A stretch of DNA of 63,897 nucleotides, filler included, from Stramenopiles sp. TOSAG23-2 (lineage: Eukaryota), in the NCBI GenBank assembly GCA_900128395.1. It is 4 parts of 4 records of this genome, joined end to end, with 100 filler letters (N's around TTAATTAATTAA, not from the genome) between each part and the next. Parts side by side here need not be neighbours in the genome. Positions count along the whole stretch, not along the records: positions 1 to 15,991 come from LT649690.1; 3 more parts are not named here. The stretch is one strand, 5' to 3'. Below are positions 1 to 63,897 of the stretch, one piece after another (the first letter of the stretch is position 1; each line of letters starts with the position of its first letter). A program made the translations under genes and the position numbers. A model generated the notes under the pieces. It was not told the origin of the DNA, ran no database searches, and saw only the letters and a list, made by a program, of their open reading frames with translations.

Positions 1-59
1 AAAATGTTGATAGGAAGCGAAAAGTGCAGGTCTAAGCTCTCAGCCTGTCTATATATATA

Positions 60-242
60 TAATTAGAGCTGTTTTCCAATTTAAGGACTTTTCGGGACAA
101 AATTCGCCAACCAGACCCTTACCCTTAAATAGCTCACAGTTTAAGGAGCTAAAGCACCTTAAACCACAGCATAAATAAGGTAAAAAATTTAATTACGAAT
201 TTTGTCCCGAAAAGTCCTTAAATTGGAAAACAGCTCTAATTA
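60..242. repeat. Long fold-back hairpin (47-bp perfect inverted repeat, 89-bp structured spacer)
   Basis: 60-106 TAATTAGAGCTGTTTTCCAATTTAAGGACTTTTCGGGACAAAATTCG is the exact reverse complement of 196-242; the spacer contains a GTTTAAGG...CCTTAAAC sub-hairpin. Confidence 0.95.
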
Positions 243-749
243 ATAAGTTCAGAAAAATTTAAATTTTTTCGTTAAAAAAGTTTTTTTTGTTTTTGTGTTT
301 TATTTTTGCAAAACTGTAAAAATTATCAAAACCAAAACTGCTCTTCATAATTTTCATTATTTTTAAAATTTTACTGCATAAATCTAAAATTTTTATTTTT
401 CCAGAATTTTACTTTTTTTCGTTTTTGCGTTTCTTTAAGTCCTTTTTTTAAATTAATTAATTTCGACCCCCGTGAATTGTCTTTAAACCCTTTTTTTATT
501 AAATTAATAAAAACTCCCAAAACCCCATTTTTAAAAAAACTCCCCAAACCCCACTTTTCCTAGATCCGGCGGTCAATTACGCCGCTATCAAACTCCCATT
601 TAGCCAGAATCATGCAAAATCCAAAGTCCAATAATACCAAAATTATCGTTTTTGAAGGTTTTTTTCGAAAATTATTTTTTTTGGATTAACAGCATAATTG
701 CTGCGGGTTTCGACAACACCTAAATTGACCCTTACCATAAAAAAACTGT

Positions 750-818
750 TGCAAAACAGTGAATAATAGATTTGCTGTACAGTATATAAAATCGATTTCT
801 ATTATTGACTGTTTTGCA
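750..818. repeat. 21-bp inverted repeat (1 mismatch) upstream of the orphan ORF pair
   Basis: TGCAAAACAGTGAATAATAGA (750-770) vs TCTATTATTGACTGTTTTGCA (798-818). Confidence 0.85.
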
Positions 819-1062
819 CTCCCTTTTTATGCTCTCACTCCCTTTCCCATTTAGGGCACTTTCACAGCATTTAAGGTTTGAGAAATGAAAAAAAGTCAAT
901 TTCGCAAAAACGAAAAAAAAGGATATTACCGTTTGTTATACACTTATTTTAATAAAAATAAAATAAATATACAGAATAATAAATATTACATGTAAATATA
1001 AAAAACATTTAAAAATAAAAAAAAAGAATATTTATTTATTAATTACTTATATATATATAAAA

Positions 1063-1386
1063 ATGAGTGACCGTGATTCAGCCGTGATTCAAATAGAAGA
1101 AATGATGTTGAATAAATGCACCAATAACAAAGATGCAGACGCAAGCATGGATATAAATTTTATCATGAACCTGTTGATCCCTAATATTTGGTACAGACTA
1201 TGCGTAAATATAACTGGAGATCTAAGACAACGAGCGATAAATGTATGGAATAATTGTGGAGGAATAGGAGATATTTCCACAGCTACATACGGACAGGTTG
1301 CGAATCAACAACACGCACTGCAAAGGTATTGTAATTTTATTTACCTGAAGTCACGAGATATAGAAAACGAAGATGCAGAAGTATAA
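1063..1386 (+). CDS. Hypothetical protein, 107 aa, no recognised family
   Basis: ATG after an A-rich leader; complex composition in otherwise AT-rich noncoding DNA; 26 bp from the next co-oriented ORF. Confidence 0.6.
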   Translation: MSDRDSAVIQIEEMMLNKCTNNKDADASMDINFIMNLLIPNIWYRLCVNITGDLRQRAINVWNNCGGIGDISTATYGQVANQQHALQRYCNFIYLKSRDIENEDAEV

Positions 1387-1412
1387 CTGCTGATATTTTA
1401 TATTTCATACAC

Positions 1413-1952
1413 ATGACATTAGGGCTTATTGATGAAGTATTTAGAACATTTCGTGGCTTTATTCTTAGTCATAATGCACGGTCTTTTTACAGAATACTTT
1501 ATGTGTTTATAAATCTGCTGGCATTCTTTTTCATTGCAATTTTTTCATTTACAGCAGTATTGATCATCATCTATGTCATCTGGCTCTGTTTAAAGTTCCC
1601 AGTACTGTCTGCATTATGCAGTTGTAGCACTCTTTTCACGTGTGGTCTGTTGGGTCAGCTGTTTACCACTGTATCAAAGTTGCATTTAAATAACGACACA
1701 GGTAAATTAGAATACTGGACTGTTAACGACCAAGTTAGTGAATTTGCATACTGGATGACTGCAGAGGGTAAATTTGTGAGGTTTAAGTTAGAAAACTGTA
1801 GCGAAACGTGGTTTGGAACATGGTTTGACTGGATTCCATACCTTCTCATACCTGTAAGTTTATTAATTATATATCATCTGGTGGACCTCTGTGCCAGAAA
1901 AACGGATTCCATAAACAGAGAAATCAGAATAAAAATGGACGCTGTTGGTTAA
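1413..1952 (+). CDS. Hypothetical membrane protein, 179 aa (2-3 N-terminal hydrophobic helices, one C-terminal helix)
   Basis: Long hydrophobic runs (ILYVFINLLAFFFIAIFSFTAVLIIIYVIWLCL; WIPYLLIPVSLLIIYHLV) flanking a Trp-rich soluble loop. Confidence 0.65.
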   Translation: MTLGLIDEVFRTFRGFILSHNARSFYRILYVFINLLAFFFIAIFSFTAVLIIIYVIWLCLKFPVLSALCSCSTLFTCGLLGQLFTTVSKLHLNNDTGKLEYWTVNDQVSEFAYWMTAEGKFVRFKLENCSETWFGTWFDWIPYLLIPVSLLIIYHLVDLCARKTDSINREIRIKMDAVG

Positions 1953-2378
1953 AAAAGCAGAAAAGATTGTATTAGTATTACTTCCATGAGATGTAGTAAA
2001 AATTGCATTTCAATTTTTTGTAAAATTACTAGAAAATTGAAAAAATGAATAAAAAAAAGGTTGTTAAAGTGTGTATTTATTGATTAATTAAATTAAAAAT
2101 TATCGTTTTTAAAAAGGGTTGATACCCATTTATAAAACAGGTCTTTTATTAAAGGGTGTGTTGTGTGTGTGTGCGAGAGAAAAGAGTGAACTAGGGTCTT
2201 TATCTATTGAATTTTTTTAAAAAAATATATAGAGTATAAAAGATATATATATAGATCTGAGGTAGTTTTCTTACTTTCCACTCGTTATTTACATATTCTT
2301 TATATTCAATAACTCAATATATTATTTATTTTAAAGTGGCTTAAAGAAATAGTCCACAAAATCATAGAAAAAGTACCA

Positions 2379-2500
2379 AAAATGCTACTATTTTAAAGAA
2401 AAAATGTGAAAAAAACCTAAAAATACTACTATTTTTAACAAAAAAAGTGAAAAAAACCGAAAAATACTACTATTTTTTAGAAAAAAAGTTGGAAAAATCT
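2379..2500 (+). repeat. Three imperfect tandem copies of a ~40-bp unit
   Basis: AAAAT(G/A)CTACTATTTT...AAAAAA.GT.GAAAAA recurs about every 41 bp. Confidence 0.75.
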
Positions 2501-2780
2501 AAAAAAAATAAAAAATTTTTATGAAAAAAAATGTAAAAACCTAACAATTTGTAGCACTCAAAGTTGTAAAAACTAGACAAAATCTAAAATCTAGATCAAG
2601 TTTTGCTTTATTTTTGCTTACTTGAGATACGTCAAAAGTTGCAAAATGAAGAATTACCTTCCAGAAAGTAGGGGTTTTTTAGGGTTACAGAGCTTTATTT
2701 TGTCCGAAAAATGACCAATTATTCAAAAAACGGTAAAATGGGGAATTGTATTTACCTGCTAATGAATCCGAGAATCCTAA

Positions 2781-2986
2781 TTATTAATAAAAACCGGAGT
2801 ACTAACCTTGGTCATTTAAGGACTTACTACATGTTGTGGTGCTGGTAACGTGTTACCAGTGCCACAGCATGTACCTAACTCTAATGCTATGAGACTGCTA
2901 ATGTACATTAGCAGGTGAATAGCATAGGGAGTTAGGCGGGGTTAGTCCTTAAATGACCAAGGTTAGTACGCCGGTTTTTATAATAA
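2781..2986. repeat. T-shaped (three-way) fold-back hairpin
   Basis: Outer stem 2781-2824/2944-2986 (1 mismatch, 1 indel); arm 1 2828-2849/2852-2873; arm 2 2874-2936 with the perfect palindrome CTGCTAATGTACATTAGCAG. Confidence 0.95.
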
Positions 2987-3030
2987 GAATAATACTATCA
3001 ATATACTAATACGTAAAAACACACACACAC

Positions 3031-3495
3031 TCAATCGCAACAAGTATGGCATGTTTCAAAACATCTACAACAGTGTTTTAAATTTACAAAGATTAAAACG
3101 CTTAAAAATATTAACGAACTACCCATAACAGCGACTAAATAGAATTCTGGATTTTCCATGACAGGACACGGCTCGAATTCATCTTGACAAATCCCAACAA
3201 ATTTTACAACACACATCAAAATAATTGTTAATACCAATAATGCAATATTTATCCATATCAATTTGGACTTCCACCTCAAACAACATTGTCTACATGCTGA
3301 TTTCTTAGCTTGCTTATTAAATTTCTTTGCACCAATTAATAATTTTCTACTTTTTATACGTGTATCTTCTATATCATCCATGGTATTATATGCTTTTTCT
3401 ATATTATTATTCATTAAATCAGTCAACTTATCTGTTTCTGATATTAATGCTTTTAATCTTGGATCATTTTTATTATGATTTTTTTTTCTTGGCAT
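3031..3495 (-). CDS. Divergent synaptobrevin/VAMP-like SNARE with two TM segments
   Basis: LMNNNIEKA...IEDTRIKSRKL...AKKFNKQAKK...W-K-K-TM matches the synaptobrevin coiled-coil pattern. Confidence 0.7.
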   Translation of the reverse strand: MPRKKNHNKNDPRLKALISETDKLTDLMNNNIEKAYNTMDDIEDTRIKSRKLLIGAKKFNKQAKKSACRQCCLRWKSKLIWINIALLVLTIILMCVVKFVGICQDEFEPCPVMENPEFYLVAVMGSSLIFLSVLIFVNLKHCCRCFETCHTCCD

Positions 3496-4122
3496 TTTAA
3501 ATTATTTGCATATATATATTTATATATATATATCAATGATAGTATTTATATGGGGGGATGTATATATTGATGTAGATAAATACACACACACACACACAAA
3601 CTATTGTCTATGTTAATATAAATAGTTTTTGTGAGTTGTTTTGCACTTCTTGTTTTCAAAAATAATTAATATTAGAATTATTATTATTATTATTCTAGAA
3701 TTATTATTACTATTGAAAAAAAAATCAACAATAATAAATTAAAATATTATTATTTTTTCATCAATAAATTTTTTAAATTATTTCCGGATTTGCCGTTCTC
3801 AAAAATCTTGAAGAAAACCTTACATCGTTCAAAATCCAAAATCGGGTCTTCCACACACTTTTTTTTTAGTTCATTCGTGTGTGTATATACTAATAAGTAC
3901 AATATACTATGTAGATTTTATGTGATTTTATTTGTTCATTTTTCCATTAAAAAATACAATAGTGTACCGATTTTTTTAATATAAAATATAATTTTAAGGT
4001 AAACAAACGGCGCCGTCGGCACCAAATTAAAAGAGTCTGACGACGCAGACTAGCACCAAATTTACAAACGGCGCCGTTTGCGTTTGCGTTTGTGCCGTGC
4101 CGTTTGCCAGCACTAGTTCAAT

Positions 4123-4862
4123 TAGCCATCGCCCGATTACTAAACGTGTTTTCCAGACTTGCAGAAAATCCTGTTTTGTCTAATTTCAACCCTTAAAATA
4201 GCAACATTTTTGTAATTGTCATTATTCAGTGCTGTGTCCTTATACGGTCTATTTTGGAGCCTAATCATTGAAATGATCTAAAGTACAATATTTTACTCCG
4301 ATCCTTAAGATTTTGGTCTTATCGTTGTTTTTTTTTTCAAATATTTCTGAAAAATAAAAGTTAGTGTAGCTAAATCACGAATCTCCGTAATACTAAGCCC
4401 ATACTAGCACCAAAAAACTTGGTGATATTGCTAAATTTATCCACCTTAGATGTTATTTAGATGATCATAGCACTAACAAGCTAGTGGAAAAATATATTAT
4501 TTGTACTTTTACAATTTATTAATTACTATATTTAATGCTGTGTAGGCTTTTTTAACCATTCATCTGTAATAATCTGATGACGAGGAAGACTTTGTTATTA
4601 CTGTTATAAGTACATTTTGTGAAAATGTCCCAATCAAAATGACAATTTTTAGTCCCAATTTACTAACAAATTTTAGTAATTCTGATTTAGCATTATCATA
4701 CAATCAATTAAAAATTACTACACAAATTACTAATAAATTACTAAATTACTAAATGTATATATCATCCTTAACAAATCACCAATGCTATGTACCTGCAATA
4801 ATAATATTTTAGTAAATTACTAAAAAATTTACAGAAATTTTTTAGTAATCGGGCGATGGCTA
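4123..4862. mobile_element. Non-autonomous hAT-like DNA transposon (740 bp)
   Basis: Perfect 22-bp TIRs TAGCCATCGCCCGATTACTAAA / TTTAGTAATCGGGCGATGGCTA; 8-bp TSD AGTTCAAT at 4115-4122 and 4863-4870; TAG...CTA ends; subterminal ATTACTA repeats; no ORF. Confidence 0.92.
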
Positions 4863-5210
4863 AGTTCAATTGCGGGCTGGATTAACAATTATTATTACAG
4901 ATTACAGATTACAGTATATATTTGCATTTATTATTTATTATGCGTATTACGTAATATACGTATTTATAATAATAATACAGTAGTATGTAGTATGTACAAA
5001 CTATAATTATATTAATATTATTTACTGTTCCTTCAAGAAATCAAAATCAAATAATAAGAATTATGCTTTTTGCCAAGCGAAAGAAATTGAACGCTGTTGC
5101 ATAAACCTGATCAAAGAACGATTAAATCGACGATAATCAATACACACGGTTTACACTCTTCACAGTAACTAAAGAATAAAGGAGTGCAAGGTTAATTGTT
5201 TAAAATAACG

Positions 5211-7459
5211 ATGAGTATTGTTATTCAACAAATAATACATTTTTTTGCAATAGTAGTGGTATGCAACTTCACTACCTTGCAAAGTAAATCTGTTTTGCGA
5301 TGAATGAAGTATATTTTGCTGGTATAGATACATTTACTATAAATAAAGATGCTGTCTTAAGTACAAGAGATACAGATATCAATTTAATATTTTCAAAATT
5401 AATCATGCAATCCTCATCAATTTTAAAGTCCAAAAATGAAGCAATATATTTAAAAGGAAACGTAATACATGTTACAGAAAGTGCAATTGTAGAATCCCCT
5501 TATATTTTTGTAAATGGGACAAATATATTTATATCACCATTATCAATATTTAATGGCGAAGTAATACAAATATTTTCAAGATTGAATTTAGTTACAAATG
5601 GTACATTAAATACTGGTGGTGGGACAAATGGCAAACTACATTTAGAGTCGTTTGATAATTTTCATTTAGGTGAAAATGCTAAGTTATTGGCAAGTGGCTG
5701 TTCATCAAATACTCAAACATCATGCAGCTCAGGATCAGCTGGTGAAATTAAAATAAAATGTACCCATTTTACTGGATGGTACGTTGAGAGTTGATTCACG
5801 CGGATACGATAGTGATAGTGGACCTGGTGCAGGATGCTCACCTAGTGATTACACTAAATCCCAATTATTTTATGCAGGTGCTGCTGGTGGATCCCATGGT
5901 GGAAGAGGTGGGAATGCAGATAGGTATATAACTGCTGCTGGGTCTAGTACAAATAAATGTTATTCTACTTCATACGAACCATCGATATATGGTAGTAGTA
6001 GGGATACAGCTTTTACAATGGGAAGTGGAGGGGGTACTGTGCGATATCACGTATACGACTACCTTGGGGGCAAGGGTGGTGGTAGAATAAAAGTTGAATC
6101 ATTTAATACAATTGTTTTAGGACCTTCATCGGTAATAACAGCAAATGGCGAATCGTTTACATCTATAAAAGGTGGAGGGGGTGCTGGAGGTAGTATATGG
6201 TTGAAATGCGTGACATTGATTAGCGAACAAAGTGCAATACTTAGTGCAACTGGTGGTGATGGTGGAAATTATATAAAGAGCGATAATAGTCGACGTATCT
6301 GCTCCGGCGGTGGTGGTGGTGGCCGTGTGTTAATCGACATGAAACAATCAAATACTGGCATTAATTTTGTGATTAAACTTAACGGTGGACAAATGGCTTC
6401 CGGGAGAACAGATTATATTGCTGCAGTTCTTGTTTCTGTTGCATTATTTGCAGAAAGAAAAACGGAAAAGGTAATACCAAGATTGTTAGACGAAAATCAA
6501 AGGTAGAATTATTAAGGGAAGAAACAGAACGTGTAGCTAATGAAATATTCATTTTAGTTGATGAAGATAATAGTGGTATAGTAGATGCTAATGAACTTAC
6601 TGATCTACTGAAAAATTTAGGTAAAAGTAAATCTAGAATTGAATATATTATAAAAACATTTTGTCCTGAGAATGGAATACATGGTGTAGATTTGAATAAA
6701 ATAAACGAAGAAGGCGAATCGTTGTTATCAATTGCATCCAGAAAGGGTGAAGTGCATGTTGTGAAGGCTCTTGCACAAGGTGGTGCAAATGTTGATTTAT
6801 TAGATCGTAATGGCCATACCCCTTTGGACAGTGCGATACACTTTGGGCATTTAGATGTTATTAATGCATTATTAAAATCTGGTGTAGATACTAATGGATT
6901 GGATAGCAATGGCAGAACACCTTTATACAATGCTATATTGGAAAACAAATTAGAAGTGGTAAAAGTGCTGCTATCAAATCGAGCAAATGTAAAAAGTGGT
7001 GGAGAAGGCAAAGGTATTTTTACCCCCTTAGCTATTGCAGCTAAATTAGGACATACGGAAATACTTCAAATATTGATTGATAAACATGTAGACTTAAACG
7101 ACGGTGGTGATGCAGCGTATCCACCTTTAATTGCAGCTGCAGAAACAGACAGAGTAAACATCATGAAGCATTTGAAAAAATACGACTGTAATGAACATGT
7201 GCGTATTAAAACTGGTACAAATAAAGGTGTATCTGCATTATGGATAGCTGCAAAGTATGGTTCTTTAAATGCTGTAAAATTATTGATATCATGGAACGTG
7301 AAAATAAATGCGGTTTCGGAGAGTGGAAAAAGTCCATTGGATGTCGCTATACAAAATAAGCATGTAGAAATTATAAAACTTTTAGAAAGTAAGGGTGGAT
7401 TGCATGGTTCTGAATGCATCAAACATACAACTACTCGTTTTGAAAATGTATTTGAGTAA
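5211..7459 (+). pseudogene. Frame-disrupted receptor-like gene: signal peptide, Gly-rich ectodomain, short TM, EF-hand, ankyrin repeats
   Basis: ATG 5211 hydrophobic leader; ORFs 5300-5794 and 5784-6506 (GGSHGGRGG, GSGGG, GGGAGGSIW); the frame of ORF 6692 is open from ~6410 and contains DEDNSGIVDANE (EF-hand) followed by ~6-7 ankyrin repeats (G.TPL..A). Confidence 0.65.
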
Positions 7460-7581
7460 AAATTGATTCTAGTACCCTGAGGAATCCATTCAAGACGTTC
7501 AATAAGTTAAAATAAGAGGTGTGGACTATAATATTTAATTACGTAAATAACATTATATGATATTTTATTGATGGTTAAAAT

Positions 7582-7893
7582 CTACGAACTACGTAAGTTA
7601 TATGATAATAATTTTACATATATCATATTTAATGATATATATAAATTATATATATATAGGTCACGCTCATCGTCCTCGTTGAGCTCATTTTTTTCCCTGC
7701 CGTTATCGCTGTTTTGTTCACTTTCTAACTTTTCCAATTCTTCTTCACAAAATGTTAACCATTCAAGAAGCGATATTTCGTTGTCATTGTTGATATCCAT
7801 TCTCGAAAATATGTTGGTAACATTTTTTGGGGTCAATAAAGCCTTTAAACTTTTATAATTTTGTATAATATCTCCAACTTTCGGATTTTGCAT
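7582..7893 (-). CDS. Small EF-hand protein or gene fragment
   Basis: IFSRMDINNDNEISLLEWL is a canonical EF-hand loop; the C-terminus runs into AT-repeat sequence, so boundaries are uncertain. Confidence 0.45.
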   Translation of the reverse strand: MQNPKVGDIIQNYKSLKALLTPKNVTNIFSRMDINNDNEISLLEWLTFCEEELEKLESEQNSDNGREKNELNEDDERDLYIYNLYISLNMIYVKLLSYNLRSS

Positions 7894-8114
7894 CAGTCCT
7901 TTAGGGTATAGACACCATGAACATCATATATAAAATATTTTTCGTCTCTTTCTTTTTCTACTATGTATATACTATCCCCCTTTCAAACACCCTACTACTA
8001 CTATTATTGTTTTCCTTTATATACACAAAAAGTGCAATACATGTATATATATATTATATTATAGGTGTGCTCTATACATGTAAAAATGAGTTCTCATTTT
8101 TATAAAATGCATAT

Positions 8115-9167
8115 TTAACCATCAAGGCAAATACGACAAGATGGACAAGTTTTACTGTATTCTCTCAACCATTTCTTAATACATGATTTATGGAATATAC
8201 GGCCACAACATGGTAATTTTACAGCCATTTTTTCGCCATCTACTTCTTCTTTAACCGCTTCTAGGCATACACGACATTCATAATTGTCATCATCCGGTAC
8301 TTTCACGCATTCAAACTTATCAAAAATGTCTTGCTGTACAGTTTTATATTTCTTATCGTTTGTTTCATCTAATAATAGCAACATCGCAAAATCTTCGGGG
8401 GTGATTTCACGACACATCATATCTAGTAATTGTGCTTCCGTCATTAAGCCTGCATTGACAGCAGTTGCTTCTTGGGGATCATGAAAATGATCATCTGCAT
8501 ATTCTTCATCATAATGGCGATGATACTGATGATGATGACGATGTGGACGAGAAGGTTCTTTTTCTTCCTTTTTCTTTTTTTCCTTCTTCTTCTTCTTAAC
8601 ATTTTTGTTGCTGCGCCTGTTATTTGTTGTAGCTGTTGGCTGTTTATATATAGGTACTCTTGGCTTTCTCTTACGTTGCCCAATATTATTTCCATTATTT
8701 TTTGCAGAAAATGCCTTCATCCTGTTTTTTTCTACTTTCCTAGGGACCAATGCTGCTGTTTTACCAGAGCAAAGAATGCGATCTAATACTGACATTTCAG
8801 ACGTTGTTGACGCTACTACTACAGATGGTGGTGTGGAAGAGCGCGAAGAGGAAGAATCATTATAGTTTGTTTCTGGACAATGATGATTAATAAGATGTAA
8901 ACCACGTGAAGATTGTATACGCGGTAAGCATGTACTTGGGCGCTGTTTGCGAAAGGACCTAACAGTCCTAGGAGTTATTGCTTCTAATCGTCTTGGAGTC
9001 ATCATGTTATATTTTTTACTTGGTTTACCAGTAACACCATTCAAAGGCAAAGGTTTCAACAAGGTTTTGTTTATATTAAAATTATTACCACCAATTAAAT
9101 GTAACCCAGAGGTTTTATTTCCCCTCGGGGTTATAAATTGTCGATGTCGATGATGCGTAGCCGACAT
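8115..9167 (-). CDS. RING-H2 finger protein (putative E3 ligase)
   Basis: C-terminal CRVC...LPCCGRIFHKSCIKKWL...CPSCR preceded by REITPEDFAMLLLLDE. Confidence 0.88.
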   Translation of the reverse strand: MSATHHRHRQFITPRGNKTSGLHLIGGNNFNINKTLLKPLPLNGVTGKPSKKYNMMTPRRLEAITPRTVRSFRKQRPSTCLPRIQSSRGLHLINHHCPETNYNDSSSSRSSTPPSVVVASTTSEMSVLDRILCSGKTAALVPRKVEKNRMKAFSAKNNGNNIGQRKRKPRVPIYKQPTATTNNRRSNKNVKKKKKEKKKKEEKEPSRPHRHHHQYHRHYDEEYADDHFHDPQEATAVNAGLMTEAQLLDMMCREITPEDFAMLLLLDETNDKKYKTVQQDIFDKFECVKVPDDDNYECRVCLEAVKEEVDGEKMAVKLPCCGRIFHKSCIKKWLREYSKTCPSCRICLDG

Positions 9168-10693
9168 ACTAATGTTCCTTTTGAATTATTTTTATTATTA
9201 TCAAACTTGTTTTTCTGTTGTTCATTAATATATATAAATGACAAGGTTTGCTTCTTTTTTCCATCTTTCTGTTTTATGTTTTTTTTTTATTTTTAGTCGT
9301 GTGTATTACCAGGATTACGTATAATTGGTGTGTTTTCTAAATATATTATTATTATTATTATACCTGGTATACTACTGCTGGACGACTGTAATAATATTAA
9401 TGCTATACTGTAAATTATAACACTATAATACAGCTATAATATTAAATATTGTTGGTTGCTTATATGCACACAGCACCATGCAGCTGGCCTTAGCTGGCAT
9501 CACAACAAGGTGCTGGTGCAAATTAAACACATCCTTCTTTTTCTTCATCCTAATCCTGGTATAATATAATAGTTCCTTGTGCTGTTTACCTGTTAATAAA
9601 TTTCTAGGAAACTTCGCAAAAATCGTAGCGGAATCTGGAATTTTAACTTTGCCAGCTGGGCCGGCTGGGCCAGCCCGGCCAGGTTTTAGATCGCTTTTCC
9701 TACAGTAAATTGTATAGATCTAGAATCTAGATATAGAGTTAGAGTAGAGTATCGTGTTAATGCTAATTGCTTTGTGATATTCCCATGCTAATGGAGGTTA
9801 CATTTTAAGCCATCAAGAGAGGAAAAAAAAAAGTGCAATTTAAATAGAGCAGAAAAATTAGAAAATTTCAGATTTGTTTTAGGCAATCCCTTAAAGAAAA
9901 CCTCTCCAAAACATGTTGCGGATGGAAAGATACATTTACATTTTTTACATTGTTATCAATTATAATATCATTAACTTGTATACTTTTACACCACCATCAA
10001 TATTCCTATATATCCAATAATATTTTAAGGGTCCAAATTCGATCAAAACTATCCTTAGTATATAAATCTGATAGGACCAAGTACAAATTCTAATTTTTGT
10101 GCTCCACCATTCTAAATGTTAAATGGATCGAATTTTCGTCCATTTAAGTGCGTTTCCTTTGCTGTGTGCTGTGTTCCAATTAGACCATTTGATAGACTCA
10201 TTTATATACAGCTTTAAGTATAAATAAGTGTCATAAATATCGTAAATATGCCTCGTTTAGACCACCCCATGGCAAAAAACGACTATTCTGCCAAATTACG
10301 TCAAAATATCCACGTATACGCACTATTACGGCAATATATTTTGGTATATTGTTATGTTATTTACCATATGATTAAATGTATTAATAATAGAATAAATTAT
10401 ATATAATCTAACCCTAACTCTAAAACGGTAAAAATATTCTATGTCACTTTTTCCTGAGTCTAATTTTACATATATATATATATATATCATAATCATTACA
10501 GTAAAAAATGATGCTTCAAAAACAAATATAATAAAAATGGGAATGAATGGCAAACTTAAAGTTACTCTATTCACGACTATAATTTTATTTTGAGATTTTT
10601 CTATATTTATAAACATTTTTTGGATAACAAGCGTTGACACCCTTGCATATATATATATATATTCTTGAAGGAAGAAAGGCGGATACGAAAATT

Positions 10694-11791
10694 ATGAATG
10701 TAAACTCAACTACAACTACTGAAACAGATTTGATAGACTTAAATCTTGATGAAGAGTTTCAGTTTGAAGATGACATACGTAATATCCTACTTAGTGACGA
10801 TTCAAATGATGTACAACATAGCGATGATAGGAAGCGTACTCAAACGCAACAGAAGCATGGTAGATCGACTAGCAGTAGCGATTTGCAGGAGAAAAAGAGA
10901 AGACGGAACGTCTATGAAAAACTTCGTACAAAAAAATTAAACGAAGAGTATGCTAATTTGGCAAATTTATTTCCAACTTCGTCAAATTTATCTAAAATTG
11001 AAACTATTAAGAGTGCCCAAGAAGCGATTAAAGACTTGAGAAGCAAGTTAGAAGTAGCAGAAGCACAAATCAATAAGTTCAATCGACACGGTAGTGATAA
11101 AACAGAACCGCTTAATGATAATATGATGGGGAATCATAATCCAGGCACTGTAAAAGGTTCAACTTTACCAATGGCGTGCTGTGTTGAAACTATTAAAAAT
11201 GCCCAAGTATCTATGAAAGAGTTGAAATCCAATTTAGAAGATGCACAAGCAGAACTTAGCAAATTCTATGGAATTGCAGGTGTTAAAACAGATTTACCTA
11301 ATAATAATAATGCAAACGTTGCTAATAATACAGACACGGTTGAAAACATATCTGAAGGGTTTGTTTTCAAACATTCAAGTTTCCCGATGTCGTTATTAGA
11401 TGTAAATGGTGTAGTAAAATTTGCCAATCCTAGTTTTCTAAAAGTGACTGGATTTACTCAAGCCGACGTTGATGACGGGAAAGTAGGTATGTTTTCAATG
11501 AGTTCAAAAGAAGATTTAGCACAAATGTATTTAAATGCAGGAGAATTAATTTGTGGTGGTAAGCAATTTTTGCATTTCCAAAAACGATGTAAGATTGCAA
11601 ATGAAAAGTATTGTACTTTCCGCGTATCTATGTCCACAATACGCTCTAATATCATTGTCAATAATAATAATAATGATGATAACCAGGATAACAACAACAA
11701 TAATAGTAATAGCAAGAAGAAGAAGGAAATAAAAGATACGGAATATTTTCATTGCATGATATTGCCAGATGAAGAATGTGATTCAAAGTGA
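10694..11791 (+). CDS. bHLH-PAS transcription factor
   Basis: Basic-HLH KKRRRNVYEKLRTKKLNEEYANLANLFP...SKIETIKSAQEAI; PAS fold FKHSSFPMSLLDVNGVVKFANPSFLKVTGFT; first ATG at 10694. Confidence 0.85.
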   Translation: MNVNSTTTTETDLIDLNLDEEFQFEDDIRNILLSDDSNDVQHSDDRKRTQTQQKHGRSTSSSDLQEKKRRRNVYEKLRTKKLNEEYANLANLFPTSSNLSKIETIKSAQEAIKDLRSKLEVAEAQINKFNRHGSDKTEPLNDNMMGNHNPGTVKGSTLPMACCVETIKNAQVSMKELKSNLEDAQAELSKFYGIAGVKTDLPNNNNANVANNTDTVENISEGFVFKHSSFPMSLLDVNGVVKFANPSFLKVTGFTQADVDDGKVGMFSMSSKEDLAQMYLNAGELICGGKQFLHFQKRCKIANEKYCTFRVSMSTIRSNIIVNNNNNDDNQDNNNNNSNSKKKKEIKDTEYFHCMILPDEECDSK

Positions 11792-12500
11792 TACTTATAT
11801 CTGAATCATACTACTTGATTAATGACATGCACTATATGTATCAGAAGAGATGGAAAATATGTTTGTATGTGTATAATATTCATGTAATAATATTGATAAT
11901 GAGTATCATAATAAAATATGTATGATATCAAATCATATATATATTAATATCATACGTATCACTTTTGTAAAAGATGAAAATATAATTTTGACACGCCCTG
12001 TATGTATTTTATGTAAAACAAAACTGGGGGCAATAGGTGGTGGTATTTAATTTTAAATGAGAAATAGCGAGAGCTAAGTTACTGTATCATTTTAGAGAGT
12101 TAGGGATTGTTGCATATGATATGAGTAAAAATGTAAAAAAATTATAAAATTAGAGTACACTTGAAACGCGCTTTATTATATTTTACCTGATACAGGAATT
12201 TAATCATATATAAATACATGAGTATGGTAACACTCGATTGAAAGTGTGTTGTATTTTTTTATATATATATTTTTTGAAATATGTTTTTGTATTTAAAATT
12301 AATTTTTTGGTCTTTTATCAAAATCCGGATTTATCCGGAGAGAGGACTTCCAGTCTGATAATTAAATTATTTATATTAATATATAACTTAGATTTTAACC
12401 ATCAATAATATTTTTTTTATTAACGTAAACTAATATTTTAATATTATAAAAAAATATACGTAGGCATATGCATACGATTTATTTTTTTCCTCTTTTTTCT

Positions 12501-13565
12501 TTACAACTCATATACACCACATTTCATGTTCGCAGGAAGTGAAATGTCTAATTTTTTTGGATAATTCGTTCCATCAAATTTTTCGTTCATTAACTTACAA
12601 AATTCTTCCTTCGATTTTGTTAGACGTTCATTAAATTGTTTTTCTTCTCCAACAGTTGTACATGTCCGTCCCTTGTAATCGTGCCCAGGATATAGAATTG
12701 TTTCGTCCGGTAATGAAAATATATTTTTCATAACGGAATCGTATAATGTATTTGGGTTACCACCTTGAAAATCGGTACGTCCGCAACCTCCAATTAAAAC
12801 AGTATCACCACAGAATGCATGTGAATTATTATTTAGTACATATGTCACGCAGCCTGGAGTATGTCCAGGGGTACTTTTCACAGACAAAACTTGTTCACCA
12901 AAATTAATAGTATCGCCATCACAAACGAAAATATCAGCGTCAGCTTCAGATGCTTTAGAGATAATACTTTGTACTTTTACAACAGTATCATCAGCAATGC
13001 GTTTATTTAATATTTGTTTCAATTTTCCACTACCAGTGATATGATCAGCATGAACGTGTGTATTTAATATATACAATAATTTTGCGTTTAATCCATTTAA
13101 AACATCTATATCACGCTCAACAGTTTCAATGACTGGATCGATTAATACTGCTTCTCTGCTCGATTTATCCATCACGATGTATGAATATGTAGAACTTTCT
13201 TTTTCATATAATTGTCGAATCAAAACGTTATTATCTTGGCAAAGCGATGACATGATATATGCAACATTTTTTCCATTCACCACGTCTGTGTAGCCCATGG
13301 CTTTTAATTTGTTTGCAGCAAACTGTGCTCTCCTTCCACGATAACAATATGTGACGATTGATTCACTTTTGTTGCTTGGTAACTGTTGTTCAATATTACC
13401 GTCGATAAATTCTGATTTTCCCACATCAAACTCTAAATTTATTGAATTTGGAACTATGTCGTAATTTTTTGCTCTCCCCACGTAGTCTTTCAAACGCACA
13501 TCAACAAAAGCTGGATTCACGATTTGTGCAAGCTTTGATTTATTTATAAATTTGGATGTAATCAT
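12501..13565 (-). CDS. ETHE1: Rhodanese-persulfide dioxygenase (ETHE1-like) fusion
   Basis: N-terminal rhodanese (FVDVR...IVTYCYRGRRA...LKAMGY); metallo-beta-lactamase motifs NTHVHADHITG, TPGHTPGC, GDT..IGGCGRTDFQGG, YPGHDY, EEKQFNERL, PANMKCG. Confidence 0.92.
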   Translation of the reverse strand: MITSKFINKSKLAQIVNPAFVDVRLKDYVGRAKNYDIVPNSINLEFDVGKSEFIDGNIEQQLPSNKSESIVTYCYRGRRAQFAANKLKAMGYTDVVNGKNVAYIMSSLCQDNNVLIRQLYEKESSTYSYIVMDKSSREAVLIDPVIETVERDIDVLNGLNAKLLYILNTHVHADHITGSGKLKQILNKRIADDTVVKVQSIISKASEADADIFVCDGDTINFGEQVLSVKSTPGHTPGCVTYVLNNNSHAFCGDTVLIGGCGRTDFQGGNPNTLYDSVMKNIFSLPDETILYPGHDYKGRTCTTVGEEKQFNERLTKSKEEFCKLMNEKFDGTNYPKKLDISLPANMKCGVYEL

Positions 13566-13626
13566 ATTATTTGCTAATAAATATTGATATGTATATATAT
13601 TAATATATATTATATATTAAGCTATT

Positions 13627-13818
13627 TCAATTCAATTTCGTAGAATATTTCTGTCTGAATTTTTTGCTTTTGAAATTTTTGCTTTTATCTTTCCTACGTT
13701 TCTTCTTCAACTTTTTAATTTCCGGTTTTTGAATCACTTGTGAATTGCTGAATAATTTACGGATATTGATATCTTTTTGTATATCTTCAGCTTTTCTTGA
13801 TGAAAGACAATCTCCCAT
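13627..13818 (-). CDS. Small basic ORF with an N-acylation-like start (MGDCLS); possibly a 5' exon of the rhodanese-ETHE1 gene
   Basis: G2/C4/S6 myristoylation-palmitoylation-like pattern and polybasic tail; ends ~60 bp upstream of the next ATG. Confidence 0.4.
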   Translation of the reverse strand: MGDCLSSRKAEDIQKDINIRKLFSNSQVIQKPEIKKLKKKRRKDKSKNFKSKKFRQKYSTKLN

Positions 13819-14667
13819 ACCTATTTAAATAAACAAACATTTGCCGTATTTTCTTTTTGGTATATACTGTATTTGTAGCACTGTATATCTTTTTTTTTTT
13901 TGTAGTGTATTTTTTTTTTTTATTCAGAAATGATTTTTGAGGGTCTTAGTCGTCTAGCCAGCATAGACATAGCATTACCAGAAGATTGAAACATCTGCAA
14001 GGTGCCAAGCCTACATATGCGTCCAGATGTACCTGAGTAGTCCAGATGTGGTCTTGATTGTGACGCTGTAGTTTTCCGCCAAATTTTAGGTAAATGAATC
14101 GAGTTTTATGGAAAATCAGAGTGTTTTACTATTTGTACCATAAAATAACAATCAAAAAATATATTGAAAAATATCCGGATAAGTGTTAAAATTAAGGTTT
14201 TACACGATTTTAAATAGGTCCCGGGACACAAATAGTAGGAACATTTAGGTACAAAATATTATACTAATTTTCTTCTTTTTTCTCTCTTTTCCTCTTTTTT
14301 CGTCCCATACACCTCGCTTTGCTCGGTCCGTTGTGTCCCGCTATTTGTATTTTTCGTATTTTAGATTTCAACTGCTCTTACTCTACCACAGATGGTGTTG
14401 CAGATGTACTGACTATATAATACTTATCGAGGTCCGCAGATACGATTATGATGCTATTTAGGTGCTATTAATAAAGGCTCTCTAACATACATGCAAAAAA
14501 AAAATATAATAAAAAACCTATTATAGGCACATAGTACTGTTTTAAAAAAAATCAAAAACAATACAAAACTAATATATCATACATACATACATACATACAT
14601 ATATCAAAGTTTCAAACAATAAAATAAAACAATAATATATATTCTAAACTTAAAAACAAGTAAGAAA

Positions 14668-15924
14668 ATGACAGACCTAGGCAATGATGAAATATCATTA
14701 CCACAGAAAGCGAATCAGGCAACTTTGATAAACACGTTGCCTTTTATAGCATCGTTAATCTTTGCGGCAATTATGTTTTCACAAGCCATTTACAATGCCG
14801 GACTTTATTTGATTCCTATAATGAGAGGACAATTTACTTTTCAAGTGAATATAATGTTGAAAACATTTTTAACGGCAGCTGCAACAAGCACATTGGTGTT
14901 TGCAATATTACATCTTCTTGGAAAAAACAAAAATTTGTTGTTGCGTGAGGAAAGACATGTAGAAACGAATAAAATTGGTATTGCTGGCTTAGTTATTGGT
15001 GGTGTACTTCTTGGTGCAGGTATGAATTTAGCTGGAGCATGTCCAGGTACGTTACCAGTACAAGTTGGTTCAGGTTTCTTTCCAAATGGATTATACACGA
15101 TATTGGGAGCAATGATCGGTGCCATGATATTTATTACATTGAAACCAAGTATCCAAAAAATTCAACAATATGGAGATTTTACAAAAGGGGGAGATAGCAA
15201 CATTAATGAAAGCGAAAGTGACGATGATGCGGCGTTAAATTATGATCAAGAGATTGTTGAAGAAAATAAACATCGATATACCATATACCAATGGACAGGT
15301 TATAATCATATTATTGTACGTTTGGCATTTTCAGCATTGTTCTTTAGTGCTGCGATTGTAACGGAAATATTATCACCGGGTATAGGTAACATTTCACCAA
15401 GCGTTAAAAAGGAAATTCTTGATGGATTATGGTCGCCATTTATATGCGGTCCAATGATTGGTATCTTACAACTTCCATTGATGTTATTTGGTGGGAAACA
15501 TCTTGGTTCAACACCTGCTTACATTACTACGACTAAACTCGTATTTAGCATACTACCATGGTTGCCTGAACGACTAAGAATGACAAAAATATCGCTCGAT
15601 TCTACGTGGGAATTTCTATATGTATATACCGCCGGTATAGTAACATTGATATTTGCTGCATTTATTTGGCCTTCATTCCAAATGTCCAATCGTTTCCCAT
15701 ATGATGGAAGTGTGGATATAACGATAGGTGAACAAATTATTGGTGGTATATTGATAGTTTTCGGTGCAAAATTAGCCTCTGGCTGTACCTCGGGGCATGG
15801 TATCAGTGGAATGGGTCATTTGCGTACGAAAAGTTTCATCGCTGTAGCATCGATGTTTGCTGGTGGCATTCTTATAAATATATATTATATCCAATATGAT
15901 ATTATATTATATTTATATATATGA
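14668..15924 (+). CDS. YeeE/YedE (TsuA-like) thiosulfate/sulfur transporter, two fused half-domains
   Basis: About 9 TM helices; GGVLLGAGMNLAGACPGT and GGILIVFGAKLASGCTSGHGISG are the two Cys-containing family motifs. Confidence 0.9.
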   Translation: MTDLGNDEISLPQKANQATLINTLPFIASLIFAAIMFSQAIYNAGLYLIPIMRGQFTFQVNIMLKTFLTAAATSTLVFAILHLLGKNKNLLLREERHVETNKIGIAGLVIGGVLLGAGMNLAGACPGTLPVQVGSGFFPNGLYTILGAMIGAMIFITLKPSIQKIQQYGDFTKGGDSNINESESDDDAALNYDQEIVEENKHRYTIYQWTGYNHIIVRLAFSALFFSAAIVTEILSPGIGNISPSVKKEILDGLWSPFICGPMIGILQLPLMLFGGKHLGSTPAYITTTKLVFSILPWLPERLRMTKISLDSTWEFLYVYTAGIVTLIFAAFIWPSFQMSNRFPYDGSVDITIGEQIIGGILIVFGAKLASGCTSGHGISGMGHLRTKSFIAVASMFAGGILINIYYIQYDIILYLYI

Positions 15925-15991
15925 GTAAGAACGCACGGAAGGATAGAAACCTACTTGTGCTTGTAGAGTATTAGTTTGCAGAGGTGCATTA

Positions 15992-16091
15992 NNNNNNNNN
16001 NNNNNNNNNNNNNNNNNNNNNNNNNNNNNNNNNNNTTAATTAATTAANNNNNNNNNNNNNNNNNNNNNNNNNNNNNNNNNNNNNNNNNNNN
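15992..16091. other. Artificial contig spacer
   Basis: Ns flanking TTAATTAATTAA. Confidence 0.99.
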
Positions 16092-16750
16092 ATTTTTTTT
16101 CTTGAGATTAATGTGCACATATTATACTCGTAATATTTTTTCTTCAAGGGTGTAAATTATCCAGTATCATAAATACTTTATGCTGTGGTACAAGTTGAAT
16201 CATACGTGTTTTGTGAGAGATTAAAAAAAATATATATTGTTGTATTTTACGAAAAGAAGTATTTTACTAAAAAAATAAAAACTTTGTGAACAAAGACACG
16301 CGCGCAATTTATTTTAATATTTTGTGTACCCATGTATAAAATGATGGTTAAAATCTAAGTTATAATAATTTTACACTTCTCGTGTTAAGTAATATATATA
16401 TATGCGCCTAATATATCGTATTCGTATAAAAATACGATAAAAATTATGGTGCGCGGTAAATTATAAAATTGATACTCGTAATATCATATATGTCTATATA
16501 TACGTATACGAAGTATTATTTTCTCTTATACTCATATCATATTATATTATATAAATTTCTTTTACTCCCGGAAATTAACATCTCAAATCATATATATCTT
16601 GAAGTGCACGGTTGTGGCAAAAAGCCGCGGTTTTGATCACTTTAGCTTGTAGATTTCTACAAGTTTCATTGACCCATTGTGCTTTTACCCATATAAATAT
16701 ATATATACATTACCCAACATACACGTTTTTTCATCTTGTTGATAAATCTT

Positions 16751-17884
16751 TTACTCCCATTCATCCCAATCTTCGCCATCATCCAGCACATTATCATTAT
16801 TCGTATTTACAAGTAAAGGTTCATCTGAAGTTTTTGGATCAGGGGAGGCATTATTATTGTTATTATTATTATTGTTGCCATCATCAACCACGGTCCACGA
16901 CTCGTTAGATGATGATGATTTCGTTTGTTGGATAGGAATTTCTTTTTCAGATTTAATAGTTTCATCTTCAATATTACTAATATCATTCTTTTTCTTAACT
17001 TCAACATCGTTTGCTGTTGTTGTTGTTACATTGCTTTGTTCATTATTAATATTCTTATAATCCGTATTACTACTATTGTTGTTCATATCAGTACTGTCAT
17101 CTACAATATTATTAAGATTAATATTTTTCAAATTAGGAGTTTTTACCACATCATGTACATTTTTTGCTTCTTCAATATTACTATTGCTGTTCTTTTTCTT
17201 CTCTTCCACTTTAATTGTTTCTTCAATTTCTTGTTTCCAAAAGAAATAACGTTTCCAAAATTCATCTTCTTCAACTTCTGCAGGTACGAGGTCATGATAT
17301 ATAGATAATATTTCACTGTTTTGTAACAATTTTTGCGATTCAAGACGTTTTTTACCACTATTTATATCAAATGTTTTTACAAATTTTATATATTTTTCTT
17401 GAAAGCTTTGGTTTGGTGGGCGAGCATATGTATTTCGATCGAATTGTATTGCATGCATACGTTCCTGCACAGATAGTTTTGGCAATGCTATCATTCCGTC
17501 CTCATCGCATTCTTCTTCTGCTGCCATAACATCATCCAACGTTTCCACCACATTTTGTGCAGTTTTATATAAAGTATCACTAAACGTTCCAAGACTAGAG
17601 CTTATTGAATTCATACTAAGAAAACTATTATTGTTATCATTATTGTTGCTAATAGTACCTGTAGTAGAAACATTATCAGAGTTTAATTGTTTTTCACCGT
17701 CGTCATTGTTCTTTTCATTTTCACCAGTTACGTTGTCATTATGTTGAGGGTCTTCATTATTTTCGCCTTCATCAAAAAACGTAGCCGTGTCGTTTGTCAC
17801 CGTACTTGTAAACTCGGTTAAGTCGTTTTTTACAACATCTAATGCTGCCTGTGATGACTCTTTCAATGAGTTCCAAAATTCCAT
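16751..17884 (-). CDS. BSD-domain protein (BSDC1-like)
   Basis: IQFDRNTYARPP...YHDLVPAEVEEDEFWKRYFF and acidic C-terminal EDWDEWE; first ATG at 17884. Confidence 0.85.
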   Translation of the reverse strand: MEFWNSLKESSQAALDVVKNDLTEFTSTVTNDTATFFDEGENNEDPQHNDNVTGENEKNNDDGEKQLNSDNVSTTGTISNNNDNNNSFLSMNSISSSLGTFSDTLYKTAQNVVETLDDVMAAEEECDEDGMIALPKLSVQERMHAIQFDRNTYARPPNQSFQEKYIKFVKTFDINSGKKRLESQKLLQNSEILSIYHDLVPAEVEEDEFWKRYFFWKQEIEETIKVEEKKKNSNSNIEEAKNVHDVVKTPNLKNINLNNIVDDSTDMNNNSSNTDYKNINNEQSNVTTTTANDVEVKKKNDISNIEDETIKSEKEIPIQQTKSSSSNESWTVVDDGNNNNNNNNNASPDPKTSDEPLLVNTNNDNVLDDGEDWDEWE

Positions 17885-18636
17885 TTGTTTTTTTAAACTT
17901 TTGCAACAGTTATCCCAAAATGCCAAGTATACAGCACTTACGTTGTTATAATTATTATTTTATAATCAGTATCAAAATTATACTCTGTGTATTGTTCTAT
18001 TTGAATGGTATTCAATTGTATCTATATCTATCCATCTACAAATAAATTGTGGTATAAACGTTTTTTAGTTCAAGAAGTAAAAAATATTATTATGTAAAAA
18101 ATGGTGGGGAATTACGTTGTACGCGTGATAACGTAATGGTATTTCCATATAATAAAAATAGCATATTATACAATTACCACTGATGATAAAATAAAAAAAG
18201 TCATTTACATTGATTGACGCCCTGCTGCCCGCCTGCTGAGCATGATTGTCGACTATGCTGTATGCACACAACAGCCTTTTTTTTTAAATATACTAATACA
18301 CTATTATCGTCACTCCAGTAGTATTAGACTATTTTACGTATACGATACTATTATCACATTGTGTGGAATATTGTGTATGATATGTCCATATTAGCATTAA
18401 TATTTTTCGAAAAGAAGAATCCAAAATGAAAATGTTGTGTTATAGGAAAAAAGAAGGGGGAGTGGTATATATATCTAATTTGTATTCCTTGTGCTATATT
18501 ATTATATATGTTGTTATAGCATTATATATAATAATATATATACCACATCCACAATCAAAACATATTGTAAAGACCATCTAATTATATATATATATATATA
18601 TACAAACATAACTCTATACATATTATTACGTTCAAT

Positions 18637-21414
18637 ATGATTTTTTCAAAGCTATATGGCAAACATGGCTTTGTCGTTTCCGTAGCGACATTGTTATTAT
18701 TTTTTGTATTTATAATTGTATCAGGTGAGAGTAGAAATAGTAAACATAATAGTAGAATAAAGAAAGCACAAACGTTTTTAACAGATCAATTAAAGCTACG
18801 CGCGAGCAAGACTACACCACCTGAAAATGCACAAGCAAGTGCTAGCACTAGGATTCACAAATTATTAATGGCAAAAAAAAGTAAGACCAAAAGTAGCTTG
18901 CAAAATATCATGGAAAGGAAAACTCCAGGTGAACCAGTACTTGAGTTTATTCCAAAGAAAAAAAATAGAGAACAATTTACTCTAGCAAGTTCTGGTGGTG
19001 GAGGGCGTGCTTTCATCTCACTTTTAGCCGAAATTAGAGGATATGGAGGAATAAAGAAAGTGGCGGAAGACACGCATATGATAACTACTAATTCTGGTTC
19101 GTCTTGGGTATTGAATCGTTTGTTACTAGAAGGAACGGATGGTCCATTGAGTAGTAGTAGAAATCCAAAGGCACTTTACGAAGAGTTAGTGAACCAACTT
19201 GCCGGTAAATACGATGGAGAAAAATACGATGATGAAAGGGCTTTAGACCAAGAAGTGATTGAAAAAAGGCAAAATATTATAGATTATGTCGAATCGACAC
19301 TCAAGTTATTTACTCTGGCACCTCAATTTACAATGTATTTAAACTATTTCACATCAACTTTGTCTGGTAAAATACAGCCAGAGTGGCATGATTTTTGCAA
19401 AATTCGTGCTGTTTGTGACCGAAAAGGACAGCGTGGGCATGAGCACGAATGTTATGAGAAGGAACCTGCACAGCAGGAACGAATCAAGACCGTATGGCGG
19501 CAGCAAATTGCGCTTGATACATCTGGTTCATTTTTAAAGAAAAACAATCAATTATACCAGTACAATATTTTATGCGGAGATGCAAACGTAGACGAGACTC
19601 CAAATCAAATTCCGATGTATTTAAATGTTGATACGCGCGATTCAAATTCAAGAGCTAGTGATAAAGTCACTGTAGATATACCATATTTGAGCTTTAAACG
19701 TTGTGAATTGACCATAACGAGGATGACGAAGACAAAAAGGGAAACTGTTCAAGATATTTTTACAAATGTAGGTGTAGTCAAAAATGAACATATGGCTACT
19801 TGTACAATTAATGGATATGAAGAAAATTCAAATGCATTTCAACAAACAATTAAATTATCTGGTGCTTCAATAACGAATTCTTTACGAAAACATTACGAAA
19901 AGATTTGGAAAGAAAAACCTGGACGAATGTCAACCGCATCGGCAGCATTTGGTGCTATTTTAGGAAACCGTAAATTAATTGATGGCGTTATACTAAAAAT
20001 GTTACAAAAGAAAGGCAATGGAATATATCAATTGCCAAACCAAGATCATAGTTTTGAATATTTGATGATTGCTAAAAAAATTGTTATGGCAGCTTTCAAT
20101 GCATTTGGCACCATGGCACAGGAAGAATTTGATTTAAAACGCGCATTTTTGAATATTCCAAATCCACAAGTTGGTTATAATGCCAACGTTGATCTTTCTC
20201 GATTCGGAGTAGCGAAAGAACTTGAATTTGCCTTTGCATTGGCAGATGGTGCATATATCGACAATTTCGGCCTATCAAGCGCAGTTTATAATTTACAACG
20301 CTCGGAAATCGATAGTGAAATTGTTGTCATCAGTCATGCAAGCACGAATATAGAACCTATAGAAAATCGTGAACCAAACATGGATACCCCAGCGGAAAGA
20401 TTCGAAAAGAATTTTGCAACAACTAGACCTGAGGATGAAAATATAGTTGATGTTATTTTACCAGTAAGAAAGTGCAATGAAAATAAAACAAGTCAATATC
20501 GTGCTTGTGGATTTGCAACACAAATTTTCTCAGATAAATTTGAACGAGTAGTGCATGATGGGGAAGATAGTATTTTTGCAAAAAATAATTTTCGTACTTA
20601 CAAATTGACTACAAAAGAGAATAAATATTTTGGAATCAAAGCAGGTTCAAAATATACGGTTCACTTTTATAATCCAGTTCCAAAAGTTATGGAAAGTATT
20701 GGAATGCTTCCACCTAGTATGACCGCCATAGAAGATGCCAGGAAAAACGGAAAATGGACAAACGGTAAAAACTCGTATACATTTCCAGATGGTTTTGATG
20801 GTTATGATGGATTTATGTATCTTGCCCATTCTATTGAAAAGAAGGAGATGTTGAAGAAATTTTTGAAAGCTGATCATAGAGGCAAAAATAGCCATTTTAT
20901 GAGATTTCAGAGTAAAAAAGACGGGATCAATAATGATAATAATAATAAAAGATTAAAAGGCAGAAGCAAAATGAAGAAAGAGGAAACGATACAGCTTGTT
21001 AATAATATGAAGAACAGAAAACTTAATGCTGATACGATGCGATTTAAAGATATGTCAAGTACTATGAACCCTAATATGATGTGTGAGATAGTATGGAAAC
21101 TGGGATATAAGCTGATAAATGAAAATTTTTTGGGAAACTTTTCAAAGATGAAGAAAACGAAATTGGATGAAAGAATTACTAAGAAACATGATATAGGCGC
21201 TATATGCGAAGAGCAAACTCATCCAAAGGAGTATTACTCTAAATTGTGGGGAAGCATGTATGCAGAATTAATAAGACATTTACCGGTAGATGCGGAATTG
21301 CCATTCCCGGATAATCTCCCATTCCCACCTGCAATGATAAAGAAAATAATAGTATCATGTGCTGATTATCTTGGTGAAAAACTTGCAGGCATAGATCTGG
21401 ATTATTATACTTAA
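18637..21414 (+). CDS. Secreted/membrane-anchored patatin/cPLA2-like phospholipase
   Basis: N-terminal TM; oxyanion loop SGGGGRA, nucleophile elbow TNSGSSW, catalytic Asp motif LADGAYIDNFG. Confidence 0.7.
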   Translation: MIFSKLYGKHGFVVSVATLLLFFVFIIVSGESRNSKHNSRIKKAQTFLTDQLKLRASKTTPPENAQASASTRIHKLLMAKKSKTKSSLQNIMERKTPGEPVLEFIPKKKNREQFTLASSGGGGRAFISLLAEIRGYGGIKKVAEDTHMITTNSGSSWVLNRLLLEGTDGPLSSSRNPKALYEELVNQLAGKYDGEKYDDERALDQEVIEKRQNIIDYVESTLKLFTLAPQFTMYLNYFTSTLSGKIQPEWHDFCKIRAVCDRKGQRGHEHECYEKEPAQQERIKTVWRQQIALDTSGSFLKKNNQLYQYNILCGDANVDETPNQIPMYLNVDTRDSNSRASDKVTVDIPYLSFKRCELTITRMTKTKRETVQDIFTNVGVVKNEHMATCTINGYEENSNAFQQTIKLSGASITNSLRKHYEKIWKEKPGRMSTASAAFGAILGNRKLIDGVILKMLQKKGNGIYQLPNQDHSFEYLMIAKKIVMAAFNAFGTMAQEEFDLKRAFLNIPNPQVGYNANVDLSRFGVAKELEFAFALADGAYIDNFGLSSAVYNLQRSEIDSEIVVISHASTNIEPIENREPNMDTPAERFEKNFATTRPEDENIVDVILPVRKCNENKTSQYRACGFATQIFSDKFERVVHDGEDSIFAKNNFRTYKLTTKENKYFGIKAGSKYTVHFYNPVPKVMESIGMLPPSMTAIEDARKNGKWTNGKNSYTFPDGFDGYDGFMYLAHSIEKKEMLKKFLKADHRGKNSHFMRFQSKKDGINNDNNNKRLKGRSKMKKEETIQLVNNMKNRKLNADTMRFKDMSSTMNPNMMCEIVWKLGYKLINENFLGNFSKMKKTKLDERITKKHDIGAICEEQTHPKEYYSKLWGSMYAELIRHLPVDAELPFPDNLPFPPAMIKKIIVSCADYLGEKLAGIDLDYYT

Positions 21415-22037
21415 AGTTATATTATAATATAATATGCAGGAAGTGGATGAAATGGTACGATTTTGTGTATGTCTGTGAATGTGATATTTTATTTTACAGG
21501 ACACGGTAAAAAATTATTGTAGGTTTTATTTGTTGTATTTTTTTTATTTTCTTTGTATTTTTTTTATAAAATTATTGTGTGTTAAGTTTGCCTTTACCTT
21601 AATCTAGGTCATTACCTTTACCTATATCCTTATATAATATAATAGCACCTTAACCTTTTTGTGTGTGGAAGTCGCCATATGTTCTATCAGGAGAAGCCTA
21701 TTTTTTTCAAACTTTTATAGTTTTCACGATAGATCGTTAGCTTAGGCCTCTAATAATAGCACTACACAGCACTACATAAATCTTCAACCCCCGAGAACCC
21801 GAGTCTGTTGCGAGGCGAAAACCAGAAAACACAAAAAAACGAAAACAAAAGTAAAGATAGAAATAGGATAGGTATAAGAAAGACTCTCAATTTAGATTTT
21901 AACAAAGAAATCAAACGAATACACCCCGCCCCCTCATAATTTAATTTATTAATTTATTTCATTAAAAGATAAACAGAAGATTCGATATCGTTTCTATTAT
22001 TTTTGAAGTACTTACATACTGAATTCATTCGATAAAA

Positions 22038-23156
22038 ATGGAGGTTGTCCAATTTCCCAGAAATGCCAATCCGCAGCGGAATCAAAATGTTTTGGTACCG
22101 CCTTCGAATCTAAAATATAAATCATCGTGGATCAAATATCCGTACAGAAAATCTGCTATATTTAGGTTGTCGAAAAAAAAAGTATGTACGGATTTACAAG
22201 GGGGATCCGTATATTGCGATAATGTGGTTTTAAAAGGTTCGGTGGGGAAAATATATAATCAATTTAAGTTTTCCAATGGAAAAGCCTTTTCCAATTCCAA
22301 AACAAACGAAACTATGCCTCCCAACTCATATGAAGGTAATAAGTTCAGTATCATGCAATTTCCACCATATCCAAGACCACCACCTTTAAAAAAACAAAAA
22401 TCAATAGTGTCGAAGAACACAGAAATATACGTACAAGGTCTTACTGATGTGAAGAAGAAAAAGGAACGACCTTCTCAAACTATAAAGGTCATATCTCCTC
22501 CCAACGTTTTAAACGTGGTTCCCTCCCAACTTGTTCAGGTGTCGGAAACATCAAAACCATTGCGTAGAAAAAGGCGATTCAAAAATCCTGTTCATAATGA
22601 GCATTCTTATATTAATAAAGTTGCTAATTCGAATGAAGAATTTCGAATTTCATCAATTGCAACTAAAACGTTCAGCGTTGGTTCAGCCACGAAGCCATTG
22701 AAGAAGAAAAAAAACAAACAGAAAGACAAAAAAAAGAAGCAATATAACGGTGCTAGTAATATCATTTACAAATACAGCAATTGTGAAAAAGAAGAGTATA
22801 TAGAGGGGGAAATACAACATTACAACAAGCTGACTGCAACTCCTATTAAGTTTGAAACGTCATCAAAATCTGGTTGGAACGTTGTCGAAGACGATTGTAA
22901 ATCGTTATTTCTTGCTGCTCGTTCTGTTTTACTTCACAGCCAATTTGAAGATTTTGGACAAATTTTAAAGACATTTCAAACGCAAATAGAGTTAATGAAC
23001 GAAAACTATAAATCAAAAACATTCATTTGCTTGAAAACAAAAGAACAGTATATGAAAGAATTGATACAACGAACAATATTTTCAGTGTCTTGTTTATTGA
23101 AAGACGAACCGGATTTACTTTGTTTGTTTCATAGTGTTGTTGAAGGTACAAAATAA
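22038..23156 (+). CDS. Hypothetical basic protein, 372 aa
   Basis: Long ATG-initiated ORF, NLS-like Lys/Arg clusters, helical C-terminus; no family recognised. Confidence 0.7.
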   Translation: MEVVQFPRNANPQRNQNVLVPPSNLKYKSSWIKYPYRKSAIFRLSKKKVCTDLQGGSVYCDNVVLKGSVGKIYNQFKFSNGKAFSNSKTNETMPPNSYEGNKFSIMQFPPYPRPPPLKKQKSIVSKNTEIYVQGLTDVKKKKERPSQTIKVISPPNVLNVVPSQLVQVSETSKPLRRKRRFKNPVHNEHSYINKVANSNEEFRISSIATKTFSVGSATKPLKKKKNKQKDKKKKQYNGASNIIYKYSNCEKEEYIEGEIQHYNKLTATPIKFETSSKSGWNVVEDDCKSLFLAARSVLLHSQFEDFGQILKTFQTQIELMNENYKSKTFICLKTKEQYMKELIQRTIFSVSCLLKDEPDLLCLFHSVVEGTK

Positions 23157-24127
23157 AATTTTCTAAATTGTTAAAATCAGAAAGAACCTAATTACCTTTC
23201 CCACTTCGCTTTTTTGGCCACTTTAAGGTTTTAGTAAAATGGACAAAATGGACAAATATTTTAACATTAAATAGCACCGTTCAGCCGGAATCCAAAGAAA
23301 GGTGCAGGTAAAATGCATTTAATGGTTTTTATACATAATTCCATTCCGGTTATTTAATATCAGCTGAAAGTTATTTTTTCACGATAAAATATCAACTTCA
23401 AATTGGTTCAAATAACCTTTATACAGGCTTGCAAAAATTCCTCAAAATTGACCATTTGACGTTTTTTCTCATTCAGAATGTTCGTTTATTTGTTTTCACC
23501 TTCCTTTTTTTTTTGACAAAGTACATTATAGACTCACAATTAACATGAAACAATTACTAAAATAAAACTCATCAAACTTCACGTAGAATTATGGATTTTA
23601 ATATTTTAATTTGCAGCCCTAGGGGAGGCTTAAAATCCAATTGGAATTTGGAAGATCGGGAGGATTGAAATATGAATAGAGTTGGAAATTATTTTCATCA
23701 AAATTATACCATAGGAGATAAATGTTAAAGTTGTGAGCGATACAGATAGTCAGATAGTCAGATACAGTATAAACTTATAAACCTTTTGATAAAATAAAAC
23801 TACACACTATTGATTTTTTGTCCTCACAAATCTCATCATATTAGCAAAAAATATAAAAAAAAAAAATTATAAATAAATAAAGAATAGATAATGAAGCTTC
23901 ACACACCTTTTGTTCATGAGAAGAATTATTAGTAGTGGACGAAAAAGAACCAATTAATAGATAGATTAGAAGCTAGTAGAAATATTCACATATTTATATA
24001 TATACCCACATATATACGATTTGTAGTGTATACATATATATTTATATATATTTGTGATATATTTAATTTTATAAATAAATAATTTAAATTATTATTATTT
24101 TTTTTATAGATAAATTATTTGTTTTCT

Positions 24128-25294
24128 GTTATGATAAAAAATAATTTAAATAAAAAACCAAAAAATAGTAAAAAAAAGAACAAGAAAATTCGTAGTAAAA
24201 CTAATATACGAAATCGTAATATGAAAAAAAATGTTAAATATGTAAAAATTGAGAATGATGATAAAGAAGAAGATGTTATTAATAAAAATGATTCGAAAAA
24301 TAGTAATACGACTATAATTATAAATAATAATAATAATATGGTACAACCACAAACGGACAAAAGTAATAGCAATAACAACGATGCAAATACCGCCAACAAT
24401 CATTATAATTTTTATATTAATATTTGTATTGTATGTTTATCAATTATAACTATTGTAACGATATTGGCCGTATATTCGTTAAAAGATAGTAAATTGGATT
24501 CAACGACAGTAAATATTTTACATGTTTGGGCATATTCATGGATGACAGCTGTATGTACAGGACTTGGTGCCGTGCCATTTTTTATGATTGATAATGTAAA
24601 TGATTTTTGGTTAGGTATATGCAATGCATTAGCTGCTGGTATGATGATAGCGGCAAGTTTTGTGTTGGTATATGAAGGTGCAGCGGAAGGATTTGATGAG
24701 CAAGCGGATGAGGCAGTTCCATTTTACGTTACAATTATTAAATTACTTATTGGTTTTCTTCTTGGTGTTGGTTTTGTAAGAATTTGTCGTAAACGTTTAG
24801 TAGAATATGAAGATTTAAAAATGGGAAATTTGGATGGATTAGAAGCTCGTAAAATATTATTAGTTGTTGGTGTCATGACAATCCATTCATTATCGGAAGG
24901 TGTTGGCATTGGTGTTGCATTTAGTGGTCGTGCTGGATTACGTTTAGGTAGTGTAGTCAGCTCCTCGTTAGCCGTTCATAATATACCAGAAGGTTTAGCA
25001 GTTGCATTGGTGTTAGTACCAAAAGGTATTTCAGCAAAAGGTGCAGTTGTATGGAGTATATTTAGTAGTATTCCACAACCTGTCATGGCAATTCCAACAT
25101 ATTTATTTGTTGCACAATTTTTACATGTATTACCAATTGGACTTGGATTCGCTGCTGGTGCTATGATTGATGTAGCTGGTATGGAATTATTACCTGAAGC
25201 ATTGGAAATGATTAATAACGTATGGATAACAATTATTGTAACAATGATTGCAAGTGTATTAATGTTATGTAGTCAATTTTTCTTGAGTGGGTAG
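24128..25294 (+). CDS. ZIP-family (ZupT/GufA-type) metal transporter; start uncertain
   Basis: TGLGAVPF, AAGMMIAAS, MTIHSLSEGVGIG, VHNIPEGLAV, GFAAGAM, ELLPEA. Confidence 0.92.
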   Translation, partial: VMIKNNLNKKPKNSKKKNKKIRSKTNIRNRNMKKNVKYVKIENDDKEEDVINKNDSKNSNTTIIINNNNNMVQPQTDKSNSNNNDANTANNHYNFYINICIVCLSIITIVTILAVYSLKDSKLDSTTVNILHVWAYSWMTAVCTGLGAVPFFMIDNVNDFWLGICNALAAGMMIAASFVLVYEGAAEGFDEQADEAVPFYVTIIKLLIGFLLGVGFVRICRKRLVEYEDLKMGNLDGLEARKILLVVGVMTIHSLSEGVGIGVAFSGRAGLRLGSVVSSSLAVHNIPEGLAVALVLVPKGISAKGAVVWSIFSSIPQPVMAIPTYLFVAQFLHVLPIGLGFAAGAMIDVAGMELLPEALEMINNVWITIIVTMIASVLMLCSQFFLSG

Positions 25295-25609
25295 TATACA
25301 TGTATGTGTCGTCATTGACATTTTAATATATATATAATAATTGTACGCGTATTTTAATTTTTTATTTCTACTCACATATCACATTATGCTTATATATGAC
25401 AGTGTTCCTAGATACTCTCTCCAAAGAATTAATAAAGAAGTGTTTGAGTCAATATTAAAAAATCTCAAAATGTGCCAAATCTTAGAATTTTAATTTAAAA
25501 TAATATCTCTCTCCTCGCTACCTCATAAATATACTTTATATCACATTTTACAAAAACTGTATATATACATATATAAGCGTAATAACATACAGCGTAGTAT
25601 TAAACATGT

Positions 25610-26080
25610 TTAAAATGTCATCGTACCTATACCTTCTGTACCACCAACTGACATACCAGCACTACCACTTAATTCTCTTACTTGTTTTAATTTACGTTTT
25701 TTCTTTCCACCATTTGAAGAAGATGAAGAAGAAGATGATCCACCAACACGTGAACCTGTTTTATTACGACGTATGTAAATTTCTTTTGCTTTTAAATATT
25801 TAGAATGTAATTCTTTTGCAACTTCATTTGAAAATACACCATGTTCTATACACCATACTAATGCCATTACACTATCAGGATTTTCTTTATACAGTGTATC
25901 ATAAAATACATAATCACCTGAACCTGGACTTTCTGTTGGATATCTTTGTCCTTTTTTTTCCATCACTAATGTTAACGTACCATCATCATTTACAACAGTT
26001 TCTTTTGCCGTTCGTTTCTTTTTCTTGGCAGTTGTGGTGGTAGTGGTTGTTGTTGTCGTTTGTCCTTCTAATTTCACCAT
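25610..26080 (-). CDS. Small conserved-type eukaryotic hypothetical protein
   Basis: KKGQRYPT.SPG....VFYDTLYKENPDS.MA..WCIEHG globular core between low-complexity ends. Confidence 0.75.
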   Translation of the reverse strand: MVKLEGQTTTTTTTTTTAKKKKRTAKETVVNDDGTLTLVMEKKGQRYPTESPGSGDYVFYDTLYKENPDSVMALVWCIEHGVFSNEVAKELHSKYLKAKEIYIRRNKTGSRVGGSSSSSSSSNGGKKKRKLKQVRELSGSAGMSVGGTEGIGTMTF

Positions 26081-26343
26081 GTTTTATTGCTTTTTTTTTT
26101 GTTTCTATTTGTTGTTGTTGTTTGCTTCTTTCGGTTTTTGTGTTTCTTATTTGTATTTTTTTTGTTAATTTTTGTGATGAAAATCAAATATTCAAATTTT
26201 TTTGTTGTTGGTGGTTTTGGTTGTTTTTGGTTGTAGTGGTGTGTGGTGCTTCTTTTCGATTTCATCAATAGTGTGTCGTTTAATTTTTGTATGCTATTTA
26301 TATAGGGATATATTGTAGTTGGTAGTATATAAATAAATATATA

Positions 26344-28998
26344 TTACTTATAGGCTATCTCCATCCGTCTCACTCGTTGATACCCGTTTGATCCATCTCT
26401 TTTATATTGTTGTATAGCTTTTAATTGTGATTTCATATTATCACTAAGTTGATTATTATCTAGGTGCAAGTACTTTAATGTATTGTTTATTTTTAATCCA
26501 TCAATAATACTTTGTATTCCACTATCATCAGTAATATTATTATAATATAGGTTCAATATCATTAATGTGTTGTTTGTTTTTAATGCTTCACCAATACTTT
26601 GTACATCAGTAATATTATTATTACCTAGGTACAATATTGTTAATGTATTGTTTGTTTTTAATCCTTCACCAATACTTTGTACATGCAAGTACTTTAATGT
26701 ATTGTTTATTTTTAATCCATCAATAATACTTTGTATTCCACTATCATCAGTAATATTATTATAATATAGGTTCAATATCATTAATGTGTTGTTTGTTTTT
26801 AATGCTTCACCAATACTTTGTACATCAGTAATATTATTATTACATAGGGACAATGTCTTTAATGTATTGTTTCTTTTTAACAATTCACCAATAGCTAATG
26901 CATCCTCATCCGTGAGATTCTTTCCACTCAAATCCACTTTCGCCTTCCCCCCATCAAATTCTTTTTCCCATTTAATGTATGCAGCACTTTTCTTTGTCAC
27001 ATTTGCAACTTCTTCGTTTTGTAGAAATTTTTTCTCTCCTGAAGATCGCGATGCAACCCTTGGACTATGTGATTCATCGTCTAGTTTAACTTGTTTCTTG
27101 ATCGATTTCAACATATTCGTGGACTTTTTATTACTTTGACTCTTTATTTGATTAACATTTTCTACATCTTCTCCATTTTTTTTGATAGTATTATTATCAT
27201 CATCAACTTCTTCGTTTTGTAGAAATTTTTTCTCTCCTGAAGATCGCGATGCAACCCTTGGACTATGTGATTCATCGTCTAGTTTAACTTGTTTCTTGAT
27301 CGATTTCAACATATTCGTGGACTTTTTATTACTTTGACTCTTTATTTGATTAACATTTTCTACATCTTCTCCATTTTTTTTGATAGTATTATTATCATCA
27401 TCATTATTATTATTATTATTACCGTTTTCTCCCCCATCTTTATCTTGTTGTTGCATCATCGATATTGTTCCTCTCAAACTTTTGCTTAAATTCTCAAACG
27501 TTGGTCTTTCCTCTGTTTTTTGTGACCAACAACCTGTAATAAATAACTTTTCATTATCTTCCAGATTTATTATATCAGCAATAGGTGGACGTTCAGGTTC
27601 AGAATCTTCAAACATTAGCGCCTCCATGTGCATTGCCAAAATTTCATTTTCAGGTACGCCAGCAAATGCAATTTTACCAGAAAATAATTCCCAGCTCAAT
27701 ATCCCAAAACTGTAAACATCAGCTGCTTTTGAATAGTTTGCTCCACCCATGCGCTTCGATTTGAAAAGTTCTGGCGCTTTATATTGTATTGTCCCTCGTT
27801 CTCCTTTTGTTGACCCAGCAGACATTGTTTTAATTTTTGACAATCCAAAATCTGATATCCAAGGTACATCATCTTTACTAATTAAAATATTTTCAGGTTT
27901 TAGATCTAAATGTAATATGTTACGACTATGCAGCATTGCCATTCCATTGCATATGCCACATGCAAGATGGAATCGTTTTTCGTTTGACATAGTTGGCTCA
28001 TTGTCAAATAAATCTCTTAAATTTCCTTTTTCTGCAAATGCCAATATAAGCATAGGTGGATCTGAACATATGTTGAACATTTGTACAATATTTTCATGTC
28101 TACAAGAGCTTAATGTTTTGAATTCATTCTGAAGTAATAATTTTGCTTGTTCACTCTCTTTTTTGCTCGTATGTGCATGAAGTTTTTTAATAGCAACATT
28201 CATACCATATACAATACCTTTGTGTACATCTGCAAAAGCACCTCTGCCGATATAATCACGAATTTCAATTGAATTAGCGTCAATTTCCCATTTATTTTGC
28301 TCGCTCGTTATTTTTTCTAATTTCTTTTCCATTTCTTCTATTTTCATCTTGTTAGCTTCCAGACGCAATTTCTCTAAATTTTCTTCCCTGCGTTTCTTCT
28401 CAGCTACAAGACGAGCCTTTTCTATCTCATGTTCTTTGCGTTCAGCTTCAAGACGTGCCTTTTGTTTCTCCAGTTTATCACGTTCTCGTTTTTCCTCAAG
28501 AGTTACAACATTACCATTCTTTAAAAGGATTTTAGGCCTATCCTTTAAAATTGAGTCAACACTTGTTTTCCAAAGGAAAGGATTCACCCTAGAAATTTCG
28601 GTGAAATTTATTTTCCCTATACCTTTCAAGTAACCTTTATTGTTTGGGCAACGATTAATGATACTACCAATTTGTCCTTTTTGTTGTATATCAATAACCA
28701 CTTGTATTGGTTTGTGATATTCGACCGCCCATTCCAATTCTTTCACGCAAAATGGTCTAGTAAAGTATTCTGGGGACATTATAATTAATACAATTTCAGA
28801 AAGGATAATTCCTTCTTTCATTGCATCCTCGTCTCGCGCAACCATTTTTACATCCAACCAGCATGTTTTGCCGTGATCCCTTACCGAGTAAAAAATGTCA
28901 TTTGCAAAAAGGCCTGAATCGGCTTGAACATGTGATATAAAGTAATTCCATTTTCCAGGTTCGTTTAGTAAGGTACTTGTTGTTGTTAGTGATGCCAT
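26344..28998 (-). CDS. TIR - coiled coil - TKL-like protein kinase - LRR (RNI/NLRC3-like) protein
   Basis: TIR: YFISHVQ...CWLD...SPEYFTRPFCVKELEWA; kinase: IGRGAFADV, VAIK, HLDLKPEN, DFG, APE; LRR: LKTNNTLxxLxLxxNNITD repeats. Confidence 0.92.
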   Translation of the reverse strand: MASLTTTSTLLNEPGKWNYFISHVQADSGLFANDIFYSVRDHGKTCWLDVKMVARDEDAMKEGIILSEIVLIIMSPEYFTRPFCVKELEWAVEYHKPIQVVIDIQQKGQIGSIINRCPNNKGYLKGIGKINFTEISRVNPFLWKTSVDSILKDRPKILLKNGNVVTLEEKRERDKLEKQKARLEAERKEHEIEKARLVAEKKRREENLEKLRLEANKMKIEEMEKKLEKITSEQNKWEIDANSIEIRDYIGRGAFADVHKGIVYGMNVAIKKLHAHTSKKESEQAKLLLQNEFKTLSSCRHENIVQMFNICSDPPMLILAFAEKGNLRDLFDNEPTMSNEKRFHLACGICNGMAMLHSRNILHLDLKPENILISKDDVPWISDFGLSKIKTMSAGSTKGERGTIQYKAPELFKSKRMGGANYSKAADVYSFGILSWELFSGKIAFAGVPENEILAMHMEALMFEDSEPERPPIADIINLEDNEKLFITGCWSQKTEERPTFENLSKSLRGTISMMQQQDKDGGENGNNNNNNDDDNNTIKKNGEDVENVNQIKSQSNKKSTNMLKSIKKQVKLDDESHSPRVASRSSGEKKFLQNEEVDDDNNTIKKNGEDVENVNQIKSQSNKKSTNMLKSIKKQVKLDDESHSPRVASRSSGEKKFLQNEEVANVTKKSAAYIKWEKEFDGGKAKVDLSGKNLTDEDALAIGELLKRNNTLKTLSLCNNNITDVQSIGEALKTNNTLMILNLYYNNITDDSGIQSIIDGLKINNTLKYLHVQSIGEGLKTNNTLTILYLGNNNITDVQSIGEALKTNNTLMILNLYYNNITDDSGIQSIIDGLKINNTLKYLHLDNNQLSDNMKSQLKAIQQYKRDGSNGYQRVRRMEIAYK
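27006..27404. repeat. Exact 198-bp in-frame tandem duplication in the kinase-LRR linker
   Basis: DDDNNTIKKNGEDV...KKFLQNEEV appears twice; copies start at 27006 and 27204. Confidence 0.95.
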
Positions 28999-29071
28999 TC
29001 TTAAATTTACGTTTTTTAATATACTTTCGTGTGTATAGAGATAAATTATTTATTCAATATTAAAGATAACG

Positions 29072-29548
29072 TAGTATACTACAGAGATATCATTCCTATC
29101 AGAACAAAAATTTTGCGTTTCTTTTTCCTACATCCTACATCCCTGATAAGTTAAAGTTGCTATACTACAGACAGGTGAAACAAGTTAAAGTATAGTTTAC
29201 CTGGTTTACCTATCTTAATCTATTACGTATTATATTATTTTCTTGTTTATATTTAAAATATTTAAAAAAATATTTTTTAATAATACACACACAAATGAAA
29301 AAAACCAAATAATACATATTTAGTATACTACAGAGATATCATTCCTATCAGAACAAAAATTTTGCGTTTCTTTTTCCTGATAAAAGTTAAAGTTGCTACA
29401 GACGACTGGCAGACGACAGGTGAAACAAGTTAAAGTATTATAATTATTTAGTTTACGTATTATTATTATTTTCTTGTTTATATTTAAAATATTTAAAAAA
29501 ATATTTTTTAATAATACACACACAAATGAAAAAAACCAAATAATACAT
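29072..29548. repeat. Imperfect ~250-bp tandem duplication upstream of the TIR-kinase-LRR gene
   Basis: TAGTATACTACAGAGATATCATTCCTATCAGAACAAAAATTTTGCG at 29072 and 29321; ...CACACACAAATGAAAAAAACCAAATAATACATA ends both copies; indels differ. Confidence 0.88.
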
Positions 29549-29863
29549 AACAGGATACATCTTATTTAAACAAAATCTACAAACCCCACCAGACATATAT
29601 TCTTATATTCAAGAGATAGAGACGTGGGGAAATCATTTACAGTAATGTTGTTCTTATGTTGTAATATATCATCATCATCCATATTAATAATAAAAAATGA
29701 TCTGAGAAATTTTGGCTACATGTGCGCGTGTGCGTGTGAAATATATCTGTGTGATTTAAATGACTTGATATATATATATATATATATCATTATCATTACT
29801 AGATCAATTAAGAAAACGATCCAAAAAACGAAATCAATCAAAATCAGTTATCATTAAAAATCA

Positions 29864-30949
29864 TTACTTTAACGATTTGATCAATTTAGTTTCAATAGAT
29901 GTTGGTGATTTACTTTCAACATGTGATGCGCCAGTTGGATAACTTGGTGATTGGCTGATTCCACACATGTTATAACCACGACTTACTCTTATGTAGCCAT
30001 CTTCACCCCAAGTGTTTCCCCAACTATTTTTAACTTTCCAGTAGTCAAGACCACCATCATAATCGTATCCATATCCAACGATTAAAACACCATGATCCAA
30101 TTGTGTACCACATCCAGTATTATTAAATACACCACCTTTGTAAAATTGGAAAACCGTTTTATCTGCTTCAATTGCTACGGAAACTGGTCCTTTTGCTACT
30201 GCAACTTTTAAACTGTCTTCATCATTTTGTGGAACATCTTCATGTCCAGAAACAGTTGTTTGTTTCGTGCAAGACGTATCGCAACTTCCTTCTGACCCGG
30301 TATATGGATATGCTTTCTCGGAGCAGATACCACCATTGTTCATGATAAATTCAAATGCATTGTCCATTAAACCACCTTCACATCCATGATCCGTTGAATC
30401 ACAATCCACTAAATTTTGTTCACTCAAGCTAATAAGTTCCCCAGTAGCAATTTGTGCTGCACCTTCAACCGCACCAGTCGTACTGAAACTCCAGCAACTA
30501 CCACATTGTCCTTGGTTTTTTACATCTGTTACTGCACCTTTTTTAACCCAATCAATACTATCTGGTGTTTCCGATAACGATGCTTTTAAATTATTATTAT
30601 AATTTTTTTTGCGTCGTAAATAGGTATTTTTGGATTTGTAACCAGTATATACTTTTACAAATTCTTCTGCAGTTAAATGTGAAAATTCATTATGTCCTAC
30701 TGTATAGGTCAATCCTGGCAATTTATTATGTTCTACAATAAATTTATCGTTTTCTGCGAATGTTAACATAGCTTTTGCTTCTTCTTCAAGCGATTTGAAT
30801 TCATGTTCAAATTTATGTTTCCATACGTTAAATTTTGTTTTCAAACTTATGAGATCAGATTCTAAGTTAAATCCTTCATAATTAATATTGTATGCATTAC
30901 AACATGTTGTTGTGATTGCAACTAATGCAAGTAGTAGTATTGTTTTCAT
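29864..30949 (-). CDS. Papain-family (C1A) cathepsin L-like cysteine protease with signal peptide and I29 prodomain
   Basis: [31 protein letters not shown]. Confidence 0.97.
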
Positions 30950-32029
30950 TGTTGTTTTTTATTTTATTTTTTGTCGTTTGTTTGCTTAATTCGATATAGA
31001 TAAATAAAATATTATTTTGTTTACTTTGTTTTTTGTTTTGTTTGTTTTCTTTTCTATACACCTTACACATTGTAGATTGTAGATATGTTGATGTATATGA
31101 CATTAATATAGTTTTCAATTATTGTAATAAAATAATTTGTAAAAAAAGAAGTGGTAATAAATCCAATGGTATTTACCTGCTATTCAGCTCACAAATACCT
31201 CAATCAAAGGACCAGTTTTTCAAGAAGAATTAGAATATGGTGCATAGGTTTCGCTGACCAGCATTAGCATCCGAATAGCACCCAGGGAGTACACGATTCA
31301 TTAAAATAGTTCGCCTGGATGACACACCAATTTCCAATTCATAAATGAACGATTACCAGGTATTTACTTGCGCACTGTTCTACTTTTAATACTATAGCCA
31401 TGCTGCGCAACCTCTACGGTATTCTAAAGGAACTATTAAGTATAATATTATATCCTATATATGAAATCGTAAAATCATGTGGTTCGCGTTGTATTTACCT
31501 GCTAGAGGATAAATACACTACATAGCATTATAAATGATATTCCTATAGCATACAACATAGACATAGCCTTGCGGGCTTGGATAGAGCTAGCCAGGCTAGC
31601 CCAGCTAGTCGGAACACACGACGCTCATATAGCCCAGCTAGCTCCATTTATTATAAAACTTGAAATTATCTGTTACGGATTTTACGGAGATTTATCCGGA
31701 TTTTTTTTTTATTAAAGCCCGTGGGATTCCATAGTCCTACGGCTTAAGGCAGGCACATGTTTGCTTAAAAGTTAAAATAACAGGAGAATAGCATTGTTTT
31801 TTTGACCGAAATATTTGATGAAAACCGATAATTTTGAGCTAAATGCATAAATCTCACATTTTTCAACATGGACACAGCATGGGCTGTACGGAAACCCGTA
31901 CAGGATAAATGCAAAAAAATCTATTGATCTAAATGTCTAATTTTATCGGAGATTTTACACTCATAAATACACGCTAATGATATTCCCCTATTGTTTATCA
32001 GCCCTTTTTTACCTTTTTTTTTTCTTTTT

Positions 32030-32129
32030 NNNNNNNNNNNNNNNNNNNNNNNNNNNNNNNNNNNNNNNNNNNNTTAATTAATTAANNNNNNNNNNNNNNN
32101 NNNNNNNNNNNNNNNNNNNNNNNNNNNNN
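32030..32129. other. Artificial contig spacer
   Basis: Ns flanking TTAATTAATTAA. Confidence 0.99.
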
Positions 32130-33142
32130 AACCATAAAAATGTACTTGCACTTGCAATTTGCACACGGATATGTGCCCTATCGACATCATGTCCACCTTC
32201 CACCATGCCCCATAATTTAATTTGATATTCTTCCTCCGTCCTAGCAGCCAATACAGCTTCATCGACTGTTATGAAACGTTTTATAACTGCCATACCAATA
32301 GATAATGATTTACATACAGTTGTCACAGAATATAATGCACACAATTCACTATTGCTTAAATTGCGTAAAATTGTATCTAATTCATCCAAACAATTATCTG
32401 AATGTTGTGGTTTCATAATTGTTTGTGTAGTACCTAATTGAATATTAAATTCATCGGACATCCAATCGATGATAGGATCCCATATTTCTCTTTGTTGTAA
32501 TAATAATTCTTTTTGATCACTTTCATCTGCACGAAAACATATGGTATCTGTTATTAAATATCGTTTCAATTCAACAATAACATCTTCGATACATTCAGGA
32601 TATTGATCAATATATGCACATACAATCGCAGTTAATGGCATAATAGAAGGTTCAATTTTTGTTTTTTGATTATCCCATTCTTGTGCAATTGCAAATGCTA
32701 GTTCCTCATTTGGTGTTTTAATAATATTTTTACGTGGTGTACGTACAGGTTTATCATCTAATTGGATCAACCAAGTATTTTCATTATCATCATGCATATG
32801 TGTAGCATTTTTATAAAATTTTGTCAATCCACGTATTGATTGTGCTGGTGCAACTTGTGCACCACCAAATGATTTTAAAATTTGTTGTGCAGTTTCACTA
32901 TTATTAGTATCACTATTATTTAATGGTAATGTTAAATGTGAAAAAAATCTTTTATCTTTTCTAATAGATTCTTTCAATCCATTTCTTTTTAATACGTTGG
33001 TATTTTTATTATTTAATGGTAATGTTAAATGTGAAAAAAATCTTTTATCTTTTCTAATAGATTCTTTCAATCCATTTCTTTTTAATACGTTGGTATTTTT
33101 AATAATATTATTTTGTGTACGTCTTGCAATGAATTTCAACAT
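32130..33142 (-). CDS. ATP12: Mitochondrial F1-ATPase assembly factor ATP12/ATPAF2 (3' end cut by contig edge)
   Basis: KFYKNA...LDDKPVRTP...LAFAIAQEWDNQ...MPLT...TDTICFR...ARTEEEYQIKLWGMVEGGHDVD; basic N-terminal presequence. Confidence 0.93.
32914..33100. repeat. Exact 93-bp tandem duplication in the ATP12 presequence
   Basis: KNTNVLKRNGLKESIRKDKRFFSHLTLPLNN appears twice. Confidence 0.93.
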
Positions 33143-33682
33143 GTTGGTTTTTGTTGTTGTTGGTGGTGGTGGTGGTGATGTTGGTGGTGTTGGTGTTGTT
33201 GTTGTTAAGATATGTATTTTTTAATATTATCAATTTGTTAATACCTGTAATGAATAATCGAATACATTTAAAAAACCCACACTTTTTTTTACTGTTTTTA
33301 CCTTATTATTTGAAAATTTCAGCTCGTCTTTCGTCTTGTGGTAGAGAGGATCCGATCTAGTCTTGTGACGTTCAACCATTCAGCACGGAACATCACATCA
33401 CTCCAGCACTGCCACAGCACCTGTTTATGAAAGGTGACAAATGACATATGATGTGGTGCAATATGGCATATAATAATATAATAACGACGAGGCCCGGATG
33501 ATGTGACAGATATAGAATATAGATGTACATATAGATGATATAGATACGTTACAGTATGTAGATAGATAAGATTAATATATATATATATATATATAGAACT
33601 CTCCGCCATTCCCTTGAAACAATAACATATAGTTTAATCCTACGTTATAATATCAATTTACAAACACACACACGTACTTACC

Positions 33683-34613
33683 ATGAAGAAAACAAAAACA
33701 AAAAAACAATCGTTTGCCAATCCATTGTATAGAAACAGTACCGTTTCTAAAGCAGTTAAAAAATTAGAAATGACTGTAAATATGAAACAATCCAAACACA
33801 ATAAAAATTTGTCCGACACTTCGCTTTCGCAAGTTGAAAGTGATGACGATGATGATAACGATGAATTGGAAAAAATGGTCCAAGAAAATATCGATATAAT
33901 TGAAAAAAAGCGTCCATTAGAAAAACCAAGTTGCGAAATGGTTCCTTAAATGAGAATATGCTGTATAAAAAAAAAAGCAGCTTTGGTCGAATAAATGTTG
34001 GGGGTGAAAAGGCTTGGTCGTATACTTTATCGCGTCATCTACATGAAGTTGATAAAAATATGTGGCCATTTATTTGTAGCATGGCTGTCTATGGTGTAAG
34101 TTTGGCAATATTATCATATGTGCCAGAATATCACAGACATCAAAAAATATTGAAAAATGTAAATGCAACATTATATAATACAAGTAATGCCGCATCACCG
34201 ATTTACCATACAGATCTAATATATATGATTAATATGGCAGAAGGGAAGTGGAAAGATGGTGGATACCAATGCTTATGTGAGAGGGTATAGGGTGTTTGAT
34301 AAAAGTATTTGCACAAAAAGTTTCAATGTGTAACGAAGTCTCGATTTAATTACTACCGCTACTGGTGGTATATATAATGGGTGTTAATCCTCCATTATAT
34401 ATTTTTGATATTTATTTTTTTTTTATTTACAAAATTTTTCTGTTGTATTATAATAATTTCTTTATCTTAGAGTGCTATAATATTCGCATGGTGCCAACCA
34501 CAAAATTGCAATGGCCAATATTTCATTGGAGAGATCCAAAAAACATATTAACATGGCGTATATATACATATGAAATAAACGATGTATACAAAATATTGAA
34601 AGGAAGAATATAG
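33683..34613 (+). pseudogene. Fragmented membrane-protein gene (frameshifted or spliced)
   Basis: Overlapping ORFs 33683-33949 and 33931-34290 (TM WPFICSMAVYGVSLAILSYV), then a T-rich intron-like stretch and a further coding-like piece 34470-34613. Confidence 0.35.
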
Positions 34614-34827
34614 AATAAACAGAATCAGGTTTAGATATAATTGTGCGTATATAATTAATTTTGTATATGTAATCAGTTTTTTGTTTATATATTTATATAC
34701 ATATATACGTAATTTATGATAGTTTAATATATTATCATTCATTATACAAATAAAAGAATTAGCTCAATAAATATAGAAGAATTAGCTCAATAAATAGATA
34801 GATATTTATTCATAATACTAATAAATC

Positions 34828-37800
34828 ATGAGATTAGATCAATTAACTGATGGTTTGAACTCCACGGAGCCAGAAGTTGTATGTAAAACATTACAAAACT
34901 TTCGCAATTTAATTATATTAAATTTAGCGGGAAATTTAAATGGCAGTAATACGCAAGAAGACCAGAATGGCTCAAATTTGCCAACCAGTACCTCAAATGG
35001 ATTATCTAGTATATTATTATTCCGTCAACCAATGTCTACTCCAACATCGTTGTTTTTAGAGTTTTGTACATCATCTCCGAAATTAGAGGAACTGTTTACC
35101 ATTTGGCAACTTGGCAATGAAAAGGTGTGTGTTGAAATAATTGAAACTTTTGCATTAATGTTGACGATTGGACGTCATGATGCAATCGGCCAAGCAACAA
35201 AACGTATTATACGTGAAAGAATTGATGACGGTGTAACAAATATTATTAATAAAAGTGGTTCGATTCAAGCCATACCATATATGAAATTATTTACGGCAAT
35301 TACTAGGCAAGGTATGATATCAACCAGTACATTATTATCAAAGTTAAAAGTTTCTTTTAAATCTATTTTAAAAGCTATTAGTAACTCTGGTAAAAGTAGC
35401 AGTAACAGCAATGATGGAAATAATGTAAGCAATAATAAGCAAAAACGACGATTTCGTTACAATAATACATCGGAAAGTTTAAAGTTACGATTCGAAGGTG
35501 TACGTTTTATGTTAGGTCTTTTACAATGCGGTGCTCCAGATATTCAACAGGAAATGTTAGAGCATAAAGGTTTTGTACAAACTTTAATAACAGGAATATC
35601 ACAAGATCATATATTAATTGTTGAAGATACATTATCAACTTTTGAAAAAAATGTATTGACGTCATCTAGATTATCACGATCGTTAAAAAAACGTGTATTT
35701 GGTGCCATGGTATTACGCAGTATAATTAAGCTTATTACGAAAAATTATTGTACAAATTCATTTGAAACTAGTAGTAATTATAGCAATAAAAATAAAAATC
35801 AGCAATATATTTCTGGAATTGTAGAAGGAGATGCAAATATATCGAATAGGGATACTGATAATCATAGTAATAGTAACAAGCACAATAATACTAATACTGC
35901 TAATAATAATAATAATAATAATTCAAATGCTAGGAAAAAAGCATCGTTAATAGGAATTGACTTTTTGCGAACTTTATTATGTGGAAATAATGGTAAAATA
36001 TTTTTTAGTAATACTACTAATGCAAATAACACAAAAACCAACAATATAATAAAATGCAGTCCGCTAATACACGAAGTAATTCACCAGTTATCGCCACTGC
36101 GTTTTGACAACCATCGAAAGTTAATATTAGATATATTACAAGTCCATCCGATGGCTATTGAAAAATATATATTACAATTGCCTTTTAGTATAGAACCAGC
36201 GTCAACACCGAAGTGGTATGCCGCGGTTGTATTACTGAAACAAATTTTTGAAATTGGTGAATTTATCGACTATGTGCATAAAATCAACTTTAACAATAAT
36301 CAATTACAACATCAACGTATTTTAAAAATAATTGTACCTGTTAACAATATAAAGCAAGTCATCGGACGTGGACTGCTACATAAAGATAGCAAAATATGTT
36401 TTGCATCTTTAAAATTACTTGAATCTGTTTTAAACCGTTTAGATAAGTGTCAGTCTATTTTCACTGCAAATAATAATGGCGATCATGCCAATCGTAAAAA
36501 AGAATTAAATACAAAATTGAGAGCGATGCTTCCATCATTCGGTGTTTTACAAAGCACTTTGGCAAAGCAAATGAAAAATTATATAAAAAATGACAAAGTA
36601 GCAAAAGAATCTTCTTCGAATAATGATGATGCTAGTAACGATACTTTCACTACTGTAATATCCCTTTTAGAATGTATAAAATATTACATAAAGCTTTTCC
36701 CCGCCGCCGCAAGCGATACGCAATTTGATGCTAGTCGTTTCATGGATGTTATAAATGTGGAAAAAGTCTGGAAGTTGTGTACTAATTCAATTTTAAATGT
36801 AATACATGAAAGTGCTAAAAACAACTTGTTTCATTGGAATAGATTTTTAAAATCAAATAATCAAATCTCACCCTTAAATAAAATTTTACAAATTTATATT
36901 TGCGAAGAGAAAAGTGCAAATGATGAGCGAAAAACAGTATTACAATATGAGGAAGAACGTATATTAGCTAAAAAGGTTATCTTTCAAAGTATCCTCTCCG
37001 TTGGTCTATTTTCTAGCAATAGCAGTGACATTATTAGTGGCAATGATAATATACATAATACGTATAGTGAACTTTTGAAACGTAGAGAATTGAAATTATG
37101 GCTGGAAAATATAACTACATCAATACATGTACAAATATTTGACAAGGCACTTTGCCAAATTGTGCAAAAGCCATTAAATTTCTTGCCATCATCAACGACA
37201 ACTAATACAACAGCAGATCCCAAAAATATCACTGCAATACAGTTCTCATCTTTTACAATTGCTATGCAATCGTTGCTGGTAAATTATATCACAGAAAATG
37301 GACCTCGAAAAATACCTAAAGCATATGTTAATATAGAGGAAATTGTTATCAGATATGTAATAGATGGCTTACGAAGTTTGATAAGAGTATGGCCAAGGCC
37401 ATATGATGTATTTGCATTAATAAAGCTAATATTGGTTACAGATGAAGATATTGAAATGCCGGTATACCCTTTGTCAACAATAAATACTTGCTTAGTAAAT
37501 GCAGTCATATTTATGGATGTAGTTATTAAGAACTATTCATTAGCTATGCATTTGAAAACAGATAAAGATATTAACTACGATAATTACATTGCAAAAATTG
37601 CACTTATCACGCAAACATACAAAGACAATAAAGCGTCTGTAAATGCTACAGTTTTTAATGATTTTCTTAATAATATTATTTCATCTGACGTAGTATATTC
37701 AAGTAAAGAATTAAAGAAACTGTTGGATTGGATAGATACGTCTGAAGAAATTGAAAATCAAGCAAATGATACTTTGTTTGATTTAAAAGCTGTTGCAACA

Positions 37801-40800
37801 TTGTTCGAAAGTGACAACACCAATGACATTGACAATGAAGATAATAAATTGATCAAGTTGTTGTCTTTGGTCCCAACAGATGTATTACTAATGCAACTTT
37901 TAAAATCGAAAAATAAAATTTTATCCATGTTAAATAGTAAGAAGCATAATGATTTTATCATAAATGCGTTGAAAATGCAAAATGACGGGCTTCTTTTTGA
38001 CAAACAGGGAGATGATAAATCAATGTCAAATTTATCTGCATATTGCATTTACGATGCAAGCAGAAGCAATATTTTAAATCTAATTTTTAAAAGATTTAGC
38101 TATGGAATATATGACAATATGGATTTTTTGTGGGATCTTATTAATATTGAATCTATGGCTCAAAATACTACTGGAAACGACGTCTACCTTTTTGAAGTTT
38201 TAAATTGTTTTATTGCGCATTTAAATACACACAAAGTGCTTTTGTCGCTTACAAATAATGGAGTTATAAATATCGACAAGAGGCAAATTGATTTCATACG
38301 AAGTAGTTGCAGAATACTATCTAAATGCAGTGACCAGATAAAAAAACTAAAACTTGAAATATTTCATAAAACACAAGAAGATATATATGAATGTTTGCGC
38401 ACATGCATTGAGGAGGTTGATAATACCAAAGCAAATGGCAGTGATGACAGTGAACAATTTCTGGACACTGTTGAAACAATTTCATACATGTGTGATTTAA
38501 TTGAATCAAATAGTAAACTAGAATTAGCAATGTTGCTAGTGCAAAAACTTGAACAAGCTACCATGAAAAAGCGAAAACAGATTATTTTTACTCCATTTCA
38601 ACGGAAGATTTTGTCGCTTTTGATAACCGGTGCGGCAACCAATTTATCAGAATCGCAAAACATTACCGGGACATTAAAACTGTTCAAACTATGCACTACT
38701 GTCCTTTGCCAAGGCAGTGGCCGCAATGATGATATTGATCAACATGATGCAACTGTATTAGATGAAAGTTGTTTGATTTTAACTAAATGTTTAGCATTTG
38801 TGCATACTAACGTTTTTTTAAATTATATCACGAACGAAGTGCTTGAGTTTTTATGGAATAATTGCACAAATTTAATACGAGGAGAAATTCTCTCCATCTT
38901 AACTTCCATAACAAGTAAATTTTCGAATCAAATTATAGTTTTATTAAAAGAAAAAGTAGATGCAATTAAAAATGGGTCAAGTATTGATATTACGCATTGG
39001 TCTCCATACTTGTCAACAATATTAATATTGTTTTCGAAGGTAAATAATGATGATAATCGCAACAAAGCATATTCTGTCTTAAAAAGTGAATTGTTATGTA
39101 ATATTTTGTTACAAGTATTATCAACTACTGATCCCAATATTTTAAAACAAATTAAACTTAAATCGGTCAAAACAGCTTGCTCAATCCTTCGGTTATTTTG
39201 GTGGCATTGCAATAAAGACATGGCAGAGGAGGGAAAAGTTGTTAATAATGATGAATATTCGCAACATCAAATATTACGTCAATGGTCTTTACAAATTCAA
39301 ATGCTATCCAGCAACAAAAAGGCATGTGGAACACCTTTATGTCTTGCGTTTTACACTGTGTTAACAGACATAATAAATGGAAAAACTGAAATGGAAGAAA
39401 ATTTTATGACTGGTGATAGTAACGATACGGAATTGCATGATGGCAATAGAAATAGTAACCTTGTATCAAATGTGATTTATACCTGTATGGGTCAACTAGT
39501 TGTATTGAGGTCTCGTGCTGAAAGTGCCAGTTTGCAAAAGAGGACCTGGATTAAATGCTTAGAAGAATGTATTGATTTCAACAATCGCATTAGCGATAGC
39601 AACAATAGTGAGAGCGAAGGAGCAGGTAGCAATGCGAAAAGTTTTTCAAATCAAGGGTTATCTAAAAAATTAGATACAATATTCCCAGCATTTGTTAAAG
39701 CATGTTTGAAATATGGGTATTTTGATAAGAAATTGATATCTATACTTAATGACGTTATCTTAATTCTGTTTGAAAATCGAGTAATATCTGCAACAAATGC
39801 TTCATTGCCTATTGTAAATATTTTCGATATGGTGATAGGGCATAGTAAATTTCGTGAAATAGTAAATTTAAAAGATCAGACTTGGATATTTACTTTAATT
39901 TACACATTAGCAAAAATTGATATGAAAAGTTGTTTATCAAATCAACGTGTACAATTTGTGTATCCAATATTGCTAGCTGCGTATGGGGCATCATTATCTA
40001 ATGTAGATAAAGCCATTGTCCGATTTTTATTTTTGCCTTTGAAAATTAATCCAAGGACTGGAGATATAAATTCAATCGATACATTCACTTTCTTAACAGA
40101 TGTACATTATGCATATGATGAAAATATCAAGATTCAAATGTCCAAAATTAGTAATTCTGAGAAGAGAACTAGTGAAAATGATAATGATGCTGATGATGGA
40201 GTATTATCCAGTTGGTTGTATCATGAAACAAACGGTTTATCGCTAACGAAATTAAAACAAACTCTTGAAAATTTTCCAATACGACGAACTATTGATGAGA
40301 TGTACTACTTTGATGGCGACTATGATAATGATGCAAGGAACAATTCTGATTCTGTTGCACAAGCATCATTATATGATCCGTTGTATATAATCTTAACAAT
40401 GAATATGGAATTGCTACAATCAAAAGAAATTTTAAATGTTAAAAATTTATTTGGAACAAATGTGTCATTTCTTCACTTTGCAATTTTTTCGTTGTCATCG
40501 GAATCTTCGTTTGTAAGGCAACAAAGTTACGAGTTCATATCAAAATTGTTTTCAATATTAGAAAATCATGTAAATATGTTTTCTAGTAAATTAGATTACA
40601 AAGATCCATTTCCAGAAGGGAAAGAGATATTAACCTGTTTACGCAGCTTGAAAAACTCGATTACAGAGGAAAATGAACAATTACCTGGTATGGTATGTGC
40701 ATTTATATGTGAAGGTATTAACATTTTACGGCGTGTGAATCATTGTGTTTATCCTCTTATAAACAAATTTCTGCTATCACGGCCATTTTTAGATTTAACG

Positions 40801-41619
40801 GATGTACCGATGTATTATACATTATTTAGCAGTGGAACGCCAACATATAGAATTGAACGAATGTGGATTTTAAAAACATTATGTTTCGGAGAACGTTCAC
40901 AATATGATTTGAAGTTGTTCTCAAGACGGCATGTATACAGTATGTTAATTGCACTATTTGATTCCCCTGCATCTGATCACGTGACTCGCCCCGTCATCTT
41001 GAAAATTTTTAATCGTGTACTTGCTGTTAAAGGATCTTTGAACACATTATTTCGATGTGGTTTTATCTCGTGGCTCCCAATTTTAGCATTAAAAGATCAT
41101 ATGAAATATTTATCTTATTCCATAGATGCTTGGTTTTTAATATTTGAGCAAATTCAAGATTATATGCTTTTTCAAAATGAAAATGACAAGGAGATAGAAG
41201 ATGATGATGATAACAAGATGGATCTTTCTTCAAATGATGATGACAGTGATGAAGAAAATGATGATGGTGATTTCATGTCCAAAATTCATCATGAAGATTT
41301 TAAAATGCTACAAATAAATTTAGATTTTGCAATTACCAATATATTGTTTGAGCTAATGTCGAAAATAAAAGGTATTAGTAATAGTGAAAGTGAAGGTGCA
41401 AAATATAAAGAATTGTTAAAGAAGATATTGGATTTATCTGCTCAAAGTGCTATGTATTTAAAACCTGAATTGATAATGACGTTTAGTTATGATAAAGGAA
41501 TGTTACTGGTAGATCTGTCAAAGAATAATGAAAAGAATGAAGAATCTGACTTTGAACTATTAAAATTAACTTTAGAAAATATATGTTTGCGCCTTTCATC
41601 AAGTGCAAATCAAGATCAA

Positions 41620-41660
<41 letters not shown>

Positions 41661-42237
41661 GGCTGATGATACATTGATGAAGTTAGAATCGATCATATCA
41701 TGGTCATTTGATACATATGCAGCTATGCGTGATAATTATGCTAGTATTAATAACAATAGTAACGTATCATTGACAATGTTTGGAGGAAATATGGGGAATT
41801 TTTTAAACTCATTGCCGAAACCTATGTTGAACAAAATCAATTATTCCTTACGATGTCGTCGTTCTGCTTCAAATTTTCAACATGCACTATACAATAGCAA
41901 TAGCGAAGCAGATATATATTTAGATGGATGGATCACTTCAATGAATGCATCTGAAAAAATTTTGACCGAAGTTATTGTCCCAATTACCATCATTGATGAT
42001 GCTGATGAAGTTGATGGTGGAAAGAAAATAATGAGCGGTAATAATAAGAAAAAACGTAGAATGAATGATGATGATAATAATAATAAGAAGAAGAATTCCA
42101 GCAGCAATAGCAATAATGATGATAATAATAATAATAGTAAGAAGAAGAAGCAAAAAACAAAAGTTCCAGCTGTTACTACTCGAACTACTAGGTCAATGGT
42201 TCAAAAACGAACAAGTAAAAGGCATAAAAAGATGTAG
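34828..42237 (+). CDS. URB1: Nucleolar pre-ribosomal-associated protein 1 (URB1/Npa1)
   Basis: 2469 aa; N-terminal SPKLEELFTIW; C-terminal LYDPLYII...YPLINKFLLSRPFLDLTDVPMYYTLFSS...ERMWIL...D.KLFSRRHV. Confidence 0.88.
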
Positions 42238-42556
42238 TTGATCAGAGAATTAATACAATTTCTTTTGTTGATAAACTATTATATACTCCCGTACACATTT
42301 TTATAAAACATTTATTATGATGAAGAAGTGTACGAGCTCCCAAGATCCTACGAGTACGTATTTTCAGTTTTGTAAAAATGTTAATCTAATTTTTCTTCTA
42401 TATTCAGTATATATAATTGTATTATTTTACTTTTTTTAATATAATATAAATATATATAAATATCTTTCAATTCCATCCACACATTTTAATTGGGCTTTTT
42501 TTTACAATAAATTTTAATAACGATTATTATTGACACATATGAAAAATATCATCGTC

Positions 42557-42742
42557 TTAATCCATTTTCTTCCTGTATTTAATATGTCTTTTTTCATTTG
42601 GTAATGAAAAATATAATAATACTATTCCAAAAAACATTAAAGGCACGCCATATATTATTGCATGGCTAGTGTAAAACCAAAATGCCAATACAAGTGATGC
42701 AAATAATGATACAACAATTAAAAATTCTTTATCCACCGCCAT
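42557..42742 (-). CDS. Small two-TM membrane protein, 61 aa
   Basis: ATG, two hydrophobic helices, basic C-tail. Confidence 0.5.
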   Translation of the reverse strand: MAVDKEFLIVVSLFASLVLAFWFYTSHAIIYGVPLMFFGIVLLYFSLPNEKRHIKYRKKMD

Positions 42743-43185
42743 GCTTTCACCGTTTTATTATTATGTATGTATTATATATATGTATATATATATATATGGT
42801 TGGTTCTTATCCTATTGTCTATCTATATATATATATATATACACACACATATATATATCTTCTTACATGTATATATCTATCCATTATATAACTACTGTAT
42901 CATTGAATTCAATTATTTCTATTACTTGTATATTATTATACGTGCATAGTGCATATTAATATAGTGCCCATATTATTTTAAAAATATAATACTATACCTG
43001 GTAAGTATATATATTTGTATACTAAGATTCATATTTGAAATATATTTTTATACAACAATATTATAGCACTATATATATTACATGTATAGCACTATAATAC
43101 TCTCTACTATTGTACAAATTATGATGGCATTCATCCATTCATCCGTCTATTTATATATAATATACACGTAAATTATAATATAATC

Positions 43186-44295
43186 TTACAATTTTGACAT
43201 TTGTGCAGCTTTTCGAGGAATCAAACATAATATTCTAGCCTCGCAACTTTGCCTTTCTGGTGCATCTTTACTTGTTCCTTCATCATCAAAGGATGAATGT
43301 AGTGTTGGTTGAAATGGTTTTAACTCTGAATCATATGTTTTAATTAAAAGTACTTCCGTATTAAGCATCGATGGGTAATAATACCATTGATGTAGTTCAT
43401 TATATAGACTTGAATAAAAATCTAATGATGCTTCACCACCCATACCACTACTACCACTCATACCACGTCCACCACCTACACTACTTCTACAAAGCTCGTT
43501 CATACCAACTGTTCTAGCATCGCATACTCCTAATGGAAACCTCGTTAATGGAATCTTTGAAATATTCCGCCATGAATTTACCATTACTAATCGTGAGTTA
43601 TATAATTCCTCGATTTGTACTCCAGCTTCTTTCATTTGATCTACTATTCCAAAAGTTGCCTTTCCACCTATACCTTTGTATGATTGGATTATAGCATCTT
43701 GATAATCTTCGCAAAAATCATTATGAACAAATTGTATTGGGCCTGCAACTGCAGTGAATAATTTTCCTAGCGGACCATCCGAATCGCCTGATTTTCGCAC
43801 TAAATGACCATTGCAAAAAGTCCTTGTTGCACCAGTCATACGTTTAACTAAATTTTCTATTTCACGATAATATATATCTGCAACGTGTTCAGGGTCATCC
43901 CAATTTGAAACATTTGATTTGTGATGTTCCAGTTGAAATCCTGTTTTATCTAATGCAAAAGTGTTATCTTCCAGTCTGGCATTCAAAACAATTTTGCGTT
44001 CACCATGTAATAATTTTGCAACACTTCTACTGCTATTTTTTAAAATATATTGAAGTTCTTTCCGACCTTCTTTATTTTTAAATATAGATCCGAACACATT
44101 CGTTATTGCAGCTTTATCAAATGTACCTTTTGCATCGGTTTTTGAAAAAGAACCAGCTAAATCTACATCGCCACTAAGAGTATATTTTTTTAATAAAGAT
44201 GCAAATTGAATAATACTTTCACCTTGCGCACGTATGGGATCTCCATCCGGGCTTGCAGACTTGCGATAATTAAATTGGCCATATGTACCCTTCAT
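43186..44295 (-). CDS. AsaB/CmcJ-like oxidoreductase with C-terminal peroxisomal signal SKL
   Basis: FALDKTGFQL, VHND, NSWRNI...PLGVCDART, WYYYPSM...EVLLIKTYDS, HSSF, RQSCEAR; ends MSKL; likely ATG at 44295. Confidence 0.82.
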   Translation of the reverse strand: MKGTYGQFNYRKSASPDGDPIRAQGESIIQFASLLKKYTLSGDVDLAGSFSKTDAKGTFDKAAITNVFGSIFKNKEGRKELQYILKNSSRSVAKLLHGERKIVLNARLEDNTFALDKTGFQLEHHKSNVSNWDDPEHVADIYYREIENLVKRMTGATRTFCNGHLVRKSGDSDGPLGKLFTAVAGPIQFVHNDFCEDYQDAIIQSYKGIGGKATFGIVDQMKEAGVQIEELYNSRLVMVNSWRNISKIPLTRFPLGVCDARTVGMNELCRSSVGGGRGMSGSSGMGGEASLDFYSSLYNELHQWYYYPSMLNTEVLLIKTYDSELKPFQPTLHSSFDDEGTSKDAPERQSCEARILCLIPRKAAQMSKL

Positions 44296-45046
44296 TCTGT
44301 GTATTATAATAAATAAAATGATGTATATGTATTTTGTCGTATATATTGTATACACCTTGTATTTTTTAAATGCCAGCGTTTCTGTGTGTATTGATATCAC
44401 GCCAAAAGCAAATAGCTATATAGTCTACTGTAAAAATAAAAAATGTTAATGTAAAAACCTTTCTGGCTTCCGCCTTTTTAATATTATACGTATTATTAGA
44501 CTAAATATTATTATTATTATATAGCTAAAGAACAAAGAACTATATTAGAAGAAGTTAATGTACCAGCCGCCTGAAGTTAAAGTATAATAGTCTGGAGGAA
44601 AAGTTGGAAGTCTGTGATTTTAATGCTGTGTTCTTATAAAATTGACAAAGTTCAACTCTACAACACATTTTTTTTTGAAAAAAACTGTACTTCTTACTAT
44701 ACAATTAATAGGTAATTCAATTTTTACAAATGTCGAGCTGCTACATGTATAACATGTAAAAAAAAAGATGATTAAAAAGATCAACAACACTGCTGCACTG
44801 TATTTATAATACTACTGGAACAGTGCAACAATATTACAGGTATAATAGTAAGAAGATTAAAAAACAGATGATAAATAAAGATATTCTTCTGCTATATTAT
44901 CTATATTTGAAATACATATTTAGCAGCATCTAGTATATATTGTATTAACCAAACAAATTTCATACTTGTCTTATAAAATCTTGGCACTAACCAATATCAA
45001 ACATATTCTGTGCCTGGTTTTTTAAAATTACGATACTATTCTCTAA

Positions 45047-46627
45047 ATGGAAACGTTTAATGATTATATAATAGGCCCGATATTATCTTTATCTTCACAA
45101 GCAATTACAAATATACCATTTATCCGGAAACATTTATTTGGTACAGCTGATGGAAAAGATGTCAATCTTCCACCAGTAGCTCATTTTGGCGAATTAGTCA
45201 AATTACTACAAAAGTTTTCTGTATGGGGAAGACATAATATAGATAGAAATCTTGCTAATAAACTTGGTCATATATATTGTTGGATACCACCACCTGGATT
45301 TGGTGGAGGAAACGTCAAGTTAATTGTAAACATCTCAGAACCAGAGCTAGTGAAGAAGGTCTTGCAAGATACAAAAATATTTCCAACAAGAGGAAAAACA
45401 GGACTTTCAGATACTGTCGGGGAAGGTTTGGTAGAATTACCCACAGGGGATATACACTCTTTTCACCGGCGAATTATTGGTTCTTTGCTTACACATAAAC
45501 ATTTAATAAATTATGTGGAAACAATACGCGAAGAAACTGAGGTTTTAGTTGCAAAATGGTTTAAAAATGAAAATGAAAATACAACTGTAAATGCACATTA
45601 CGATTTAACTTCATGTGCACAAGAAATTATTGGTATAATCGGTCTTGGCCAAAGATTTGGTGCTCAACATATGACAGAAGAGGAAAATACAAGTGTGTCC
45701 GAAACTGCATTTATGATGCGAAGAGCAGCCTTATCAACAGCTCTAGGCGCTACTACTTTAAGCTTAATTTCTTCATCCAAGGATAATGCTGATGAGTCAC
45801 GAATTAGAAAAGATGGCTATAAAGAAACTATTGATAGAATTGATATTGCTTTGAGAAGCGAAAAAGGGAATATGATTAATGCCATGAAAACAGCTGTAGA
45901 TGATTATGGTGAAGATGGAGATCCGCGCAAGTTTACTTTACAGGAAATTATTGACGAATTTATTACAATTCGTGGTGCCGGGCATGAAACTACAAGCAAT
46001 ACCTTATCATGGGTTTTATTGCTACTAGCACAAAATCCAGACAAGCAAAATGAATTGTTTTTCGAGGTAAACAATGTTATTGCTGGTGTGACAGCAACAT
46101 TTAAAGAAGCAGAAAACTTAGATTTCACAAAAATGTGCATATATGAAGCACTACGTTTGTATCCTACTGTGCCATCTTTTCCTCGTTTATCTGTTGAGGA
46201 TACTACTTTAGGCGGATACGATTTACCGGCAGGCACCCTAGTATTTGTATCACAATCTGTTATGAATATTAGACATGATCTATGGGGTAATGACGCAAAG
46301 AAATTTCATCCAAGACGTTTTGATCGGGAAGATTACTCGTTGGAACTAGTTCAATCAATGCCAAAAGGTTGCCCAGGTTTTGAAGACAATGCAGAACCAG
46401 GACCATTATTTGGATTTGCGCCGTTTGGGGCTGGAAAGCGCACATGCCCTGGACAAAGATTAGCACTGTTAGAAAGTACTATTATACTTTCATCGTTGAT
46501 AAAGCATTTTCAGATTGAATTAGCAAATCCCAATAAAACAGTTAGAGATTTAAGTGATATCACATTAGGGCCAAAAGATGGTTTATATTTAAAGTTGAAG
46601 AAAAGAAATACAAAATCAAATTTGTAA
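45047..46627 (+). CDS. Cytochrome P450
   Basis: I-helix AGHETT, K-helix EALR, FHPRRF, heme motif FGAGKRTCPG; ends KSNL. Confidence 0.96.
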   Translation: METFNDYIIGPILSLSSQAITNIPFIRKHLFGTADGKDVNLPPVAHFGELVKLLQKFSVWGRHNIDRNLANKLGHIYCWIPPPGFGGGNVKLIVNISEPELVKKVLQDTKIFPTRGKTGLSDTVGEGLVELPTGDIHSFHRRIIGSLLTHKHLINYVETIREETEVLVAKWFKNENENTTVNAHYDLTSCAQEIIGIIGLGQRFGAQHMTEEENTSVSETAFMMRRAALSTALGATTLSLISSSKDNADESRIRKDGYKETIDRIDIALRSEKGNMINAMKTAVDDYGEDGDPRKFTLQEIIDEFITIRGAGHETTSNTLSWVLLLLAQNPDKQNELFFEVNNVIAGVTATFKEAENLDFTKMCIYEALRLYPTVPSFPRLSVEDTTLGGYDLPAGTLVFVSQSVMNIRHDLWGNDAKKFHPRRFDREDYSLELVQSMPKGCPGFEDNAEPGPLFGFAPFGAGKRTCPGQRLALLESTIILSSLIKHFQIELANPNKTVRDLSDITLGPKDGLYLKLKKRNTKSNL

Positions 46628-48018
46628 AAAGGAATTGTTAAGAGAAAAAAATGTTGATTTAGTCGTGTTTAAATACTGTTTTTTGAGTATAACCCGCGTG
46701 TGTAATTTTATATCTCAGAATATTATGATATTATATAATATATGATATAAAAAATTCTCTTATTTATAAGTTAAAGATTTTATTTACTCATACTGTATAT
46801 ATATATATATTATATATATGTATATAATATATATATATAATTACCAGAAATAATAATTATCGTATGATATATATATTTTAATAATTAAAAGTAATATTTT
46901 TTTTAAAAATATAAAAAAATATTAATTTTTTAATACTCGTATAATGATGGTTAAAATCTACGAAGTCATTATAATATTTTTACAACCTTCTCGTGTTAAG
47001 TAATATGCTCAATACTCAATCGCAAGAATAATATGTTATCCTACTAAATAGTAAAGCTCTAATGCACCTCCTGCATTAATAATTAAATATAAAATAATAT
47101 TATTTGACGAGATATGCATAAAATTTTTTACACACAATTTAATCGGTTATTGATAAAAGCTAGAAATGAATATGCATGTGTAGTATAATATGCATGTATG
47201 GTGTATAATATGTACTTCGTATATTCTTTTACTCTGTGTATATTTTTTACGCATTTACTATGCGGCCGAGAGTTTATATATATATGTGTATTTAACTAAT
47301 GTTTGGAAAACCTATGGACTGTTCACATCACTTTCATCGAGAGTGTTATGCTGGATTCAGACCTAATACTTGCGCTTATCCCCCTTAGTATTAGCTTGGC
47401 AACTGCCTTGCGGCGGCGCAGAGAGTTTTAAAAATAGTCGGGAGTAATTATATTAATAACATCAAGTATAAATATGATAAACAGAAAAGTGCAAAACATG
47501 GCAGAAAAAACACAATTTTCACGTGTAAAATGTTGAAAGGCCTGTGCCAATGCTATTTCCATATAAATATTAAAAACACTTCATATGGAGAATTGTTTGT
47601 CATTACTACTATATACTAGTACTATAGAAAATAACAAAAAAATCTCTATTTCCAATTTCAACGTGCCAACAACAACCGTTATTATTATTATTATTATTAT
47701 TTTTGTCCAATGCACCATGCACCAATATTATTATATTTTAATTATTGCTTATTATTTATTGAGAATATAATAACATGTTCTTCAAGGAAACAACAGATAG
47801 AGATATACATTCAATTTCATTGTTGTGTTCTTTTTTTTGTTGTTGTTTTTTTTTTTGTTTGTGTTTGATACACATATAAATAGATAAAGAGGTAGGAAAC
47901 AGCAGAAATAGATAGTTACAAATTCATTTTTTCCAGTTGTTTTTTGACATTTATATATATTTTAAAGGATGACACGAAAAAAAAGACCAAGTTCGGCACA
48001 TGCAAGAACAACAAAAAA

Positions 48019-48118
48019 NNNNNNNNNNNNNNNNNNNNNNNNNNNNNNNNNNNNNNNNNNNNTTAATTAATTAANNNNNNNNNNNNNNNNNNNNNNNNNN
48101 NNNNNNNNNNNNNNNNNN
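48019..48118. other. Artificial contig spacer
   Basis: Ns flanking TTAATTAATTAA. Confidence 0.99.
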
Positions 48119-48280
48119 TTTCGTCCTGTCGCATATGAACATAGCAGGGCAACACTAGAGATAGTTGCCATGCGGCATGCTGCATCATGCTGCCATGATT
48201 TTAGCAATAGTGCACTATACTTGTGTGGTAAAAAAAAAAAAAACAAAAAAAAACAGTATGCGTAAAAAAATAAAGGTATT

Positions 48281-48402
48281 GCAATTTACCTGCGATTTTA
48301 CTGCAATTTACCTGCGATTTTCCTGCGATTTACTTGCGATTTTCCTGCGATTTTCCTGCGATTTTCCTGCGATTTTCCTGCGATTTTCCTGCGATTTACC
48401 TG
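48281..48402 (+). repeat. Minisatellite, 11-bp unit GCGATTTTCCT, about 11 copies
   Basis: Directly visible, with variants GCAATTTACCT and GCGATTTACTT. Confidence 0.92.
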
Positions 48403-49034
48403 ATGCGATTATTTCATCTTAAAATTATAAATTTCCTCCTATCGCTGAATAATATACTAAGAAGTACACCTATGCATTAAGCACACCAGACAATTTCCAC
48501 ACGATAATAGTATATACATATAACAATACGTACAAGTCACAAGATATTATATGGTAACAGCGACAGCCAATACATACTACAACAATATCGTATACATCGA
48601 TACAGCACAACACTATCACACACTATTTATGAATGGGTAGTACGGTAGTACTATACTTAATACTGTACAACAACGAATACGATATTACACTACGCCTCGA
48701 CTACAATCAGAAAACCAATATCCCCTATGATATTAAGCATTTGATATCAAACTGCCAAAATAAAAACCCTCCTTAACTCCAACGAATTCCATCGCTGTGC
48801 CACAAACACCAATCCAGACCTAGTGCAGGGCTCTCGCCGTACGGCAATTTTTTTTTTGGCTATTTATGCACATATAATTATATTGAAATACATTGTATAT
48901 TTTATTCAACATAGTAAACTATGTGGATAGAACATAACAATAACAATTCCCCAACCATTGCCAATTAATACATTGACAACCTGTTAATATATATATATAT
49001 ATATATATTGCCAGGGAAAAATAATAGTAAGAGC

Positions 49035-52000
49035 ATGAAAACAGATAAAATTGCAGTCGCAATGCATCAACAACAATCACAAGTAAATCACACTTCAAAA
49101 ACACCAAGACGTGTCTCAGATAAAGGTGGTTCCTGGGAAGAGCATATCGACCCTGGCACTAATAAAATATATTATCACAATAAAATTACAAGTGTAAGTC
49201 AATGGGACAAACCACAAGGATATAATTTTCAAAATGCGATAAATCCAATTCATACTGTTACATCAATACCTCGACGAGTATCAAATAGTGATCAATGGGA
49301 AGAACATTTAGATAAAAATAGTGGCAAAATTTATTATCATAATAAAAGGACTAATATTACGCAATGGGAAAAACCGGCTAATTCTAATTTTGTTTCAACA
49401 AATAATATTGTTAATTCTCCAAGAACACCAAGAAAGACGTTTGAAATGGAGCAGGCAAATCCAATGAAACAGAACAGACAAAATAGGCAAAGTCGTAATT
49501 CTTGGTCGAATTTGAATAATAATGATATGCATGGCAGAAAAATTGACAAAGTGAAAGTGACGGAAAAGAAATTTTTTTATGCAAAAATGATTGGTATTTG
49601 CTGTTGTATATTTGTTATTTGCGGTGTAATTCTTAGTATTTTATTGGTTACTGCTGGTAAACGCGGTGGAAAAGGTGGTGTTCGTCCTTCTTCTGGTGGT
49701 GATCATCCAATTACAACGACTTTACCACCTAGTAATTCAGTAACTACAGCAATTCCGACACAACCACTTCCTGTTTCCAATCCAACACGTTTAGTTGGAC
49801 AGGAGTTAAAAATCAATGGTTTATCATTGCAACAAGTAAATGATAATTTAAATGCGATAAAAATTGGTATTGCAAAATCATTAAATGTTGCAAACGATGA
49901 TGTTATTATTGTTTCTGTCAGTGTTGGTAATAGAAGAAGAAGAGAAAGACGACAACGTGCAAGACGTCGTGGTAGAATGTTATTGCAGCAAAAGGTCAAT
50001 CTTTTTTACAAGGTAAAAGTTTTAAATGATAATGCAGTAACAAAAATCATGGAAAAAATGAAATCGAATTCTGTTAAAGCTAATATTGTTGTTGAAATGG
50101 TCAAAGCTATACCAAATGTTAGTAAAGATGATATATCATTCTCTTCCACTGCACCTAGTAGTGAAGTTTATAATTCAGTTACTGCAACAACTCCACCACC
50201 AAAAGAAAATTTTAATTGGAGAGAATGTGGAAATGAAACGGTACCAAAAAATCAGCCAAGTGGGTGGCCAAAAGATGTTTTGCCTGGGATATCTACATTA
50301 CCACAAAGTACCGCAAATATGATTTTGAGTTTGAAACGAATATCCGCAATAGATTGCTCTTCTGTTCCTGTTGCAAGATCATATGATGGAAATGTATGGG
50401 AAGGTACTTATCCAGAACCACATGATCCAAGCGAATGCGATACAAACACAAAAGAATGTAAAATTGAAACAAGCAATACAAATGTTGCCTATCGTATTGA
50501 TGCATATGTGCAATTAAATGACGAACTTCGGACGAAAAATGAGACAATATCGCGGTTTCTTTTGCAGGCAACATATGGGGCTTCTCGAAATGACATTGGT
50601 GATTTCATTCAATCCCATGGAATGGAAGTAACATCATCAACAGTATCTAGTTACTTAGATAAGCAAATGAATATAATTTCACCAACTTTGTTAAGGGAAC
50701 ATTTTAGGAAACGAACGAATCCAAGAACACCTGTGAATAGCGCTGCTGGGGTTAAGAGGCACATATGTGAATCTGGTAGTCGTTTCCATCGCTTTTCTTT
50801 CAATCAACTAGATTTACAAAAAACATTGAATATTAGTACCTTAAATGAAAATACGGGTACATATGAATTAGCCATCGATGGTATACTTCGCACAGAGGTA
50901 GCTAGTTTAACAAGTATTAGTGGCGGCACAATATTGGCTGGCAATAATTATGTTATTTGTAAAGTTGAAGAATGGACTGGAACCGGCCGAGTTGTTTTTT
51001 ATAATAGTGATAATAAATGTGCTGGAAACGATTTGAACATTGTCAATCCGTTGGTAAACTTCACAAATCCAAATTTGGATGTAACACAGGTATTTGGGAC
51101 AAATGATGTTGATATTTACGATTTACAACTTCCTGATCAAGATGCCATTTTAATTACAAAATATAAATCTACTTGCAATGAGAAACAACTACATGGAGTT
51201 GGTTTCATCAAATTATCTGGAAGAGGAAGCGACAAAACATTTTATAAGCATGACCCACGTTTAAAATTACTAGATAATAGTTTTGAAAAGCCTGTAAATG
51301 TTTCGGCGTTTGAAGATACTGCAATGATGTGCCCAAGTGTACCTAAAACATTTTTAAACCGTGATAAATGCGTCCGACTAGCAAAAGCATGTTCTCCATT
51401 ACAATTTACAAGCGGTTTGCTACCATTAAATAGCTCAAATTTACGATTATGGTACACGGCAAATCAACGGCATGTACATTATTTAACTGGATTGCGATTA
51501 GAATCACCATACGATACCAAAGTTTGTGAAATTAATGGATATACCCGATGGAAAAAAATAAATAATGGACCATGTAGTGGTGGTATAACCCCAATTTTAG
51601 TGGGAACGACGACAAATGATACTATCGTGAACGCCTTAGTTGCTTCCACGGATTCCAATCCATTTATACGAGATATTAATGTATATTGGAAAAATAATGC
51701 TGGTTGCGATAAGACATTAAATATTGATGTTGGTGGCGTAGGTGCAAAAGTTGAAGCAAGTAATATATGTTGGCAACATGTTCATGAACATGAATACAAC
51801 GTTTACGATTTTACATATTGGACCATACAACACGATGGTAATAAAATTGCAAAACAATTTGGAAGGCCTAATCCAATTACTAAATTTGCAATTGATGGAC
51901 GTGTTGACTTTGTTTTCCCAGGACACCATGAAATGTTACGCTGGAAACAAAAAGTAAACAAATTTATACCATACGTTGGTAGATACGGTGATTCTGTCAA

Positions 52001-55000
52001 CTTTGAAAGTTTAAATACAGAAGTACAGACATATGAATTAGCAAAAATAGCCAATGCTGTTTCAAGTGATGGGTCAGATGGATATGAATCGTGCGGTTCT
52101 CCAGGAGAAATAAAAAATGAGCCACATTACGGCCATTTATATAGATTTCCAAGTGCACGTTTGAATCTAGGAATTGATTTTAACAATGAAATTGATTTTC
52201 CCCATTATAGAAATGAAGGAAAGCATATGGTGTGGCTGAATGTGGTGCTAAAATCTCCTGATCAATTAAGGCAAAAAGTTGCATGGGCGCTTTCTCAAAT
52301 TTTGGTCATAAGTGAAAGCGGTTTAAATGGAAAAGACGATGAAGTTGAAAATTGGATTACATACTATGATAATTTTGTAAGAAATGCATTTGGCAGCTAT
52401 AGAACGGTTTTAAAGGAAGTTACATATTCACCAATGATGGGTCAATATTTGACATATATGCAAAATAAAGCGTTTAAATTTGCCGGGACGTTTCCAGATG
52501 AAAACTATGCTCGAGAAATCATGCAGTTGTTTACTATTGGATTGTGGAAATTGAATATTGATGGCACATACAAACTTGACAGTAATGGAGAGAAACAAGC
52601 CACATATACGAATGATGATATTGTAGCATTTGCAAGAATTTGGACAGGATTTGACAGGTCATTGCGACGTAGTAATTTAGAACAACAAAATGGCATAGGC
52701 TCTGGTAATTTTTTTGATCCAATGCAGATAAAAGCAGAGTGGAGAGATTTTTTCCCAAAACGAGCTTTGGATAAAGGTTTTATTGGGGATGGGTATCCAC
52801 TTTGTGCGGATCTACCATCCAAAAATGAATTCTTAATGCCAGGTGCTACATATGTTAATACAGGTGCACATTCTGATGAAGGTGAATGGTATGATAGAGA
52901 TGCTGCTTCTGATCGTGGAGTTCGGGAACAATTTACGCCGTCAAATACAGGCAGTAGTCAATTATTTAATACATTATGTAGTCGTATAAGTTCTACAGAG
53001 CCATGTCAGTTTCCGGACATTATTAAAGTAACGAACCCAATACAATGCAATGGCGATGAATGTGATATAGATTTTATTCGTGTTGTGAAGTTAGTTGATC
53101 TTGTATCAAATAAAGTGAATTACTACACTTATCAACGACAGCCATGTGTTCGTTTGACATTTTTCAATGAAGGAAAGGTGACCGTAGATGTAAAAAGTCT
53201 ACAGGAAAGTGTTAACACCCCGTCTCGGATAAATCGCGTATATCAATGTGCCAATCCCCATGCAAAGGCTGCTGGAGCTACTTGTTGCAATTCCGATGGA
53301 ACTGTACAAGAGCTTCCGTACAAAAGAAGCGATAACCCAACAGCTTGCAATTTTGCATTGGAATTTATGTCTTATAATACTACTAAAAATAGATGCAAAG
53401 CATTAGGCTGGCAAGTTTGTGATACTGTGAAAAAACTAACTTGGACCCCTGCATTTAAAAAAACTTGTGGTGTATATCAACATAGCTGGACAACAAGTAC
53501 ATGTAAATATGAAATTCAAGTGCGGCCATCTGGGTATATTAACATACTTGACATACCGCGTTATAGATCAGAGTATGCTTTGAATAATGATAATCTGATG
53601 TTGCTATGGTGGAAAAACAATGCCTTTCCAACTGTCCAACAAAATAGCTGTGGAAGCGGCTGTACAGTTTCCGGCACTAGCTGCCGTTGCAATATTACAG
53701 TGGTTGAATCCATTGGTTTTTCATCAACAACAAATGGTGCTTTGCCAACTGTGGCAGAAATTGAAGATACATTACACATTGGTGCATATTCACCATCTCA
53801 ATTTTACAATATCATTGATTCCGGAACATATACATTGTGCACGACAACAAAATGTAATGATCATTATACAAACACTAAAGTGCAAATATATTTACATTCT
53901 GGATCAGGACAGTCATTTGATACAATGACCATTTTCAAATTGCCAGCTAAGTTACCTGGTGGAAAGTTGCGATATCTTATGAACAAAGTATCTACAGTCC
54001 ATGTCGGAGAAAATTTTCAATTCCGTAATCCTCCTAATTTTATGCCAAGTTTAGGGGAAACATATACATATCGCGGGTCCGGATTTTCTAGTCGTTTTCA
54101 CGTAATTGAAGCAACACAAGAGGTTGATGCTTTGCTAGATCATGTATTTGAGCACCCTAACACAGCCCCTTTTATTTCACATCGATTGATCCAACGACTC
54201 GTCACAAGTAATCCTAGCCCACGATATGTAAAAGCTGTTTCCACTGCATTTATCAATGGTAAAACATCCGACGGTCATGTATATAGTGGTAAATATGGTG
54301 ATATTGGAGCTGCAGTGGCAGAAATATTGCTAGACCAAGAAGCAAGGTCAACTACGTTGGATTCTGATGCGTTGGCAGGAAGACTACGGGAGCCCCTTTT
54401 GAAAGTAATACATGTTATGAAAGCAATGGAATATAAATCAAAAGATGCAAGGGAAGTGAATTTATACGATATGGATAGAAAAGTTGGGCAAGCATCTTTT
54501 GCATCACCAACTGTATTTAACTTTTTCTTGCCAGAATTTACACCACCTGGACCAATATACAACGCAAATTTAGTTAGTCCAGAGTCTCAATTGAGTACAA
54601 CACCACTTTTAATTGGATTTCTAAACGGAATGGAGTCGTTGATATCAAATGGTCTAACTAATTGTAATTCAGGTTTCGGAGATTTTACTGCCAAACCAAA
54701 ACGCGCTTGCGGATCGACTTCACTCAAGCTCAATACGAATGACGGGTCAATGCAATATATACCAAGTGTCGAAGCACTCCAAAAAGGAAGTATAGGAGTG
54801 ATTGGTGAGATAGATGTATTGTTGACTACAGGTCGTTTGAATGAAAATGATCGAAATGCATTAATAAAAACATACGACGAGACTTTGACTTCTGGGGGGC
54901 AAACACAAGATGCGGTGCATGCAGCTTTACGGTTGTTGGTGATGACTTCTGAATTTCATACTACTACAATAAATAGAATAACAAAATCACTTCGACCTAT

Positions 55001-56312
55001 TCCACCGGAGCAAACGTCACAAAACCGACCGTACAAAGCTATCATTGTTTTATTCTTGGCTGGTGCTGCAGATTCGTTTAATATGCTAGTACCTCACTCA
55101 GAATGTGCAAATTCGCATGATTTGCATCAAGAGTATTTAGATGTAAGAACAAATGTTGCTCTTTCGAAAAGTTCGTTGTTGGAAATTGATGTTCCTGCTA
55201 ATTCTCAACCGTGTAATAAATTTGGTATCCATCCAAGCTTATCAGTATTAAAAACAGAATACGATGCTGGAAATGCTAATTTTATTGCAAATATGGGTGC
55301 CTTAGTAGAACCACTAACAAAAGCAGAATATAATGCCAAATCAAAGCGAGTGCCACCTAGTTTATTTGCACATAATGTAATGCAACGGGCAATGCATACT
55401 GTCCATGCGCAATATGCATCATCCAATGGAGTGCTTGGCCGTGTTGTAAAAGCCATTTCAAAGGAACAAAAAGATACTTCAAATAATGTTGTCCCACCTT
55501 ATAGCAGTTATATGTATAGTTTATCTGGCAATCAGCGAATGTTGGAAGGTGCTGCTCCGAGTCATGTTCCTTTCATAATTGATAAAAGACATGGAGTAGT
55601 CCGGTATTCAAAATATAGCACTATGAAGACTAAAATTGAAAATATATCAAGGAGTGAATCAGAAAGTATTTTTGCTGAAACGTTTAGTGCAAACCTGGAA
55701 ACTTCATTGAGGCAAACTGAAAATTTAGGCGCGTTATTGAAGGATGTCACTTTAACAACAACCTTTAGCGATGAAGATCAAGTCAGCCAACAATTGAATC
55801 AAGTCTCCAAGCTCATAAAATTGCGACAACAACTAAATTCTGAACGCGACGTTTTTATTATTACGCATGGTGGGTATGATACGCACAATGATGTCGGTGA
55901 CGTTTTTAAGGGAAAGTTAGATCAAATCAACGCTGGCCTAGATTCATTTGTGAAAGAAATGAAAGATCAAAATATATATGAAAATGTTGTTTTGGTTACG
56001 ACTAGTGACTTTGGGAGAACATTAACGTCTAACGGCCAAGGCACCGATCATGCTTGGGGAGGTAACTATTTCACATTAGGTGGTAGTGTCAAAGGCAGTA
56101 AAATACTTGGCCAATACCCTGAAAAATTGGGAGATGATGGTTTGTTGAATATTGGAAGAGGGCGTGTTTTACCCACAACAAGCTGGGAAGCGATGTGGAA
56201 TGGATTGGCTGAATGGTTCGGTATTGTACCTGATGAAATGGATAAAGTATTACCAAATAAGAAAAACTTTCCTGCAGATCATTTATTTACAAAGGATGAC
56301 TTGTTTAAATGA
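49035..56312 (+). CDS. Type II membrane protein: 2 WW domains - TM - Cys-rich ectodomain with DUF1800 and DUF1501
   Basis: WEEHID...KIYYHNK...SQWDKP twice; TM IGICCCIFVICGVILSILLV; DUF1800 motifs RFLLQATYG, DQLRQKVAWALSQI, PDENYAREIMQLFTIGL, HPNTAPFI, REPLL; DUF1501 motifs LFLAGAADSFN, GYDTH, SDFGRTL...GTDHAWGG. Confidence 0.9.
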   Translation: MKTDKIAVAMHQQQSQVNHTSKTPRRVSDKGGSWEEHIDPGTNKIYYHNKITSVSQWDKPQGYNFQNAINPIHTVTSIPRRVSNSDQWEEHLDKNSGKIYYHNKRTNITQWEKPANSNFVSTNNIVNSPRTPRKTFEMEQANPMKQNRQNRQSRNSWSNLNNNDMHGRKIDKVKVTEKKFFYAKMIGICCCIFVICGVILSILLVTAGKRGGKGGVRPSSGGDHPITTTLPPSNSVTTAIPTQPLPVSNPTRLVGQELKINGLSLQQVNDNLNAIKIGIAKSLNVANDDVIIVSVSVGNRRRRERRQRARRRGRMLLQQKVNLFYKVKVLNDNAVTKIMEKMKSNSVKANIVVEMVKAIPNVSKDDISFSSTAPSSEVYNSVTATTPPPKENFNWRECGNETVPKNQPSGWPKDVLPGISTLPQSTANMILSLKRISAIDCSSVPVARSYDGNVWEGTYPEPHDPSECDTNTKECKIETSNTNVAYRIDAYVQLNDELRTKNETISRFLLQATYGASRNDIGDFIQSHGMEVTSSTVSSYLDKQMNIISPTLLREHFRKRTNPRTPVNSAAGVKRHICESGSRFHRFSFNQLDLQKTLNISTLNENTGTYELAIDGILRTEVASLTSISGGTILAGNNYVICKVEEWTGTGRVVFYNSDNKCAGNDLNIVNPLVNFTNPNLDVTQVFGTNDVDIYDLQLPDQDAILITKYKSTCNEKQLHGVGFIKLSGRGSDKTFYKHDPRLKLLDNSFEKPVNVSAFEDTAMMCPSVPKTFLNRDKCVRLAKACSPLQFTSGLLPLNSSNLRLWYTANQRHVHYLTGLRLESPYDTKVCEINGYTRWKKINNGPCSGGITPILVGTTTNDTIVNALVASTDSNPFIRDINVYWKNNAGCDKTLNIDVGGVGAKVEASNICWQHVHEHEYNVYDFTYWTIQHDGNKIAKQFGRPNPITKFAIDGRVDFVFPGHHEMLRWKQKVNKFIPYVGRYGDSVNFESLNTEVQTYELAKIANAVSSDGSDGYESCGSPGEIKNEPHYGHLYRFPSARLNLGIDFNNEIDFPHYRNEGKHMVWLNVVLKSPDQLRQKVAWALSQILVISESGLNGKDDEVENWITYYDNFVRNAFGSYRTVLKEVTYSPMMGQYLTYMQNKAFKFAGTFPDENYAREIMQLFTIGLWKLNIDGTYKLDSNGEKQATYTNDDIVAFARIWTGFDRSLRRSNLEQQNGIGSGNFFDPMQIKAEWRDFFPKRALDKGFIGDGYPLCADLPSKNEFLMPGATYVNTGAHSDEGEWYDRDAASDRGVREQFTPSNTGSSQLFNTLCSRISSTEPCQFPDIIKVTNPIQCNGDECDIDFIRVVKLVDLVSNKVNYYTYQRQPCVRLTFFNEGKVTVDVKSLQESVNTPSRINRVYQCANPHAKAAGATCCNSDGTVQELPYKRSDNPTACNFALEFMSYNTTKNRCKALGWQVCDTVKKLTWTPAFKKTCGVYQHSWTTSTCKYEIQVRPSGYINILDIPRYRSEYALNNDNLMLLWWKNNAFPTVQQNSCGSGCTVSGTSCRCNITVVESIGFSSTTNGALPTVAEIEDTLHIGAYSPSQFYNIIDSGTYTLCTTTKCNDHYTNTKVQIYLHSGSGQSFDTMTIFKLPAKLPGGKLRYLMNKVSTVHVGENFQFRNPPNFMPSLGETYTYRGSGFSSRFHVIEATQEVDALLDHVFEHPNTAPFISHRLIQRLVTSNPSPRYVKAVSTAFINGKTSDGHVYSGKYGDIGAAVAEILLDQEARSTTLDSDALAGRLREPLLKVIHVMKAMEYKSKDAREVNLYDMDRKVGQASFASPTVFNFFLPEFTPPGPIYNANLVSPESQLSTTPLLIGFLNGMESLISNGLTNCNSGFGDFTAKPKRACGSTSLKLNTNDGSMQYIPSVEALQKGSIGVIGEIDVLLTTGRLNENDRNALIKTYDETLTSGGQTQDAVHAALRLLVMTSEFHTTTINRITKSLRPIPPEQTSQNRPYKAIIVLFLAGAADSFNMLVPHSECANSHDLHQEYLDVRTNVALSKSSLLEIDVPANSQPCNKFGIHPSLSVLKTEYDAGNANFIANMGALVEPLTKAEYNAKSKRVPPSLFAHNVMQRAMHTVHAQYASSNGVLGRVVKAISKEQKDTSNNVVPPYSSYMYSLSGNQRMLEGAAPSHVPFIIDKRHGVVRYSKYSTMKTKIENISRSESESIFAETFSANLETSLRQTENLGALLKDVTLTTTFSDEDQVSQQLNQVSKLIKLRQQLNSERDVFIITHGGYDTHNDVGDVFKGKLDQINAGLDSFVKEMKDQNIYENVVLVTTSDFGRTLTSNGQGTDHAWGGNYFTLGGSVKGSKILGQYPEKLGDDGLLNIGRGRVLPTTSWEAMWNGLAEWFGIVPDEMDKVLPNKKNFPADHLFTKDDLFK

Positions 56313-56418
56313 TGTTAATTCTCTGATTTTATAAAATATTAAAATTTTACGAATATTAAATTACGAATATAAATTACGAATTAAATATCATATATTTTAA
56401 TTAAACATAGACGACTAT

Positions 56419-57355
56419 CTGGTATTCTGATATTGAAAAATAAGTTTTGTCCTGATTTTGGACATTCTACGTCCAGTGTGTTTTCAATAGTGTGTCGTTA
56501 TAAATTTTAAATAGTTGCTGGTATTCTGATATTGAAAAATAAGTTTTGTCCTGATTTTGGACATTCTACGTCCAGTGTGTTTTCAATAGTGTGTCGTTAT
56601 AAATTTTAAATAGTTGGACATTTTCATGCTATTTCCATTGTATTTATTTTATCATAGCGAGTACCGTAGTCTAATATCCATAATATAGTATATAGGAAAT
56701 ATAACTAAGGACAATAAGATTATTTTCAATCTGGATTTCTATATCTGAGTTTAGTACAAACAGAATATTTGGTCATTTTCTAGCATTATATACCATTAAA
56801 TAAGTAGGGGGCTTACATATAGAGATTATAAATATGTCATTATTAATAAAATATATGAGTTTAAAAGGTTTATATATAGAGATATATTTGTATAAATTAT
56901 ATACACTAGCACAAGTATGGGTCCCAGTGGCAGACATAGGAATTTGCACAAAGTGTACTATATTTTCGTACCGGAAATTAATATCAATAACATAAATATA
57001 TGGCATTTTGATAGACTTTTTACGACTAGAATACAATCAAGTACAAATGTTCTACTTTTTAAACATTTTTATTTTAGCAAGGCAATATGCTTGACATATA
57101 TATATATATATGAAAATTCTCAAGTCCAGAATTAGAACATGGAGATACACATAGACATTGTACCGATATACATGTAAAAATACATTTATATGTATGAAAA
57201 TTGGTGTAAATGTTTAGTTTAGATATAGTTATTGAAGATATATATAATAGATTATATCGTATCTAACATATTTATAGGTTTAATACTCTTTTTTCGTAAC
57301 TGGTGGACGTAAAAAGTCCAAAATCAGGACATTTTAGCATATATCAGAATACCAG
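56419..57355. mobile_element. Non-autonomous TIR element (~940 bp) with a duplicated left end
   Basis: CTGGTATTCTGATAT...TGTCCTGATTTTGGAC...TACGTCCA at 56419 is inverted at 57304-57355; flanked by CTAT (56415-56418, 57356-57359); the left 99 bp is repeated in tandem at 56518. Confidence 0.75.
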
Positions 57356-57382
57356 CTATATCATACAAAACCACACACAACA

Positions 57383-58843
57383 TCAAGGCCCAGGAACTTG
57401 TTTACTTAATCTTTCTGCTAAATCAATATACGAAGGTGGTTTTGCTGTACTAATTCTAAAACTTGGAGAACGTCTTATAGCATTATCATTTATATAATAT
57501 TCCATTGGTGATGGTAATTTTGCAGCTCGATTGACAATTATATCAAATTCAGACATTGGATATGCCGTACTAATTCTTCCAGCACATGTACCAGGCCGTA
57601 CTGCTTCATCATTAATTATATATTTATTTGGTCCTGGCAAATTTTTACCCAACGCATGATCAGCAGATGCATATAACCACCCTTGAGAAGATCTAAAATC
57701 GTATGCAGTAGCACTTCTAGGACCAAGATATTGTAATATAGAGCCTCTAAATCGCGTTTTATCTTCCGTCGATTCGTCAACTGTTGGTGGAGGCAAATGA
57801 TGTTTTACTTTTTGTATATTTCTTGGATTTATACTTTCATATGTTCCTGGGCCTGGAACATCGGAATATTTAACTTTAAATCTAGGTTTGCGCACAAATG
57901 AAAATTTTTTCGGTGTATTAATGCTACGTTTAGATGTAAAAGATGCTGGTGCATATTCACATGTTTGGTAATTATAACCTTGGACAGGATCATAATCACC
58001 AGGACCTGGTGTGATTGGTATTGGTGATAATCTTGTATGAATATTTGATGTTGTTTGTGGACGATTTCGATTTTTTTTTCTTCGAAGTTTTTCTTTTTTC
58101 AATCGTTCCAATTTTTTCATCTCTCGCTTTTTTGCAACTGCTTCCATACGATCCTTATAACTCCTGCGCATCATGTTTTTTTCAATAATTCTATCTAATA
58201 CAGCTTGATTTTTTAATTTTATAGATTCTTTTTTTCGCTTCTTATCACGTTCAAGTGCTTCTAATTTATGTTCCTCGATGGCTTTATTTGCACGTGCATT
58301 TTTCACATTACCTAATATAATATTTTCTTGTTCTTTCCAAAAACTGTGTACTTGATTATGTGTAATTGGTGGGTTGTTTCTATTAACAGAGCCAAATGTT
58401 TTACCAGAGACTTGATTGATTACTTTGTTCAGATCACGTTGCAGTTTAGGTCTGGCAGCTGTTGTTGGGACAATTAGTTTTTCACTTTTGGATTTTTTCA
58501 TTTTATTCTTAGTTGGCGTCATCATAGGATAACCAAGGAAAGTTGTGGACCTTGTTAAATTGTAATTATTATTACGTTTCTTCGTTTTCATTTTTTTCTT
58601 GTATTTTCCCTTCTTGCCACCACCTGTACTTTTTATTTCCCTGCGTTGTCGTGATTTACTTAATACACTTCTCATATCAGCACGAAAAGTATTTGCTGTA
58701 ATTGCCCTTGGCATACTTGGAGTAGTCATTGTTTCATACAATTTTTTTCTTTCAAAAGGCATTGGTACACCACGCCTTTCAAACCCATTTGCCTTACTCA
58801 TGGCAGACATGCTACTAGATTTCTGCATGATCAACGATGACAA
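57383..58843 (-). CDS. STPGR/SHIPPO-repeat (ODF3-like) axonemal protein
   Basis: Repeated TPGPGDY, VPGPGTY, LPGPNKY, LPSPMEY, VPGP motifs. Confidence 0.8.
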   Translation of the reverse strand: MSSLIMQKSSSMSAMSKANGFERRGVPMPFERKKLYETMTTPSMPRAITANTFRADMRSVLSKSRQRREIKSTGGGKKGKYKKKMKTKKRNNNYNLTRSTTFLGYPMMTPTKNKMKKSKSEKLIVPTTAARPKLQRDLNKVINQVSGKTFGSVNRNNPPITHNQVHSFWKEQENIILGNVKNARANKAIEEHKLEALERDKKRKKESIKLKNQAVLDRIIEKNMMRRSYKDRMEAVAKKREMKKLERLKKEKLRRKKNRNRPQTTSNIHTRLSPIPITPGPGDYDPVQGYNYQTCEYAPASFTSKRSINTPKKFSFVRKPRFKVKYSDVPGPGTYESINPRNIQKVKHHLPPPTVDESTEDKTRFRGSILQYLGPRSATAYDFRSSQGWLYASADHALGKNLPGPNKYIINDEAVRPGTCAGRISTAYPMSEFDIIVNRAAKLPSPMEYYINDNAIRRSPSFRISTAKPPSYIDLAERLSKQVPGP

Positions 58844-59468
58844 TGGACAAGAAGTACTATTGTATTGGATGATGTTAGTGAGGATGATTCTATTAATTGA
58901 ACTTATTTACTATTTTTTCATAATTAATGTGATGTATAATATAGTTAATAATATATATTATATTTATACATACATGTAATCCTGGTAATAATAATATAAA
59001 TATGCATGCATATAATTGTTGTAATAATATTATTATAGTACCTGGTATAGTAATAGTACTAAATAATAACAGTAAAATATAATATTACCTGTGGTATTAT
59101 CATCAATAATAATAGTATTAACAACAACAACAAAACATACTTGATGAGACATGCAAAAAGTCTGTCGTCATGTCAATAATCCCTTAAATATTAATAGTGA
59201 TCCTCTACTACTACCTCCTTAAAAACCAGAAACCACCAAGCAAACAAGAAGAGTTGCACAACAACAATAACAACAACAATTCAAACCGCAAACAAAAAAA
59301 ACATTTACATTTTTTTTTACGGAAAAAAAAAAACAATAGCAAAACAAAACATCATTTTGAAATAATGAGACGACAGGTATATATGACATATAAGACAATT
59401 GTAATCATTATCCAGCAGATCATTATCACGACTGAAATAATATCATATTGGTATATAAATCAAAGACC

Positions 59469-60719
59469 ATGGCATCTGTAGTTGCAAATAATATTAACAA
59501 TAATGAAAATAGTAATCTTGATGTACAGTTACATAATTCAAAAAAATTCGTTTCTATGTTACAGCAAACAGCGTGGGTATTAAACAACTTAATTAAGAAC
59601 TACAACGCAAATTATAACAATGGCAAAAATAATACCAAGGTGGCAGAACAGGAAGACGACAAGGAAATAAAGCAAGAAAATAAGAAGCCCCCTTCAAATA
59701 ATATGACAAAGAAAAGCTTAATGATGCAACTGAGAAAAGTAACGTTATTAATGGAACAAATACAACTAAAAATGGAACTTGGATTACTAGTCTATAGTAA
59801 TAATAATAAAGAAGATGATGATAGCAATACTGTTAATGTGGAAAGACTGGAAGAAAAACGTAATAAAGCTGCATTAAGTCTATTTAATATGATACGTAAA
59901 AGTAATAAAATCATTGAACGTATTAAATCTAATGTAAATATTGACATAAGCTCTATGCCAGATTTAAGAAAAGCAATGCTTAAAACTGAAATAGATTGTT
60001 TAGAGGATGATTATCGTAATGAAAAATTTTCAACTGAAACTGCAATGTTTTGTTTAAAACAAGTTGTATTAAAATTAAGAGATATTGAAGAAACTTTTGA
60101 ATTTCATTCAAGACTTATTCAAGATAGAAATGCATTAATGGTACAATTTGATTGCAATGGTAATGAAATAAACAATATTGACGAAAATACTACTACTGAT
60201 ACAACAACGAAAGAATTTACAAATACAAATTTTGCATATGGATCAACACCGTTTTCAACTTTTTCATTGATATTGTCAAATCAAAAGTTTAATGCGATTT
60301 TAAAGGAAATGAAAAGGAATAAAGAGGATTTTGTTGTATTCGGCAGTTCTGCTGGGTGGTTAAATTTTTATGCATCACTTGCATTTGGTTTAAATAGTAA
60401 AGGTTTTGAAATTTTGCCATCATTAGTTAATGTTGCAAATCAAGTAAAACATGAATTAAATGTTAATGAACATGCATCAATTGATTTTTATTGTATGGAT
60501 ATGTTAAAGGCATCTTTAGAAAATACACGAATTATTATGTTGTGCTCTCAATGTTGGGATCGTTGGTTAATTGATTTAGTCCATGAAAAATTGATAAAAG
60601 AATTACAAGTTGGTGGAATTATAATTGATTATAATGATTTGTTTGCATCATCGATATTGTTAAAGAAACAAAATGATGGAAATACATCATTGTTTGAATT
60701 ATTTTTTAAAATTAAATGA
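59469..60719 (+). CDS. Class I SAM-dependent methyltransferase-like protein (DOT1-like fold)
   Basis: YGSTPF, FVVFGSSAGW, GFEIL, DML...L; N-terminal coiled coil. Confidence 0.65.
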   Translation: MASVVANNINNNENSNLDVQLHNSKKFVSMLQQTAWVLNNLIKNYNANYNNGKNNTKVAEQEDDKEIKQENKKPPSNNMTKKSLMMQLRKVTLLMEQIQLKMELGLLVYSNNNKEDDDSNTVNVERLEEKRNKAALSLFNMIRKSNKIIERIKSNVNIDISSMPDLRKAMLKTEIDCLEDDYRNEKFSTETAMFCLKQVVLKLRDIEETFEFHSRLIQDRNALMVQFDCNGNEINNIDENTTTDTTTKEFTNTNFAYGSTPFSTFSLILSNQKFNAILKEMKRNKEDFVVFGSSAGWLNFYASLAFGLNSKGFEILPSLVNVANQVKHELNVNEHASIDFYCMDMLKASLENTRIIMLCSQCWDRWLIDLVHEKLIKELQVGGIIIDYNDLFASSILLKKQNDGNTSLFELFFKIK

Positions 60720-60746
60720 TTTACACACAAGAAATAATAGTTTTAT

Positions 60747-62156
60747 TTACAACTCCAAGTGCACATCAGCTCGAGAAACATCTTCAATCGAATCAATTAA
60801 AGCTTTTCGAACTTGTTCACCAACTATACGTGCTTCTGCAACAGTATATTTATCATCCACTTCAATTTCAAGTTCAACAGTAACTTCTTGTTGAATGAAA
60901 TGAATTCGTACATGACTAACACCAGTTACAATTCCTGGACATTGTTCTGCAACTACACGATGTACATCCCGTTCTATTAAAGGTACTGGCCGCATAATTA
61001 AACTATCCGGGCCATGGCGTTCAAATTCAACATGAACTAAGACTTCCTTTACATTTTTTACATTTGTTTCTATACTCTTTGATAATCGAGATGCTGCATT
61101 ATGTGCTCCCGATACTGTTAATCTACGATCAACAATTATAGACATATCTACAGATATTTCAGCAGGTCCCAGTTTTCGTGTACGTACGTTATGGCCTGAT
61201 GTGTGCGAAATAATAAATGATTTTGTTGTTAGTTTTTTTTTGTAAGAGAAAAACGGGAGGAGAACATATATATATATATACTTACAACGTCTAATTTCTA
61301 ATTTACTTTCTAATGCTAATTCATCTACAATTTGTTCTATTTCTTGAATAATTTCTTGATTGTCTTCATTTTTATCAACTAAATCTTTCAAACTATCCCA
61401 ACCAATTAATGTTCCAGCTCGTAATATCATAAAACTAACTACTAAACCACCAATCCCATCTAAATATGAATACCCCATACTACTACCAAATAATGAGCCA
61501 AAAACTACTACAGATGATAATGCATCACTACGATGATGCCATGCATTTGCTTCTAATACTTTGCTATTAACTGTTTTTGCAATATCCATCGTTTTACGAT
61601 ATAATAATTCTTTTGATAAAATAGAACCAAATGCAACAGACATTGCAAGTGCATGTGAACCTATGTAAACATCATCATATTTTGGATCTAAATACATATC
61701 TTCCCCTAACCAAAATGGTGCAAGTACATCAACAGAATACATTGCAGTATATCCTGCTGTACCAATTAAAATACTAGAGACAGCTAAGGCACCCAATGCT
61801 TCGTACCGACCATATCCAAATGGATGCGTAGCATCTGGTGGGCGTTTGGAAAATTTTAAAGTTGTTAAAGTCACTGCATCACTAACTAAATCACTAACAC
61901 TATGTGCAGCATCAGCAATTAAACTCGCAGAGTTTACATGTAATCCAGCAAGCAATTTACCAATTCCCATAAAACCATTTACACCTACTCCCATCCAAGT
62001 AACATTAGAAGCATCATCTTTATGTTTCAATTTCAATAGTTCTTGTTCTTTATTTTCATCTTCTTGTTTTACATTATTGTTAAATGTTCTATGAAATTTT
62101 CTATTTACATATGATGCATAATTATAACATCGTTTATTTAAATACAAACGTAGCAT
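60747..62156 (-). CDS. Mitochondrial-type cation diffusion facilitator (CDF) metal transporter, one intron
   Basis: ADAAHSVSD, HPFGYGRYE, ANAWHHRSD; two C-terminal dimerisation domains; presequence-like N-terminus. Confidence 0.93.
   Translation of the reverse strand: MLRLYLNKRCYNYASYVNRKFHRTFNNNVKQEDENKEQELLKLKHKDDASNVTWMGVGVNGFMGIGKLLAGLHVNSASLIADAAHSVSDLVSDAVTLTTLKFSKRPPDATHPFGYGRYEALGALAVSSILIGTAGYTAMYSVDVLAPFWLGEDMYLDPKYDDVYIGSHALAMSVAFGSILSKELLYRKTMDIAKTVNSKVLEANAWHHRSDALSSVVVFGSLFGSSMGYSYLDGIGGLVVSFMILRAGTLIGWDSLKDLVDKNEDNQEIIQEIEQIVDELALESKLEIRRCKYIYIYVLLPFFSYKKKLTTKSFIISHTSGHNVRTRKLGPAEISVDMSIIVDRRLTVSGAHNAASRLSKSIETNVKNVKEVLVHVEFERHGPDSLIMRPVPLIERDVHRVVAEQCPGIVTGVSHVRIHFIQQEVTVELEIEVDDKYTVAEARIVGEQVRKALIDSIEDVSRADVHLEL
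61196..61285 (-). other. 90-nt spliceosomal intron (in-frame, stop-free)
   Basis: GTAAGT donor at 61285, (TA)n tract, CATCAG acceptor at 61196; removal gives ...IRRCHNVRTRKLG. Confidence 0.85.
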
Positions 62157-62587
62157 GTGTGTAGTGTATAGGGAATCGATGGAAAGAAAGAAAAAAGAAG
62201 GAAAGCGATGTGTGAGATAGTTTTGAATAGTATCAAATATATGTTCTTGTGTTCTATCAGAATTGATTTCATTGATGGTTAGTCTGACATCATTAAAGTA
62301 TTATTATTATTACTCCTGTATTTCATTTATATCATCTCATACTACAATCGATGTTTAATTTTTGCCAGTTTGGGTTGTGTTGTTGTGTTGTTGATTCATG
62401 TACAAGGAACTTTGAAATATGTACTTGGTAGTATACTATTTTGAAATCTATTAAAAAAACCCTATTAAAGAACATGAAAATAGCACATGAATGATATTTA
62501 CCACCAACTTCATCTTTATTGATCTTATACTTTACTCTGCTGTTATGAACAACAATAGAGTCAATTATTGCAGGAGTACAACATGGC

Positions 62588-63842
62588 TGATATTCCCATT
62601 TTTTGTCCTTATGCTTAAATTGCATGATGTGTGCCCCGGCTACGAATTTGTTCCACCCATAAAAACCTTTGCGTTGATATGGTTTCCCCCATGCCTTGCC
62701 TGTTTTGCCATAATCACTAATCATGTCTTTTAACCAGGATGACTTTGTCCACAGCAATTGCTACAGCAATTGCTGTTGACAATGTTTTTTTGGGGTATCC
62801 TGTATTTGTTTTAAAATATTAAATGTTTTTTCAATTAATTTGGTTATGTTCGTCTTACGCCTATCCAATTTATAACCTGAGTCCATTTGCTTATTCATAT
62901 ATATATTTAAAAGTCTTTTGCTGAGTGTGAAAGTAACATCTCATTAGATACAATATGCTGTCAGTTTTAAATACCTCATATTAATATCACCCCAAATAGA
63001 CTGTTTTGCTCTTAATAATTGTTGCAGTAATTGTTCCTTCTTTTGTTTTCTTCCTTTCCAATGACATACATGTTTTTAAGTTCTATATAAATCCTACATT
63101 ATCAGCTAGTAGGTTTGGGATTCCATTATAATTATAATCCATTTCAAGTGCTACAGATTTCACAGATATGATTATAATGTCTTTTTTCATATCTATATGG
63201 CATTTTTTACCTGCACTTTCATAACTGATATCTCTATATCTAAAACACTTATGCCAATAGAATATGCAAACAATTTAAGACTTTTTTTGTATAGAAACGC
63301 CCAGAAAAATGACAATGAATTTATTGCTGATGTGAAAAATAAAGTACATGAAGCAAAAGAGCAACTAACAGAAGTGAAGAAAACAAAAGAAGGAACAATT
63401 ACTGCAACAATTATTAAGAGCAAAACAGTCTATTTGGGGTGATATTAATATGAGGTATTTAAAACTGACAGCATATTGTATCTAATGAGATGTTACTTTC
63501 ACACTCAGCAAAAGACTTTTAAATATATATATGAATAAGCAAATGGACTCAGGTTATAAATTGGATAGGCGTAAGACGAACATAACCAAATTAATTGAAA
63601 AAACATTTAATATTTTAAAACAAATACAGGATACCCCAAAAAAAACATTGTCAACAGCAATTGCTGTAGCAATTGCTGTGGACAAAGTCATCATGGTTAA
63701 AAGACATGATTAGTGATTATGGCAAAACAGGCAAGGCATGGGGGAAACCATATCAACGCAAAGGTTTTTATGGGTGGAACAAATTCGTAGCCGGGGCACA
63801 CATCATGCAATTTAAGCATAAGGACAAAAAATGGGAATATCA
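62588..63842. repeat. ~466-bp inverted duplication (62588-63053 / 63376-63842) of degenerate coding-like sequence
   Basis: The same peptide LWTKSSWLKDMISDYGKTGKAWGKPYQRKGFYGWNKF is encoded on both strands; one SNP and one homopolymer indel seen between arms. Confidence 0.92.
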
Positions 63843-63897
63843 TTATAACATCGTTTATTTAAATACAATCGTAGCATGTGTGTAGTGTAGGGAATCG

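Follow-up and report, generated by a model that had tools for sequence, protein, structure and literature searches.

[quoted passage not shown] As in the element studied here, these palindromes lie at the very ends of integrated elements. The example described has 52-nt palindromes inside the inverted repeats of complete viruses, with target duplications and RVE integrases, whereas our element has branched, dissimilar hairpins of about 200 nt, a putative recombinase-like helper and no viral genes. For recombinase-type PLVs, the relevant section of PMC11296320 proposes that the inverted repeats serve in replication as the origin and in recombination as the site. Gezel-14T and the PLVs associated with entomopoxviruses, which combine a tyrosine recombinase with a PolA- or AEP-helicase replicase, have in the parts that treat them a gene set like that of the putative helper here (10.1101/2022.07.28.501842, PMC11296320, 10.64898/2026.10.13.758929). 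The passages describing Gezel-14T-type PLVs mention neither branched terminal hairpins nor a capsid-less 3-kb derivative. In its section on the subject, a 2026 survey described as elusive both the way in which PLVs that lack a protein-primed polymerase copy their ends and the reason for their pairing with tyrosine recombinases (10.64898/2026.10.13.758929).

Three other systems share part of this architecture. Transpovirons, in the portions of the source that cover them, are small, linear, capsid-less DNAs with terminal repeats that depend on a virus and can ride in virophage particles; they are about 7 kb long, with matching inverted repeats of 380-520 nt, and are episomal with giant viruses (PMC7031253). 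The element here has a length of 2.9 kb and hairpin ends that differ from each other, the right one being found integrated at many sites. Heterotelomeric parvoviruses, as described in the section on their telomeres, have two different fold-back ends of 100-550 nt on a small linear unit (PMC12297876), whereas our element has no Rep/NS1 and no capsid gene, and no flip-flop was seen. DINE-1 and HINE Helentrons, in the passages on their structure, have non-coding ends with palindromes, internal tandem repeats, AT-rich targets and no obvious target duplication; however, these palindromes are 5-15 bp long with matched subterminal repeats (PMC4067079), and the Helitron-like family of the genome studied here has its own ends. 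The words "hairpin" and "palindrom" are absent from the main text of PMC10120064 and of 10.64898/2026.06.19.733378. The literature search, with subscription journals, Repbase and preprint supplements outside its scope, returned no report of branched, unlike ends on a capsid-less derivative. Palindromic PLV ends and the hairpin-priming model are already known, and branched dissimilar ends on a satellite without viral genes are apparently new.

The window, which is the whole stretch of DNA that was analysed (63,897 nucleotides, filler included), consists of four contigs joined by N. The element lies at the very start of the first contig (G000:C1484), in an AT-rich eukaryotic assembly of 32.8 Mb and 9146 contigs. 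Its sequence is also present in two small assemblies of one organism and in marine metagenomes, and the runs carrying it suggest that the host is a marine protist. The features of the element and its flanks were as follows.

1..49, plus strand: left flank, outside the element, where a distinct inverted-repeat element of ~1.25 kb, located in TA tracts, has its right end (8 genome matches)
50..61, no strand: (TA)n tract at the left junction
60..242, no strand: left hairpin, with a 47-bp perfect stem (arms 60-106 and 196-242; cores 79-89 and 213-223)
243..1000, no strand: T-rich left subterminal region, holding a 21-bp inverted repeat within 750-818
1063..1386, plus strand: ORF1, 107 aa, predicted all-helical soluble protein (relatives at 64-87% identity)
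1413..1952, plus strand: ORF2, 179 aa, orphan, predicted membrane protein by hydropathy
1978..2161, no strand: conserved box opening the shared right-hand unit (86% to C3044; first 42 bp 100% to C1826)
2295..2553, no strand: A-rich region with four 41-43-bp repeats (79% to C3044)
2669..2780, no strand: conserved subterminal box adjoining the right hairpin (in all 7 aligned ends)
2781..2986, no strand: right hairpin, Y-shaped (cores 2814-2824 and 2944-2954; element end at ~2979-2981)
3031..3495, minus strand: right flank; host synaptobrevin gene (PF00957, E 1e-12)

Both large fold-back palindromes reported in the initial annotation were confirmed by DNA folding, with a z of about -17.5 for each hairpin and none of 200 shuffles as stable. 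Their shapes differ: the right hairpin is a Y with two inner arms and 95% complementary outer arms (2787-2827 and 2941-2981), and the left has one nested inner stem. The claim that these dissimilar hairpins hold the same core was also borne out. The core ATTTAAGGACT (11 bases) occurs at 79, 213 (minus), 2814 and 2944 (minus), and the longest word common to both stems is 12 nt, a length reached by 4 of 3000 dinucleotide shuffles. Three further copies of TTTAAGG, the central 7-mer of the shared stem word, lie in the left loop (1 of 2000 shuffles reached that number). The left flank is 45% T and the right flank 56% A, with the 41-43-bp repeats at 2356-2553 and the 21-bp inverted repeat at 750-770/798-818, so that the biased flanks, ~40-bp iterons and inverted repeat were all present as claimed. 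A partial copy of left-stem sequence near 2690-2710 was present too, but its best local match was not beyond chance, being reached by 312 of 2000 shuffles, and its two pieces come from different arms. Read in inverted orientation, the left subterminal region had a weak resemblance to its right counterparts; the best two of six comparisons were equalled by 1 and by 5 of 200 shuffles. An Rfam search gave no match, and the early promoter word of giant viruses was not enriched (12 of 60 shuffles) within the element.

The right end behaves as a mobile terminus: immediately beyond the stem it is joined to AT-rich flanks that vary from copy to copy. Close and diverged copies lie on about 14 other contigs of the genome; the genome search with the right end gave 11 contigs, and later searches gave four more diverged copies. 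Full right ends formed one group at 90-100% (window, C3044, C1924 and C1826, with partial copies on C4293 and C6463) and a second at about 70% (C3012 and C2965). Another seven copies consist of a diverged hairpin alone and lie, for the most part, between host genes. The 7 ends that were aligned, which represent two related groups and not 7 independent events, all keep the 110-bp box on one side and have unrelated AT-rich DNA on the other side just past the stem, and the junctions of 8 copies diverge immediately after it. At the metagenome locus L151, the hairpin and inner 270 bp of the window recur nearly identical beside a different flank. A mobile integrated element, as proposed initially, is supported by these copies. 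The case set against it, in which the hairpins occur independently and the ORFs are syntenic host genes, was half observed: right-type hairpins do occur alone genome-wide. A MITE in the form of a solo ~200-bp fold-back did not describe the family, since full copies extend at least 110 bp on one side. Pattern matches on C8163 and C1608 were not clear members. Searches with hairpin patterns gave 0 and 5 matches in viral contigs, the five being unstructured and phage-like, and 0 matches in prokaryote genomes.

The two arms of the right end evolve together. Nine of 39 outer-stem pairs had changed on both arms and none on one arm only, leaving 98.5% paired; most of the two-sided changes separate the two right-end groups and represent few events. 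The loop had the same orientation in 7 of 7 aligned ends. The core is the most conserved part of the right end and the constrained part of the hairpins: in the seven diverged solo hairpins 135 of 154 core positions were kept compared with 824 of 1264 elsewhere, a difference inflated by two of the seven having been found via the core itself.

These copies also bear on whether a real unit owes its place next to the synaptobrevin gene to a false join that the assembly made through the right hairpin, which is multi-copy. A 212-bp stretch of the window is identical on C3044, the stem mismatch 2798/2970 mixes the C3044 and L151 variants where the other 6 ends pair, and the right junction is spanned by none of the contigs aligned to the window. 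However, the position of the junction, at the end of the stem, agrees with that in other copies, and a contig of X4 diverges from the window exactly there, and we regard such a join as very unlikely. This X4 contig matches 2979-3502 and has 125 other letters in the hairpin's place; it may represent an allele without the hairpin. A loose end at 61 in X4 was rejected as an empty site because the flank there is a multi-copy repeat. In X3 and X4, 1170-1837 (the ORFs) was uncovered and the host gene was present with 0-1 differences, while in X1 and X2, 3007-3674 was uncovered and the element was present (0.91 of words in X1). These gaps would fit a polymorphic insertion or a free copy and would equally fit amplification dropout or filtering, and serve as leads only.

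The initial annotation had taken the two hairpins to be the ends of one unit. The right end does occur at varied flanks, but the left hairpin may not travel with it: it is single-copy in the assembly even at three mismatches and is lacking on three right-ended copies with a readable left side (C3044, C1924 and C1826). The terminal repeats of the two ends do not match; what joins them is the shared core and the weak inverted likeness of the subterminal regions. A ~200-bp AT-rich hairpin with a 24-bp perfect stem on C2926 (L050:700-905) was considered as a second left-type end; its likeness to that end was not beyond chance (429 of 1000), and it had no significant likeness to either end type. 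Pieces of the left subterminal region were found 1-4% diverged in the metagenomes X3 and X4.

The right-hand 1 kb (1978-2986) could instead be an independent one-ended mini-element, with its large hairpin at one end, internal repeats and a plain opposite end, and the left hairpin another in opposite orientation, with the orphan genes bracketed as a composite or by accident and the closeness to PLVs reflecting shared insertion hotspots. The right-hand unit starts at the same place (1978-1980) on three contigs with unrelated upstream DNA, and on C1826 it is about 750 bp long. The right-ended copies without a left hairpin and the seven solo hairpins point the same way, as do the other repeats that adjoin the window's left end and the start of C3044. 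Against this, the left hairpin carries the core and faces outward at a TA tract, beside the end of another repeat, and one contig of one run (X1) spans 196-2809 with a single difference. Together with the PLV evidence below, this leaves independent one-ended elements as the main rival account, possible but doubtful.

An unrelated one-ended family with the same 11-mer was also cited for that account. It is an abundant 1.1-1.5-kb element of animal-like metagenome contigs (L062-L182, except L151), with a 230-bp terminal hairpin holding the 11-base core, ~150-bp internal repeats and, at the far end, a short stem-loop, a HINE-like layout with an unusually large hairpin. Its loop was flipped in 7 of 58 scorable copies. 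The family made up 122 of the 123 metagenome pattern matches listed, beyond which further families may exist; it was chosen by pattern and has nothing in common with our element except the searched word, which may be shared by chance.

PLV genes lie on the inner side in three of the six full right ends with a readable inner side, compared with a share of at least 0.18% of the assembly for the PLV-bearing contigs examined. Each of these three ends has the PLV genes on its inside, and C3044 keeps them in PLV order, which argues against independent one-ended elements. On C3044, fragments of the cargo gene, helicase, next ORF and fibre are followed by a right end 97% identical to that of the window. 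On C3012 (about 70%), the hairpin stands 385 bp after recombinase-like and truncated minor capsid genes, and the capsid gene does not resume past the hairpin, which again disfavours a one-ended insertion. On C2965 (also about 70%), the inverted hairpin faces outward, and a PLV module that includes an A32 ATPase follows it at a distance of 2.8 kb. The right end of our element is homologous to these ends. In the reading that we prefer, with a probability of about 0.5, recombinase-type PLVs of this protist are both the source of the 2.9-kb unit and the agents of its movement, the unit being non-autonomous; the element is real and mobile, and it is probably PLV-derived. Several observations count against PLV derivation: on C2965 the hairpin is separated from the PLV genes by a host-like M54 peptidase gene (602 aa), a 76-bp piece common to C3012 and C2965 runs in the wrong direction for a simple inverted repeat, every PLV contig breaks before a terminus, and neither ORF1 nor ORF2 had a homologue among the PLV contigs compared.

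Dependence on a helper, which the initial annotation had predicted, agrees with these right-type ends, and the likeliest helper is virus-like. The putative helper genes in the genome include a double-jelly-roll major capsid protein (PF21738), a protease (PF00770), an ATPase (PF04665) and helicases (PF19263 and PF02399), and the PLV contigs carry a fibre and two kinds of helicase-fused replicase. Three genome proteins are those we take to be tyrosine recombinases, from their catalytic motifs in alignment A1 alone. These recombinase-like proteins had no match in Pfam, PHROGs, PDB sequences, phage records or the 5.8-billion set. Nothing matched in the controls of a Crypton family search, and viral contigs held no relatives of the capsid, recombinase or ATPase used as queries.

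Two of the PLV contigs, C2422 (its end, L046) and C2383 (its start, L041), share 17 identical residues at their ends and by this match are probably neighbours in one virus, whose replicase has a helicase domain of the herpes origin-binding type (PF02399). In L032 (1-249 / 6111-6359) and L041 (2055-2109 / 8248-8302), contig ends repeat an internal stretch in reverse; these are probably amplification chimeras.

The two ORFs are co-oriented, 26 bp apart and free of Asn/Asp runs, as first noted, with no N/D run over 3 residues. The element was likewise said to lack a Rep, polymerase or transposase of its own, and with two ORFs only, neither matching any family, this stands. An autonomous PLV was rejected on the same grounds, there being no PLV match to either ORF. 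Each ORF is single-copy in the genome. ORF1 has relatives in three clusters (five sequences) at 64-87% identity and is therefore probably a real gene, judging from sequence. It had no match in Pfam, PHROG, Atlas or fold comparison (best Z 5.0, with a low-confidence structure model), no loci in viral contigs and no likeness to the ORF of C1924. In ORF2, a long stretch at about residues 25-65 is hydrophobic, as is another at about 135-160; its model had a pTM of 0.34, and sequence searches found no relative.

If the element is indeed derived from PLVs, the hairpins would be the cis end signals of the PLV family, in which the left hairpin would count as a third type of end that shares the core but has diverged further. 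In a free stage the end would fold back and prime synthesis by the polymerase-helicase or primase-helicase of the helper, one arm being copied from the other; such fold-back priming would account for arms that change together. The tyrosine-recombinase-like protein of the helper is predicted to bind the core and would join the ends into TA-rich sites, which would explain both the conservation of the core and the precise end. Since each palindrome holds the core in both directions, the ends could act also as direct repeats, the interior being lost and a solo hairpin left behind. ORF1 and ORF2 would be exchangeable cargo.

PLVs themselves are often parasites of giant viruses, and the recombinase of integrons acts on folded ends at attC sites. 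The element could be a new class of eukaryotic satellite that parasitizes PLVs: a 3-kb linear, hairpin-capped DNA with two unlike ends, copied by fold-back priming, integrated by a helper recombinase acting on folded ends much as at attC, swapping single-gene cargo and existing also free in the cell. We consider this fuller picture rather unlikely. The right-end family offers a concrete substrate for the question of how such PLVs copy their ends, with a 200-nt branched end, an invariant 11-base core, co-evolving arms and candidate helpers in the same genome. A minimal natural derivative of 2.9 kb would define the cis sequences needed, and the element would reveal one route for the movement of orphan genes in a marine protist that is uncultured.

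The initial annotation had compared the hairpins to the replication origins of heterotelomeric parvoviruses, and the analogy did not extend beyond shape. An endogenous or defective parvovirus-like element with heterotelomeric ends would fit the size, the terminal position and the dissimilar branched hairpins of ~200 nt, within the 100-550-nt telomeres given in the relevant part of PMC12297876. However, neither ORF resembles Rep/NS1 or capsid, the linked genes are those of double-jelly-roll PLVs, and the single loop orientation in the aligned ends shows no flip-flop and argues against AAV-type terminal resolution. This origin is largely refuted by these results. Flip and flop forms from terminal resolution do not occur at every parvovirus end.

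We also considered whether an HUH Rep-helicase moves the element, which would then be a HINE-like, non-autonomous derivative of a Helentron/Helitron. A Helitron-like Rep-helicase is encoded on C2348 of the genome (PF05970 at E 4e-17, with PF14214 below the cut-off), and HINEs combine terminal palindromes and internal repeats with absence of target duplication in the passages describing them (PMC4067079). Of the Helentron families of the genome, the end comparison covered that of C2348. The derivatives of this family have a different end in common, one that lacks a large hairpin and any core at up to one mismatch, and the likeness of the C2348 element to the right hairpin was at best at 8-11 of 500 shuffles among eight tests. 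HINE palindromes are moreover 5-15 bp and not 200 bp in the same passages (PMC4067079), and our element showed no evident sign of matching subterminal inverted repeats of 11-15 bp together with a short 3' stem-loop. A Helentron origin is quite unlikely on this evidence.

The Rep-helicase ORF of C2348 (L206) is more than 2100 aa long and has many non-coding derivatives across the genome. On C4957 (L232:3119-3296), a 39-bp perfect inverted repeat lies beside an ORF with a Helitron-like segment. On C781 (L060:4370), within a 1470-aa RNase III-domain ORF, six bases of the inverted core stand 6 bp after a copy of the core; this spacing, like that of a recombinase site, is probably due to chance.

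Other repeats were found around the element. The one ending at 1..49 belongs to a non-coding fold-back element of ~1.25 kb (G000:C1463:13758-15008, L198), whose ends are inverted and whose insertion sites are TA tracts. Two of the 8 genome matches to its end are an inverted pair on C1463, and TA-rich sequence follows all 8. In the same intergenic region of the window, a further small element occupies 4122-4863; its inverted ends of 23 bp are perfect, and its depth is high in the aligned runs.

Follow-up and report, generated by a model that had tools for sequence, protein, structure and literature searches.

A divergent gene pair in a MAST-like stramenopile encodes a rhodanese–persulfide dioxygenase fusion and a YeeE-fold channel, a possible sulfur-handling pair

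Why does a eukaryotic genome hold, side by side, a persulfide dioxygenase gene and a gene for a YeeE-family channel, an arrangement characteristic of bacterial operons for sulfide detoxification and one for which we found no study in any eukaryote? The locus lies in a window (the whole stretch of DNA analysed, 63,897 nucleotides with filler) from Stramenopiles sp. TOSAG23-2 (GCA_900128395.1), in which N44-TTAATTAATTAA-N44 linkers, visible as N-runs at 15992, 32030, and 48019, join four ~16 kb contigs, so that window sequence past 15991 belongs to an unrelated contig. A preliminary description had read the locus as an operon-like sulfur module of two apparently intronless genes diverging across ~1.1 kb, with the contig ending 67 bp after the transporter. 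Its geometry is borne out by the ORF calls, which place a fusion gene at 12501–13565 on the minus strand (354 aa) and a YeeE-fold gene at 14668–15924 on the plus strand (418 aa), separated by 1102 bp (13566–14667), and by the N-run from 15992, which puts the contig end 67 bp past the YeeE stop codon. In the 3′ flank (15925–15991, plus strand), the final ~60 bases (15932–15990) are a high-copy repeat that closes the contig: against 4569 within the gene, the summed contig depth of DNA run X3 reaches 20260 in the final bin, and numerous loose ends of that run begin at 15932–15952. Searches returned no Rfam match over 12000–16000 at E ≤ 0.1 and no tRNA in the window.

That the host is a eukaryote, as had been assumed, is supported. 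Contig neighbours carry Pfam domains (bHLH-PAS, BSD, synaptobrevin, ankyrin/EF-hand, RING, cathepsin, P450, and Npa1), both genes of the pair appear in an oligo-dT-primed library (X20), and a 53%-identical relative bears the EukProt name ‘Stramenopile-MAST_4_protein_3605’. The organism was detected in oxic surface-ocean metagenomes.

The minus-strand gene (12501–13565, stop codon 12501–12503) encodes a rhodanese fused to an ETHE1-type persulfide dioxygenase. Pfam recognised Rhodanese (PF00581) at residues 17–97 with 33.6 bits, above the gathering score of 22.2, and Lactamase_B at residues 127–295 (E 3.2e-21), and the AlphaFold2 model reached a pLDDT of 90.5 and a pTM of 0.89. The rhodanese domain (residues 1–112; 13230–13565, minus strand) is of the single-domain, GlpE/TSTD1-like kind. 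In rhodaneses the catalytic cysteine heads a six-residue active-site loop, and here the catalytic-loop cysteine, kept in 13/13 aligned family members bearing an N-terminal rhodanese, is Cys74 (codon 13344–13346), in CYRGRRA. The dioxygenase domain (residues 113–354; 12504–13229, minus strand) was assigned to type I, the ETHE1 type, by PDB sequence search and Foldseek: phmmer matched human ETHE1 (4chl) at E 9e-74 and the Arabidopsis enzyme (2gcu) at E 1.9e-70, and Foldseek aligned the fusion to 4chl at E 6e-34 with a TM-score of 0.94 and an rmsd of 1.5. ETHE1 enzymes bind iron through a His/His/Asp set within HxHxDH, PGH, and GD motifs and have a further arginine in GCGRTDFQ; the corresponding motifs here (HVHADH 170–175, H235, D254, R263, and C349) are invariant in a 29-sequence alignment, H170, H172, D174, H175, H235, D254, and R263 among them, and phmmer aligned the domain residue by residue to 4chl.

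The domain is 48–51% identical to the mitochondrial ETHE1 proteins 4chl and 2gcu over structure alignments, but unlike them it carries an N-terminal rhodanese and has a YeeE-family gene as its neighbour. This N-terminal order is common to 13 MAST-like protein clusters, and since the rhodanese fold begins at about residue 5 in 11/13 aligned fusion proteins, there is no room for a cleavable presequence. The fusion ETHE1 therefore probably lacks a mitochondrial presequence, which would place the predicted enzyme in the cytosol. As described in the available portions of PMC12934615 and PMC9163753, BpPRF (Burkholderia phytofirmans, 5ve3–5ve5) and CstB (Staphylococcus aureus, 3r2u) likewise join a dioxygenase and a catalytic-cysteine rhodanese in one polypeptide, and the BpPRF dioxygenase domain matches the protist one at E 3.7e-65. 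In both bacterial proteins, however, the dioxygenase comes first whereas in the protist the rhodanese does, and Foldseek against 5ve3 aligned the dioxygenase part alone (246 columns). Of the 80 best-matching type I loci from bacteria, 60 have a C-terminal extension of at least 99 residues, and the Pfam-scanned bacterial relatives had a C-terminal rhodanese in 12/14 cases and an N-terminal one in 0/14.

The plus-strand gene (14668–15924) encodes a YeeE/YedE-fold membrane protein. Sulf_transp (PF04143) spans residues 51–401 at 112.7 bits (cutoff 27), the AlphaFold2 model has a pLDDT of 85.9 and a pTM of 0.87, and Foldseek returned the S. thermophila YeeE entries 8k1r, 8j4c, 6leo, and 6lep at E ~1e-6 and probability 1.00, the next match beyond these standing at E 0.19. 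All three functions first read from the locus, rhodanese, persulfide dioxygenase, and YeeE-fold protein, are thus encoded, as judged by Pfam and fold. A profile of the eukaryotic clade matched 6leo at E 4.9e-26. Three conserved pore cysteines, C22, C91, and C293, are described for S. thermophila YeeE in the available text of PMC11582611 and PMC11073785; the second and third are kept in the protist as C125 (codon 15040–15042, plus strand) and C373 (15784–15786), whereas at the position of the first, outer one the eukaryotic profile has V/Y. Each half of the protein thus contributes one cysteine, C125 or C373, that does not vary across 47 sequences; C260 (15445–15447) is present in part of the eukaryotic clade only. 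The reading of this protein as a TsuA-type thiosulfate importer is not borne out by the features that define such importers, given the missing first cysteine and a score of 31.2 bits against the curated TsuA model NF052577 (NCBIfam), for which the cutoff is 400; no match to NF041049 (NCBIfam) was listed. We found no study in the literature on the function of any eukaryotic YeeE/YedE member, and the available part of PMC11073785 merely notes that eukaryotic homologues exist.

The same partial source holds that YeeE requires YeeD, a cytoplasmic cysteine-bearing sulfur acceptor. The YeeE(TsuA)–YeeD(TsuB) systems of E. coli and Spirochaeta thermophila (6leo, 8j4c, 8k1r; PMC11073785, in part) share the fold of the protist channel and, in concept, an acceptor of this kind encoded beside it, but the neighbour of TsuA is YeeD and that of the protist channel is the rhodanese–dioxygenase fusion. 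A TusA/SirA domain was found in 0/24 ATG-ORFs of 50–109 aa and in none of the longer contig ORFs scanned, the downstream side of this search ending 67 bp after the channel gene. With no TusA/YeeD-like ORF on the contig, the fused rhodanese is the sole nearby-encoded sulfur acceptor.

Both genes are transcribed in 3/3 RNA runs examined, which are marine metatranscriptomes from two studies. An RNA contig at 12486–13816 (run X11) covers the entire fusion ORF gap-free, and RNA contig ends mark out 13566–13816 (minus strand) as the probable untranslated 5′ leader in the fusion mRNA. The X9 and X11 contigs, from one study, both end at 13816 and a DNA contig from X3 extends to 13852, a weak hint that 13816 is the fusion transcript start. 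Within this leader, a 63-aa ORF (13627–13818) without a Pfam match has its ATG at the RNA contig end. For the channel, RNA contigs at 14618–15531 (X9) and 14635–14968 (X20) give a minimum 5′ leader of 14618–14667 (plus strand). Between the two lies a spacer (13817–14617, no strand assigned), presumably the promoter region for both genes, with no copy elsewhere in the window; none of the three RNA runs has a long RNA contig there, and the RNA consists of short pieces at 14225–14340 with loose ends leading into other sequence. All RNA contigs are colinear with the DNA with zero joints in 3/3 runs, which upholds the intronless reading. The term operon-like does not survive: the fusion and YeeE RNAs are separate, monocistronic, and unspliced, with 5′ contig ends at 13816 and 14618, and the 1.1 kb spacer is towards the long end among intergenic distances of the window. 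Rather than an operon, the locus holds two divergent genes, and RNA contig ends ~800 bp apart mean that they do not share a tight bidirectional promoter.

The bacterial clustering of dioxygenase, rhodanese, and YeeE genes that had suggested a shared pathway is real. Among 80 metagenome loci of the bacterial YeeE-family genes nearest the clade, only 56 of which have at least 1500 nt upstream, a same-strand dioxygenase gene abuts in 43; in 24/80 bacterial genome loci an ETHE1-type dioxygenase has a YeeE-family gene no more than 5 kb away, in line with the available text of PMC10812762. Two annotated loci encode a 483-aa CstB-like dioxygenase–rhodanese–rhodanese protein and then two YeeE halves. 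Given the 43/80 loci with abutting genes, the protist pair represents the same three functions as the bacterial cassette. In the YedE1E2 system (Cupriavidus pinatubonensis; the Acinetobacter baumannii yedE1-yedE2-pdo2 operon), a channel also sits beside a persulfide dioxygenase, and according to the accessible part of PMC10812762 YedE1E2 imports zero-valent sulfur coupled to that enzyme. The protist channel resembles YedE1E2/PmpAB in having one conserved cysteine per half, and the ~171-aa bacterial halves are 29–38% identical to its C-terminal half. However, YedE1E2/PmpAB are two half-size polypeptides whereas the protist protein is one 418-aa chain with, in the model, a central helix and acidic loop, and YedE1E2 is encoded in an operon whereas the protist genes are divergent and separately transcribed, the partner being a eukaryotic ETHE1 fused to rhodanese.

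We propose, giving the idea even credence, that these divergent nuclear genes, intronless and belonging to a heterotrophic MAST-like stramenopile of the sea, form a functional sulfur-handling pair in which the channel feeds the fusion enzyme. The channel would correspond to two merged bacterial-type half-proteins (YedE1E2/PmpAB type) with an invariant pore cysteine in each half (C125 and C373), and would pass sulfane-sulfur species, either zero-valent sulfur/polysulfide or thiosulfate, through the membrane. On the cytoplasmic side, Cys74 of the rhodanese would accept the sulfane sulfur and hand it on to glutathione, and the attached Fe(II) dioxygenase would then oxidise glutathione persulfide to sulfite. 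Joint action, substrate, inward direction, a cytosolic enzyme, and the hand-over from channel to rhodanese are what we infer from the locus; that a fused rhodanese is able to feed a dioxygenase from thiosulfate is described in the accessible part of PMC9163753. A bolder version, which we consider doubtful, is that the fused rhodanese replaces YeeD as a ‘fourth cysteine’, such that sulfane sulfur or thiosulfate would move from the channel directly to Cys74 in a group-translocation and oxidation route, and selection would have built and maintained a eukaryotic cluster convergent on the bacterial cassette.

Sulfur might instead flow outward. Internal persulfide, arising when prey is digested or when mitochondria oxidise sulfide, would be oxidised to sulfite, the rhodanese would join sulfite and persulfide into thiosulfate, and the YeeE-fold protein would release thiosulfate or sulfite. 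External reduced sulfur is scarce in the oxic surface ocean, in whose metagenomes the host occurs, and bacterial dioxygenase clusters also carry extra anion transporters, e.g., the CitMHS/Na-sulfate-symporter-like genes of loci L051 and L036. The available portions of PMC12934615 and PMC9163753 further report that CstB-type fusions yield thiosulfate. Against this, the two characterised YeeE-family systems covered here, TsuA (PMC11073785) and YedE1E2 (PMC10812762), are importers in the parts of these sources available, and the literature examined, some of it in part, yielded no YeeE-family exporter. On balance, detoxification with export appears rather unlikely.

The two genes might also be neighbours without a functional tie that serve separate pathways. 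Their separate transcripts fit this, as does a spacer length within the ordinary range of the window. Conservation of the pairing in relatives has a single indirect hint in its favour. EukProt ids run consecutively from g4910.t1 (dioxygenase, P0018) to g4911.t1 (YeeE, P0124), which would fit adjoining genes; this is one of nine possible pairings from the 3 + 3 such ids found; the two proteins branch beside those of the window in their respective trees. A second dioxygenase id, g822, and a second YeeE id, g1232, would be widely separated if both belong to a single dataset. In Guillardia theta, ETHE1 lies on a 467170-long scaffold and YeeE on a 662034-long one, so linkage is not general in eukaryotes, and the single metagenome scan gave only loci of ≤36% identity. 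Close relatives comprised 3 YeeE clusters (51–98% identity) vs 12 fusion clusters; many fusion-bearing relatives may thus be without the channel, or the channel may be unsampled. On the other side, the fungal contig L014 is a second eukaryotic co-location, where 770 bp separate a YeeE-like gene and a dioxygenase gene of another type (type II), so that it and g4910/g4911 repeat a pairing that is the rule in bacteria. The probability that a given gene adjoins one particular gene is roughly 2/N, with N estimated at the order of 10^4 genes. Chance adjacency seems to us improbable.

A role in handling selenium, modelled on YedE/FdhT-type transporters that move selenium in concert with a rhodanese, would draw on the action of rhodaneses on selenium too and on a weak NCBIfam match of the channel to the selenium-metabolism protein YedE/FdhT, but the 18.6 bits of that match are far under the cutoff of 350, the partner persulfide dioxygenase has the complete set of ETHE1 motifs, and no selenium-related gene was found on the contig, leaving this very unlikely.

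Finally, the domain phylogenies bear on whether the pair is a horizontally acquired bacterial sulfide-detoxification operon, since split into two eukaryotic genes. The dioxygenase falls inside the eukaryotic ETHE1 clade in a tree of 38 eukaryotic vs 25 bacterial type I rows (support 100/99), and its identity is 55–61% to animal and algal ETHE1 vs 41–51% for the best 80 bacterial loci. The channel sits inside a 19-row pan-eukaryotic YeeE clade (98 SH-aLRT) that also holds choanoflagellates, sponges, bivalves, cryptophytes, and fungi, and branches apart from the dioxygenase-adjacent, YedE1E2-type bacterial halves. Although the functions match the bacterial dioxygenase–rhodanese and YeeE cassettes, this grouping of both genes with eukaryotic sequences and the reversed domain order of the fusion bring the transfer reading close to refuted, with barely any probability left to it. 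Judged by these trees, both genes are of eukaryotic descent, and the pair is therefore no transferred bacterial operon but a cluster formed within eukaryotes.

MAST stramenopiles are abundant ocean grazers and major grazers of bacteria at sea, and the probable lack of a mitochondrial presequence points to cytosolic persulfide oxidation in these uncultured flagellates, by an enzyme whose ETHE1–rhodanese order is opposite to that of all bacterial fusions examined. If the linkage is conserved, it would exemplify a metabolic gene cluster put together in the genome of a protist out of genes with eukaryotic ancestry. A eukaryotic YeeE beside an enzyme of well-understood chemistry makes for a concrete hypothesis, open to testing, on the eukaryotic clade as a whole.

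The window is composed of four contigs in descending size (15991, 15938, 15889, and 15779 bp), joined by linkers of the form N44-TTAATTAATTAA-N44 at 15992-16091, 32030-32129, and 48019-48118 (N-runs starting at 15992, 32030, and 48019), so features across a linker are not genome neighbours. On the first contig, two open reading frames (ORFs) lie exactly where the preliminary description had placed them, i.e., a 354-aa fusion at 12501..13565 on the minus strand and a 418-aa YeeE/YedE-fold protein at 14668..15924 on the plus strand, and its further statements that they diverge from a region of ~1.1 kb and that the contig ends 67 bp past the second gene also held (the spacer measures 1102 bp). 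In the fusion, Pfam identifies a rhodanese domain (residues 17-97; 33.6 bits, cutoff 22.2) and, after it, a metallo-beta-lactamase domain (residues 127-295; E 3.2e-21); in the YeeE protein, it identifies Sulf_transp (PF04143; residues 51-401; 112.7 bits, cutoff 27). The contig terminus is a high-copy repeat, with a summed depth of 20260 in its last bin vs 4569 in the gene in a public marine DNA run (X3).

The flanking ORFs are eukaryotic by Pfam (bHLH-PAS, BSD, synaptobrevin, ankyrin/EF-hand, RING, cathepsin L-like, P450, and Npa1), and several are very long and uninterrupted. The bHLH-PAS transcription factor gene (10634-11791, plus strand) is convergent with the fusion gene and lies 710 bp from its 3' end. 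Because a 53%-identical relative of the fusion is named “Stramenopile-MAST_4_protein_3605” in EukProt, we place the host near MAST-4, most likely as an uncultured marine stramenopile that is kin to MAST-4 but distinct from it. Elsewhere in the window, a single 2447-aa ORF (48969-56309, plus strand) combines WW domains with DUF1800 and DUF1501, an unusual fusion for a eukaryote, the latter two being a pair typical of Planctomycetes-type bacteria, and a 901-aa ORF (26347-29049, minus strand) encodes a single chain with TIR and protein kinase domains as well as leucine-rich repeats.

All or part of 12301-15990 was present in 20 of 24 listed public runs (12 studies; seven RNA runs), a listing that includes two rows flagged as a possible source of the window DNA. 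Contigs of four runs were aligned to the stretch: X3, a small independent DNA run, and three from RNA, namely X9 and X11 (both of one study) and X20 (an oligo-dT library of a second study). X3 covered the entire stretch with zero differences listed, and both genes were present in all three RNA runs, whose contigs are colinear with the DNA with zero joints reported, so both genes are intronless, as first proposed. For the fusion, RNA contigs extend over 12486-13816 (X11) and 12613-13816 (X9), and the DNA contig continues to 13852; the common stop is a weak hint that 13816 is the transcript start, with a leader of ~250 nt. For the YeeE gene, they extend over 14618-15531 (X9), 14775-15961 (X11), and 14635-14968 plus 15030-15888 (X20), and the three runs yielded no long RNA contig within 13817-14617. 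The operon-like unit initially envisaged is thus replaced by two separate divergent mRNAs with ends ~800 bp apart. Contig depth is unable to rank the genes and hence is not a basis for comparing their expression.

Within the spacer, short RNA contig pieces match 14225-14340 and continue into unrelated sequence on both sides, which suggests a short element also found in other transcripts or organisms. Rfam over 12000-16000 and a tRNA scan were empty, repeat scans of the spacer region gave low-complexity matches only, and a sigma-70 promoter scan of that region stayed at the level of shuffled sequence, and such a scan has no bearing on a eukaryote. The fusion mRNA leader includes a 63-aa lysine-rich ORF (13627-13818, minus strand, starting MGDCLSS) without a family match; one run carries a 12-nt deletion at 13635, and the RNA contigs of two runs terminate within its ATG, for which reason we do not count it among the genes.

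The C-terminal domain of the fusion is an ETHE1-type (type I) persulfide dioxygenase. Its best solved relatives by sequence are human ETHE1 (4chl, E 9e-74), Arabidopsis ETHE1 (2gcu, E 1.9e-70), and Burkholderia BpPRF (5ve3, E 3.7e-65), and the AlphaFold2 model of the fusion (pLDDT 90.5, pTM 0.89) fits 4chl at TM 0.94 and rmsd 1.5. Residues HVHADH (170-175), H235, D254, and R263 show no variation across 29 aligned sequences, and the rhodanese catalytic Cys74, in the loop CYRGRRA, is a cysteine in 13 of 13 aligned family members with the domain. The rhodanese also comes first in the twelve best-matching clusters (identity 51-99%, coverage 97-100%) and in a more distant one, P0044, and this architecture is a conserved family; among 23 homologues examined with Pfam, 10 were rhodanese-then-dioxygenase, five dioxygenase-then-rhodanese, and eight dioxygenase only. 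In 11 of 13 aligned fusion proteins, only a few residues precede the rhodanese fold, which makes a cleavable mitochondrial presequence unlikely, and the enzyme may be cytosolic. A rhodanese-domain search of 1.84 billion representatives gave 95 matches at E<=0.001, and these revealed no other family with an N-terminal rhodanese joined to a dioxygenase; beyond the fusion's own cluster, the nearest relatives (P0438, P0442, and P0446) are proteins of 863-1654 aa with 6-9 tandem rhodanese stretches.

The preliminary description had raised the question of eukaryotic versus bacterial origin for each domain. For the dioxygenase, a careful tree (63 rows, 229 columns) separated 38 eukaryotic from 25 bacterial type I rows with branch support of 100/99, the window's domain falling with eukaryotic ETHE1. 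Within the former, a 21-row subclade (99/98) holds the N-terminal fusions, two chlorarachniophytes, a group of Triparma (a stramenopile) with C-terminal fusions, and P0018, the stand-alone dioxygenase with EukProt id g4910.t1. The 12 N-terminal fusion rows were joined in a quick tree (SH-aLRT 90), and in the careful tree the two chlorarachniophytes fall among them (64/85); an AU test did not reject their monophyly (p = 0.371). Identity to the fusion is 41-51% for the best 80 bacterial loci and 55-61% for animal and algal ETHE1. A C-terminal extension of at least 99 residues occurs in 60 of these 80 loci, and Pfam on 14 of the 80 found 12 with a C-terminal rhodanese, two with an N-terminal flavoprotein domain, and none with an N-terminal rhodanese. 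Tree, identities, and domain orders together indicate that the fusion formed inside eukaryotes from an ETHE1 passed down vertically, in an order (rhodanese first) that is reversed relative to the bacterial dioxygenase-rhodanese fusions. Two cyanobacterial loci (L120 3417-5795 and L145 3504-5810) carry an ETHE1-type dioxygenase behind a ~500-aa FAD/NAD(P)-binding domain, in proteins of 793 and 769 aa.

For the membrane protein, a PDB sequence search with the single sequence returned nothing at E<=0.01, and a profile of 47 relatives matched the whole length of YeeE from Spirochaeta thermophila (6leo; E 4.9e-26). Searched with Foldseek, its AlphaFold2 model (pLDDT 85.9, pTM 0.87) gave significant matches to YeeE structures only (E ~1e-6, probability 1.00, TM 0.60-0.75 normalised by target length), the best of the others reaching E 0.19. 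Aligned through the profile, C91 and C293, which are pore cysteines two and three of the S. thermophila protein, correspond to invariant C125 and C373, whereas the first, C22, falls opposite V/Y. The YeeE assignment therefore stands for the fold but not for a TsuA-type thiosulfate importer, given the absent C22 and a score of 31 bits against a cutoff of 400 for the curated TsuA model. The protist channel is similar to the bacterial YedE1E2/PmpAB type, which comes as two pieces with a single cysteine in each half (PMC11582611). C260 is common to the MAST-like proteins, g4911 (a EukProt YeeE protein), a choanoflagellate, and a sponge, and is not found in all relatives.

Three MAST-like clusters head the list of YeeE matches (98, 67, and 51% identity), and the subsequent best matches are eukaryotic, including g4911, choanoflagellates, Guillardia, Amphimedon, a bivalve, a bryozoan, Thecamonas, chytrids, and many Xylariales fungi; bacterial proteins of ~171 aa match the C-terminal half at 29-38% identity. 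A quick tree of that half (53 rows) placed the window protein in a 19-row clade with non-fungal eukaryotes (SH-aLRT 98), with g4911 sister to the MAST-like trio (88) and bacterial YeeE halves, including those beside dioxygenase genes, in separate clades. One 176-aa YeeE “half” falls within the eukaryotic clade. Members of the window protein's cluster are 410, 412, or 418 aa long, and its tyrosine/isoleucine-rich C-terminal tail (15890-15924) is variable, with a 24-nt deletion at 15890 in one RNA contig.

Conservation of the pairing among protists is the least secure element of this account. In its favour is one indirect hint, the consecutive EukProt ids g4910.t1 (dioxygenase, P0018; a member of its cluster is 251 aa and without rhodanese) and g4911.t1 (YeeE, P0124), whose adjacency is read from the numbering, the dataset behind the ids not being named. 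Both proteins branch beside the window's proteins in their respective trees. Among the nine pairings of dioxygenase ids g4910, g822, and g472 with YeeE ids g4911, g1232, and g11626, one is consecutive, a result that we estimate chance would give roughly one time in several hundred. Against conservation, the Guillardia theta genes lie on different scaffolds (of length 467170 and 662034), so they are not linked in that species. Close YeeE relatives formed no more than three clusters, vs twelve for the fusion. In a metagenome scan whose listing was taken up by the common motif GCTSGHGI, the loci listed were bacterial and fungal at 24-36% identity, with none of the 51-67% relatives among them; a viral-contig scan for synteny in relatives found nothing; contigs of the dioxygenase and YeeE clusters included no equal sizes (the near misses 7505/7506 and 7651/7653 were not counted); and no g4911-like fragment was found on a 71870-bp contig holding g4910-like fragments. 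In the fungal locus L014 (with Fungal_trans and PQ-loop domains), a type II persulfide dioxygenase gene (best solved relatives 9g8t and 4ysk) lies 770 bp downstream of a YeeE-like gene. In L014 (9980-14063) and the fungus-like L001 (7694-10978), the YeeE-like gene adjoins a DUF1275 membrane-protein gene, the DUF1275 proteins being 49% identical.

The bacterial co-occurrence of dioxygenase, rhodanese, and YeeE invoked at the outset is borne out, with linkage seen both in loci retrieved by YeeE profile and in ETHE1-type loci. A dioxygenase-like gene was present in 43 of 80 metagenome loci listed from the YeeE-profile retrieval, always on the same strand as YeeE and in 41 of the 43 upstream at 670-1522 nt, at least 1500 nt of upstream sequence being available in only 56 of the 80; from the other side, 24 of 80 bacterial genome loci had a YeeE-family gene within 5 kb of an ETHE1-type dioxygenase. 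The two loci annotated, L051 (6691-11077) and L036 (6724-11098), each hold a cassette of a CitMHS/Na-sulfate-symporter-like transporter, a CstB-like 483-aa dioxygenase-rhodanese-rhodanese protein, and two YeeE halves, of which the C-terminal-like half comes first. In the literature, YedE1E2 is a zero-valent sulfur importer coupled to a dioxygenase (PMC10812762), YeeE depends on the cytoplasmic cysteine protein YeeD (PMC11073785), and fused rhodaneses either supply the dioxygenase from thiosulfate or turn its product into thiosulfate (PMC9163753; PMC12934615).

Our best reading of the pair, held at about even confidence, is that the channel passes sulfane sulfur, the rhodanese captures it, and the ETHE1 domain oxidises it. 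A sulfane-sulfur species would cross the membrane through the channel, rhodanese Cys74 would capture the sulfur and pass it to glutathione, and the attached ETHE1 domain would convert the persulfide to sulfite; the rhodanese would then be the acceptor, the role of YeeD in bacteria. No TusA/YeeD-like ORF occurs on the contig, and complex prediction for YeeE with the rhodanese domain, run without supplied alignments, scored 0.04 and 0.27 (mark 0.34), which speaks neither for nor against contact. The reading is inferential as to transport direction (import or export), transported species (zero-valent sulfur or thiosulfate), compartment, and physical contact between the proteins. A role of the pair in export and detoxification and a chance adjacency of the two genes are each a minority prospect, selenium handling seems very improbable, and a transferred bacterial operon, against which the trees of both proteins speak, is the least credible of all.

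A full-text literature search, with subscription journals largely outside it, turned up neither a study of an ETHE1-rhodanese fusion in eukaryotes nor one that addresses what a eukaryotic YeeE-family protein does. The combination of persulfide dioxygenase, rhodanese, and YeeE-family channel is a kind already known from bacteria; what is new is that it occurs in a eukaryote, that an ETHE1 of eukaryotic descent carries the domains in reversed order, that the YeeE proteins of the eukaryotic clade are single chains, and that the two genes form a divergent pair.
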